From Laetmonice hystrix (lineage: Eukaryota): DNA of 64,000 nucleotides. Shown here piece by piece: positions 1 to 64,000 of this stretch; the first letter of the stretch is position 1; each line of letters starts with the position of its first letter. The translations under genes and the position numbers were made by a program. The notes below the pieces were generated by a model. The model searched no databases, was not told the origin of the DNA, and was given only the letters and a program-made list of their open reading frames with translations. The DNA is taken from NCBI GenBank assembly GCA_965235115.1, contig OZ249436.1, positions 23,004,001 to 23,068,000 on the forward strand, in the 5' to 3' direction.

Positions 1-99
1 TACAAATTCTATGTGGAACTACTTGATGACACACATTGAGGCCTTTGTTTACATGCGTTATGCATCGTCATTAGAACTACTTCCCTGGGAGTGCAGGAT

Positions 100-620
100 T
101 ATCAGCAAAGCTCACATTGCTACTAACTGGCCATGGTGGTCGCGACAGGATGCTGAAAATCCTTGGACAAATGTATGCCAACATTACAACAGAAGCTGTT
201 GAACTATTCAAGTCTTACTGCCTGGTATGTCAAGAGAAGAGGAAACGTCCCAAGAGACTACAGGAGTTGTTGTGAAGCCTATTCTGTCCAGCGAATTCAA
301 CTCTCGTGGTCAAGTTGACCTTGTCGACATGCAGTCATCCCCACAAGGCCAGTTCAAGTGGATCATGGTTTACCAGTGCCACCTCACAAAGTTTGTCATC
401 CTAAGGCCTCTGTCTTCCAAGAGAGCTGCCGAAGTTGCCTTTCAACTGTTAGACATCTTCCTTCTCTTCGGTGCACCAGCCATTCTACAGAGTGACAACG
501 GATCAGAATTTACCACTCACGTCATCACAGAGCTCAAAGAGCTGTAGCCTCAGCTCAGACATCCACAAAGCCAGGCCTCTGTTGAAAGGGCAAATGGTGA
601 CATCAAAGACATGGTGGACA
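100..620 (+). pseudogene. Frameshifted rve-type integrase/transposase remnant (Ginger / KRBA2-SCAND3-like)
   Basis: Across frameshifts reads AH..GHGGRDRM...CLVC (HHCC finger), RGQVDLVDM, ILQSDNGSEF, HPQSQASVERANGDIKDM; in-frame stop at 545-547. Confidence 0.8.
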
Positions 621-1209
621 TGCAAATTTGTTCATTCCCTGAAAGTTTTAGTAAACTTAGTAAACACTGACATCTCAAGTCCATGAATTGCCGAGGAGTC
701 TTAAACATATTAAATTCCTTGTAACAAAAGATGGAGCAAGTAAGATACCAACTTTACTTCAAACATGACAATGTGCAATGTGGCCTACACTTCGGTGCGA
801 AGTATTAGGTCACAGGACCACTAGTTGCTCATGACGGGGTTATGATGGTCAGTATGTTTCTTGAATTTCCAGTGCTGTGCCGTTGAACCCAGACTTGCCG
901 CACAAAAATAGCTCCCATTCGAACACCACTCAACCGAATCAGATGATTTTGGTGTCATTTTTCATCAGAAAACATATACCTTTCCTACCATACCAGTATT
1001 TTACGTACCAGCATAACGGAAATCAAATATGCTGTTCCGCCTTTTCTGGCCCACCCTGTATATCTTGTCATTATTTTTTGGCCGACTACTAGATTGGGCC
1101 GACGCGAGCAGTCAATGTGAACGGTCAGTCGGGCCGATTTAACAGCCAACCCTACCGGATCGGGTGATCAACTGGTCCTTGACATGTTAACGATTACACT
1201 GTTACAGCT

Positions 1210-1290
1210 GGGTCACACTGAGCCGATCTTCAAAGTCAGGCCGATTACATACTAGTCAGACCGACTCTGAAGATCGGCTCAGTGTGACCC
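1210..1290. repeat. Short inverted-repeat (hairpin) MITE fragment
   Basis: GGGTCACACTGAGCCGATCTTCA (1210-1232) is the exact reverse complement of 1268-1290. Confidence 0.75.
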
Positions 1291-1302
1291 CAGGTTATGT
1301 TG

Positions 1303-2060
1303 GCACATGGAACTTCTGCCAGCGAAGGATCTGTAAAAATGGGCTCAGGTGGACACCGGGGGCAGAAGTCACTGTAGAGGTCACAGCAAAGGTTGGGCGC
1401 CACTTAAGACTCCTTGAGCCAAACCCATTACCTGACCTCTTACCCCTAACCCCACAAAGGTGATTCCAAGACATTACCCGTGATGAGGTACCTGTACCAT
1501 TACACTTACAGGTACCAGACCAGATGAGTGAGTGAGTGAGTCATGGTGGTTTTATGCTGTGTCGGCATCTAAGGCCATCTTCACGGCAAAAACAAAGTTA
1601 GAATATTTACTGAATAGTGAAAGGGGCCTATTTTATCCTGGGTCCTCACGGGAACTGCTGAAAACAACATAAAGTCCCAGCCAACTAAGCTGGTGCTAGT
1701 GATCTGATGCAATCTTGGCATCTAAGGCCATCTACACAATGAAAGGAAAATCAAACCACTGCAAGATGGTATTGCCATCTAAAGTGTAAAATATCTGGTC
1801 AGCCCAATGGGGTCACCAATAAGTTTAAACTATAAAAGAATAAGAAGTCCAGCCTGACAAAAATTCTAAAAGCAAAATCACTCCAACTCTGACATTGCTA
1901 AAAAGATCTTTAAGACTTGTCTCATTAATGACATTATTCTGGAATGACCGATCCTGCACATAGAACTTCTGCTAGCAAAGGATAGATCTGTAAAAATGGG
2001 TTCAGGTGGACACGGGGTGCAGAAGTCACTGTGAGGTCTCAGCAAATTGGGCGCCACTTA
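1303..2060. repeat. Diverged ~105-bp direct repeat pair (1303-1406 and 1956-2060)
   Basis: Both read GCACAT.GAACTTCTGC...GATCTGTAAAAATGGG.TCAGGTGGACAC...CAGAAGTCACTGT...TTGGGCGCCACTTA. Confidence 0.75.
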
Positions 2061-3810
2061 GGGTGCCTTTCCACTGGCGGGGTTTAGCCGGCCGACGAGC
2101 CACCTTGCGGCTAGTAAAAATCAAACTAGTTTAAAATATCCAATGTACCCTTCACATTGGCATATTTAGCCAGCCGGCTGCCCAGAGCTTTCCCTTTTTG
2201 GTCTGTTGTCAAACTTCCTGTAGAGGTAGTTGCTGGCATTTAAGATTTCTGATTTTAGGCATGTATTTTGTATGTATGTGTGTATGTATGTGACAGTAAT
2301 ACATAAATAAAATGTTTACACTCCTATATTTCTCATTTACACTCCTATATTTATCCTTTATTTTTTGAAGACTTTTTCCTATATTCCTATATTTTGAACA
2401 CTCCAGCGTGCTTGACACCCTGTAATAAGTAAGATTTGTAAAATGGACTACAAGTGTGTTAAAACAGCGTGTTTTAAGTTTCTCTGCTGGGCGCATTATC
2501 AATTTATCATCAGCATAAGTGGCAATCAGCGACATGTTAGTAAGACAGTCATCGGGGGATGTCGCCGTTTGGGGATGTTGCCAGCTGGGGACAAAATTCT
2601 TAGTAAGACGGGCCCCAGGACGTAGTAAGGACTGCATTGACGTAGTAAGGACGTAACTAAAACCTAGTATGGTTTTTACTGACTACAAGCATGGCATGGA
2701 CTGGAGAGATTGCAGGGCAGAGATGAAACAGTGCAGCCCATGGCGCAGTATTTATGAGGACAGGATGGACGCAGTGAGAACATGGTAAGTGCATTGCCGT
2801 TGTAAGCACGTAGTGTGATCTAAGTAGTAAGGACGCATCGGACGTGGGACGCGCATGATCATGTGTGTGGTAAGAAATTAGTCGGAACGTGTTAGACGCT
2901 GTGAGGACCCGGCAGGGACATGGTAAGGACATTGACATTGTATGAACTTGAAAACTGCACATTTTTCCATTTGGTCCACGTCCCCACTGCGTAAATTATC
3001 AGGATGCAGTGCAGTCTTCATGAGTGTGATGGGGCCATTAACACCTAGCTGTGGGCTATAGTGCGTGTCACCAAGTTGGGAACTAAAACATCATGTTGCC
3101 CTGACATTTTTTGTGCCGGTGCTAATATCTCAGCAACTACTGGGTCTACAGTATTCACTATGGTCACTTAAAGGAGAAGTCCAGTCACAAATCACACTTG
3201 GACAGCTGCAAGGCCTCTATATACACTCACCTTTCAGAGTAGTGGTTGGAAATAAATGTCCCCCTATTCCAAGAAGTCATAAGTTGAACATGACAACCCT
3301 GTCAAAATCACTGGCTTCAGCGGCGCAGCCATTTGTTGCTATTGGGCTGGCCGGAAGTGACGTTCTGGGGCTAATCTATTGCATGCCGGGGCTAGGCTAG
3401 ACTAGACTAAAGTAAAGGCAGCCGAGGCGGGTCAGCAAAGTCAATGGGGGTCAGTCCCACAGTCACAGTCACAACTAAACGCAACAGGTCTGTGCTGAAC
3501 TGACCACAGGAGTCTGACACTGCCAGCACCCGCCCGCGGTGACGGGTCGGAGTCAGGGCCCGGCCCCCCGGCCCAGTGGCAGTGGACCTCCGTCAACATC
3601 GCATCTCCGAGTGGGACGAATTGAATTCAGGCGGCCGAAACCCACGGCTGGAGCTTGCCCAGATCCGTGTCCACCCTGATATATCCCCTGACATCGGTAG
3701 GCTTAATTCCTAGCCATTCCTCATCACTATGATCGATGGTTTTCGTCTATGTTCTAACAAATTTTGCTTATAAGCTGTCAACATTAACGCTGCCTTTCGA
3801 ATCGCTCAAC

Positions 3811-4296
3811 CAGGGCTTGCCAAATTTGATTGAAAGGTGGTTGCCCGGCGGGCTAGCAGTGATAACAACCTGGTTGCCCAACAAGGACTGATGGTTGTCC
3901 AGCACTGTAGGGCACATTTTAAAAGCAAAACAGACAGGCATTTTTGTTTGTATATATATGTCACGGAATTAATTTCTTCCCCAGTCAAACAGAAAGGCGA
4001 ATCTCTCAAACAGTAAAGTGTCAAACAGTCAAGTCATTAATTAAATGTCTCAAACAGTTTCCAAGGTTGCAGTTGATGGAGGCTCAGAGTCTACAGCCAA
4101 CACCGCAGCTAGGCACACTGTTTGGTAATCATCCAGGTGCCTGTTCCCTCATTCAGCTATACATTTATGCTCTCAGTGTCAGTGACTGCTTCTTACAGAC
4201 CAGTTGCCCGCTGGGCTTTACCTAGACAAGTGCTGGTAGCCCGACACTTCAAATTGGTTGTCCCGGGCGTCCGGGCAGACGATTTGGCAAGCCCTG
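3811..4296. mobile_element. Non-autonomous TIR element (P- or hAT-like MITE)
   Basis: TIR CAGGGCTTGCCAAAT...ATTTGGCAAGCCCTG; 7-bp TSD GCTCAAC at 3804-3810 and 4297-4303. Confidence 0.75.
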
Positions 4297-5209
4297 GCTC
4301 AACGCAACAGGTGCGTCAGTTTTTCGTTCCTCCCAAACTGGAGAGCAGTGGTCAGAGCATGCGCAGTGTGAGATTAGCCCAAGGAGCAGACGCTATGGAG
4401 GCCACCAGCAGTGGAGTAGGTTCTAAGCAGGCTCCGGCACTAAAGTGCTTATATCTTAACTATTTGAGCACCAATTGTGTTCAAATTTTTTGTAATTGCT
4501 TAGAACATCACGGCCTGTGTGCCTGGCCTGTACACACTGGCGGTGGACTTTTCTTTTAAGTAGTTATGGCATATATGCCACAACTACTAAAGTCATTCAA
4601 ATACTTTAATATTGCTGAGGGAGGGCAGTACAGGCCTCCTAGCAGCCCTTGACAAAGAAGTAGGATTCTACCCCCAAAAAGTAGGACTTCTAATCTTGGA
4701 AAAGTAGGAGAGTTATTTTTGAAAAAGAATGTAATAGAGTGCTATACTTAGTTCGACACAGCCATGTACACAATGTATCACTAGTATTCAAAGCGGCTGT
4801 GTGGAAGGGGAGGTATTTTTACAGTTTAACTGTTCAAAACCGTTTGGTGATATCAGTTAATCTAGTTCCACGGTGCTTCGTGACTTATTTTTGGCCGCAT
4901 TATCAACCAATGAGAGAGCATTCCTGTATTTTACTCCCATTGGGGACTTTTTCTGCAGCTAGTCTTTTTTTTTATTATTATTAATCATATTATGGTATAT
5001 CATGATATACCAAATATACATTTTGTTTTATCAAGATTTACTGTTAATTTATTATAGATGAACCATTTACTTAGTTTGTCAACATCCTCCGTAATCTGAG
5101 ACAGGATTCCATCCAAATTTTTACCATGAGTTATAACAGCGGTATCATCGCAAACATGTTTAAACCAGAGTTTACATCACTATGATACTATCCAAAATCA
5201 TATCATTTA

Positions 5210-5384
5210 CAGTCAGACCTTGTTTATCCGAACAGCTTGGTGCCCATTAAAATGTGTTCGGATTGTGAAATATCCGGATTACTGAATTATTTTAAATAGA
5301 AAATGGTAGAAGAAGTTACCAGGAAGTGTGTTCGGATTGTGAGGTGTACGGATTACAAAAGCATGGATTAAAGAGGTCTGACTG
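5210..5384. mobile_element. Tc1/mariner-pogo-type MITE
   Basis: TIR CAGTCAGACCT...AGGTCTGACTG; preceded by TA (right-hand copy reads TT); its removal restores the LINE motif. Confidence 0.7.
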
Positions 5385-5444
5385 TTCATACAATAAATAA
5401 ATTAAAGGCCCTAGGACTGTACCCTGTGGAATCCCATAGTTAAA

Positions 5445-5776
5445 GGGGAACATGGTCGCCGCCTTTTCCGCATGGCGGCAGCACTGTGCAAGCGGTTCAA
5501 GAGGTGACATTTTAGCATAGAATTAGATAGGCTGAAATCTGCTAATCTGTGGCTGGTTGCCATACCGACATTTGTTCTAAAAAGGTATGACAATTTTTAA
5601 ACTTCTTTCATTCACTTTAGTCCAAATGAGTTAATATTATTTAGTAATGATAAGGTTAGGTCATCCTACAGCACATTAGCATTTCGTCGTCCTATCTAAA
5701 CTTATGCTAACTTACTGCAGCAAGGACCGCTTGCACAGTGCTGCTGCCTTGCGGATTTGACTTGAAATCCCCATTG
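5445..5776. mobile_element. ~330-bp MITE, copy 1 (copy 2 at 25446-25767)
   Basis: Subterminal inverted repeat CCGCATGGCGGCAGCACTGTGCAAGCGG / CCGCTTGCACAGTGCTGCTGCCTTGCGG; the internal sequence recurs at 25446-25767. Confidence 0.75.
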
Positions 5777-7525
5777 CGCATGCGTCTAATCTACCCCATT
5801 GTCTCACAGTCAGATTGGATCCCATTTTTTTTAACAAATTGTTTTCTATTTTTCAAATATTCTATTATCCAATTTTTACATTCAGCAATTATACCTAGCT
5901 TTTCTAGTTTGGCACATAGAATATCATGGACACAATTAAAAGCCTTTGATAAATCGAGGAAAATTACCATACTGGACCTTTGTTTAGAACTGTGATTCAT
6001 ATAATTGATTAACAACTTGGTTGACAGCCCCAACAGTTGACTTACCCATTCTTATTTTTAAAGAATAAGTTATTACTTTCCATATAACATAGTCATAAAT
6101 AATGCTATTAACATACTTTTCCAATATTTTTGATGGAAGCGGTGTATTCGATATCTGGAGGTCTTAAGTTATTAAGTTATATAAGTCCTACTGGGAAGTG
6201 CCTGGATTACTAATATTATACCCTGTTATTAATTATATAATGGCCATTAAATGTGATGTTGCCTTTTCCGATTTTTTAGTAGGAGTTGGTTAAAAAAAGT
6301 AGGAAAAGTAGGACTTTGTAGGAGGGGGTCTGAAAAAGTAGGAAAAGTACTAGTAGGACTATCGGCCTTCTCAATAAGCGCCGGCGGCCAGCGGTTTTGC
6401 CCGCCTACTTCCCCAAAACAGCCGGCAACTTTCTAGTACACCAAGAAATCAAGACTTCTCAGAGTCCCCCCCCCCCCCAGGGGTCCCTCCTCCCACCCCC
6501 ACCCCCAAGGTCGGCGCGGCACCGACTGCGGCTGCTGCTATAGGTCCACCTCCAACTTTGTGAACTTCCCCTTCTACTACTTTTCTTATTGGAACCCCTA
6601 TATAGCAGGAGGCCTGAACTTAACGTTAACGCTATCTGCTCTCAACACTTACAGTGCACAGTTCCTTGGCTTCAGCTTCAGCACACGTCGCCGCTCGGTC
6701 CGGCGAAGAGCACGGCTGTTCACAGACAGAGTCGGACCAAGGCAGCGGCGGGCCGGCCAAGGCAGTGGTGGGCCGGGCGTACTGTACTGTAGCTTCCACG
6801 GCGCCGTACTGTACTGCATTCCGCACAGCCACAGCCATCTACCCGGCTTGACCGGGACTTGGACACCAAGTCCCGTCGGCAAGCAGTTGACCAAGGCTAC
6901 GAATCACGATACTATAGGTATAGCCGCGACTTGACCAAGGCCAAGGCTTCTTTAACTGGCTTAAATCTAGCCTCTTACATAGGCCGTGTGTACGGCCTAT
7001 CATCTAGCGAACGGGCTGAGAACAAACGTTCTAGCGCAGAATGAATGTGCGCTAGCGCACCTCTTCCATCACTTTAAATAAAAGATTGCCTTTACCTTCA
7101 GCTACTGAGCCCAATGAACTTACTTGGTGTTCCTCTAAGCAACAGATTCGGTCCATTTTCCAAACCAAGCGACCACTTTCCATAGTCTTACAACCGGCGC
7201 CATTTCTGTAAACCCACATCCGGGGTCAAGCTCACGAAGGGAGCAGTCATTTCAGACGTTGGCTATTTAGTTTGGCGCCATAAATAATGGAGGAATTGCT
7301 GTTTGGTCTAGAATAATGAATGCTCCCCTGCTGGTCGCCAGTGTGCATGTTTTGAACATGCGCAGTAGAACAAACAGTATGGCGGCTAACGGCAGTGAAC
7401 CAGCGCGATTCGGAATTTCGAAAGTCTGATTTATTAAAACTTTGGGCAAAAATCCTCGGAAAAGTGTGCAGCAGAGGAACAGAAGATGGGCTGCGTTAGA
7501 ATTGACACCTCAACTGGCAGTACGG

Positions 7526-8391
7526 CAGGGTTGGGTTTAAGGCAGCCTTAAACCTGTTTTAGGCACGGCACTTGCCCTAAACTGCCATAAACTGCCTTAA
7601 AGTGGTTAAAACCGCCCTAAACTGCCTTAAACTGCCTCAAAACTATACCAACCAAATATGTTCAGCCTTTCATTGTAGTAGACACATTACCAGAAAGCCA
7701 CATTATAGGTTTCATGACTTTATTTAATAGTTTATTAATATTCAATAAATAAAATACATGTAGTAGAAAATAATGTAGTAGAAATGACATTCGAAAAAAT
7801 ATTTCTTCAAATACAGGACTCGTAAAACAATGACAAACCAGGACAGTCGACTACTGAGTTCTATGCAGAGGAAACTAGCATGGCTTCTTCTCCAACCATG
7901 CACGGCTTCTGCATACACACAGAGTTTATAAAGGCAGTGGGGTCCTAACTGTAACATAAACATGGGGAACTATCCACCCCAGCCAACTAGTGAGCTCAAT
8001 GCAGAGGAATGTGGCATGGTTTATTCTCTAACCATGTATGTCTTCCTCCATACACATTTAGAGTTGATAGTAGCTTGATGACACAACATGCCAGCTAGTG
8101 AGTAAAATGTTGAGTACACAGTAGGCACCATGGCTTTTGAGTCAACAGTTACTGTAACATCCTGAGTCTATGTGCATTCAAGCTGCTTAATTATAGGGAT
8201 TTATAAATATTGTATTTGTTAGAATTTGGCAAATAGGTAATTAAGGCACTCATTTACAAATTATTTCTGCTAAAATAGGTTTAAGGCATTTTGTATGCCT
8301 TAAACTGCCTTAAACCTGTTTTCGGCAGGGCGGTTTTTACCGGTAAAAACCACCTGGTAAAAACCACCCTGCCGTAAACTTGCCAACCCTG
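7526..8391. mobile_element. hAT-type MITE
   Basis: TIR CAGGGTTGG...CCAACCCTG; perfect 8-bp TSD CAGTACGG (7518-7525, 8392-8399); subterminal (ACTGCCTTAA)-like repeats. Confidence 0.85.
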
Positions 8392-9198
8392 CAGTACGGT
8401 AGTTACGATGGATTTTGCACAGCGAGTGATTGACATTAGGAGGTAGGGTTTTTCGCGTTAACGCTGTCCGTCCCTACACTGGGACGATACTCCGTCTAGC
8501 TTAAATCCAGCTAGTTTGACTGCAGTTTTCAATTTTGGACACAGAAAACGTAGGCCCTACTAAGGCCTACAACTGTTTAGATTGGTTTGATAAAATACAA
8601 TTTGAATAGAATAGGTAATTTACGATTGCTCGGCGCTCGACAAGTCTCGGCCAGCACAAAGATAGTGTACTGCATGGCCAGGCAGAGAGACCGACTGCCC
8701 AACTGCACTCTCACGGCTATCGGCGCGCACAAGTCCCGGTATGTGACAGCTCCAAGCCGGGAAGGTGCCTTAGCGGAATGTACAGTACTGCGGGAAGGTA
8801 CAGTACGCCACACCTGGCAGCAGCCAGCCGAGTTTCATTTGAAGTACCTAGGCTAGGGCTAGGCCTAACGTTACACCATGTACACACCTAAGATTTACAC
8901 AAGAAGAAGAAGTTACACAAACTCTCCGCGGCACCCCCCCCCCCCCACATTGCTATAACACATCCAGTTTTCGCAAAAGCTGACCTCGAAAGGCGAAAAA
9001 CAGCTTAAACTAGTTAAAGCAATAAAGGGGCGCACCCCCTACCCCTAGCCTATGCCTATGCTACCTATGCCTAGCCTATGCTATAACTGGGGTATCATCT
9101 ATTCTGTGCCCTAACGCCGTAGATCTACGGCTACGGCATGCGCTGTCACAGTGTCAGACCTTGCGCTAAATTTGGCAAAACTCAACTTTTCTACTTAC

Positions 9199-9277
9199 CT
9201 GACAGAGAGAGGCAAATCTGCAACGACGCCAGAGCCAGAATGGCTATCGACCATAGATTGCTGAGTCGAAGCGACAT
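9199..9277 (-). CDS. Probable first coding exon (signal peptide) of a secreted/membrane protein gene
   Basis: ATG at 9277 gives MSLRLSNLWSIAILALASLQICLSLS, followed by a consensus phase-1 donor CAG|GTAAGT; CpG-rich upstream region with TCTCGCG-like motifs. Confidence 0.55.
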
Positions 9278-10384
9278 CCTCTATTTAATCCTATCATTAC
9301 AAACAGACAGCACGACTTAATTTTCCACCGATTCTCCAAAGGCAAAGCCAAAGCGACGTAGGCCGACGTGAACTCCTCGCCGATACTTCCATGATTGTTT
9401 TGATCTAGGATCTCGCGTGAGAGTTCGTGGGTTGGCCGCAAGAATCATTAGTTATACAATTTGCCGTACGGTGGCAGTTCAATCGACTACAGTTCTTCGA
9501 GGTCACCGCTTGGGGGCCAAACGGACAGGTGCTCGCGCGATGTAGGTTTACCTATAACTAGTATAAGTTTCCGTAAATCTTCGAAATATGTGATTTTTTT
9601 CAGGAATTTACAGAAAATCAACGAATAGGGCTACCTCAAATTTGTTGAAACTTTCCCAAAAACTTCCATATAATGTCAGCTACAAAAGATTGTAAATTAG
9701 CCTACGTAGGCCTAACGCTAGCGGGGTGGGGGGGGGGGGGGGGTATTTTTCCCTTTGTTACGAAGTGTTACAAGGGGGGGGGGGGGGGTCCGACGGTCTG
9801 TTACATAACGTTGGTGACAGAAATTTTCTGCTCTTTAAATATTTTTATCTGAAAAATTCATTAACGTATGTGAATAAAGAGTTCTGTCAATTTCAAGTGC
9901 GTCTCCCAACAACTCCAGCAATTTAGAAAGGATTGGGGGGGGGGGGGTGTTCACAGATGCGTTACATAATTTTAGGGGGGGGGGGGGTGTCTGGGGTTGC
10001 GTTACAAAACGTTACAGGGGGTGGGGGTGTTTAGTTACGGTTACATAATTTATGGACAGCCTATACTAATAGCCTAGGCCTACGTGGATGACAGTCAATG
10101 AGCATAGATCTAGGCCTATACTATAGACTCTATGTCGAGATTTCAGCAGATCATCTAAGCGATATCATGGCCACGTGACCTTTTGACCTCTGGTGACCTT
10201 GATATGCCTAATTAGTATGTATAACACATACAAAACATCATCTAAAAGTACTTTGTTTGAGCTTTCAAATGATACCTCATTTGCAAAAATATGACGAAGT
10301 AGGCCTACAGTGCCGTGGTGCCCTTTTCCCTTGCTTAGTTGCTACCATGTGCCCTTCAGCTGTAACCAGCCATCGCCAAATCAT

Positions 10385-10754
10385 CCCTGACATTGATCGT
10401 TTCTCTGCCGATTTCGTAAAAATTAATATTTTTTGGGTCGAGTGCAACTGCTGAATTGTTTACAGCTAAACAAAGCACGTGACTAAGCACATGCAGAGAG
10501 TGCACACGCAGGATGTGACGCAGTATGCAAATACACGGGTTGATGGTAGGTTGTCTACCAAATTATGGCGAGAGATGTGCTATCGGGAGAAATCTATAGG
10601 TTTGGTCGTATAGAACCTACTTGTGCTGCATACGCAGCGAAAACACGTCGGAGGACAAAATGCTGTGGTAGGATTATTTACTTGGATCCCTAGTACACGG
10701 TCATGTTGGATAATTGCCGGAAATCCTCAAAAACGTGTTCCATAGCATGTCCCT
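10385..10754 (-). mobile_element. Truncated inverted copy of the Kolobok-type MITE at 32954-33481
   Basis: Reverse complement of about 32954-33335; ends CATAGCATGTCCCT|TTAA. Confidence 0.75.
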
Positions 10755-10759
10755 TTAAA

Positions 10760-11740
10760 GGTTCAATATTAGAGGTTCAATATGGAACCCCGAGAAAAGT
10801 TCAGAATGGAATCATTATTAAAGGTTCTCTCCAACAGGGAACCTTTATTTAAGGTTCTTCCGGGAACTTCAAACACTCAAAGAACCAATCCTCAGGGGTT
10901 CTATAAAGAATTTTTTGTCCACAATAGACATAAAATAAGCCAATACTGGATCTAAACTAGTTTAGAACCAGTTGGTGCGAACCTTATATGGCCTAGTGAA
11001 TTCAAACAGGTTCATTTGTATAAAAGTTCAAACGTCTGCAGCCTAAGCCAGCTACTTCGCCTGAAAATGTCGACTGTCTATACCAAGGAGTTTACATACG
11101 TCTTCTGGCCTGCAAAGATGGTGTTTCCTAGACAAATGTTGACGAATCACATTTCATAGGGGCCTAATTAAGCCACTATTTGACCTTCCACTCAACACCA
11201 TACGACAAAGAGTGTATTGATATTATTATTAATCTATGCCATGGTCGCATTAGCCGGCGTTCAAATATAGGCCCCTATATGACACGGTCAACTCGTGCTT
11301 GGCTATACTTGTATGGAACCCTTTTTTCTAGAAGAGTTCTACATGGAACCCTCAACATTTCAAAGAACCCTTAAAGAACGTATACATACTGGTTTTCCTA
11401 CGGGTTCCGCAAGGAATTCGAACTCTTCTACTGGGAACCTCGAACATTTTATATATAGTCAAAGTTATTTTAAATAATGCTTATCAGACTATAATAAGCA
11501 GGTCCTAAAGAACTAAAGAAAGGTTCAATGTGGAACTTTACCTTCTCTAACAGGAATCCTTTGGTTCTACGTGAAACCTAACTTTCCTTCAAGGAACCCT
11601 TCTCCCCCGTATAGAACCTTTTGGTTCCACGTGGAACCCAACTTTCCTACCAGGAACCCTTTTACCTCGTATAGAACCCCTTGGTTCCATGTGTAACTCC
11701 GAAGTTCAACAAAGAACCTCTAAGAACCCTTATTTCTAAG
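10760..11740. repeat. GAACC/GGTTC-rich dispersed repeat (CACTA/EnSpm-like non-autonomous element), uninterrupted paralogue of the LTR target
   Basis: 10920-11355 aligns with 13170-13503 joined to 23242-23325; dense GGAACC/GGTTC motifs. Confidence 0.6.
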
Positions 11741-13503
11741 TAGTTCAACCCCCTGGCCACATCATTGGCCAGAGTAGGTCCAAACACATGCCGCAATAAG
11801 GAGATTTCTTCTTCTTTTTTTTTCTTTTTTTTGGGGGGGGGGCAAGGCCCCCTTCCCCCCTGGATCCACCAATGCTATAAGCGTTTATGTTACCCCCCCC
11901 CCCCAATTATTCAGGGTCATTATTTTCGCATTTTGAAAATTGGCGAATTCTCCTAAAATGATGCCTCACACCCAAATCCAGCAGTTTCAACTTGTAAGAC
12001 ACTCAGATCCAGGTGAGGCACAACATTTCGCATCTAAAACCACCTCCAGACCTTTTGGCCTCGAAACTGCAAATAAACCCCCTGGCTCCCGGACTAATAC
12101 AACACGTCTGATTTCAGTCTTTCTCACTAGATGGCGTAGCAGCTTAAAATCTGTGCGCTGTGAGTCTTTTTTTTTATTATTTTTTTTTATATAATTTTTT
12201 ATTTTCCACACAAAAATAAGTTCACAACATACATGTACGATTCACATGTTTACAAAAAGGAAAATAAGGAACACACTTACGGGTAGGGCCTACACATACA
12301 GGACAGGACACTTCACGATTTACATATTGACAAAAACATAGGCCTACATTTACAGGTACACATACATGTATTTGGTAGCCCGCTCATTCTTTAACAACAT
12401 ACCTAGGATTACCAAAATAGTTCCCATTTTTTAACAAAACAACCTTTATACATATATCTCACAGCCTACAAGCCCGCATATCTATATAATTTTAGTTTTA
12501 TAATCTATTCCACATTACCCCCCACTTTTTAAGAAATCTCTGTATTTTGTTTGTATTTTTTGCTACTTCACTTTCTACCATTAATTCTCCTTTTAACCTT
12601 CTTTGGAAACCTCTAAGCTCTGGACTATATTCCTTTAGTTTACATCCATAAATATATGGTCAGAGTCGGGTATACTGCAGATGCGCACTCTTTCCCGACA
12701 GTATGCATTCTTGGCTGCCAGTCGATCCCAGGGGTGGATACAAGATTTATCAGCTGAGGGGGGGGGGAACTATTATTCAATTCTTGTAAAAAATTATACC
12801 ACTGCCTTATGCCCACAAAGCCCCCCCCCCCAACGGATCTGTCACTGAGTCATGTACACTCTCAGAAAAAAAAGTTCCAAGTAGAACCATTTAAGGTTCT
12901 TCAACTTATGTCTGTAGGAGAACCCTTAAGAGTTCTAAGAAGAACCATTTTAAAATGGTTCTATATAGAACCATGGAGGAAGGGTTCTGTAAAGAACCTT
13001 TTCAAAAGGGTTCTATATCACTAAAAAGGGTTCTGCCAGAGACATGAGTTGAAGAACCTTCTTATAGAACCCTTCCTCCGTGGTTCTATAAAGAACTCAA
13101 AAGGGAACCTTTATAAGGTTCTTCATAGGACCATTCCTCATGGTTCTATAGAGAACCATTTTATTTGTCTATAATAGACATAAAATAAACCAATAGCCCT
13201 ACTGATCTAAACTAGTTTAGAACCAGTATTAGTGCGAACCGGGCCTGGTTGTATAAAATTTCAAACGTCTGCAGCCTAAGCCAGCTACTCCGTCTGAAAA
13301 TATCGACTGTCTATACCAAGGAGTTAACATAAAGTCTTCTGGCCTCCAAAGATGGTGTTTTGTCGACAATGTTGATGAATCACACTTTATAATTAGGTCA
13401 CTATTTGACCTTCCACTCAACACCATATGACAAAGGCTGTATTAATATTATTATTAATTTATGCCATGGTCGCATTAGCCGGCGTTCACATGTAGGCCCC
13501 TAT

Positions 13504-13807
13504 TGTCATGGCCAGGTTTCCCCCGCGCCATGACAGTTCTATTTGTAATCTTAGGGACGGGACGTCCGTGCCCGTTTTATTACTTTGCCCCTATAAAACT
13601 GTCAATCAGTTCTTACCCCCACTTTTATATGTAAGGGCTACGGTGGTTGGCTACAACCGTAGCCCCAGGTTCTATATATACATATGTAGCCCGGTATGTA
13701 ATCAGTCTTGGACAGTAGTGGAGAGAGTCTTAAAGGAAAATAAAATAACATCGACCTGGAAGAACAGAGTTATCAGTTTGTCACAACCGTGGAACTTAGT
13801 CGTGACA
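13504..13807 (+). repeat. 5' LTR (304 bp)
   Basis: Identical by eye to 22934-23237; TG...CA ends; TATATATA near 13673; AATAAA near 13739. Confidence 0.97.
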
Positions 13808-13808
13808 T

Positions 13809-13822
13809 TGGTGGAAAACCCG
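13809..13822 (+). promoter_or_regulatory. Primer-binding site (possibly tRNA-Ala)
   Basis: TGGTGGAAAACCCG lies 1 nt after the 5' LTR; TGGTGGA is complementary to the ...UCCACCA 3' end typical of tRNA-Ala. The tRNA identity is tentative. Confidence 0.7.
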
Positions 13823-13844
13823 TGATCTATAAACAACCTCTCGT

Positions 13845-15410
13845 ATGCCGGTAGAGTTGCGACCAAGAAAGAACATTTCATATAAGCCCTCACGGCAAAC
13901 AGCCAAGATGGAGGACGAGCTTCTACAATTCGGAGAGGCAGCAGCACGGCGAGCACAAATCGGTTCGCCAGAGGACGACTACGAGACGGTGCGACCCCTG
14001 CGCCCCCGACCAATCTCCCCAGTCGTACAGGTGGTGCAACAAAGACCACCACAGACGCCACCACCTCCACCCTCTCCACCACCAACGGAATCAACGCAGG
14101 TGGAGATCTTTCAGAAAACCGTCCAGGAACTCACGAACAAAATGCAGCAACAACAAGATGCATTTCAACAAATGCAGTTGTTGCAGCAACAGACTCTCCA
14201 GGAGATGCAAAGACAAATGCAGCATCTCCTGCAAGCCTCCACGCCACAAGCAACCGCTCCAACACAACAACAACAACCAACGGTAGCCCCCACACAACAA
14301 CAACCAACAGTAGCCCCAGCACAAGACGTGCGAGTGGCTACACAACAGCAGCAAGGTGCATCAACAGCACCGCCCTCTCTATTAACACCACCCCCACCCC
14401 CACCCGCACAACAGCAACAACAACGGCAACAACAACCAGCACAACAACAGACCGTCACCGACCTGCAAACACAGGCTCAGCTTCTGGCGGCGCTGACGTC
14501 AAACTCAGCGAAAAAGTATATATCAGAGCCCGAAGTTTTCGCCAGACCAACTCCTAACAGAACGGGTGCCATTTTTCTGCGGGAGTACAAATCCTTTTTC
14601 TCCATTCTCTGCCCCAACAATAAGGAAGCTTTGTCAACAAGCTTCAAGAAATTCTTGGCTGGCCGAGCCAAGAATTGGTACTTAAACAATATTCAAGGTA
14701 AGCCAATTGCCACAGATTTCTCGACCATAGAAACATTGTTCCGGCAGTGGGCAGACAGAACCCAACAGGATCGGGAGGAGGAGGAATATGACCGCAGAAA
14801 ACAGGGCACACAGGAGACCGTCCAGGCGTACACAGACGCCATGGACGATCTTTTGGCCAACTCCAATTTGGACGAGGCACTGCGGGTCCGCATATACATC
14901 AATGGCCTGCGTCCTGATCTCCGTACCCTTGTGCGGGCGGAAAGCCCTCCAGATATGGCAGCAGCTGAGGCTGTCGCTAAACGGCACGAGCGGCAGCAAA
15001 AGTCGTATCTGGAAGCCTCTGGTCTGACAGCGTCTAATCTCCTGCAGACGCTCACGTCTGCCGGAGAAACTATTTCTGAAGCCGTCAGAAATATCCAAAG
15101 AGAGCGGCACCCTCAACAAGACAGACAACCCCGCCAACGGAGACAACGGCCTCCCTCAGACCAGCCTTGGGAATCTTCCCAAGATCAGCGCGATCAAAGA
15201 CAGCGACACCCGTCTCCGAGACCGCAGCAACAGCACAACCGCCCCCCGCAGTACGACAACCGCCGCAACCCCCCACACCAGTCGCCACGTGGCCACCAGC
15301 AGTTCGGCAGTAGAACACCACGATGGCCAAACACCACCCCCAACCAGCCAAGGTACAACCGTACCGACACCTATGGGCCACCGCCACAGTCGGGCCATTT
15401 AAACTGGTAG
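13845..15410 (+). CDS. gag: Gag (521 aa): Q/P-rich N-terminus, capsid-like core, R/Q/P-rich tail, no CCHC knuckle
   Basis: FLAGRAKNWY, RKQGTQETVQAY and IYINGLRPDLR are Ty3/Gypsy capsid-type motifs; lies directly after the PBS. Confidence 0.9.
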   Translation: MPVELRPRKNISYKPSRQTAKMEDELLQFGEAAARRAQIGSPEDDYETVRPLRPRPISPVVQVVQQRPPQTPPPPPSPPPTESTQVEIFQKTVQELTNKMQQQQDAFQQMQLLQQQTLQEMQRQMQHLLQASTPQATAPTQQQQPTVAPTQQQPTVAPAQDVRVATQQQQGASTAPPSLLTPPPPPPAQQQQQRQQQPAQQQTVTDLQTQAQLLAALTSNSAKKYISEPEVFARPTPNRTGAIFLREYKSFFSILCPNNKEALSTSFKKFLAGRAKNWYLNNIQGKPIATDFSTIETLFRQWADRTQQDREEEEYDRRKQGTQETVQAYTDAMDDLLANSNLDEALRVRIYINGLRPDLRTLVRAESPPDMAAAEAVAKRHERQQKSYLEASGLTASNLLQTLTSAGETISEAVRNIQRERHPQQDRQPRQRRQRPPSDQPWESSQDQRDQRQRHPSPRPQQQHNRPPQYDNRRNPPHQSPRGHQQFGSRTPRWPNTTPNQPRYNRTDTYGPPPQSGHLNW

Positions 15411-18400
15411 AGTGCGTGGATGGAGAGCCACATCCCCGTACTGACCAGCAGCATCGTAGAGACAATAAGCACACTGGGCGCGTCATCGTCAAGCCACCGG
15501 ACAACCAAGAGTCACCGCAGCAGAAAGGTAGGGGATTTTCTCTTCCCATTGAAAAAGGCTGCATTCCCTTAACAATAGGCCCTCTCCAAATACATTCGTT
15601 AGTGGATACAGGAGCGTCAGTCAGCTGTATAAAACCTAGTTTGGTTACAGCACTGATGAAGCTACCTGGGCGAATTTCCTTAAGGTCTTGTCAAACCAAA
15701 GTTTTCCTTGCAGATGGATCGTCACATATCTGCAAACGCAAAGTTTTTCTAAAATTTATGGTCGGCCCATACACCTTCAAACATGACTTTCTTGTAATCC
15801 CAATCGACAGAGCTGTCATTCTCGGCGTCGATCTTTTCAGAAAGCTCAGGGCCACAATCACATTCGATAATGATTACGACCCCCCATTACATACCATTCG
15901 CGCGCTTAAAGCCGTTTCTATTCCCCCTCTCACAGAAAGGACCATTTTTCAACCCGTTGTATCACACGTCAATATATCTGATACTGTAGGGGTCACAGAA
16001 AATGTGAAGAGAGCCAAACGTATTCCCTTGTTGGTAAAGAGAACACTGGTCAAACCTAATGATCGAAACCTTGTCCCAGTTACCATTCTCAATCTCTCGA
16101 CATCAGCATATAAGATCAAGAAAGGACAAGTTATTGCCTTGTACGTCAAGAAAGACGAAACTAATTTTACACCTTTGACAGACCAACCAACACAGTGTCA
16201 TTTACCAGGTAACAATATTTCTCCGCCATCCCCCTGTTCACATGACCGTGATACGGCTAGCGTATCACATCTGGTAGTGCCAGACAATGCAACATGTCAC
16301 GGCGTTTTTAAGGGAAAGATAGGCACAAAAACCATGGGTAAATTTACAGCTTTCTTTGGAGATATTTCCCCATTATCTAATTTGCATGTGTGTCAGTTCC
16401 ATGTCAGTGGAATGGCTTTTACGTCGGTTGAACAGTTTTTACAGTTCCGAAAAGCAAGGTATTATGGAAAGGAAGGTCTGGCATCACAAATTATGTCCAC
16501 CGATAGCCCCTTTACAGCTAGAAACATCGGTAAAGGAATCCGTACAGATGTCACCTGGTACGAAGAATCTATTGCAATTGTTAAAATTGGTTTATGGGCA
16601 AAGTTTTCCCAAAACTCCCATCTGTCTCACTTTCTAACCACACAAACAGCAGACACGCTTGTTCATGCGTGTAGAGATAAATTTTGGGGTGTAGGAATCT
16701 CTTTAAACAATATGGCAGTCTTCTCACCAGATCATTGGACTGGGCAGAACCTATTAGGTAAGGTACTAATGGACATTAAGCACCAGTTACGTAACAACCC
16801 TAACACACCCATTAGCGCAACCAGAGTAGCAGCTATTACTCGGTCGACTTGCGTACCGCCCCCAGTCCCTCAGGCAGAGGCCAATAAACCAGACAATGTC
16901 TGGGATATCTTTAAAGAGATAGCTAATGATGCAAACCCCATAGATAATCACACAAGCGAAAGTAAGCAATATTACATATCGGAGGACCTTACCATAGAAC
17001 AGAAAGCGGAACTTGAGTCTTTGCTGTCTGAATTCGATGACGTTTTTGTCGGTTCAGACAAACACCTTACAGGTACTCCCCTGTATAAACATTCAATCAC
17101 TTTGAAGGAAGGGTATATGCCTTGTAATAAGATGCCTTACAGGGCGGCGCCTCAGAAGCGCTATATTATGTCCAAATTATTAGAAGAGCAATGCAAACAG
17201 GGAATCATAGAAGAATGCACAGAACCAGGAGAATGGTCAAGCCCTGCTTTCCTCGTGGAAAAGGCTGGCTCAACGAAGGATAACCCCAAATACCGAGTGG
17301 TTCTCGATTTCAGAGGTCTGAACGAACAGATCAAAGACGTAGCTTTAAATTTCCCCCGGGCAGATGACACCTTAGCAATCGTTGGACAGGCAAAACCCCG
17401 CTATATCTCAAAATGTGACGCATTTTGTGGTTTCTACCAGATACCCCTCTCAAATGACAGCAAACCATACACGGCATTCACCACCCATGATAAAAGATAC
17501 CAATATCGTGTATTGCCAATGGGTTTGAAGACATCTCCCAAGGCATTTCAAAATCTGATGGAAATTTTAGTTAGAGAGCTCAAATACAAGAACTGCATGG
17601 CCTATATGGACGATTTAATCCTATGGGGAAATTCCTGGGAGGATCATCAACAAGCTCTCAGAGGACTACTCAAGGCCCTTATCAGGGGCAACATCAAACT
17701 CAGACGAGAGAAATGTTCCTTCGGTATGAAGTCCCTGCAGTTTCTGGGATACATCCTGGACGCGGAAGGCATTAGGCCCGATCCAGCCAAAGTTGAGGCA
17801 ATTCAGACATTTCCTGTCCCAAAATCTTTAAAACAGTTAAGATCATTTAATGGGTTAGCCCAAACATACAGGAAATTTATTAAAGGATTCGGATCAATCA
17901 TGCGCCCCCTATTCCAGTTAACACGGAAAGATGTCTCCTTTAAATGGGACGACAAGTGTCAACACGCCTTCGACTCCATCAAGAAGTGTATAACTACAGA
18001 TGTTGTTTTGCACCACCCAGATTTTGACAAGAAATTTACTTTGTCTACTGATGCTTCGAATTTTTCTTTGGGTTGTTGTCTTTCTCAAGAAGACCAGTAT
18101 GGATTTTTAAGACCTGTAGCCTTTGCAGGTAGATCTTTAACAAAACCTGAACAATCTTACTCAGCCACAGATAAGGAACTACTTGGTGTTATTTTCGCAT
18201 TAGAAAAGTTCCGTCCGTATCTTGAACTTCAGGAATTTGACGTTTATACAGATCATGCAGCCCTTCCAGCGCTTTTCAGAAAGAAAAACGCAACAGGTCG
18301 ACTTACTCGATGGTTGCATATAATTCAGGGATATAAAATCAATTGGAAACACATCAAAGGTAGTCTCAATGTTGTGCCCGATGCCCTAAGTAGAAGACAA

Positions 18401-20296
18401 TATGAACCATCATCAGATGATCACCCTCAATTACAAAACGTTCCGACAGAGTCAAAGCTAGGAGTCACATTCTCAGACATTTCTCATACATGGAAATACG
18501 ATTCTGAGTCAACCTATGTTCCAGGTCCCGTTATGGTTTTTAAACCAAAATCGATTTTATCAGGTGTAAATCACGAAAGCAACTGTTCAGCATGTAAGGA
18601 CCCAGAAGAGCCCAGTATAACAGTAGCAGCAATAACCAGAAGTATGACCAACAGAGACAAATCAATTAACACCCCCTCCCAGACCAAACCCACACTCACT
18701 GTAAAACCCCCCAAAGTTGCCCGAGGCAAAGCTCACAACAGACGTGAGAAAGCCCGCCCGCACGTCACGGCCAGTGCACAGGAAGCGATCGAGGCGTTGC
18801 TCAAGGTACCACACCTAGCACCCAGTGCACAGCAGGTAGCCGATGAGCAGCGTAAAGACGCTTTCTGTCGTGCAATGCTCGATTTTCTGGAGGAAGGAAA
18901 AATCCCAGAGGACAATGTCATGGCACGCCATCTACTTTTACAGCAAGACAATTTTATTGTTGTCGATTCTATTTTGTTTCACATGTCGTCGGATTTATTT
19001 GCGAAATTCAGCAAACTATCTGCTCAGGTTGTTATACCTGATGTGTGGATACAAGATATCTTGCGGTCGTACCATGACACTCCTTTGGCAGGACATCAAG
19101 GGTTCATGAAGATGTTGTCAGTTATAAAACCTCGTTTTTACTGGCCCACAATGAACAAGGACGCTAGGGATTATGTCAGCACTTGCCATTCATGTCTTCA
19201 GTCGAAACATCCCAATCGCAAGGCGGTCCCTCCCATGACCCTTAGATCCCCATCCTCCAGGCCTTTCGAAACTATTTCTATTGACAGCGTGGGGCCAATT
19301 CACACCTCGGCCCGCCAAATGAGGTATATCCACGTTGTTGTCGACTATTGCACGCGTTATGTCATCGCATGGGTCACCAAGTCCATCGATGCGGCAACTA
19401 CAGCTCGGGAACTGTTTAACAATGTAATCTGTGTATATGGTGTTCCAAGTACCATATGCTCAGATAATGGTCCAGCATATACAGAAAACATCTTCAAACA
19501 AGCCTGTAAACAATTCGGGATTAAACAAGTTTTTGGTAGCCCGTATCATCCACAATCACAAGGATTAGTGGAGAGGGCAAATCAAACCATCGTCACCAGT
19601 TTAAGAACCTTTGTCGACAAGGAACAGAACAACTGGGATCTGTATGTTCCAGCCCTTGTTTTTGCATACAATATTAGTGACACATATGCTCTAGGTTACA
19701 GCCCCTTTATGTTACTTTTTGGGAGAGCAGCAAGCACTCCGTCAGAAACCCAGCTTCCCTCTTTTGACAAGGAAACAAGGACAGTTAAGGATGCTTTACT
19801 TGACATTGTGCAAACCCAGAAAAACATCACAGAAAAAGCAGTCGAACGTCTGATTGAAACTCACGATATCATGAAAGACAGAAGGGATATCAGAGCAAAG
19901 GTACCTGCCATTGCACCAGGTGACCTCTGTTACTTATATATGCCATATCGCCTCCTCCCCAAAACCTCCCGCAAACTTCAACCCCATTTCCTTGGCCCAT
20001 GTCTCGTCACAGCCCAAACCTCCCCAGTGACGTTCAAACTACGCCGTCTCTCAGACAATAGGGACATAAAGCAATCGGTGCACATTGAGAGACTGAAGAA
20101 AGTACCACCCACAAGCAGTGACCGATTCCTTAAAAGACTAATTGTCAACCCCACAGCCTATTCCAGCCCCATTGAAGCGGCAATAAAACAACCCCTCAGC
20201 AAACGGGACAGAAAACTTATATCAGGTGCTAAGTCGCGAAAAGGACAATGCCACACGAAAACAAAGCGGCATTCCCGCGTGGGAAGTCGGGCGTAA
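15323..20296 (+). CDS. pol: Pol (probably entered by -1 frameshift near 15404): protease, dUTPase-like remnant, NADAR, RT, RNase H, integrase
   Basis: LVDTGAS (15605); NADAR 16343-16792; YMDD (17603); TDAS...KELLGV...TDH...DALSR; H..H..CHSC; SIDSVGP, SDNGPAY, GLVERAN; GPY/F-like FLGPC. The ORF is uninterrupted. Confidence 0.96.
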   Translation: MAKHHPQPAKVQPYRHLWATATVGPFKLVECVDGEPHPRTDQQHRRDNKHTGRVIVKPPDNQESPQQKGRGFSLPIEKGCIPLTIGPLQIHSLVDTGASVSCIKPSLVTALMKLPGRISLRSCQTKVFLADGSSHICKRKVFLKFMVGPYTFKHDFLVIPIDRAVILGVDLFRKLRATITFDNDYDPPLHTIRALKAVSIPPLTERTIFQPVVSHVNISDTVGVTENVKRAKRIPLLVKRTLVKPNDRNLVPVTILNLSTSAYKIKKGQVIALYVKKDETNFTPLTDQPTQCHLPGNNISPPSPCSHDRDTASVSHLVVPDNATCHGVFKGKIGTKTMGKFTAFFGDISPLSNLHVCQFHVSGMAFTSVEQFLQFRKARYYGKEGLASQIMSTDSPFTARNIGKGIRTDVTWYEESIAIVKIGLWAKFSQNSHLSHFLTTQTADTLVHACRDKFWGVGISLNNMAVFSPDHWTGQNLLGKVLMDIKHQLRNNPNTPISATRVAAITRSTCVPPPVPQAEANKPDNVWDIFKEIANDANPIDNHTSESKQYYISEDLTIEQKAELESLLSEFDDVFVGSDKHLTGTPLYKHSITLKEGYMPCNKMPYRAAPQKRYIMSKLLEEQCKQGIIEECTEPGEWSSPAFLVEKAGSTKDNPKYRVVLDFRGLNEQIKDVALNFPRADDTLAIVGQAKPRYISKCDAFCGFYQIPLSNDSKPYTAFTTHDKRYQYRVLPMGLKTSPKAFQNLMEILVRELKYKNCMAYMDDLILWGNSWEDHQQALRGLLKALIRGNIKLRREKCSFGMKSLQFLGYILDAEGIRPDPAKVEAIQTFPVPKSLKQLRSFNGLAQTYRKFIKGFGSIMRPLFQLTRKDVSFKWDDKCQHAFDSIKKCITTDVVLHHPDFDKKFTLSTDASNFSLGCCLSQEDQYGFLRPVAFAGRSLTKPEQSYSATDKELLGVIFALEKFRPYLELQEFDVYTDHAALPALFRKKNATGRLTRWLHIIQGYKINWKHIKGSLNVVPDALSRRQYEPSSDDHPQLQNVPTESKLGVTFSDISHTWKYDSESTYVPGPVMVFKPKSILSGVNHESNCSACKDPEEPSITVAAITRSMTNRDKSINTPSQTKPTLTVKPPKVARGKAHNRREKARPHVTASAQEAIEALLKVPHLAPSAQQVADEQRKDAFCRAMLDFLEEGKIPEDNVMARHLLLQQDNFIVVDSILFHMSSDLFAKFSKLSAQVVIPDVWIQDILRSYHDTPLAGHQGFMKMLSVIKPRFYWPTMNKDARDYVSTCHSCLQSKHPNRKAVPPMTLRSPSSRPFETISIDSVGPIHTSARQMRYIHVVVDYCTRYVIAWVTKSIDAATTARELFNNVICVYGVPSTICSDNGPAYTENIFKQACKQFGIKQVFGSPYHPQSQGLVERANQTIVTSLRTFVDKEQNNWDLYVPALVFAYNISDTYALGYSPFMLLFGRAASTPSETQLPSFDKETRTVKDALLDIVQTQKNITEKAVERLIETHDIMKDRRDIRAKVPAIAPGDLCYLYMPYRLLPKTSRKLQPHFLGPCLVTAQTSPVTFKLRRLSDNRDIKQSVHIERLKKVPPTSSDRFLKRLIVNPTAYSSPIEAAIKQPLSKRDRKLISGAKSRKGQCHTKTKRHSRVGSRA
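15398..15442 (+). promoter_or_regulatory. -1 programmed ribosomal frameshift signal
   Basis: T_TTA_AAC in the gag frame (15398-15404), 6-nt spacer, then stem-loop AGTGCG(T)GGATG-8 nt-CATCC(C)CGTACT (15411-15442); pol is in the -1 frame. Confidence 0.85.
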
Positions 20297-22920
20297 CTCT
20301 ATATGAGACCCCACCCCCAACTGTGCCGTACAGGTATTAACAAAACATTAGCGCATCAGCCAACCCTTATATACACACGTTTACGAGTCTGCACAGAGGG
20401 TGCATGACGATTTGCCTTTTTTTTACAGCGGCTCCGGCTGTTTCCCGCAAGTGGCTTTCCTCAATGGTATATATAACAAGTGGCTCACTGTATAGGATTA
20501 GAAGGACGCTATAAAAGCGCAATTTTGGGTGCAGTAAGCACTCCAGGTAGTCTAAGATTTGCTACCTACTTGTGTCAATGGACGCTCATTTCTGACCGGT
20601 CTTTTTACGAACTACCTATTTTTTATTACTGGATCCACAATAGCACAGGGCGGTAGTCACACGAATTTTTCAGCTTAATGACCAGTCGCGACATACCACA
20701 TCTGTGAGTTTGTTCCTTTTTTTTACGACCCTATGTTTAACACCTTGCCTGTAATTTTCACGTCGGGAATGGAAATACCCCCGTGATGAGCATTCCTTGG
20801 GACTAGAGCTCAGTCTTCTGGGAAAATATCGCTCAATTTCCTTACTGGCCAATAGCAAGCCATGACACATCGGAGGGAAGGCCACCCACCTGTGTATTGT
20901 TTGCCTTTATAGGGTTACGGGAGAAAGAACCCATGGCAGATCTCTGTGGAGATTTTGCACTGACAAAAAGTCAGACGGCAAGTGTGCACACACTTTGTTT
21001 ACAATCGCCCGCTATTTGTGGAATGAGCAGGATGCATCCAGTTCTAAGGTATGTTCCTATATGCAACCATGCAGTCACACATGTGCACCTCTGTGTCTGC
21101 TTATATATATATATTTTTTTTTTGGTGATTATATAACTTTACAAGTTATTGTTGAGCGCCGATATAGGCTTATATTTTTGCTGAACCTCATGCTCATATA
21201 CAGTGTTATATGTCATACACGTGTTACACGTAGGTCAGTAGCTTATATATTTTTTTTCTATGTGTTCTCGAAGAACCGAAGGATTTTATTTTGAAGTATC
21301 AGAAAACGCTATATTTGTTATTAATGCTGCGATACTAGCGGAAACAATCAGCTTGCTGACGGTAATGTCGTCGTTTTTTTTCTCTCTATCCCTCTGCAAG
21401 GTTAAGCATGAGGTTATTTAAGCGAGGTAAACGATTATTGAAAAGGAGTTGTATGCATTTTTTTTCTCTCCTTCTTCCCGCGTGTTATAGGCTGATCTCG
21501 CTCCTATTGCTGACGATGGGATGCACGTTCTACATTTTCACATAATTTTAGGATGATAATTTATTGTGTATACATAATAGTGTATCGACGCGAGTGACAG
21601 TCCTGTTTCCCTAAGTCCCATTTCCCCATTATTGGTACTTAGCAGCCTTTTTCTGGGAATAGAATCACCCCAGCCTTATAAGGTGTTGTTATAGCTACAG
21701 TTATCTTATTTGTTTGGCATGCATGATGTTTTCTATTTCTGACAGCGCTAACTGAGGAGGCCTATACGCCAGAAGTACAGACCCCCAACCGCGCGCATCA
21801 GCATGGCCTTCCCCGCAACATTAGTCCGTAGAGGTTTTTGCGAACCACAAGTACTTACTGTACTTCTTTATAATTATAGTAACGAAGGTTTTTGGTTTTG
21901 AGTTTTGAACATAACCCGATAGTGTGTTTTGTTGTATCTTTTTTTTATGCCATGTCGTTTTGTGTAACTGCCTTGTGGCATCGTATTGTTTAAGTTTGAA
22001 AGTTACATGTAGATTATAAACCCGTATTATTTTGTAAGGTACAGGAGGATTGTAATTGGTTACTAGTACACATTATATATCACCGGCGCCAGGCTCACGC
22101 TGAGTGTGTAGACTATATGTAAGGGTATCCTTCCCACACGTCATTAAGTTGTCCACCTTAAGTGTATGTGGAATATGCGATTGTCCATACGTCAGTCAGA
22201 CGATAGTGTACCTTTTCTTTTTGTTTATGTGTATTAATCATGTCATTATCACCAATACATACTTACGAGTATTACAACCCAGTTAAGGGACAACTGTTTT
22301 CTTTATAGAGGAGGAAAAGCCCCAGGGCAATAAAACCCCTTCTCACTATTGTTCGTAACCGCAATGTACACGTGAGCAGGGTCATTATTATCTCATTTGC
22401 ACCTATTCCCCGATTGAGTTTAGGGTACCTTTTGAAACCTCCAATCACTGTAAGTAATGTATGGACTGTATAGTAATCAGAGGAACATATGGTTACTCAC
22501 TGTGTCTACAGAGAAGTAATGTAGTATATAAAGAAAAATATCCAGGTTCGAATTCCAAGGCAATAGAACATAACCTTCATTGATGGTTGTACCTTAAGAC
22601 TAGTATAGCCAGTCAGTAATTCTATTTATAAATGGTATTTTCCCATGGAACGGATTAAGCATGTATATGTTAAATGTTTCTTTTTCTCGTGGCCCACAAT
22701 TGGTGTCCAAGCGATCAGTGTCAAATCCGTTGGTATTTTATTTCTATGCGATATACTTGTTTCAGTTTCTTAGGGAGATAATTACGTTGTATTAAGTCTT
22801 ATACCATGAATCCATGTCCGTCTTTTACCAAAGAGCCATTGAGGCATACTCTATTTTTTTATTTTTATGCGTGTAATTGTAGTAGATTTTAAGTTTGATC
22901 CCGGAGGATCTAGTCTTCCT

Positions 22921-22933
22921 AGGGAGGGGATGA
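22921..22933 (+). promoter_or_regulatory. Polypurine tract
   Basis: AGGGAGGGGATGA immediately precedes the 3' LTR. Confidence 0.85.
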
Positions 22934-23237
22934 TGTCATGGCCAGGTTTCCCCCGCGCCATGACAGTTCTATTTGTAATCTTAGGGACGGGACGTCCGTG
23001 CCCGTTTTATTACTTTGCCCCTATAAAACTGTCAATCAGTTCTTACCCCCACTTTTATATGTAAGGGCTACGGTGGTTGGCTACAACCGTAGCCCCAGGT
23101 TCTATATATACATATGTAGCCCGGTATGTAATCAGTCTTGGACAGTAGTGGAGAGAGTCTTAAAGGAAAATAAAATAACATCGACCTGGAAGAACAGAGT
23201 TATCAGTTTGTCACAACCGTGGAACTTAGTCGTGACA
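22934..23237 (+). repeat. 3' LTR (304 bp)
   Basis: Identical by eye to the 5' LTR; followed by the CTAT TSD. Confidence 0.97.
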
Positions 23238-24766
23238 CTATGACATGTTGGGGTAGAGAGTCAACTCCTGCTTGGCTACTTTTATGGAACCCTTTTTTTC
23301 TGGAAGAGTTCTACATGGAACCCTCTAACGCTCTATAGAACCCTTTTGAAAAGGTTCTTTACGGAACCCTTCCTCAGAAATTAGCTCTCATATCTTGTGT
23401 TCCAAAGAACCATATACATTTGTATTATGTTTTGGAACCATGGACAGTTCTTTCAAGACCCTGTAAAAACCCTTTTCCGGTAACGGTTCTGTATGGAACC
23501 ATCAGCATTTCTAAAGAACTCCCTCTCCTGAAAGGGTTCCGTATGGAACCCTCAAGATTTCTAAAGAACCATGGTGGAACCATTTTTCTTGAACGGTTCT
23601 GTATGGAACCATCAGCATTTCTATAAAAAAAAAACCTCCCCTGAAAGGGTTCTGTATGGAACCCTCCAGATTTCTAAAGAACCATGATAGAACCATTTTT
23701 CTTGAACGGTTCTGTATGGAACCATCAACTTTTTCAAGGAACCCTTTTTCCTGAAAGGGTTCTACATGGAACCATCCACATTTCCAAAGAACCCTCGTAG
23801 AACCCTCATTAGGCCTATAGGCCTAGGCTTATAAGGCCGGCTTAAATTCATATCCTTGCCCCCGTGCACGTCCCCCCTGCTGATGTCCCCCCCATGAACC
23901 TGGATCCGTGCCTGCTTTGCAATGCCTTTTGACATCATAACATGCGCACTCAGATTGTCCGAATGGTGGGATAAGAGTGTGCATAAATTTTCATATTCTT
24001 GACTTTGCGTTCAATTTTGAAAAAAAGTTTTAAATGTATGACATTCATATGCCGACCTTACCCTATTCAGAGGGGGGGGGGGGGGGGGTCCAGCATAAAA
24101 AGGGCAAATCTATAGGAGGGTCCGTTGTAAAAAAAATAAGGCATTTTGGTTATAAAAAGTGAAATTTGGGAAATTTGAGGGTGGGGTGGGGGGGGGGGGG
24201 GGGTCCGGACGTCGCTGATACCCCCCCCCCCCCGGACGCGGCACTGTTCCCCCCCCACCCCACCCCGGCGCAGCACAACTCATTAGATCTATATCTTCTG
24301 TCCACACTCTTGCATTTTTTTGGGGTCGGGGGGCCCTGACCCCCCCCCCCCCCCCCCCCCCCCCCCGTCGGTGTTACTGCCGCCAGGGGCGGCGGATCCA
24401 TGCAGAACGGGGGGTGCTGAGGGGGCACAGTCAGAAGAGGGCGGCCTATATAATAGTAGGCCTAATCCACATGGCATATCGCTTGGGCCTGCTCGGAGAT
24501 GTGAATGGGCGTAGTCAGGGATGTAAACTTGGGCGCAGTCAGGGATGCGGCTGTCGGACGCCACTCCTCACTACGGCCCACCAGTAAGCGGCATAGATCT
24601 CCAGGCCTACAAACACCACAATCTGAAAAAGTATTAACGTGGGACAACTTAGTAGGTCACAGAATAGCAGCCGTCATTTATGTAAGTAAATTTATACAGT
24701 TATTTAAACATGTCATGCGCTCCAACCGTGGCGTGGGCGTGTTTTTGACTCGGGCTAGGCTGCTTA

Positions 24767-25371
24767 TAGCCAAAGAATTCGGCTCTGTGCTCTGTACAGA
24801 GCCGAAGATCGCTGTTCAGAATTTCCGAGCGTACCCGGACAAATCTTCTGTCTGCCATGAAAAGCCCTCCCTTGTCTCTATATGTTGATGAAATAGTGAT
24901 AAATAAACTCAAAATAACTTATCTCTCATATCTGCAAGCTGGAAAAGCACGATGCGACAAAATAAAGACAGTCACATCTCTTGAACCGAGAAATTTCAAT
25001 GCTCGTTGAGTGCCGCCATTACCGTCGGAGACACTTTCCAACGCAGAGCTACTTCCGCTTCGCTTTCGCTTCACACAGTAGTAAGCGAGTCTCTGCGTAG
25101 GAGAGTGTCGGAGAGATGCATGCTGGGATCAAAGGCAACATGGCGGCCGGTAAAACGCCGTTAAACGGGTGATCTAGACATGAATTTGACGTTGTACTAT
25201 TAAAAACACTGCTTCATGACCCCACACACTTACTGTCGAGATAAATGGATGCCGGTGAGTTGATCAGTGCAAGCGGTGGTGGTCTGGCCTGGGTGTGGTC
25301 TGGCCCGCCAGGAATTTAAGCCATTGCCTGTAAGCCTTGTTGGCTCGGCACAAGGCTTACTACGTAGGCTA
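24767..25371 (+). mobile_element. Non-autonomous AcademH-like element, copy 1
   Basis: Termini TAGCC...GGCTA; perfect 9-bp TSD GGCTGCTTA; a hairpin just inside each end; near-identical inverted copy at 49315-49921. Confidence 0.8.
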
Positions 25372-25445
25372 GGCTGCTTATAATGAGCGATAATACAAAT
25401 TACAATGTTTCATGTTTGAGAGTGGGACTGGGAGGGACTGGGCAG

Positions 25446-25767
25446 CAATGGGGTACCGCGTTTTCCGCATGGCGGCAGCACTGTGCAAGCGGTTCTGAAG
25501 GCGACATTTTAGCATAGAATTAGATAGGCTGATAGCTGCTAATCTGTGACTGGTTGCCATACCGGCATTTGTTCTACTGACTAAAGAGGTATGGTAATTT
25601 TTAGACTTCTTTCAGTTTAGTCCATATGAGTTAATATTATTTAGTAATGATAAGTTTAAGTCATCCTACAGCACATTAGCATTTCGTTGTTTAGCTTGTG
25701 CTAATGTCATCCAGCAAGGACTGACGTGCAGGTGCTGCCGCCATGCAGATTTGACTGGAAATCCCCA
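25446..25767. mobile_element. ~320-bp MITE, copy 2 (see 5445-5776)
   Basis: Shared internal sequence and inverted ends CAATGGGG...CCCCA. Confidence 0.75.
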
Positions 25768-26839
25768 AACCCCGCCTGCAGCCCCGGCCGCCACCTCGGG
25801 CTCGGCCCGACCTTCCGCAGTCTGCTGCTCAGTGCGGCATCTGCCATATTTTTAAGCCTGAGACAGCCTCGGTTTAATAGGAAAACCCGTAACTAATATT
25901 GGAGCGCTATTGGGCGGAATGTGTGTTTTACATTCTAGTCTAGAGACGTTTTGCAAGGGCGGCATCATCCCTGCTTGCATGGACTCGGGCGTCCTGCCTG
26001 CCTGCCGCCTGGCTCCCCTACCCCTGGCCCCACAGGTCGCTCCCGGCAGGTGAGCCAGAGTAAGTGCCGGCCTACCCCCGCGGCCAACTGCCCAGCATGG
26101 CATAGGGGCCTAGATCACTGCCATATTTCCAAACCTGAGACAGCGTCGGCCACCTATATATGGGCTAGTATATGTCGTTTTATAAGCAATTAACTTTATT
26201 GTATGAACCATAGAACTTTAGGAACTGAGTAAGATAGTATTAAGGATTTTTCAAATTTCAACTGACAATTGACATGCACACAGGTGTTCGCTCTACAGCG
26301 CACAATGCAATCAGTCGGCCTATAGGCCTATAGCCAAAATAGGGGGCCTAGAGTCATATTTTACACATGACGACTTTTTCTTAGTAAAACGTAGTCTTGT
26401 CGAGCAATTTTATCAAGCGAATTTTTGTGAAGCGAAAAGGTCGGTTGTTTTGTTTTTCTCTGGCCTCCTCGGGCTGCTTATGTGCCTAAACGTTCGATGT
26501 GCCACCATGCGGTAACAATGAAAGATCGGAAATCTCCCAGACTCTCTTATCTGAGAGTCTGGCGTTACCGAGACTGCACAGAGGTGGGAAAACAATAAGT
26601 GATCAAACACCTGTATTAACGGTTCGCTGTGATGAGCGACTCTGCCCCTATGACTTTCATTGATAAAACAACTTCCCAAACGAAAGCTGCATGGGAACAC
26701 CATATGGAGAACATATATGTTACTCAAGAGATTATATTGTTTGTTAACTTAAGATGCTGGTAGCAGACAATGAATACAAATGTCTATAATGAACATAATT
26801 TTTCTGGGGGTAAATCAGAGGTACGCATTAGAAATAAAT

Positions 26840-27631
26840 AGACAGGAACGACCGAGTGTGCTGATACGGAAAGCTGTATCGGACGAGGCGGCAAGCGCGG
26901 AGTAATATCAGCACGAGCCCGATAGGGCGAGTGCTGATGTAAAACTCCGCGCTTGCCGCCGAGTCCGATACAGCTTTCCGTATCAGCACACGAGTTTGTT
27001 CCTGTTTTTATTACCCCTTTCTACAATGTAATGGATATTATGTGCCTAAGAAATAACATTTTGGCAAGATCAAGAGGAAAAAACCATTTTAGGTCTATGA
27101 TCTATATACTTGAAGCAACGAACGTCATTGTCGTTTGTTATTTGTGACGTCGTCGTTTGTTATCAGTGACGTAACTTAAACTTTGTAGAGAGGAAACTGT
27201 CCAACGAGCTGCTCCGCTAGATCAACTAAAACATGTATTTCAAGACATACGAAAGTTTGCTAAGCTTGAGAACTTTTGAATTATGCATAAAAAACGTTGA
27301 GAACGAGTTGAGTAAGAGTTCTGAGGACTGCTAAGTCAGTTTAATTCAGTATTCTTGAGAATTATCGAGGTGCTGGCCCAGTTTTCGGCGAAGACGGTCT
27401 AAATTAGGCCACGCCCCCTCAATGAAATACTTACCACTGATTGGTCATAAAACTCGGTCAAGGTGTATCTGGGTCAGTGAAGGCGACTGATACAGGATTT
27501 GGAATATCCGTATCACACGCCTCCGTAACCAATCAGTGTGCTTCGTTTAGAACTGTGCTGATACAGATTCCGTATCAGCACAGTAGCTTCAGCCAATCAG
27601 ATTGCTCCGTTCACCCCAAAGGGGTAATAAA
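26840..27631. repeat. Repeat element with a long GC-rich hairpin (26840-27005) and an asymmetric inverted pair TTTATTACCCCTT / AAGGGGTAATAAA
   Basis: GTGTGCTGATACGGAAAGCTGTATCGGAC...GTCCGATACAGCTTTCCGTATCAGCACAC stem; related CTGATAC...GTATCAG palindromes at 27487-27580. Family not identified. Confidence 0.6.
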
Positions 27632-28024
27632 CATAAGAATTGTCTCTGACATAAGATGTTTGTCCATTATTTTGAGCAAGAGTACAGGGGTCGAATTTCG
27701 TTGGTCGGGGGGCACTGCAATTATTGCCTTGGAAATCCTTTGGATCATGAGGGCACCACGACAATTACAATTATTGGTAAGGGGCACCAAGGCAAATTTA
27801 AAATGGGCAACACGGCAAACTATGCATTTACTCTAATTTGACAAGTTTTGGGTGAATTTAGGGATTAGAGAAAGGGTGCATGTTTGGTGTGCCCCCTCCT
27901 TAGTTTGGGAACTCTACTGGACAGAAATCAGTAATCTTTCTTGAAATAGCAATGTTACTTGAACGAAACGAACTTCACTGAGACGTTCTGAAGTCCCTTC
28001 CAAGGTCACCTTAACGGTTCTTTA

Positions 28025-28247
28025 AGGCCGCCGCACACGACGAACATTTGTGCGCGAACATTTGTTTCCGAACAAAATCCGCTCGTGTGCGGTGATCAAA
28101 ACTCCGAACGAACAATTGTTCGTCGGTATTCAACATGTTAAATACCGACGAACAATTGTTCGTTCGGCGTTTTGATCACCGCACACGAGCGGATTTTTGT
28201 TCGGGAACAAATGTTCGCGCACAAATGTTCGTCGTGTGCGGCGGTCT
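28025..28247. mobile_element. Fully palindromic PIF/Harbinger-type MITE
   Basis: The whole 223 bp folds back around AACATGTT (28132-28139) with few mismatches; TTA TSD on both sides. Confidence 0.85.
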
Positions 28248-29183
28248 TTAATTGGGGTAAAAATTAGACTTGGCCCACTGAAGGAGTCCGACCAGGGAAG
28301 CATCACAAGTCAGCAGCAGGGCTGAAGAAGTGGGCGGGTGGTAGCGGTGACTGGTAGCTGGACACTTGTCATCATAACCCGTTATAACTGTGAAACCACA
28401 GTTGGGTTGCTCACAGAGCAGTAAGATGGTCACGGTGGGGTGGAGGACTAGCAGCCGACTGACCCTTCTTTTGGTTGAAAATTGTCAGCCCCAGATGAGA
28501 ATTGTCGGGCCAATGGCCGAGGGGCCGGGGTTAAGACTATTAAGGGGAACACTGCTAAACCAATCAATGATGAAAACTTGAGACCTACACATGGCCAGCT
28601 ATCATGGCCTATTACGAGAGAAAACATTTTAAAGAAAGTTTTAGGACATTGCTGACGATAGATGCAATCACTGCTAGGGCACCAAGGCAAGAGGTTAAAA
28701 GGGCACGGCATTGCCGATAGAGGTCAAATTAAAAGGGCACCACGGCAAAGTATGTACATGTCTTTTAACCTGCCTAATGTTTCCCTGCTTCACTAGACAA
28801 TGGTTACCTTCAACAAACCACTCGGAATCGGTTGCGTATGTCACCTCGCTGGTCGTCGTAACTTCAGACCTGATTTACACAACGGCGCAAAGTTGCACAG
28901 CCGTCGAGAAACACCAACGACAGGATACACATTGCGTAACTCGTACGACGCTTTCGAGAAACAGGCCCCAGGCCATTCTAGAATCGGCCAGATTCTCACT
29001 GACCCAGGCCAGCCAGGAGCGACGTGCCACTGCTGCCAATAGCCAACCTGTACATGATGATCATACATGCTGCACAAAATGATGTTGCGCTCACATGCAC
29101 GAGTGATAATGGGGATGATTATTAAATTTCTGGTTTCTTTGATTTATAAAGTATCTAAAAACCTATCTTTCAACATAGTTTAA

Positions 29184-29587
29184 GGTCATGTGCTATACTA
29201 AATCAAACCCATTACATATCGATACTATGTATTTTAATAGAAGGAACAAGTGTTTCTGATTATAAAAATGTATAAATATCCATATTTCGCCATGCTAACT
29301 TTTGTGTGGGATGTCTATAGAAAATCCATGTCTTGGCTACTTTGAGTGCTTCTTACACTCATCTGGGGGCCTTCAAGGTAAATTCAAGGCTTTGCAAAGG
29401 CATACATTTCCTATAAACCCAGGCTTATTACAAAAAAATAAGCATGGTGACATATACATTTTTAAACTGAAAAACACTTGTTCTTTCTAATAAAATACAA
29501 AATATTGATATCTAGTGGGTTTGTGTTTTATACATTGGTTACTATGGCGAGATTTGGCACGAGATTTGAGAGGTGTAGCACATGACC
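29184..29587. mobile_element. Kolobok-type MITE
   Basis: TTAA|GGTCATGTGCTA...TAGCACATGACC|TTAA; related partial copy at about 62010-62198. Confidence 0.8.
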
Positions 29588-29767
29588 TTAAGGCTTTAAA
29601 GGTAAACTCTATTGAACTCTAAAAATTGAACGAACGAGCGGCTAGGGGGCTCACCGCTGTACCGAGGGCTGCGACCATGGGAACACCATTACACCATTTG
29701 GGATTCCCTGCCTGAAAAAGTCTATAAGGGTCGCAAACAAAAATTCGCCGAGAACGAACTGAAGGCT

Positions 29768-31516
29768 GTGAGGCTGTGGACTGATGGTGTTTTCTGTTGG
29801 TTGCAGGGGGTGGGAGTGAGGCTGTGGACTGAGGGTGTTTTCTGTTGGTTGCAGGGGGTGGGAGTGAGGCTGTGGACTGAGGGTGTTTTCTGTTTGTTGT
29901 AGGAGGTGGGAGTGAGGCTGTGGACTGATGGTGTTGTCTGTACAGGAGGTGGGAGTGAGGCTGTGGACTGATGGTGTTGTCTGTACAGGAGGTGGGAGTG
30001 AGGCTGTGGACTGATGGTGTTGTCTGTTTGTTGTAGGAGGTGGGAGTGAGGCTGTGGACTGATGGTGTTTTCTGTTTGTTGTAGGAGGTGGGAGTGAGGC
30101 TGTGGACTGATGGTGTTTTCTGTTTGTTGTAGGAGGTGGGAGTGAGGCTGTGGACTGATGGTGTTTTCTGTTTGTTGTAGGAGGTGGGAGTGAGGCTGTG
30201 GACTGATGGTGTTTTCTGTTTGTTGTAGGAGGTGGGAGTGAGGCTGTGGACTGAGGGTGTTTTCTGTTGGTTGCAGGGGGTGGGAGTGAGGCTGTGGATT
30301 GATGGTGTTTTCTGTTTGTTGTAGGAGGTGGGAGTGAGGCTGTGGATTGATGGTGTTTTCTGTTTGTTGTAGGAGGTGGGAGTGAGGCTGTGGACTGAGG
30401 GTGTTTTCTGTTGGTTGCAGGGGGTGGGAGTGAGGCTTGGATTGATGGTGTTTTCTGTTTGTTGTAGGAGGTGGGAGTGAGGCTGTGGATTGATGGTGTT
30501 TTCTGTTTGTTGTAGGAGGTGGGAGTGAGGCTGTGGACTGATGGTGTTGTCTGTACAGGAGGTGGGAGTGAGGCTGTGGACTGATGGTGTTGTCTGTACA
30601 GGAGGTGGGAGTGAGGCTGTGGACTGATGGTGTTGTCTGTACAGGAGGTGGGAGTGAGGCTGTGGACTGATGGTGTTGTCTGTACAGGAGGTGGGAGTGA
30701 GGCTGTGGACTGATGGTGTTGTCTGTTTGTTGTAGGAGGTGGGAGTGAGGCTGTGGACTGATGGTGTTTTCTGTTTGTTGTAGGAGGTGGGAGTGAGGCT
30801 GTGGACTGATGGTGTTTTCTGTTTGTTGTAGGAGGTGGGAGTGAGGCTGTGGACTGATGGTGTTTTCTGTTTGTTGTAGGAGGTGGGAGTGAGGCTGTGG
30901 ACTGATGGTGTTTTCTGTTTGTTGTAGGAGGTGGGAGTGAGGCTGTGGACTGATGGTGTTGTCTGTACAGGAGGTGGGAGTGAGGCTGTGGACTGATGGT
31001 GTTGTCTGTACAGGAGGTGGGAGTGAGGCTGTGGACTGATGGTGTTGTCTGTACAGGAGGTGGGAGTGAGGCTGTGGACTGATGGTGTTGTCTGTACAGG
31101 AGGTGGGAGTGAGGCTGTGGACTGATGGTGTTGTCTGTACAGGAGGTGGGAGTGAGGCTGTGGACTGATGGTGTTGTCTGTTTGTTGTAGGAGGTGGGAG
31201 TGAGGCTGTGGACTGATGGTGTTTTCTGTTTGTTGTAGGAGGTGGGAGTGAGGCTGTGGACTGATGGTGTTTTCTGTTTGTTGTAGGAGGTGGGAGTGAG
31301 GCTGTGGACTGATGGTGTTGTCTGTACAGGAGGTGGGAGTGAGGCTGTGGACTGATGGTGTTTTCTGTTTGTTGTAGGAGGTGGGAGTGAGGCTGTGGAC
31401 TGATGGTGTTTTCTGTTTGTTGTAGGAGGTGGGAGTGAGGCTGTGGACTGATGGTGTTGTCTGTACAGGAGGTGGGAGTGAGGCTGTGGATTGATGGTGT
31501 TGTCTGTTTGTTGCAG
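29768..31516. repeat. Minisatellite of about 38 units of 48/43 bp
   Basis: Units GTGAGGCTGTGGACTGATGGTGTTTTCTGTTTGTTGTAGGAGGTGGGA (48 bp) and ...GGTGTTGTCTGTACAGGAGGTGGGA (43 bp). Confidence 0.95.
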
Positions 31517-31549
31517 GTGGTGAACTTGAAAGGTTAGGGCTGTGGACCA

Positions 31550-31660
31550 ATGGCGTTGTCAGGTGGGCATGAAACAACAGTGGTGGGAGGACTGTACTTC
31601 ACCAAGTTCAAAGAAGGTCATTGGAAATCAGGATCTCCTCTGCCATCAGTCCTCTTGAAG
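31550..31660 (+). CDS. LAS2: LAS2/C18orf54-like host gene, coding exon 1 (exon starts at 31517)
   Basis: Acceptor TTGTTGCAG at 31516; in-frame TAG upstream of the ATG; donor AAG|GTCAGT, phase 0. Confidence 0.6.
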
Positions 31661-31886
31661 GTCAGTGTCACTCTCTTTATTGTTAAAAATAAAACCTGCA
31701 TAATGGACGAAAGTCACAAGGAGATACTGCTGGCTGTGTTAGACATGACATGTTATTGTTAGAGCTACTGGTTCATGTGTTATCTGCCAACCATTTGAAC
31801 TGATTAGCTTTTCCATAACAGACAGGATCCAGAAATTCCCAGTAAATGGGTAGATATACTCATTGATTGATTAACCTTCGCTTCAG

Positions 31887-32169
31887 AACAAGGAGTACTT
31901 GTCAGCCAGCGCTGCACTTGACACCTACATCCACGAGTATGAGGGCCACCCCTTGGACGTCAGAGGTGAGGTGGGCCAGACTGAGGCTGTGGAGGACCTC
32001 CTCCTGCGCAGACCTCCAGGGATGACCCTGGAGGGATTGACCAGGCTGGGATCCACGGACAGGCTCCCACTCCAGTGGCTCTCTTCCCTCAACAGGCTGG
32101 TCGATGAAGTGTATGAGCACCAAGAGGTCCACCCTAGTAGGCCTGGCCACGATAGTGCACCACCTGGAG
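31887..32169 (+). CDS. LAS2: LAS2/C18orf54-like host gene, coding exon 2
   Basis: CTTCAG| acceptor; K|NKEYLSASAALDTYI resembles the LAS2 motif KDKLYRSASQALQAYI as I recall it; phase-1 donor G|GTAACA. Confidence 0.7.
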
Positions 32170-32953
32170 GTAACAATATTAGTAATATCATGGTCATACA
32201 TTTGGCATCTAGTTTAAATGCGTTGTAGTCTGAGCTGGCAGTACAGTCTGTATGATACTTTTTTGATACCTGGAAAAAATATTGTCCCGTACCGTAAAAT
32301 GAGGTGACTGCGGGGGACATTGGCCCAAAAATTGGATTTTGTTTCAAATCAAAACTTTCTGAAAAGGGTAGTTAAATGCAAAAATTATGACACTTATGGA
32401 AAATTTAATATCTCAGGTCTATGCTGTATTTTAATCAGTGATCATGATTCCTATAAGCAACTGATAGATCTATTTTTAGAACATTTTGTGGTGCCATGCA
32501 GAGCGCCAGATGTGTTAAAAATAGATCTGATGTAAACTTTTATTTCAGGCAGCATACTTAAGATGTTTTCAGTCAGTTTAACTTTTGATCTTGTATGGGC
32601 AAGGTCTTTTTGACAACTTTCAAAAGTAAATAAATTGCAGCATCATTAATAATTATAGGTTTATTAATGAGCTGTTGATTTTTGCATAACTGTGTTATCT
32701 GAGGATGAGGAAATTGGGAGTTTGTCAACAATGTTGTTGAACTTTGCAATTCTAACTCTGAAAATTATGTTTTTAATTTTTTTTGATGTTTGTGTTTATT
32801 TAAAAAAAATGCAACTTTGGGCTAATCACACCCCTTTGTGGGGTTAGCTTTCTCTAAACTTTGTTATACTTATACTAGGTGCCAGATCAAAGTCGCCACC
32901 AGCTGCGGGGTGACTTTGGCCTGACAACATTTATTCTTCATACATGTGCTTAA

Positions 32954-33481
32954 AGGGGCATGCTATGAAACACGTTTTTGAGGATTTCCGGAAATTATCC
33001 AACATGACCGTGTACTAGGGATCCAAGTAAATAATCCTACCACAGCATTTTGTCCTCCGACGTGTTTTCGCTGCGTATGCCGCACAAGTAGATTCTATGC
33101 GACCAAACCTATAGATTTCTCCCGATAGCACATCTCCCGCCATAATTTGGCGAACAACCTCCCATTAACCCGTGTAATTGCATACTGTGTCACATCCTCT
33201 GTGTGCACTCTCTGCATGTGCTTAGTCACGTGCTTTGCTTAGTTGTAAACAATTCAGCAGTGGCACTCGAACGCCCGGCATCAGAATGCCACCCAAAAAA
33301 TATTTTACGAAATCGGCAGAGAAGCGGGCAAGGGAGCTTAATAAACTTCGATTTCTCACGCAAAATGAAACTGATAAGTATGTCTTTGTTTACCAAGCAA
33401 TTTTAATGAAGGATCTCTTTATGAAAACAGCAAAAGTTCTATGAAATACCGATTTCTAACGTTTCCTCATAATATGCCCCT
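32954..33481 (+). mobile_element. Kolobok-type MITE
   Basis: TTAA|AGGGGCAT...ATGCCCCT|TTAA. Confidence 0.85.
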
Positions 33482-36400
33482 TTAACTGTTTTAAAATGGC
33501 GGTCCTTTTTATGCTTTTACCTAAGAGATACTTGCTTTAATTCAAAAGTGACACGCACAACATTAAAATTGGACCAAAATCACCTCATCTTACTGTACTT
33601 TTTACGTCCCAAAAATATTGTAGCCCATTTTGTATATTGAAATTTAAAAAACTGAGAAAAGAAAAACTGATTTTGAAACCTATCTTGAGACCTATTGTCC
33701 AATTTGAGATTAGGAAGTTCTGCTGAAGTATGCAACACTGAGGGCTCAACAATCGCAACTCTTCTTGACATTGCATACATCACTTCTTAAACAATAATCA
33801 GGGATGAACGGAGAATAATGCACAGATTTTTACTATCATTCAAATGATAATCTTAGACTTAACTCAATCAAAACAATCATGATTTGTTTTAAACCTGGTG
33901 CAGGGAGAAGGCATAATGATGGCCAATATGCATGACAATGTATTTTCAATTTCGGATCCGAAATGGCTGCCATATTTGTTTTTTGACCTCACAATGACAC
34001 TGTTTTGGCTCATATCTTGAAAATAGTGACAGATAACGCCATAGTTACTATTATAGACTGATAGAAAGTTATATGAAGTTTCATTCAGCGCCATTTTCCA
34101 TGGCCATGGATGATCTATAAAGGTCAATCAAGGATATTTCTAATGGCCCGTATGTCCAAAACAGTGGAACAACAGTGATATAATCTCGTCACAATGATTT
34201 TAGCAAGAGCTGACAAAACGTAACGATCTCGATGACTTTCAAACCTAAATGCAGGGAACTCTCATAAATAGGGCCAATATGCATGTCAATAAATTTTGAA
34301 ATTAGATACAATATACATGTACCGTAGTGACATGGCGACCATATATTTGTTTTTGGAAACTGTTTTCTTCAATCTTTTCTGACCTTAAAAGATCAATCAA
34401 GATAATCCACTTTTTCTATCTCCAGTACTGTAGAAGATAACCCCATACTTATTATTACAGATGAACAGTAAGTCAGATGTGAAGATTTGCAGTTGGTACT
34501 TTCCTCGACCTTTCTTACTTTGATATTTCGTTCCAGGTCATGCACCTTTTCAGTGGGTCACATCTCCAAACTGTGCATAACTGCATAGTTACTAAGATGA
34601 AGTGAATTTCATTTCACAATATTTTCCTTGACCTTTCTTGACCTTGGAAGATCGTTGTTTCTTCAAGACTCCATAGCTCTTCACACCCTAAAGTATATTA
34701 AGCCCACAATGGTGGAGAGAGGTCCAGGTTATTTCTTACTAACTGAGGTCACTGCCTCAGTCACGGGCACTGAGTTTGTGCCCGATAGGCGTTTTTAGTG
34801 CCCCGCATGCTGACACTGCTGACTACTGCAGCTGATTCCGTCCTGTTGTTTTGAACTTTCGTTGAGTCTGATCAATCATGATGCAAGGCAACCGGAAGCG
34901 AGATCCTTGCTTCAGGTGTGGAACTAGAAGATTAGTCAAGCCCTTGGCTGCAGCCGTATAGGGGCTTGATATTAAAGGCTGTACAGCACCTTTCTCTGCC
35001 AACCAGTAGGTGAAGAAAAGTTCAGTCATATGTTTCAACTTTATGGACATTAAGAAACATTTTTTTCAGTCATGAGAATGTAATGTAGATAGTAAATTTT
35101 CTCATAATTTTCAGCATAATTTTGAGTTATTGCTTCAAATTTCTTTATATCCAAGATGGCCACCAAGCGGCCATTTTTAATGATATGTTTGACCTGTGTC
35201 CTCCTTAGACCTATACGCCTTCTTTCCACCAAATTTGAAAGAAATTGGGATCGTTTTGTCTGAGTTATTGCACCAAATGTGTTTATGTCCAAGAAAGCTG
35301 CCAAGCGGTCATATTGTGAAAATATCCTTGGATGTGCATCATGCCACGAGGGTATCTGATCTTGTGTTAAAATATGAGAAGGACTGGACAATGCATTTGT
35401 TAGATATCGCTGTCCATGGAGGGACAGGGCCAAATGACACATATGACTGCCTATTCGTGTTTAATAGTCCAGTTGCAGACCGGCATATTTTTACAAAAGG
35501 TGGTTTTGCCGTCTATACAAGGTTTTATTGTTGATAAAGTTACTTCATAATGTGGAGAATCAGAATCAAGTGGGTGACATTCTGTCACCCTTGGGGAATT
35601 TTTTCTGTTGCCTAGCAACCGATTAATGTTGCAATGTTTCTTAGCAACAGGTATTATAATTATAGACAATCTGTATAAAACCGACGGAAATAACATTAGG
35701 AGGTCCAAAGGATTAAAATAGGTATATTGACATTGGGGAAATATCATTCCGTTGCCTGGCAACAGCCTTCGTAGTTTGATGCCTCCTTAGCAACGGGGAA
35801 CATATGCCTAATAAATGCATGTTTTTTACACCGATTCCTTTTTCTGTCAGGCATAAAACGGTATCCACAGGCAAGAAGGCTTACTAGAGCATGTTCTATG
35901 AAAGTTTGGGATTTTTTTTACGGCAAAAAATCAAAATGGCTGCCATTTTCCTAAATTTCGCCACATTGCTCTCCTAGGGTCAGATAAAATGGAATTGTGC
36001 AATTTGCAGCAATGGCCAATGCCTGATGATTTTTGTTGAAGACGTTGTCAAACAGCCTTTTCTAAAGGACTTTTGTATACTAAAACATAATTTTTGTGTG
36101 CCAACTTATATATTCTAAGCTGCATAGATTATGTTGCCTAGCAACGTATTATATTAATCTTCCTTAGCAACCGTCATCATAATTAGAAGTAATCCATATA
36201 TAGCAGATGGAAATAACAGGAGTATGTAAACAAAATTAAAATGGACGCATTAACATTGAAAGAATATCATCTTGTTGCCTAGCAACAGCTTTTGTATTCT
36301 TATGCCTCCCTAGCAACGGAGAACATTCACACAATGAACACTTGTTTTAACCAAAAAAAAATGAATGGTAGAAAATATTATCCACAGGGCAGATGATTTA

Positions 36401-38456
36401 TCTTCAGCATTCAAAAAAAAAAAAAAAAAAAAATTAAAACAAAAACAAAATATATTAGGCCTAAAATAATTCCTAGGTAGCCTATGAACAGGCCAGTAGG
36501 CCTACCGTACGCCTAACCCTTAGGCCTAAGACCCTATTATAGGCCTACCTGCTTATGATATAGGCCTAAATTAAGCTATATCAGCTCGGCCTATAGCATC
36601 ATTCATCATGTATTGTTAGGCCAAAATCTAGCTGGTTCTGAGGCAGACTCAGATCAAACTCACTGAGACTGGGCCGGCAGTCACTCGCGACGTGTTATGC
36701 TTTGATATACATGGTCCTATCTTCAATTATGCAAGGCCAGGAATGTGGATATTATAACGAAAATTGCGCATGTTCGAGCGCGCCAAGTTTGACAGCTTTG
36801 AGATGTGCGGGGCAAAGCAGCCGACTGTCCACTAGCCGACTGTAGACTATCGCAACTCATTTCTGAGGTAAGTATCAAGCTGAATTTCAAAACGAATAAT
36901 TTCTTTCACATTACTTGCTTTCCCAGAAACCCAGAAAAACTAAAATAGTACATCTTTTCTATACAGTCAGTAGACTAAGCGCAGAAGTGTCAGTTTTGAC
37001 AGTGGCAAGTGTAGGGGCGGATCGAAGAATTTGGAAAGGAGCCCGGGGGTTCATGGAGGAAACTGGCAAAAGGGGGGGGGGGGGGAGTCCAATACAGTGA
37101 ATTTAAAAAACTCTATAGATGGGGAAAAAGAGGAAGATTTATGCCAAAGGGGGGGGGTCCTGAGCCCAAGACCCCCCCCTCCCCCCGATCCACTACTGAA
37201 GTGTGAAGCAGACTGTAGGCCTACCGGCAAGAGATTTCGACGCGTCACAATTCAGTGCTGTGAGCGCCAATCAAAATGTCCTCCTCAACCTAGTTACATC
37301 TCATTACTTAGCTTGGCCCAGATTCCCGCTGATTCTCACGGCTGGTGCGGATCCAGGGGGAGACCTAGGCGTACTAGCAAAGAGTGTAGGCTACTATTAG
37401 GCAGGGGCGTAGGAAAAAGGAGGGGGGCGGGGGACATGGCCCACCCACTTTGAAAGGTGGGGGGGGGGAGAGTATCTTTGCCCCCCCCCCACTTTTTACT
37501 GAGGAAAACTTAAACGTGCCTGCCATACCTTATTTTGTGTTCTAAAATACACTATCTATAGTATAGGTCCCCAAAATAACCTGAAATTTCACAATTTTCC
37601 TGAGGGCCATCCCACCCCCCCCCCAGCTATGCTTCGCGCCTTCGTCACTCATTTGCCCCTATGGCGGCACCTGGGGGGGGGGGGGGCCTCCAGCACCAAT
37701 TCTTTCTAACCACCCCTCTCATTTTTCAGTCAGATAATAAATTGAAAAAAAGGGCTCGCGCTGCCACTGCCACTGGACACTTGTCCGTTTATTATTAGGC
37801 CCCTACTAGGCACTGGAATATGCAGGTGAAGGGTCCAAATCCGATGTTCACCCCTGATAGAATAACCGATCATGGACTAAAAATGAAGGAGCTTCTGGTA
37901 GAGCTACGTCAGCACCCCCTTTCCTTCAAGCATAATAATTTGGGCAGGCCTACTTGTATGCAGACGTAGCATGCTGGGGGGGGGGGGGGGGGGGGGCAAA
38001 AGGTCGGTACTTCTAGGGTACGACATACCAAATGTTAATGCTTGTAAGCCCCCAGACTACTCATTCCAGGGGAGTACTCCAATCACATCCTGTACTGCAA
38101 CCCCTCTGATTTTTTTTTGGTTTAGTTTTTGTTGTTGTTTTGGGGTGGGGGTGCAATGCTTTTGTCTGTTAGTCGATTTCCCTGGGTGTGTCAGGCATAT
38201 CTGTACACCACTACTTTCTGCTTGCTATGCTTTCTTCGGTTTGTGTTGAGCCTACCACTCACCGTCACAGCAAACCTAGATCTGGTCATTTATTTTCTGG
38301 GCCTTCACGGTTTTATCACATAATGCTTTCATCACTTAGCTTGTTAATTAATCATGAAATGGCATAGAATTACATTGTAGGTTGACTGACATTCTGCCCT
38401 TTCTATTTCAGGAGATGTCGGTGTTCTTCAGAGAACCTAAATATTAGGGCATAGCA

Positions 38457-40753
38457 ATGTCTGCTTGCTACTTCAAGTTTCTTTTTTGCAAAATTGGCTG
38501 TAAAAAGCCTCTGATCACAGCCGGTCCTGTCCGCATAAAAAAAATCATTGCATGTAGCAAAATTAGAGGCGATGATACCTACATAGAATTAGAGAGAAAA
38601 CTACTACAAAATGAAAATTACAGTATTATATGTCATAAGGATTGTGTGTCAACATACACTTCTCAATCCCACATCAAACGCCAGCATACTAAGACAGATG
38701 ACCAGCCCTGTCAAAACGGCAGCCCACCTGGCAAGCGCACGTGCCGGAGCACAACATCACTTTATGACTTTAACACACACTGCTTATTTTGTGGTAAACA
38801 ATGCCAATTGGAACCTGACCCTCGTCATCCTGATCGTTGGAAACAGGTTCTCAAATGTAAAACTGCAGGACAACATGGTGCCCATGACTTTAAACAGACC
38901 ATTATTGATATATGCGAAAAGCGGAACGATGACCAAGCAAACCAAGTTCTCATCAGAGTACAGGGGGCTGTCAGTGATTTACATGCAGCAGATGCTATCT
39001 ACCACAAAGAATGTTACTGTCGCTTCGTTGCTCCCCGTTCTGTCACTGCAGCTTCGAGAAAGTCACTGTGCCGTGATGAAACTTCCGACCCAGCATTTCT
39101 CATGGTGATCACTCAACTTAAGGCTGACCCATCCCGTATTTGGAATAGTGTGGACATCCACAGGCTATACAAGTCACATGAGGGAAATCAGCTCACACGC
39201 CGGTCATTGACGACTAAATTGGTGGATCACTTTGGCGGGGAACTACTTGTCCTCTCAGGAAAGGGTGTTGCAAATTTACTGGTCTTTCGCAGCACGGCTT
39301 CCAGTGTGCTTTGCTTAGTTGACGATGACGAAGATGACATCATCACATCAATGCAGACTGTAGCAAAACAGGTCGTAGAGGACTGCAAACAACTGAAGAT
39401 GGATGGGAAATCTTATCAAACGAGGATTACTCTCCAAGAAGCAAGAGAAACATGTAGTATAACCCTGTTGTCACTCCTCAAAATGGTATCGAGCAAGATG
39501 GATATGTCCCTGTCAGCAGCACTAATTGGCAATATCATCACAAGTGTGATAACAAATCAGGCTACCGTTCTCCAAATTGCTTTGGGACTTGTGTTAAGGG
39601 ATAAACGTTTGATACAAGAATTTCACAATTTCAATGTGTGCTGCTCATATGATGAAATTCTTCGGTTTAAAACGTCAGCGGCTTCAGCTGCTAGTGAAGA
39701 AATGAAACTTAGGGGAATTAAAGATAGTGAGTCAGGCCTCGTTCAAACCGTTGCTGATAACTTTGATGCAAACATAGCATCTGCAAATGGCCTCCGCTCT
39801 ACTCATGCCCTGGCTTTGTTAATTACTCAAGTCCAGAATGACTCTCAATCTGACCATGGACACGGAGTAATTAAGCGAGTAAGAAAAGAAGACATGAAAG
39901 ATACTCTCGAATCATCAGTTACAGTGCAGCGCTACAGTGGGCCAAAGAAGCCTGCAATGCCTCAACAGCATGCAACTAGATGTGTCCTGCCCTTGACCAT
40001 GTTGGCAAGCCAGAAGTTGACAGTCAATCGAGCGAGAGATGTTGACTACACTTTCCTCCAAGCGATAGCTCATGACCCGAACACCCCAGAATATGGTGGA
40101 TTCAATACGCGTCTGACACGTGAACAGGGACAATCTGTGAAACCATCCACTAGAGCTGTTTACACTCCACTGATAGACATGATCCCATCAGATCCGGATA
40201 CCATGATGACAGCTATGGTGGAAGCTAAACGACTCACAAATGAAACGGGGCAGGCTGTTACCATATTCACGGCGGACCAGCAGCTTTATCGAGTGGTAGT
40301 CGACATCACGTGGGTATATCCAGATTTGTTCAGCCAGTTCCTACCAAGACTAGGAGGTATGCATATGCTCATGAGTTTTGTGGGTTGTGTCGGTACCCTT
40401 ATGAGTAACAGTGGACTCGAAGACATCCTGAAAGAGGCATTCGGGGGTGTTACGAAGATGCTTGTTGGAAAAAAGTTCCCTCAAAACTGCAGGGCTCTGA
40501 GAATGCTCACCGAGGAGTTGTTACGTGACCTGCTGGATCATGCTGATTCGTACAAAGATTTGATGCAGCTCTTAGAAGAAAGGGCATCAAGAAGCCGAAC
40601 AACCAGACTCTGGTTGGAGAATATGATAAAACCAACTCTCATTATGATGACCTTTGTGAGAGCTGAACGAGAAGCAGATTGGCCACTCCACCTCTGGTCC
40701 GTGAGCGAGATGTTGCCATACTTCTTTGCAGCTGGGCACACAAACTATGCAAG
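38457..40753 (+). CDS. Academ protein exon 1 (transposase region)
   Basis: ADNFD, TIFTADQQLY, PRLGGMHMLM, AEREADWPLHL, FFAAGHTNYAR; phase-2 donor AG|GTAAAT at 40754. Confidence 0.88.
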
Positions 40754-41052
40754 GTAAATATCCAGGGGAGTCCCCCCCCCCCCCAAAAAAAAGAAACAAT
40801 AGGTAACTCCCCCCACAAAAAAAGTTACCAAAGGATCCCTGTTCTGGGTGCCCCAAAAGGTGTTCCCTCAAATGTCCTCGAATCCCCCAAAAGGCGTAAA
40901 CCAGGAAACCCTAGTATCAGATCCCTCTATCTGCATAATAACGGGGTTGGGGTTCTGAATAAGCATATGCTTCAAAGAATGGTGACATCACAATGTAAGA
41001 CATAAGAGATAGTTGTACTTCTGTGTGTATTCATGGTTGTTCCATATTCCAG

Positions 41053-43141
41053 GTATGGTCTTTACTATCTGAGGTCAATGGAGCGTCTTCCAAGTGATGT
41101 CCAGAAGGAGTTTCTGCATGGAAACCACGTGATGAGGCATAAACCCGGCATCTGGAATGGGGTATGGTCCGACATGTACATCGAAACAACGTTCATGCGG
41201 TATGGACATGGACCTGGTGGCATTATCGGAATCACACTTGAACCTTCAACGCTCTCAAGATGGGCTCTCAGTCTTCACATCTGCAGCCAACTGATGAATG
41301 ATGTGTTGTCAATGTCCGATGACTCTCAGCAGAATGTATTATCACACAAGGAGGAAATGCGACACCGGATCCGGGCAGATAATGCTGACCGAAAGAAACT
41401 CCAGGTCAAGATGAAGGCAGTCATTGATCCTCTGGATCCAAGTGATCATCCAATTGGTCTCCTTAACATTGTAACAGGCAGAATAGCTCCAGAAACTGTC
41501 ACGGTCGATCGGTCTGTGTCCATAGGCCAGCAGCAAATGAAAGATTTCGAATCTTCATGGCCTGAGGGGTTTCACAGCTCCATCCCCAAGAAGGTTGTCA
41601 CCATGTCGACTATGAAGAAGCACGTTAAGGTCGGCGACATACAGGTGTACGACACAAATCTGATATACTCACGTGTCATCGGTCTACAGGGCTCAAGAGA
41701 CATTAGTATGAATGACGTACTCAAATACGAACTGTCACCACTACCAACATCCATGTATGAGGACAATGGTGGGATGCGCATCACAAAAACAAAGGCGACT
41801 CTAAAGCGGCAGCTACAAGTTGAACATTCCCGAAGAACAACTTTGAGGCCTGACAGCGTCGTAATAGATGGGTGTGCATTGCTTTGGGTAATTCACTGGC
41901 CCACATCTGGCACAGCTGCTGATTACGCCAAAAACTTTACTCACTGTATGACCAGACTCATGACGAACAGTGATGTTTACTTGGTATTTGACCGCTACTA
42001 CAAGCCAAGTATAAAAGGTGAAACACGGATGGTCAGGGCAGCGAACAATGCTGCCAGACGGCATGTACTGAATGCTCACACGCCTCTACCTCCGCAGAAA
42101 GTAACACTTGGAGTCACAGAGAACAAAGTCCAGCTAGTTGAAATCATATGCAACCACCTGAAAGATCATCGTCACTCTTTCCCCCCAAACAAAAAGCTCG
42201 TGGTGACTTCACAGGATCCTGTACCATTTGAGTTATGCAATGGTGTGATCTTACAGAGAGTGGACCTGCGTACCACACATGAAGAGGCAGACGTTGTCAT
42301 CGTGCAGCAGGCAGTCAAGCTGGCAGAAGTAGGAACATCTTCATTGGAAGTTGTCTGTGACGATACCGATGTATTTGTGATGCTGATTCATTTTTATGTA
42401 CAGGAGCATTTAACATGTGAATTGGTCATGAGTGGCACTAGCAGTGGCCGGGCAGTGGTTGACATCAGGGCTACCGCATCAAAACATGCAGCAATAGCAA
42501 ATCACCTACTGCCAGCTCATGCACTGTCAGGTTGTGATACGGTGTCACAACTGTATGGCATCGGAAAGGGCACTGTCCTGAAAAGGATACTCTCCGGTCA
42601 GCAGTTACAAAAACTAGGAGATCCGGAGTTACAGGTAGACCAAGTCATAGAGGAGGCAACACAGTTTATCACCTCATGCTATGGATTAAGCGAGAAGCCC
42701 AGTATGTCAGCTGCCAGGTGTGAAATGTGGGCATCCAAGATGGGCAACAAAAAAATAAGATCAGCGCCGCCACTCAAGACCCTGCCTCCAACAACGGAAG
42801 CTTTTCATGAACATGTGGCACGTGCCCATTTCCAGGCTGCCATTTGGCGGTCAGCTCTCCAGCCAGACCCGCCGGGACTAAGCCCAACGCAACACGGATG
42901 GTCACTAGATGACGTAACACAGACACTTGATTCCATACCCCTTCCTCCTGACGTATCACCTGCACCACCGGATGTCTTGAAGTTGATCAAGTGTGGATGT
43001 GCATCGGAACGACCATGCTCTACGGCTCGTTGTGGATGTTACGCTTCGCATCTACCATGTTCCATGTTCTGTTCTTGTCATGGAAGTCCGCCATGTTACA
43101 ACACATCAGCACATGATGATGACGAAGATGATGAATCATGA
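41053..43141 (+). CDS. Academ protein exon 2 (transposase C-terminal part, XPG/PIN-like nuclease, Cys8 finger)
   Basis: Acceptor TTCCAG at 41052 restores NYAR|YGLYY; VIDG, VFDRY..SIK, HEEAD, DDTDV, SGCDTVS..GIGK, LPPT, C-terminal CGC...C...CGC...C..C.C; spliced product 1461 aa. Confidence 0.88.
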
Positions 43142-44948
43142 AGCAGAAGAGTTTACAAGAATTACCAGGATTTGGGCTAGAGGTCCGATTGGTTTCATTG
43201 CTGCAGATTCAAACGTCCACAGACGCTCTCAGAGAAATTTCAGTGGTTCTGCTTTAACTCTCGCCTACCTGATCACAGACATGATGGGATCATCTATTCT
43301 TTAACAGCCCTACAACTGAATCAACCATTTATGTAAGGCAAAATGTACATTTTAAAATTAGATCAAAATGATTTTCACAATTCTTGATACATGGCTACCG
43401 GCATTACGCGTATTCTCCGTTGCTAGGGAGACATAAAATGCAAAAACTGTTGTGTAGATAACATTTTCTACCTTTCAGAAATAATTTTTATTAGGCCTAA
43501 AACAAGTGTTCATTGCGCGAATGTTCTCCGTTGCTAGGGGGGGGCATAAGAATACAAAAGCTGTTGCTAGGCAACAAGATGATATTCTTTCAATGTTAAT
43601 GTGTCCATTTTAATCTTGTTTACATACTCCTGTTATTTCCATCTGCTATATATGGATTACTTCTAATTATGATGACGGTTACTAAGGAAGATTGAAAAAA
43701 ATATGTTGCTAGGCAACATAATCTATGCAGATTAGAATATAGGTTGGCGAACAAAAAAATATGTTTTAGCATACGAAAGTCCTTCAGAAAAGCCTGTTTG
43801 ACAACGTCTTCAACAAAAATCATCAAGCATTGGCAATTGCTGCAAATTGCACAATTCCATTTTATCTGACCCTAGGAGAGCAAATGTGGCGAAATTTAGG
43901 GAAATGGCAGCCATTTTGAATTTTTGCCGTAAAAAATTTCCAAACTTTTATAGAACATGCTCTAGTAAGCCGTGGTGCCTGTGGATACCCTTTTATGCCT
44001 GACAGAAAAAGGAATTGGTGTAAAAGCATGCACTTATTAGGCATATATCCCCCGTTGCTAAGGAGGTATGAAACTACAAAGGCTGTTGCCAGGCAACGGA
44101 ATGATATTTTCCCAATGTCAATATACCTATTTTAATCCTTTGGACCTCCTAATGTTATTTCCGTCGGTTTTATACAGATTTTCTATAATTATAATACCTG
44201 TTGCTAGGAAACATTGACAAATTAATCGGTTGCTAGGCAACAGAAAAAATTCCCCAAGGGTGACAGAATGTCACCCGCTTGATTCTGATTCTCAACATTA
44301 TGAAGTAACTATATCAACAATAAAACCTTGTATAGACGGCAAAACCACCTTTGGTGGCTCTGCTGCCGGACTATAATGCCTAATATGCGAATAACATTTA
44401 TGCCTAACATGCATGGTTTTTGAGATATAGACGACAATAGCTTTGCTCGGGGGGGGGGGGGCAATGAAACAAATATGGCCGCCATTAGGTCAAATTTTGT
44501 TCAAACTGAAAATAAACACACAGATGCATTGCCCTGCATGCCCCCTTTCTTTGTATCTAACTTGAAAGAATTCGGTTAAATAAGTACTGAGATATGCCCT
44601 GAAATGTGTTTTTATCCAATATGGCTGCCAATCGGCCATATTTGAAGATATCAGAAAATCCTTCGACGTGCATCATGCCACGAAGGTTATCTTGTGTTAA
44701 AATAGGAAAAGGATTGGACCACGCGTTTTTGAGATATCGCTGGCCACGGATGTACAGACGTACGCACGGCGCGACGGCGCCTCAGACGGCGTGATGGACT
44801 GAGGGACAGAGGGTGAATTGGAAGCCCCCCCCGGTTGGGGGCTAACAAATGATGTTGCCTTTTTAGCCCTTGTATTTTAATGTAACCTTGTTTTAATTAG
44901 GCCTACATGTAATCTGTGTCGTTCTTTTATGTTGGTGTTTTGCTTCAG

Positions 44949-45821
44949 GGGAGCCCACAGACCACAAAAGCATTCTCATCGACTGCACCGACCCTCTGGC
45001 CAAAACACTTGGGCAGGGTCCCAGGTCAAAGGGCAAGATGGTGACATACGCAGACCATAATTACTGTGATACTGGGCAGCATATGGCCAAAAGAAAATTG
45101 TCTTTTTCTCAGAAGGACATAATCTTGAGTGGTACTGGAAACAAGTACATATCCGGTGTTTCAGACAACCACATAAATCTCAACGATGACGCATTTCCGC
45201 ATGAACTGGTTGAGTTTACAAAAGAGCATCGACTGATTCCCATTCACAGGGACAGTGAAAACCTGAGCCTGGAGGGACTGAGTCTGACCACGGACGACCT
45301 GCTGTGTGCATCACCAGATGGGCAAAGTTTACAACCCAAACTCAACTTGTCCCTGCCAAAACTCGCATCGCAGTCAACCTCGCACCAGGAAGGTACCTCA
45401 GTTTCTGCTAATACTGAAAACTTTCTGTTACACTCACCACTACAATGGAATCTAAATAGAGATGCTTTGAAACCACCACTTGGAAACAGCCCTCAGGACG
45501 TCGGCAGGACACAGCCGAGTACCACAGCATTCCGACGACAGGAGTTCGTGGAGCAGCTGATGCAGGAAGTAGACCAGAGTGCCAGTAGCATCATTACTGG
45601 TCACCTGGAAGGTGGTGCACTTCACCATCCATACCTCTCCCCAGTTCTAAACAAAACTCTGCCTCGTAAAGTTTACATGGGGTTACTGACCCCAGAAAGG
45701 GAAAATCTGCTCACCAGTAACCGGTTACCTGAGTCCATTCTGGGATATATGGCCAGCCCTGTGCTGCCACTTTCACCTAGACCCAATGTGAAGCAGATGG
45801 TACAGCGTGACAACTTTGTTG
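44949..45821 (+). CDS. LAS2: LAS2/C18orf54-like host gene, coding exon 3
   Basis: TTTTGCTTCAG| acceptor and TTG|GTAAGT donor, phase 1/1, open throughout; LSLTTDDLL...PDG matches the LAS2 motif SLTTDDLLRLPADG as I recall it. Confidence 0.75.
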
Positions 45822-47059
45822 GTAAGTTCTCATGTTTTCTTTTGCCTGTTTAAAGGGAAAGTATTGCATCACATTTTCCAGAGATAACCTGTCCTGTCTG
45901 CAGAGAAATATAGCATATTACAACTATCTATTTCATTATGTGTCAATTTACTTGTAACAATATGGAAACTGGACGAGCAAACGTGCCAATGTTGCTTGGA
46001 CGTTGAAATATATGATCGCATTTTACTCTGGCTTGTTGACTTTCCTGCCTGGTAGCACCAGTCCAACTAAACACCAAAACTGACCAAAACCCACTGAAGC
46101 TGACGACTTCAATGCCATTTCGAGGTCAGTGTCGATATGCCAAGATCGGTTTGGTTAAATTCGCTCGGTTTCGGTGCGAGCACACCTCCTCAGACAGAAA
46201 CCAACCATGACCCCGATGTACCGAAACCATTTTTCTAATTCACCCTCCGTCTGTCTGTGGACAGTGATATCTCAGAAATGCGTTGATGCACGTCGAAGGA
46301 TGTTTTGATATCTTCCAATATGGCTGCTTGGCTGCTACCCAATTATTTTATATGAGTTTTGAGATATGAATCTTTAAAGTTTGGTCCCCCAAAAACGTAT
46401 TTTTTACCCCAAAATGGTCGTTGCCATGGTAACCGTTGAGAAAAATTTTGATTAAATAATGTAAAAAAAAATAACACTTGTACTGGTCATAATTTCCACT
46501 TTTTGATTTTTTTTCTAGCTGTGCCTACCCTTTTTATAAGGCGAAATTTAAAAAACGTAGATTTAGCCCCAAAACACATATTTTCCCAATAAAAGGGTAT
46601 AAAGCTACCACTTGGGAATGTCCATCATACTGAAGTGAAACATGTGCCCCAGGTGATGATCTTTCAAAAAAATATAGTGAGCCTTTGTCTCTCGAGATGG
46701 TACCGAAACGTGAATTTTGGGGGATTGGCCCATGGACTAATTGGAATAATGTCTATTGAGGGCCTATCTCAATGAAAAAAAATTATGAATGATATTCTTT
46801 ACATGTAGCCTAGGCCCTATAACTAGGCCTACTTTGTTATAGGCCTAAATAATAAAGCAAAGCAGTTGAGATTTGCACAATGATTAGCCCCCATAAAAAA
46901 AAAGATTCTGGACCCCCCATGTGAGTGTGAGTGGCATGCGAGAAGGGGGGAAGCTAGGGGGCACAATGCCCCCCTTAGGGGCCGTTCAAAAGTTATGTAA
47001 CGCTAATTTGCGCCAAATCTGATACCCCTTTTCACACACATAATTGTTCCCAGAGATTG

Positions 47060-47727
47060 GAAAGTCTGTGGGTCATGTCAGAGGCAAGCCACCTGCCCCC
47101 AACCTGTTGGTCACCACAAGACGCCCCCTAACCCTCTAGACTGGCATCAGTATACAAAATTAGGTCATGTTTGTCACTATCTGGTGAGATGGAAAACTTT
47201 GCATCAAAGTCACCCCTATGCTGTACCAATGCCTGATTCCTGTCCTGCTCTCAGGACTTAGTATGGGCCATGCCATAGTCAATCCCTTGAGCGTAAGCTG
47301 TCATCAGCCCTACAACTGCGGTACAATCTCTGATTGAAGGATCCGGATTTTGCAATAACTGGTTAGAAAAGAGGCAGAATTTGTTCACTCTTCTCCTGTG
47401 TAAGAATTTATGATGAACCTAAGAAATTGGTAGGATACAGGACCGACTTATCTGGGTGGACCACCAGTCCTAACTTGTCTAGCATACTCACTAGAGTCAT
47501 GACTGACTGCCGACATTCCGACTGTGTATTCCCCATTATGAAAGAATCATCTAGAAATGGAAAGCATTCAACATCCTGTGAAAGGCTGTGAAGCCTTTGT
47601 GAAGACTGGTGTGAGCAATTTCATGAGGAACCGTTTGGCACAAGCAAGTCCATTTGGGAGGGATTGGAACTGATATAAAACTCCATCCCACTTGAATTTC
47701 AGGTATTTCTGATCCGGGGTCCGGTTT
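47060..47727 (-). pseudogene. DIRS-type retrotransposon RT/RNase H remnant
   Basis: Minus strand reads QKYLKFKWDGVLYQFQSLPNGLAC, FLDD, LGLVVHPDKSVL, GDFDA and TDASLEG*GA, with stops and frameshifts. Confidence 0.75.
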
Positions 47728-49026
47728 TACTAAAACTAAAAGTCGACGTCGCTAATTTAACATAGAAGTGAATTTTTTGTAACCTACCTAACATCAGTAA
47801 GAAGGCCATACTTTGTACACTTGACGTTTCGTCACTGTACACAAACATCCCAGATTTTGGTGGAAAATGTGCGGGGGCCCGTTTCCTCCTTAAACACAGA
47901 CAGGTTGGAACCTCCCCAGAACCTACCAACACCAACCTTATGCTAGACATGGTCCTCACCATGAACAATTTCAAGTTTAATGGCAGACATTATCTACAAA
48001 CGGCAGGCACAGCGATGGGCACACGAGTGGCTCCTACCTATGCCAACATATTCATGTCTGATTTCGAGGATCAGCATGTATATACATGTCCAGTATTGAT
48101 ATCGATGACATATTCCTCATTTGGGAACGTGGTAAGGACAAACTTACCAGGTTCATCACCTATCTTAATAGTGTCCACGACACCATTACATTCACCTCTG
48201 AATTTTCTCCTGAAAAAGTGAATTTCCTAGACACCTGGGTCATTACAGAACCAGATAGAAAAAATAATCACTAATCTGTACACAAAACCTACAGATTCCA
48301 ACAACTACCTCCTCTACTCCTCGGCTAATCCGTATCATTGTAAGAGAGGTATACCTAAAGGACAACTCCTTTTTCTTTTTCTCAAACACAGCATTGAGAA
48401 GTGTAAGCATTGGCAGATGTATACACTAGGGCCCTTAAGACCCCTATACACCCCCTTCTCACACCATCTGTAACAGAAGAGGAAAAGGGTAAAGACCAAA
48501 TTCTAGTCTCAACCTACAACCCTGATTTCCAGGGTCTAAAATCACCTAGTCACCAAGAACTGGGATACCCTCGGTAGATCCTGCTCGACCAGGGAGATTC
48601 ACCAACAAAGACTAACTATGGCTTATTGTAGACCAAAAAAACCAGCGAAACTATCTAGTGAGAGCCAAACTCCCACAAACTAAATCTGCCATTCCATCAC
48701 AACACCAGGAGATCCAACACAACATCTGCAAAGCCAAACATTTGTAGATATTGTCCAAAATTGAACAAAACAGGCCGTATCTTTTGCACAGCCTCCAAAA
48801 GGGCCTATGCGGCTAGATATAACGTGTCCTGCAAAAGCTCCAACCTGATTTACTGCAGTACGTGCTTACGGTGTGGAATTCAGTATGTGGGGCAAACCAA
48901 AAATCGCCTAATACCCCCATCACACTGGAAGGTGATCTGGCTGCGCTCTAGAAAATAGGCCAGATCGCCGTAAAGCGCGGATAGAGTGCCCTGAGGTCTT
49001 TCTGAGCGTCGCAGGAGCGAGATAGT

Positions 49027-50476
49027 AGAGAGGTTAAGATTTGCGAACGCCTACGTGTACGGGAACGGCAAGCATAGGCGTACAGGTTGCCGTTGCCGTT
49101 GCCGTTTTTTGGTTAAGATCAGATGGAGCCTCGGCTGATGTGTATCACACTGAAGAATCATCGCTATTAGTAATCAAACTATTGAAAAATTCCGTTTTTA
49201 TATGAATAGGCCTAGTCGTTGTATACTTCACAAATAAACATCCAGTAAGTAGGCTATGCCATAATTCATACCAGAGGCTTAAACCCCAATGCACAAATAG
49301 GCCTAGGCCCACACTAGCCTACGTAGTAAGCCATGCGCCGAGCCAGCAAGGCTTACAGGCAGTGGCTTAAATTCCTGGCGGGTCAGACCACACCCAGGCC
49401 AGACCACCACCGCTTGCACTGATCAACTCACCGGCATCCATTTATCTCGACAGTAGGTGTGTGGGGTCATGAAGCAGTGTTTTTAATAGTACAACGTCAA
49501 ATTCATGTCTAGATCACCCGTTTAACGGCGTTTTACCGGCCGCCATGTTGCCTTTGATCCCAGCATGCATCTCTCCGACGCACTCTCCTACGCAGAGACT
49601 CGCTTACTACTGTGTGAAGCGAAAGCGAAGCGGAAGTAGCTCTGCGTTGGAGGGTGTCTCCGACGGTAATGGCAGCACTCAACGAGCATTGAAATTTCTC
49701 GGTTCGAGAGATGTGACTGTCTTTATTTTGTCGCATCGGGCTTTTCCAGCTTGCAGATATGAGAGATAAGTTATTTTGAGTTTATTCATCACTATTTCAT
49801 CAACATATAGAGACAAGGGAGGGCTTTTCATGGCAGACAGAAGATTTGTCCGGGTACGCTCGGAAATTCTGAACAGCGATCTTCGGCTCTGTACAGAGCA
49901 CAGAGCCGAATTCTTTGGCTAGGCCCACACCTACATTTGGAAGAACTTTCACTGTAAAGACGTCACGAATCCCTCCTCGAACAGCTAGATCCCATCACGA
50001 GATCTTTTGTTGTTGCTTGCTTGTTGATTTCTGTCAACTATGGAAAAAGGTCCAAATTTCCCGTTTTCCCCTATAAGGTCCCCACTGCCCCCGTCCTAAT
50101 GATCCACCCCTGTGTTTGGAGGCATAGGCCTATGACCAGTCACAACTCAAGGTGGGAAAACGTCTTGGGTCAAACGCCACATCAAATTTAGACAAACATG
50201 TAGCATTTTCTCAGCTAAATAACAAAGGGTACTGAATATCCTATGAGTAAACGAACGATATACAGCAATAAATAATGCCTATCCATGGTAGATCACATAC
50301 AATCGATGTTTTAGCGCGACACCCCTCTACACGTTTGAGGCGTACGCCAAAACGGCCTCCTTCTTATCCAAAACGCCAGCTCTAGGCGTTGCGTACGGCA
50401 AGATGGGGATTCCCCCCACGTGACCTATGACGCTACGCGTTAGCCGTCCCGTTCCCGGCGCGATCTTAACCTCGCT
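49027..50476. mobile_element. Second TIR element nested in 48912-50923
   Basis: TIR AGAGAGGTTAAGAT / ATCTTAACCTCGCT; 3-bp TSD AGT. Confidence 0.7.
49315..49921 (-). mobile_element. Non-autonomous AcademH-like element, copy 2 (inverted relative to copy 1)
   Basis: TAGCC...GGCTA termini; perfect 9-bp TSD GGCCCACAC (49306-49314, 49922-49930). Confidence 0.8.
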
Positions 50477-51151
50477 AGTGTCTCCCTGGGTCGTCATATG
50501 AGCGCCATGAGCGGCGACCAATTTGCACAACATTTATGCCGCAGGGTCGCCGTGGATCTAAAAGCGCAGTTAGATCGAAATGCGATCGCCGTCAGCGTCC
50601 TAGGAGCGCAGTACCAGCTTCCTGAGAACGCAGGTCGAGCGCCAGTGATGGGGTAGCATCGGCCTTCCCGCCCCATGGCGCTGGCCCGGCGCTCTTACCA
50701 CGCTGCTACCGAGACCTCGGCGACCCCAATGAGCCCTTTACACGCTCTGCAGGGTTCTGCCGTTGCGCTCATGACGTCAGAGCTGCGCTCTTGCTGCGCG
50801 TGATCGGATGGGAGCGGCATGGTAGTCACACTTGGAGGGGTTTTCCGATGTTGATGGCGACCAACGGCGATCTGCTAGGTCGCCGTGGTCGCCGTTAGGT
50901 CTTCATCCAGTGTGATGGGGGTATTATGGACCGACTGCAAGCCCATTTTAATTATTACAGCATTAGCTCATTTCAACTTGGACAACCACCAAGGTTTGTC
51001 TGATGTTGAAATTCATATTGTAGATTTCATCCATACCCACCCAGGAGGCCTAAAATCACGATACCTACGCGACCTGATTGAATTCAACTGGATTCACCGT
51101 ATACACACTATTGCCCCAACAGGTCTGCATGTAATGGACACAGTTTTCTAA

Positions 51152-52472
51152 TCATTACGAGAGTAAAACGAAAGTAGTGCATTTCCGAAAAAGGGGTCAA
51201 AAAAAGACAAACTTCGAGTTCAAATATGGTGTTAACAGCCTTGAAACTGTTTCATACTACAGGTACTTAGGTGTTACCTTTGATGACCGCCTAGATTTTA
51301 AGGTTTCTGCTAAAGAATTATCTGAGGCAGCTGGAAGAGCGCTTGGTGCGCTTATTGCAAAAACAAAACAACTAAAAGATCTTGGTTACAAATCATTTAC
51401 TAAACTTTTTGAAACTGGTGTGTTACCTGTCCTCAACTATAGCTCAGAGATATGGGGCTTTGAGAAGCAGACCGTTAGTGATGTTATTCAAAACCGAGCA
51501 ATGAGATATTTCCTAGGTGTACATAAGTTTACTCCAATACTTGCTCTCAGAGGAGAAATGGGGTGGCATAGTTTGTATATACAAAGGTGGAGTAATATGT
51601 TAACTTATTGGAATAGACTGATTAATATGAAGGAAGAAAGGTTGACTAAAAAGGTGTTTCACTGGGACTGGCTGAAGTCACAGAGAGGTTATGCTAACTG
51701 GTGTGGAGAGATCTGTAAGATTTTGTACCTTTTAGAAGAGGGTAATACATATCAAAATAAGACGTTATGTAATATAGAGAATGTATCTGCTAAACTCAAA
51801 CAAAACGACACTCTGTTATGGAGAGAACAAATTCATATTAAACCAAAATTAAGGACATACAAGACGATTAAATCTGACCTACAACCTGAAATTTATGTGC
51901 AAAGTTTTATACCTAAAAGCCATAGATCTGTATTAGCGAAGCTGAGGTGCGGAATACTACCACTACGAATAGAAAGTGGGCGTTTTGTTAACCTGCCTGA
52001 AGAAAATAGGATTTGTGAATTGTGTGATCTAGGAGAAATTGAGAATGAGAAACATTTTATCTGTAGTTGTACCGCGTACTGCGAAAGAAGAAAACAGTTG
52101 TATGAAGATGTTACCCGTAATGTTCCAGATTTTATAAATATGACCGAATCCGAGAAGTTTAAATATATTATGAAGTACGAGCAAATTAAAGTGAGTAAAT
52201 ACGTCTACAAAAGCTTTGAACTTAGGAAATCCTTACTATTTGAATGAATTTCATTGTTTTCCACATGTTCCATGAGCAGCGTCTAGTAAGTACAAGATTA
52301 GTCCTGCTCGCAATTTTTGCTATTAATCTGTAGTATATGTAAAACCCTGTTCTGCCATTGGACAGACCACATGCGGGAATAAAATTATCATATCTGACAT
52401 ATAAGCCCTTTGGGCCGGGTGTATTTTTACACAATGTCAATAAAGATTTTCTGTCTGTCTGTCTGTCTGTCT
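51152..52472 (+). mobile_element. 5'-truncated LINE (RTE-X-like); ORF2 C-terminus at 51177-52247
   Basis: YRYLGV, KLRTY, LRIESGR...RICELC....ENEKHFICSC; AATAAA followed by a (CTGT)n tail at 52451-52472. Confidence 0.8.
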
Positions 52473-53632
52473 ACTTTAGAGACACCAGAGACACCAGAAT
52501 TTTTGACATGGCTATAAGCCATGTCAAAAATTCTTTACTCCCCAAACTGAGCTCTGACCTCTGATTTTGCCCTTTTTAGTCCCCCCTCCCACCCTGGGGA
52601 CGACTGCCTCACAAGTTGTCAACCTTTCCACCCTTCTGCTCTGCTCACTCCCATTTTATTTATCGTTGTTTTCGACCTAGCAACCCATTCACTTCTATGT
52701 TCAATTTTCGACATCGTTATTTTTTATTCTGTAGTAAAAAGGGTCTTTGGAAACCGGAAGGCCGTGGGGGAATGGTGGAAACATTGTTGGATCAAATCCA
52801 GGCTGCGGCCCCGGTGTCTGCCCGTACTAGCCATAGGCGAAGGATGGGAAGCTGTGTGCAAAGCCTGTGCCATATTGTCGCTGGTAGCTTTGCTTCGAAC
52901 GTTCATAGGCACTCGAAGCGCCCGATGACAGAGAGGAAGAGCGGTGTCTTCTCGGGCTTCCCTCCCTATCACAATATCCGCCCTCCAACTCCGAACCTGA
53001 GTCCTGGCCGATGCAGTGCTCACGGGCCCATGGTGGATCGCAACCCTGTTCTTCCTGCTGCAAGGCGCGTCTGCCATCTTTCTTCCCCAATACGACGAAC
53101 AAGAGGGCTGAAGAGATTCGTTCCCTGCTCTCACCATCTCCAGCGTATCCTGCTCTTGGATAGTCTTTACCGACGGCGACTGTTCAGTTGTCACCATGTC
53201 TGCCACCAGTGAAACCTGTCACTGAAGTAGTTGGAATTCGTACAGCGAAGATCACAAAGTCGTTCCTTTATGAGAACCTCCGAGTTCACAAGTGGTGTTC
53301 ACGACTTGTAATACCGTTCGGAAGAAATTCATGAGTAGGGACTGGTATATACGACTCGTGAGCTTGTTACCGAAGGCACCATTACACCATATAAATCGTG
53401 ACAGTATTTTTTCTTGGCCATTAGGTCAATATGTGTTAGATGGAATGGCTCGGGGGGGGGGGGGGGAGTGTAACAAGCTTGTTCAGGAGGCCTCTTTTAT
53501 CCCTCTTGAAGTTCACTACACTGACTGTGGCTTAAATGTGTTGTAAAAAGATCCTTTCTTATCTCTGTATAAAGACTTGAGTAATTTCCTCATTTTTCTT
53601 AAGAAGGTGACATAAAAAAGTGGTATTTCAAG

Positions 53633-53798
53633 GTTTGGCAGAGGATGCAGCAGGCGATGAGGAATTTGGTGACCAAGTACGGGCCCTGCTGACCACTCCA
53701 GCATGGCAGAGTGACGTTGGATCGACTATGCGGGAGAGCTCTATGGCAGGTGAAGACATCCTAGGTCAAGACAGGGAGTGGGAACGCACCGTGACCTT
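53633..53798 (+). CDS. LAS2: LAS2/C18orf54-like host gene, coding exon 4
   Basis: TTTCAAG| acceptor (phase 1); DREWERTVT resembles LAS2 ERSWENIPVT; donor TT|GTATGT (phase 2). Confidence 0.65.
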
Positions 53799-53935
53799 GT
53801 ATGTACCGGTAATAAAGTCTTGACTAAATTAATTTAACAGAGGTTAAGTCAGTACTTTTATGGCGTAATGAATAGCATCAGTCCAAGATTTCCTTATTAT
53901 GGCACGTACATGTATATCTTTATATCTAGACCTAA

Positions 53936-54092
53936 GGGGCCATTCAAAAATTACGTAACGCTCGGAGGGGGGGGGGGTGTATGTCCAAACGTTACGGACA
54001 GTGTTGAAGTACCAGTGCACAGCGTTGCAGAGGGGTGGGGGTGTGTGTCAGATTTGGCCCAAAATAGCGTTACGTAATTTGTGAACGGCCCC
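53936..54092. mobile_element. Short TIR element (Zator/Harbinger-like MITE)
   Basis: GGGGCCATTCAAAAATTACGTAACGCT...AGCGTTACGTAATTTGTGAACGGCCCC; left flank TAA; related ends near 46978 and 10060. Confidence 0.65.
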
Positions 54093-56859
54093 CAGCAGGG
54101 TATTGTTCACTGGTGGCGTTTGTGAGCAAACCATCTAATATTGTTACTTATTTTACCCCAACCCGAAGGGGGGCCTTCTAGTTTTACCTCTGTTCGTACC
54201 TCTGCTGCCCATGGGTCTGTCCCTCTGTGGAAAGCGATTTCTCAGAAGTAAAGTTCAACTTTTATGAAAATTTACACAAATTGTGACAAAGATCGGTTAT
54301 GCTGCAAGGATAGTGGATGTTATACTGATTTTTGATATTATTCAAAATGGCTGCTTGGCAGCCATCTTGAAAGAATAGAGAATTTAACGTATTTGACCCC
54401 TCAAGTTGGTTGATTATGACATTGAGAGCCCATATATAGGCAAAGTTTCAGGCATGTGTGACAAACGTCTCAGCATTTTAGTATCGCTGGTCTAAAGTCA
54501 CCAGTAGGCTGCCAGGCTGTCTGCTCTGACAGCAATGCGTGACGTCACATAGTCATAGGCACAGAATGATCAGAGCCAGTCCTGCCTGTGCACCCGACCG
54601 CTGCACAACTATAGGCATTTGGTCGACTCGGTCGTTGCCAGGCCTTTGTCAAAATTATCCCCTGTGTACTGAGGTCTAATTCAGACTAGAAATGTCATTA
54701 AGCCAGGGAAAATCACAAGAATTATGTGGACTGTGTAGGTTTTATGATCTGAAGATTGTACTGAGCACGATTTCGTCATGTGGAGATTTCTACACCCATC
54801 ACAGCTGTTCCCGCACAGCAATTCCGGGGGATTTTTTCTGATTGGTCAAAATTTTGTCAATGGTGGTTTTTATGAAATTGTTGATGATGGGTAAAATCTG
54901 CTTGACCGCCAACTTTTGGAGGCAGATATTTGAAATGTAAGAGCACCTTATTTTTAATGATCTGCATGAATGGTCAGGTTATATCACAATCTATCTTCCC
55001 AACTATATTTTATTCATTGGGGTTCTATTGTTTTAAGTGTAAACACATTTAGGGCAATAACTAGAAAACGTTACTGATTTCTTTCAAACCTGGTGCAGAG
55101 AAGAGCCATATGAGGGGCAATGGTCATGGCAATGTCTTCTCAGTTCAGAGCAAATGTGACGACATGGTGGCCATATTTTTTTGACTACGATAGTTGACTG
55201 TTTTGGCTCATATCTCAGGCATCATACAATTCCTTTATTTTAAAGGAATTTCCTTTAAATTCTTTTCTTTTTGTGAAAACCTTGAGAATTCTTTTTTCCC
55301 CCTTTATTTTTGTGAAAAATTCCTTTTAGGGTAGAAACAATTTTTGAACCTAGTAAAATAACCCATCATATATCCTAAAATGCACAGAATTCCAAAATAT
55401 TGAAACACTAAATCGTAAAATTTTCCAGCAGCTGCACTTGCAAGATTTTTCAAATCTAATCTGGGACAGGGTCTCACTGGTTCAGTATTCTATATTGCTT
55501 TATTCTGGATTCGTTTTAACATAGTCTTTCTAAATTTGGCCGGCTGAGTCTGCATCTAATCATTATATTATTTTCATCACAGAAAATTGCACCAAATATT
55601 GTGTATAGTCACCAAATTCCCCACGAAAGATCTGGATTCCATACACTCGTTTTCTTTAAAAAAAAATCATGTCCCCAGAATGTTGAGGGCACTAAATGAA
55701 TTGAGGTCACTTCGCAACGGATTTGCGTGAGCCCCACATTTGTATCATTGGTATGGTGTTAAATAAGTATGGTAAATAAATAATATAGAGTAGGCCGGCA
55801 TATCAAACTCTGCACGGTGGTCCTCCCACAACCGGAGCGCCACAATATTAAAACATGCTGTGACACACAGGAGACGGTCATTATGAGTCTTTCTAGGTAA
55901 CCGATTTGCGTAACCTTTCGGTTATGCAAACCAAATTTCATATAACCAAACTACGTGTTATGCAAGTCAATATACATGCGAATGGATTTTGGGTTGCGTA
56001 AATTTTGCTTAAGATCAGGCCTGATAATTATTTTTGGATATATTGATCAAACTAGAATTATAAACTAGACGCGGGGTTATAATTCGCCCTACGTCCGTCG
56101 TGCTGTACGTATGTCCGTAGACAGCGATTTCTCTTGATCAGGATTCTCTTGATTCAACACAATGATCAGGAATGATCTGAGGATGATACACGTCAAACAG
56201 ATTTTTGATATCATTCAAAATGGCTACTTACTGGCCATCTTGGATATAAACACATTTTGAGCAATAACTCATTTTGAGCCAAAAAAATCACGATTTCTTT
56301 CAAACCTGGTGCAGGAAGGAGGCATAATGATAGCCAGTATGCATCGCAATTTCAGTTTAGATCCAAAATGGCGATATAGTGCCTGTATTTGTTTCTTGAC
56401 ACTATTATGCAAAGCTCTCAAGTCTCACGCATTTCGCGGGAGTCTCAAGCATTTGGGCCCTTCCTCCCGCACTCCCGCGAGCCCCTGTGTTTCTCACGCA
56501 TTTTGAGATGTCCTTTGCTTATTGCTTATTTCCCTCGAAACGTAGATCTTTGGATCTGTCCTTGACTGTGCTGCCATCACCCAGCCTTTATTGATACTAC
56601 TAGCCGTCCCATCCAATCATAGTCCATTTTTCTTAGTGAGCCAATCACAGCGCCGATTTCTTAGCGAAGTCGGCAAGACGGTGAACGTCATGAGTCACTC
56701 ATCCTCTATACTTGAAAACAATACTATCACTAAGTGATTTCAGTGTTTTAAATGCCTTTATATATGAGATAGGAAAATCTCCCGCATTGAACCCTAATCT
56801 CCAGCAAAACAGCTGGTGAATCTCCAGCAAGGGCCTCAGAGACCCTTGAGAGCTCTGTT

Positions 56860-57570
56860 ATGGCTCATCAAAATGGTGAAAGATAATGCTACAGTTACTA
56901 TTGTTGACAGATAGGACGTCATATATGAATTTTCATATGGATAAGCACATAATTACTTTCGAACATGTATAGGAAATCACGTATAAAGTTTTAGTTGGCA
57001 CTTTTTTCTTTTACTTCACGTGAAGGTCAAAGGTCATTCAAGGTCACACATTTTTTCAATGGCTTGTATTTCCATAACATTTTAAAATATTGCTATAGAT
57101 ACTATTGAACATGGATAGGAAGTCATATATGAACTTTCATTTGACGCTATGTTCCATGACTTTTGGTGATCTATAAAGGTCAAACAAGGTCATGCATTAT
57201 TTTCAATGGTTCATATCTCAAAAATTATGTAAGGTAAGCACATACCGGTAGTTACTATTGAACACGGATAGGAAGTCATAAATGAAGTTTTATTTGGCAC
57301 TATTTTCTTTTATCTCAAGTGAAGGTCAAAGGTCATATATGAACTTGCATTTGACACCATTTCCATGACTTCGAGTGACTTCTAAAGGTCAATCAGGGTC
57401 AAACATATTTGCAATTTCCTGTATCTCCAAAACAGTTGAGGATAATGATATCAGTGCAGCACAACTCCAAACTATACATAACTGCATGGTTACTAAGGTG
57501 GAGAGGAAGTAATACCGCTATACGAACTTTCATTTGACACTATTTCTTTTACCTTTATTGACCTTGAAGG
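56860..57570. repeat. Diverged satellite-like array, same family as 62590-63360 but opposite strand
   Basis: Recurrent GTTACTATTGAACA.GGATAGGAAGTCATATATGAACTTTCATTTGAC and AAGGTCAA; related units at about 34030-34660. Confidence 0.7.
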
Positions 57571-58912
57571 ATCAATGGAAGTGGTGCATCGTTTCTTTAA
57601 GAATCCATAGCTATTGTTTGGGGCTATAAGCTTCACAAGCTTGTTAGTAACTTGAAACACCCCATAGCTATTATTAATAATGGATGGGAAGTCACTTGGA
57701 ACTAATAATTTTCTGTGAACTAGAGTCATGTCATTAAAGGTTATGATCCACTATTTATTTTCTTCTATAATTTAATGTAATGTTTTGGCCATTTTCAATG
57801 TTTAAAATAATTTCTGCGAATGTCTGCTTGGCATGGCAGGTTAGATATGCATGTTTCCGACAATAAAAACTCAATTTACGTATAGGTTGAATGATTAGAT
57901 TTTATTTTATCGGAGCTTCTGTTACATGACCCCAGGTGGCACCACCAAATCGACCAGAATACAGGCCTGTGATACATAACATATTGGCTAAGATTTTCCA
58001 AGGAAAGTTAAGCAGATATTCTCTAATAATACACTGATATTATTGATCATATAGTGAACTTTTTCTCTGTGGTATTTGATGAGCACATTCAGGGGGGTTA
58101 TATCCATTCTTGGCCCTAGATACATTCACTCCATACCATTTTGAGGGACAACCAGCAGCCCATTGGCTAAATAGGGGGTCATGACCTACAGATCAAGACC
58201 CATCACCCCGAATCTGTTCAAAATTGGACCCCTTTAATGGTTATATGTTTGCAACAACCACACAAAATATAAATGGTGTAGACTAAATGAAGACTGAGTT
58301 ATCGATCATATACAATATGGACACTCGGAGATAAAAAAAACCCTATTTTGCCCTGCACTCATAGCAGTATTCTGACTTTGTGCACAAATTAGACAATGAA
58401 TAAATTCATCTATGAACTTCTCATTTTAGTTATGTATTAAGCCAACATGTAAAGTGTTCAAAAGTTGAAATTAATAAATATAAAGTGAGAATCTTCATTC
58501 CCTATGAAGCATGTGAGTACCCCCTGTCATATTTTCAGTAAAAAAAAGGTCCACTTTATTATATTTATCCCCATATCTCCCTATGTTGGATTTCAAAAGT
58601 GTCAAATTCAGTTGAGGGAATATGGGAAGGATGTTAACTTCAAAGAAACATCAAAAGAGATGTACTCCAAGTGTCTGTGTGGATGTATGGACCCCTCAAA
58701 GGTGGTCACCCACCCCAGGCAGGAAGCCTAGGTTAATAGGGGGAGGGGTTCAAAGGTGCCACTTGAGAGTCTGAGCTGCCTGGGAAGAGGGTGGGAGTGG
58801 GTATATATGAAGCCAACAGGCAGATCAAACTCAGTATCATTTTTCTGTTTGATTAGAACAGGATTTAAAAAAAAATTCGCCTAAATTATAGAGAATTTCT
58901 TAGAAAACTACC

Positions 58913-59694
58913 ATGACATCACGTAGCAGAAAGAAGCACAGCTGGAGACATGGCTTTCAACCTGGTAACTGCGCCTACAAGTTGAGAAAGCAGGCCGGTA
59001 GGCCTGAACCAGACGTAGGTGTCTATGTAAGACCCACCAAAGAAGAATTCGAATTACTCCGCTCACCTACACACAGTGGAAGAGGAGATCAGGCTGCAGC
59101 CACCATCACCGACAGTGAGGGCCGGCTGTGCAAGGCAAGGCCTTGCAAACAAAAAAAAAGAAAAACTGGCTGTCACACAGTGCATTCCTGCCTGAGGGCT
59201 TTGGCCTTACATGCACGGATGGTGACAAGGAGAAACTGGTCAGACTGATTGAATACAGGCTGGGCCAGAAAGTCCTGGAAAAGACCAAACACCTGTTAAC
59301 CACCCAGAAATGTGAAGCTGTCAACAGGGCAATAAGCAGTACAACACCCAAGAACAAAACATTTTCAAGGAACTTTGCTGCCAGAGTGCACTGTGCTGTG
59401 AATGCTGTGAATCGAGGGATTGGTGATTCAATCCTGAGTCAAACAGAGTTTGTGGGAGCCCCAGTCACTCCTGGTACACGGGTGACACGTGGCCTGCTGC
59501 GACGTCAGCAGCAGGACATGGCCAGAAAACTTGCCAGGGGGTCAACAAAGAAAAAGAATGCACGAATCAACAAAAGAAGGACACTTTTTAAGCTTAAGGA
59601 CACCTGCGAACCACAGGATTCTAAAACTTATTACCAGAAAAATCTTGCCTTGAAACAGACTCAGCACAGTGACCATACCTACACAAAAATGTGA
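58913..59694 (+). pseudogene. Internally deleted Kolobok DDD/E transposase
   Basis: N-terminus MTSRSRKK...GFQPGN is joined out of frame near 59150 to the C-terminal TTQKCEAVNRAI...PKNKTFSRNFAARVHCAV; catalytic core missing. Confidence 0.7.
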
Positions 59695-59766
59695 ACATAA
59701 ATTATGGCGGTGAGAGAGCTCGGGGTTAGACCTAAACTAAAGCTACACCTACCAGGAAAAAAACAG

Positions 59767-60190
59767 TTAGGGGGGCCTAGGGGTGTGTTCCCGGGTGCAA
59801 ACTTGCTGTGCATTACAAACACGTCTTGCAGCATTCACTGGACGTGGCTCAAGGGTCAGGTGGGAGGGATTCACACACAGGGTTTGGTGGCACAAATGGC
59901 TAATTTCAACCCTATCTCCCTGAAGATTGATGTTGGGGGGCATTAAAATCTGAACCGAAATGTGGTTAATATTTGGTTGTTGAATAAGGACTAAGGTAGT
60001 GTAATTGATAGGCTAATCTATGGACACGAAAATAAATCTTTTTAGAGGAACCTGGCAAACGAAGACTTAGAACCCCATAGTGTGAATCTCCCCACCTGGC
60101 CTCTGTCCACAGGAGGCACCCTCCACAAACGAGTCTACTTTTACTCAGTAACCTGCCCTGTACTTCTGTGACAGCCTGCCGCGGCTCCAT
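59767..60190 (-). pseudogene. His-Me finger (His-Cys box, I-PpoI-like) endonuclease with one frameshift
   Basis: Frame A: GCLLW...YG...VHRLAY. Frame B: EISHLCHQTLCVNPSHLTLEP..VNAARRVC. The frame switch lies between about 60000 and 59970. Confidence 0.82.
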
Positions 60191-60897
60191 GATGCTTTGG
60201 TGGGTATGGGTGACACTCTCTGAATGTTGACTTTGGCAACCAGAAGTAAAATTCCTTTGTATAGTGAGTTTCCCATCAGGCCCCTACAGGTTATGATCCA
60301 CTATTTATTTTCTTCTATAATTTAATGTAATGTTTTGGCCATTTTCAATGTTTAAAATAATTTCTGCGAATGTCTGCTTGGCATGGCAGGTTAGATATGC
60401 ATGTTTCCGACAATAAAAACTCAATTTACGTATAGGTTGAATGATTAGATTTTATTTTATCGGAGCTTCTGTTACATGACCCCAGGTGGCACCACCAAAT
60501 CGACCAGAATACAGGCCTGTGATACATAACATATTGGCTAAGATTTTCCAAGGAAAGTTAAGCAGATATTCTCTAATAATACACTGATATTATTGATCAT
60601 ATAGTGAACTTTTTCTCTGTGGTATTTGATGAGCACATTCAGGGGGGTTATATCCATTCTTGGCCCTAGATACATTCACTCCATACCATTTTGAGGGACA
60701 ACCAGCAGCCCATTGGCTAAATAGGGGGTCATGACCTAAATGTTCAGGATGGAATGGAGGGGGGATGAGCTTCACAAGTTTGTTATTATGTAGTTAATTT
60801 TTAAGATTTGTTCAACAGAGTTGCTGTGGAGGAGTTTGATGGTTAGCCGTCTGTAGTTGTGTAGGGTGTAACTGTTATCTGTATGATCTTTGTACAG

Positions 60898-61021
60898 CAA
60901 ACCATTGCGATACATCCCAGAAAAAAAACGTCCGTCAGTGAGACTTGAAGGAACCAAAGTGGCTGGCAGGGCAAACATCGTCGACTCATTCCTGAAGGAG
61001 TGCTTGGACGAGGCCGGAAAG
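60898..61021 (+). CDS. LAS2: LAS2/C18orf54-like host gene, coding exon 5 (gene continues beyond this exon)
   Basis: CTTTGTACAG| acceptor (phase 2) completes VTF|KP (recalled LAS2 VTFKSP); IVDSFLKECL; donor AAG|GTAAAG. Confidence 0.65.
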
Positions 61022-61631
61022 GTAAAGATCTTTTTTGTACTTGTCATTAAATTGGTTGATTTATCTCTAACTTTTTAAAGGGATGGAAAACACACACAAA
61101 CGAAAATTCACGTAAAGTAGGTAAAATGTCAAATTCGTACTTAAGGAACGTTTATGAAACAGGCCCCTGCTGTGTGTTTCGCTCTGTCTACGCCTTATTC
61201 ACCAAAGGCAGTGAGTTAAAGGCGGAGCCACGGTATAAAAGCGGATTGGGGGCACATGTTCACACCCCTGCCATCCTTACTGCTGTGCACAGCTCTCAGG
61301 AGTTATAATTGCTAATATCTTTGTCCCATCTTCTAATCTAAAGACGAAATTTATAAATTATATGAATACATGTGTCATGTAATGGAGTGGAGGATCCACG
61401 CCCACTAGCTCCTCCCTTCTCCTTATCTCACCCTGGGTCACGACCTGACCAAGATTACGGTGGGGATCCACCGAAGATTCGCTGTTTCTGATTTTAAAAA
61501 GGGGAAAATATTCTATTACCATGCTGACTTTTGTGTGGGCTGTCTATAGAAAATGCATGTTACTGTTAATTTGAGTGCACTTAACACTAATCTGGGGGCC
61601 ACCAGGGTAAACCCAAGGCTTTGCAAAGGTA

Positions 61632-61996
61632 CTGGCGGATCTGGGGGGGGGAGTGTCACATAGTGTCCGGACCCCCCCCCCTCCTAAAATATCATGGCGC
61701 CCCTCCTGCAGATCATGGCGCCCCACGGCATTGTAGGCCTACATAAGACTTTTGACATTGGACATTGAATAGCTTATTTTATGCTCCAAAATGCATCAGA
61801 TTTCACCAAATTACACCTTGAATTTCAAAATTTTCACGGGTGTGGACATGCACCCGGACCCCTTAAGCAAGGATTCGCGCCTTCGGCCCTTGCAGACTTC
61901 GCACGCTTATACAGTCGCACCTGTGGCGCCCATAATAACGTTGGACCCCCCCCCCACCCCCCCCCCCGTTACTTGAAAAAGCTGGATCCGCCCCTG
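61632..61996. mobile_element. Short GC-rich TIR element (GGCGGATC...GGATCCGCC family)
   Basis: CTGGCGGATCT...GGATCCGCCCCTG flanked by AAAGGTA on both sides; similar poly-G/C fragments occur throughout the window. Confidence 0.5.
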
Positions 61997-62589
61997 AAAG
62001 GTATTATTTCCCATAAACCTAGGCTTATAAGAAAAAAGTAACCACAGTGACATATAGATATCTTAACATTTTTTAAATCAAAAATACCTGTTCTTTGTAT
62101 TGAAATGCATTATATTGATATGTATGGGTTTGGGTTGGATACATTGGTTACCATGGCGAGATATGGTGGGAGATTTGATAGGTGCCACACATATGACCTT
62201 ATACTTATACTTTGCCAAAAAGTGGCCCAAGACCCGTCCAGTTGCCCTTAACAACCCCTGACTAAGCAATCTCTTGCTAGGTTATCTTATAGTTATAGCA
62301 TCTGAATCAGGTCGCTGACAGTCAGGATTTAATGTATATGACACAAAAAAACACTGACAAAGGCAAGCTTCATCTCTAACTGTGTCAGGGGTCTGATGGG
62401 GGATGCAGAAATTTTTATTCCGGTCTGAAAACAGGTTTGGGTACAAAGGGTGCTGCCCCAACAGAGTACGTAGCGCTGAACTGGCCTGTGGTCAGCGGCC
62501 TGGTTAGATTGATTACCCCTGATAACGTACATCTCTCAGATGCTGCTGGCAGGGAGAGCTGGACCTCCGTTCATTCTACATCACTAGGA

Positions 62590-63360
62590 CAAATGACATC
62601 AGCCTATGTCAGAAATCTTGGTGTCAATCGAAAGAGTATGGATGATTTCCTATTCGTATTCAATAGTAACTATGGCTCTATCTTGCATGCTTCATGAGTT
62701 ATAAGCCTTAGACGATACAAATGACCTCATTATGACGTATGGCATCATGCTGTGTCATAAATCTGGGTGTCAATTGAAAGAGCACGTATGACTTCCTATC
62801 CATGTTCAATAGTAATTATTATGTCTCTTTCTTGCACACTTTATGACTTATAAGCCTTCGAAGATGCCAGTGACATCATTATGACGTATGACGTCACACT
62901 ATGTCAGAAATCTCGGTGTCAATTGAGAGAGCATGTATGACTTCCTGTTTATGTTAAATAGTAACCATGGCTCTACCCTGCACTGTTTATGACATATAAG
63001 CCCGAGAAGTTTCGAATGACGTCATGATATATGACATCATGCTATGCCATACATCTTGTTGTCAATTGAAAGATTATGTATGACTTCCTATCTATGTTCA
63101 ATAGTAATTATGGTTCCATCTTGTACGGTTTACAACTTATAAGCCTTAGAAGATGCCAGTGACGTCATTATGACATCATATGGAACTCTACATCATAAAT
63201 TTTGGTGTCAAATGAAACAGCATGGATGACTACCTATTAGTGTTTAAAAGTAGTAACTATGTCTTTAAGTTCGACCATTTACATGCTTATTACGTCATAG
63301 TCACGTGACCTAAAATATAATGGTGTCAAATGAAAGAGCATGTCTTCCTATTAGTGTTTA
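62590..63360. repeat. Satellite-like array of ~146-bp units
   Basis: The anchor GGTGTCAA(A/T)TGAAAG recurs at 62620, 62766, 62915, 63058, 63204 and 63322. Confidence 0.8.
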
Positions 63361-64000
63361 ATGTGGGTCCGGGCGTTCCTGTGGTTGGAACATGGGAGCT
63401 GGGTTGGGTTGTGGGACCGGTTGCTGAGGGACTTGGGTCCAAGGCAGCTTTTCTGCGATTAGGAATGAACCGATGAATTTCCTTGGCTGTTCAAGTCAAT
63501 GCCAGGTCAACGATTTTGTCAACAACCAGCCATAAGCTTCATATCGACAACAGGCAACGTGTATAACTTCTCCCATTGTTTTGACCCTCTGTTTAGGGAA
63601 CACCACAGCCCGAGCCTGCAGTGTGTGCAACCTGCGGCATGCTTGGCTATCATCATGATAATAACATGCTATGAAAAAAGTTGTATATACATTATGTATA
63701 TTCAATTTATTTTGTTGCAAAAGTTGAAAAAGTGTGTTTTCAAAGTTACTGTATAAAATGTTTGACATTTGAAAATGTGCTAAAGTCTTTTAATTTTCAT
63801 TAGTGAACTTTGAGGTGTCGTACAGGGGCCCCTCTGATAAGGAAACACCTCCATATAGTGAACATTTTTTTTCTCAATCCCCAAAGTGTTCACTATAATC
63901 CGGAAGTTTTACTTTTAATTCAATTGAGAGATGTCCTTTGATTGTTTTAACTATGGGGTCCTATGGAAGCGCTGGAACATTTATTATAAATTACGCTAGG

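Follow-up and report, generated by a model that had tools for sequence, protein, structure and literature searches.

NADAR proteins have one well-documented activity, the removal of ADP-ribose from guanine in nucleic acids, which places them on a bacterial axis of defense and counter-defense (PMC11125620, PMC11543638). The closest precedents for a NADAR inside a retroelement are described in PMC12477816 (2025), the one paper that our literature search found to link this domain with transposable elements, which reports a YbiA-family NADAR in the Gypsy Pol of the brown alga Ectocarpus and a NADAR in Tx1 ORF1 of Crassostrea gigas. Among phages, the His-type NADAR AdfN of T4 is described as an active DNA ADP-ribosylglycohydrolase and counter-defense factor (PMC11825919), and the Pacific oyster nidovirus PONV1 is reported to have NADAR, YbiA-like and Macro domains (PMC12377751).

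Here we describe a Ty3/Gypsy retrotransposon that encodes a NADAR domain inside Pol, found in a 64,000-nucleotide stretch of the Laetmonice hystrix genome (the window). The fusion is real and rare but not unprecedented, given the Ectocarpus Gypsy elements and oyster LINEs (PMC12477816). As described for Ectocarpus, the NADAR is in frame, lies in the N-terminal part of Pol and is conserved across families of one lineage. The host, however, belongs to another kingdom; the Ectocarpus NADARs reportedly retrieved nearly only bacterial matches, whereas the nearest relatives of the present domain are animal LINE ORF1 NADARs; and the present domain has His in place of the Glu of the YbiA type reported for the alga (PMC12477816). 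We infer that the two Gypsy NADARs were acquired independently.

The domain is common to a second retroelement class, represented by LINEs of this genome and by the C. gigas Tx1 elements, in which it occupies the C terminus of a ~450-aa ORF1 rather than the interior of Pol; the LINE fusions are high-copy, against seven Gypsy copies. The LINEs here are recognized by APE+RT(+zf-RVT), and the Tx1 label is taken from PMC12477816. T4 gp30.3/AdfN resembles our domain in being encoded by a mobile element, in having His at the YbiA Glu position and in keeping the equivalents of E and K (PMC11825919, PMC11125620), but it is described as a stand-alone DNA-phage protein acting against DarTG1. The NADAR of DarT1-NADAR (DarTG1) systems shares the fold and the conserved ADP-ribose-contacting E and K; it differs in having Asp at the catalytic position where the present domain has His, and in place of its K115, reported to be required for DarT1 rescue, the present domain has Arg (PMC11543638). 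Rescue from DarT1 toxicity in E. coli is no general mark of activity, for YbiA and the phage NADAR reportedly do not give it although they are active in vitro (PMC11125620). Invertebrate nidoviruses (PONV1, PMC12377751; yellow head/gill-associated virus) are likewise RNA-templated parasites whose replication polyprotein contains a NADAR, although they are RNA viruses with an RdRp and not retroelements, and their structural match to our domain (TMq 0.70–0.71) indicates fold-level similarity only.

Architecture of the Gypsy element

The element occupies positions 13504–23237 of the window and is a complete Ty3/Gypsy LTR retrotransposon of 9,734 bp with a NADAR-bearing Pol; it and all of its features lie on the + strand. 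It combines two 304-bp LTRs with TG...CA ends (13504–13807 and 22934–23237), a CTAT target duplication found just upstream of the 5' LTR and again after the 3' LTR, a candidate primer-binding site read from the sequence (TGGTGGAAAACCCGTGATC, 13809–13827), which begins with TGG 1 nt past the LTR, a purine-rich tract that we take as the PPT (GGGAGGGGATGA, 22922–22933) and the order PR-RT-RNase H-IN. As the earlier note had claimed, the LTRs are 100% identical and the gag and pol frames of the window copy are uninterrupted; this is a structurally intact, very young insertion.

The gag ORF (13845–15410) runs from ATG to stop, has a Q/P-rich N-terminal half and gives no Pfam match; its C-terminal half has 67.6% nucleotide identity to family B, the second NADAR-bearing family of this genome. 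The pol ORF (15314–20296, 1,660 codons from stop to stop) is in frame -1 relative to gag. A heptamer typical of -1 ribosomal frameshifting (15398–15404), which reads T TTA AAC in frame with gag, ends 3 nt ahead of the gag stop codon (15408–15410), and UUUAAAC is present at the gag/pol overlap in all three elements checked (the window copy, copy A2, or L031, and family B, L032), which suggests that Pol is produced by -1 frameshifting at this site.

Along the pol frame, Pfam matches follow the order aspartyl protease, NADAR, RVT_1, RNase H, integrase and SH3. The protease (Pol 85–176; 15566–15841) matches Asp_protease_2 with E = 1.7e-4, under the Pfam curated cut-off, and the family B counterpart is clearer (RVP, E = 6.6e-6). 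Pol ~292–558 (16187–16987) is an insertion relative to NADAR-less Gypsy relatives and consists of the NADAR core and two disordered linkers. The NADAR fold itself, delimited by Pfam and by the ordered core of an AlphaFold2 model, spans Pol 336–496 (16319–16801), with the Pfam match at Pol 352–493, and encloses the 16343–16792 interval first singled out. It is followed by reverse transcriptase (Pol 655–815; 17276–17758; RVT_1, E = 4.8e-28), RNase H (Pol 878–1007; 17945–18334; RT_RNaseH/RT_RNaseH_2, E ~1e-33), integrase (Pol 1242–1413; 19037–19552; zinc-binding H2C2 and rve core, E = 2.4e-19 and 7.8e-16) and an SH3-like integrase C-terminal domain (Pol 1536–1597; 19919–20104; SH3_Tf2-1, 6.4e-5, under the cut-off). 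An exact 7-mer, VAAITRS, occurs twice in Pol, at the NADAR|RT boundary in the low-pLDDT linker directly after NADAR (Pol 505–511; 16826–16846) and between RNase H and integrase (Pol 1104–1110; 18623–18643); the family B counterpart of the second copy is SVNVITRSM. We regard VAAITRS as a candidate protease cleavage site.

Between pol and the 3' LTR lies a 2.6-kb tail (20297–22933) that has no long ORFs and ends in the purine-rich tract. It is native to the family: in the copy on contig C8 its two halves are present, at 92% and 88% identity, on either side of a 2.7-kb insertion. An env-like third ORF in the tail was considered and rejected, as the tail of the window copy has no ORF longer than 142 aa. 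The C8 copy does have a 487-aa ORF, but this ORF falls within the 2.7-kb insertion, which is specific to the C8 element, and it gives no match in Pfam.

At the flanks, a contig record joins 13503 to 23239 in three of three DNA-type runs (one sample and study), and it also differs downstream, with 35 other letters in place of 23325–23330. This record may represent an allele without the element or a paralog of the repeat in the flank; because the runs may come from the sample used for the assembly, it does not count as independent evidence of polymorphism.

Identity and active site of the NADAR domain

The motif series that the earlier note had read in 16343–16792 (+) agrees exactly with the translation, and the profile comparison that it had proposed places this translation in the NADAR family (Pfam PF08719; E = 1.6e-31; 110.2 bits, the curated cut-off being 35.1; profile positions 11–163 of 163). 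The AlphaFold2 model of the domain has a mean pLDDT of 97.7 and superposes on known NADARs: the only two of 115 Foldseek matches against the PDB at E<=0.001 are the Phytophthora NADAR with bound ADP-ribose (8bau; TMq 0.83, E = 5.6e-9) and E. coli YbiA (2b3w; TMq 0.77, E = 8.3e-7). The extra domain of Pol is a NADAR. When the insertion was modeled, a 158-residue core reached pLDDT>=90 between flanks at pLDDT<50; the model thus predicts a compact core between low-confidence linkers, that is, one extra globular domain between protease and RT.

Active-site residues were mapped by HMMER alignment to 8bau onto the residue list given in PMC11543638. Seven of the 8bau positions are kept: E43 (E30 here), K50 (K37), G78, D86, W89, D130 (D112) and W133 (W115). 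Two carry conservative replacements (K75->R, R79->K), and two are altered (E125->H108, R93->S). In a 63-sequence NADAR alignment, the domain of family A, to which the window copy belongs, retains 21 of the 21 columns that are invariant or at least 90% conserved. E30 and K37, which do not vary in any of the 30 copies examined in this genome, are the equivalents of the ADP-ribose-contacting Glu and Lys described as E43/K50 of P. nicotianae NADAR and E88/K95 of E. coli C7 NADAR (PMC11543638).

At the E125 position, NADARs of the YbiA type are described as having Glu, those associated with DarT1 Asp and those of the phage gp30.3 type His (PMC11543638, PMC11125620). With H108, family A has the residue of the phage gp30.3/AdfN type and neither the Glu of the YbiA subfamily nor the Asp of BC4488/DarT1-associated proteins. 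The independent relative P0026 likewise has His at this position and Asp at the D112 position, and His is found in 8 of the 24 LINE-borne NADARs examined in this genome. An earlier caution, that LVH in place of the usual LVE might mean altered activity, can therefore be set aside: LVH is no sign of decay, because His is the normal state in active phage NADARs as they are described. In trees built without named phage sequences, animal TE NADARs with His are intermixed with those that have Glu; with His inside the animal TE clade beside Glu variants, the His state is probably convergent between phage and animal TE NADARs.

In all three copies of family B, Tyr stands in place of H108, and D112, otherwise invariant, is replaced by Gly. 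The family B copy on contig C7 nevertheless has open gag and pol frames and LTRs that are identical over 181 comparable nt. This family lacks two active-site residues yet seems to have been recently active, so canonical catalysis may be dispensable. For the Gypsy NADAR as a whole, the predicted catalytic activity and substrate would be hydrolysis of ADP-ribosyl(guanine).

Copies, acquisition and selection

A genome-wide RT search (1,582 candidates, 115 scored matches) placed NADAR-bearing Gypsy elements in two families, A with four copies and B with three; the remainder of the 115 scored matches are NADAR-less Gypsy elements. Independent loci with the NADAR insertion lie on contigs C1, C8, C4, C11, C7 and C3. 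Copy A2, on C8, has 96.6% nucleotide identity to the window copy and a pol of 1,649 codons, and the family B copy on C7 has a pol of 1,667 codons with the order PR-NADAR-RT-RH-IN unchanged. The frame is uninterrupted in three of three full-length NADAR-bearing copies, and the in-frame domain is conserved across families A and B. Conservation in two diverged Gypsy families means that the NADAR is no one-copy accident, and it bears out the earlier proposal that the domain is propagated by retrotransposition. NADAR-less Gypsy elements prevail, so Gypsy elements can evidently thrive in this host without the domain.

A ~220-aa insertion with NADAR is common to families A and B and missing in their next-nearest Gypsy relatives. 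By RT, the closest relatives without NADAR (L040 and L041) show 65% and 46% identity, and tblastn of Pol 1–760 leaves these two just 33–47 codons at the place where family A has 227–268. In NADAR trees, the Gypsy domains group together as a single clade (SH-like support 99 with 214 rows; SH-aLRT 99 with 84 rows). The absence of the insertion from the next-nearest relatives argues for a single acquisition and points to a gain in the common ancestor of A and B. The sister group of the Gypsy clade has support 84 in FastTree and is a polytomy in IQ-TREE, in unrooted trees from which the direction of transfer is not readable. LINE ORF1 NADARs are the nearest relatives of the Gypsy domain (30–41% identity), and the most likely source is the LINE ORF1 NADAR pool of the same animal lineage.

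Between families A and B, the NADAR has a saturated pS of 0.87 and a pN of 0.31; between copies A1 and A2, its dN/dS is 0.18, a value resting on 10 substitutions (4 non-synonymous, 6 synonymous), and that of whole pol is 0.225. Between the two families, pN thus lies far below pS. By region, the A versus B pN of the linkers (0.26–0.30) and protease (0.25) is about equal to that of NADAR, which is three times that of RT, RNase H or IN (0.10–0.11). Within the best explanation of these sequence comparisons, the NADAR in Gypsy Pol is maintained by selection since its acquisition.

NADAR domains elsewhere and the search for transferases

Of 642 first-look NADAR candidates in the genome, at least 150 are scored matches. 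Most of these are in ORF1 of APE+RT LINEs, and 147 of the 150 fall outside the pol frames of the three full-length Gypsy copies. The LINE NADARs conserve E30, K37, W72 and W115 in 24 of 24 copies and include both Glu and His variants. The earlier note had not mentioned these ORF1-NADAR fusions of the same genome.

An exhaustive search of a representative protein set with the NADAR domain gave 8,597 matches at E<=0.001. Among Pol-sized proteins, none of 88 candidates had a similar NADAR at E<=0.001; a search for longer relatives returned 10 matches in 165 candidates, and precomputed Pfam annotation lists neither an RT nor an integrase family for any of the 10; and neither RT nor IN occurs in any of 29 Pfam-scanned proteins (28 of at least 509 aa within the best 150, plus P0026). 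Eukaryotic TE proteins seem scarce in the representative set, so this null result says little on other animals. The domain does occur in other fusions: P0120 has a NADAR within a polyvalent protein of the ArdC type, together with an ArdC N-terminal domain, a zincin-like peptidase and Toprim, and P0011, P0013 and P0273 are RNase H+NADAR proteins. Viral structural neighbors of the NADAR model include ronivirus and nido-like replicases.

For host ADP-ribosyltransferases (ARTs), the Pfam families Enterotoxin_a, ADPrib_exo_Tox and DarT (PF14487) had no match in the whole genome, but 14 control genomes were equally silent, which makes this result uninformative. The scanned window ORFs included no ART family, and no DarT is adjacent to the NADAR, a further difference from DarTG1. 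A literature search for CARP-1/pierisin in oysters returned nothing useful.

Discussion

With moderate confidence, we favor the explanation that a recent Gypsy element carries a His-type NADAR, gained once from the LINE pool and kept by selection, which hydrolyzes ADP-ribose inside the particle. Gag-Pol would be made through -1 frameshifting at UUUAAAC and packaged in the virus-like particle, the element's protease would cut VAAITRS-like sites flanking RT-RNase H, and the NADAR-containing product would stay within the particle. There it would hydrolyze ADP-ribose from nucleic-acid bases on element RNA, tRNA primer or cDNA. Unremoved adducts would block reverse transcription or integration, whether they came from a dedicated host defense or from ordinary cellular ADP-ribosylation. 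In this scheme, the packaging, the cleavage, the catalytic activity and its substrate are predictions. Accessory enzymes fixed in retroelement polyproteins usually signal a host-cell threat to replication, and retroviral dUTPase and viral macrodomains are accessory nucleic-acid 'hygiene' enzymes of viral polyproteins. The Gypsy NADAR would resemble them, by analogy only, as an extra Pol or replicase enzyme that shields replication intermediates from damaging modification, although their folds and chemistry are unrelated to NADAR. The best-documented NADAR substrate is guanine N2 ADP-ribose (PMC11125620, PMC11543638).

A more specific counter-defense is a less likely reading: a host pierisin/CARP-1-type transferase would mark guanines of retroelement and viral nucleic acids, and the Gypsy, LINE and nidovirus NADARs would be parallel countermeasures. 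ADP-ribose that ScARP (pierisin-type) or DarT1 has placed on guanine N2 is reported to be removed by NADARs (PMC11125620, PMC11543638), counter-defense is described as proven for a His-type phage NADAR (PMC11825919) and six edible clams are reported to have guanine-specific DNA ARTs (PMC11209040). CARP-1 is a clam enzyme of this guanine-specific kind. Against this stands the absence of an ART match in the window or genome, although the controls of the genome-wide family searches were just as silent. That two unrelated retroelement classes of one genome bear NADAR is in keeping with such a defense, as are the domain set of the oyster nidovirus (PMC12377751), the ronivirus and nido-like neighbors and the ArdC-type protein P0120; NADAR-less Gypsy families, however, greatly outnumber NADAR-bearing ones, and family B seems recently active without H108 and D112.

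It seems to us unlikely that this extends to a general rule, in which molluscan-type hosts would have an innate defense that ADP-ribosylates the bases of foreign or reverse-transcribed nucleic acid, with CARP-1/pierisin-like guanine transferases as candidate enzymes, and three kinds of genetic parasites would have recruited NADAR independently as an antidote, LINEs in ORF1, Gypsy elements in Pol and nidoviruses in their replicases. If it were true, NADAR-bearing parasites and their hosts would form a eukaryotic counterpart of DarT1 versus phage AdfN. Together, the Gypsy NADAR, the hundreds of LINE ORF1 NADARs in this genome and the oyster nidovirus make anti-retroelement or antiviral nucleic-acid ADP-ribosylation in invertebrates a directly testable question.

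We think it quite unlikely that the NADAR counters no defense and instead serves RNA processing, with an RNA end or an RNA-linked NAD/ADP-ribose metabolite as its target (such as tRNA-splicing products or NAD/ADP-ribose-capped ends) for the handling of genomic RNA or the tRNA primer. The LINE NADAR is located in ORF1, the RNA-binding component of LINEs, and RNase H+NADAR fusions exist. This hypothesis is given in PMC12477816 for RNA-virus, Ectocarpus and C. gigas NADARs, but the passages of the literature on which we draw name no RNA substrate for any NADAR, and the measured activities that they report are all on base-linked ADP-ribose in DNA oligonucleotides.

It is highly improbable that the fold is retained solely for nucleic-acid or ADP-ribose binding, or as a spacer, with hydrolysis no longer needed. 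Family A and P0026 keep both H and D, E30 and K37 are invariant in every copy compared and family A keeps all of the conserved superfamily columns; what speaks for a non-catalytic module is the His->Tyr and Asp->Gly changes of the young-looking family B elements and a linker pN equal to that of NADAR. A neutral passenger or artefact without a role, be it a domain captured recently by accident or a chimera of the assembly, is scarcely credible despite the low copy number of the NADAR-bearing families, because it is already contradicted by the copies at independent loci, by a pN far below a saturated pS for the same insertion in two families and by frames that are open in every full-length copy.

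Structure of the element and identity of its NADAR domain

The Ty3/Gypsy retrotransposon at window positions 13504–23237 is a structurally complete and very recent insertion of 9,734 bp, since its long terminal repeats (LTRs; 13504–13807 and 22934–23237, 304 bp each, TG..CA ends) are 100% identical, CTAT flanks both of their outer sides, a candidate primer-binding site starting TGG lies 1 nt after the 5′ LTR, a purine tract (by sequence reading) adjoins the 3′ LTR, and gag and pol are both open. All of these features are on the + strand. The gag frame, upstream of pol, runs from the ATG at 13845 to the stop at 15410 and gave zero matches in a Pfam scan. The pol frame (15314–20296, 1660 codons) is in the −1 frame relative to gag, and a heptamer, T TTA AAC, lies in gag register at 15398–15404, with 3 nt between it and the stop codon of gag (15408–15410); it is also found at the gag/pol overlap of both other full-length elements examined. 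Pfam places protease at Pol residues 85–176, NADAR at 352–493, reverse transcriptase (RT) at 655–815, RNase H at 878–1007, integrase at 1242–1413 and SH3 at 1536–1597, in agreement with the earlier note, which had described identical LTRs, uninterrupted ORFs and a NADAR domain in frame between protease and RT.

The domain assignment, proposed there from sequence alone, is borne out by profile and structure. Translation of 16343–16792 (+) gives the same 150 residues that the note quoted. Their match to the Pfam NADAR profile (PF08719) has E 1.6e-31 and spans profile positions 11–163 of 163; it scores 110.2 bits, where the curated cut-off is 35.1. An AlphaFold2 model built from a 63-sequence alignment has a mean pLDDT of 97.7, and none of the 150 residues falls below 90. 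Foldseek returned 115 PDB matches at E ≤ 10, only two of them at E ≤ 0.001 and both NADARs: the Phytophthora nicotianae protein with ADP-ribose (8bau; TMq 0.83, E 5.6e-9) and Escherichia coli YbiA (2b3w; TMq 0.77). Among predicted viral structures, 50 matches reached E ≤ 0.001, including phage and giant-virus NADARs as well as yellow head, gill-associated and nido-like virus replicases.

The insertion point coincides exactly with the end (13503) of the second copy of a direct repeat of ~260 bp (11016–11278 and 13249–13503, 88% identity), which makes the flank repetitive. In contigs from three runs of a single sample, 13503 is joined straight to 23239, with the element absent; the contig record carrying this joint also differs downstream, 23325–23330 being replaced by 35 letters, and the joint could reflect either an allele that lacks the insertion or a paralogue of the flanking repeat. 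A second, low-depth joint (16341/22759) leaves out 6417 bases, beginning 2 nt ahead of the NADAR start given in the note (16343) and reaching nearly to the 3′ LTR; the joint is weak, with just 26 letters on its shorter side, but it may mark an internally deleted derivative.

Two Gypsy families share a lineage-specific insertion

A search of the 627-Mb genome with the NADAR segment gave 642 first-look candidates, and all 150 that were scored matched (E 2.7e-100 to 8.1e-16). Six of 30 fetched loci are Gypsy elements: in family A, the window copy, a copy on contig C8 (98% identity) and a degenerate copy on C11 (88%); in family B, three copies at 53–54%. The C8 copy has a 1649-codon pol and 96.6% nucleotide identity to window 13504–21526, and in the family B copy on C7 pol has 1667 codons and the same domain order from protease to integrase, and the LTRs are identical over the 181 nt available for comparison. 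With full-length pol frames in the window, C8 and C7 copies and NADAR in both families, the domain is being propagated, as had been suggested, rather than being an oddity of one copy.

When 115 of 1582 candidates from an RT–RNase H search were scored, family A was found at four places and family B at three, followed by one relative at 65% identity, one at 46% and then a mass of elements at 35–40%. In the 65% relative, segments homologous to Pol 233–328 and 555–758 are only 100 nt apart, and in the 46% relative those homologous to Pol 68–291 and 559–759 are only 142 nt apart; Pol residues ~292–558 are thus an insertion that sets the A+B clade apart. The predicted structure of this insert has a compact core (Pol 336–496, 158 residues at pLDDT ≥ 90) between linkers below 50. 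Pol contains two exact copies of the heptapeptide VAAITRS, at 505–511, 12 residues after the NADAR core, and at 1104–1110, between RNase H and integrase; family B reads STVATIASS and SVNVITRSM, respectively, at the same two places. We infer that the pair are candidate protease sites bracketing RT–RNase H.

Between pol and the 3′ LTR lies a 2.6-kb tail (20297–22933, +) without any ORF longer than 142 aa. It is native to family A: the C8 copy has both halves (92% and 88% identity), split by a private 2.7-kb insertion; the family B tail is about 1.8 kb. That private insertion holds a 487-codon ORF (L031, 513–1973, −) with no match in a Pfam scan.

The domain is related to LINE ORF1 NADARs

In the remaining 24 fetched loci, NADAR lies at the C-terminus of ORFs of ~450 aa in intact copies. 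It was the sole Pfam match in four of four such ORFs scanned, and the downstream ORFs matched Exo_endo_phos and RVT_1 in three of three (zf-RVT in one), identifying these loci, by domain content, as LINE ORF1–NADAR fusions, a type described for Crassostrea gigas from its Tx1 families in Repbase (PMC12477816). The 642 first-look candidates point to hundreds of LINEs in this genome with a ~450-aa ORF1 ending in NADAR and then an APE+RT ORF2 (for example, L036 1083–5784, L037 1059–6747 and L038 3959–8875, −), and 116 full-length homologues of one such ORF1 are present in the protein database searched.

A FastTree phylogeny covering 214 NADAR domains unites the Gypsy sequences and a database relative, P0026, in a single clade (support 99), and this clade falls within ORF1-type sequences, LINEs of the same genome among them, at support 84. 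An 84-row IQ-TREE set, from which multi-domain proteins and the degenerate copy L003 were excluded and for which 48 of the database rows then remaining were drawn at random, recovered the clade (99 SH-aLRT) with a polytomy of ORF1-type sequences as sister. The Gypsy NADARs group together in both trees; a single acquisition by Gypsy is well supported, and capture from the LINE pool would be the parsimonious direction.

Within the text retrieved by our literature search, PMC12477816 alone links NADAR to transposable elements, so NADAR–retroelement fusion as such has precedent. What is new is an animal Gypsy lineage with a His-type NADAR between protease and RT, and its kinship with animal LINE NADARs, unlike the Ectocarpus Gypsy NADARs, for which bacterial relatives are reported (PMC12477816). 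The finding bears on an open question and is testable.

Other architectures were seen among database proteins. The only informatively named close relative (names in one of seven clusters) is P0014 of the abalone Haliotis rufescens, 4240 aa with seven tandem NADARs; P0089 (3063 aa) carries two NADARs and a C5 DNA methylase, and P0011, P0013 and P0273, each ~316 aa long, combine RNase H with NADAR.

Constraint and active-site residues

Non-synonymous divergence (pN) between families A and B is 0.31 in NADAR, 0.25 in protease and 0.26–0.30 in the linkers, versus 0.10 in RT and 0.11 in both RNase H and integrase, against a saturated pS of 0.87. Two family A copies differ in NADAR by four non-synonymous and six synonymous changes (dN/dS 0.18; whole pol, 0.225). 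By these measures, the domain is clearly under constraint and not neutral, yet more loosely held than the core enzymes.

We mapped the residues listed in PMC11543638 (section 12) through a HMMER alignment to 8bau. P. nicotianae E43, K50, D130 and W133 correspond to E30, K37, D112 and W115 here; G78, D86 and W89 are likewise Gly, Asp and Trp; and K75 is Arg, R79 Lys, R93 Ser and E125 His108. Family A keeps 21 of 21 columns that are invariant or at least 90% conserved in the 63-sequence NADAR alignment. The E125 position discriminates subfamilies, being Glu in NADARs of the YbiA type, Asp in those associated with DarT1 and His in those of the phage gp30.3 type (PMC11543638, PMC11125620). It is His in all three family A copies, in P0026 (58% identity) and in eight of 24 LINE copies, the other 16 having Glu; all 24 have Asp at the D112 position. 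All three family B copies combine Tyr at the E125 position with Gly at the D112 position. The earlier note was right that LVH places His at a usual Glu, but its suggestion of altered activity falls away: phage gp30.3/AdfN shares this His with family A, and T4 AdfN, which has DNA ADP-ribosylglycohydrolase activity, neutralises DarTG1 (PMC11825919), so by analogy His108 would be no argument for inactivity.

Possible functions

The reading that we favour, by a modest degree of belief, is that a functional NADAR hydrolase, carried into the particle within Gag-Pol, would there clear ADP-ribose from element nucleic acids. Its more specific version, a possible counter-defence role, is attractive but strikes us as rather doubtful. 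In its favour, NADARs undo precisely the N2-guanine adduct of pierisin/ScARP-type enzymes, which are present in clams (PMC11209040), and the domain is found both in retroelements (LINEs and Gypsy elements) and in an oyster nidovirus (PMC12377751), as well as in the ArdC-type polyvalent protein P0120 (ArdC N-terminal domain, zincin-like peptidase, Toprim). However, our searches, themselves uninformative on this point, found no transferase, the genome is dominated by NADAR-less Gypsy elements, and family B looks young despite its altered active-site residues. RNA processing, the function proposed for transposable-element NADARs (PMC12477816), seems improbable, and a non-catalytic role more improbable still. 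A neutral passenger or artefact is contradicted by the intact frames of full-length copies, the A–B divergence pattern and the several genomic places.

Other features of the window

Two long open frames, 38448–40757 (+, 769 codons) and 41006–43141 (+, 711 codons), had no match in a Pfam scan and may be part of a mobile element of unclassified type. At 29619–31598 (−), three minus-strand frames are all open for ~600 codons, with a GC skew of 0.59 at 30001–32000; rather than a gene, the stretch is probably a G-rich repeat of low complexity. Two inverted pairs, of 608 bp (24767–25372 versus 49921–49314, 97.7%) and 321 bp (10438–10758 versus 33270–32950, 94.1%), are other interspersed repeats of the window.
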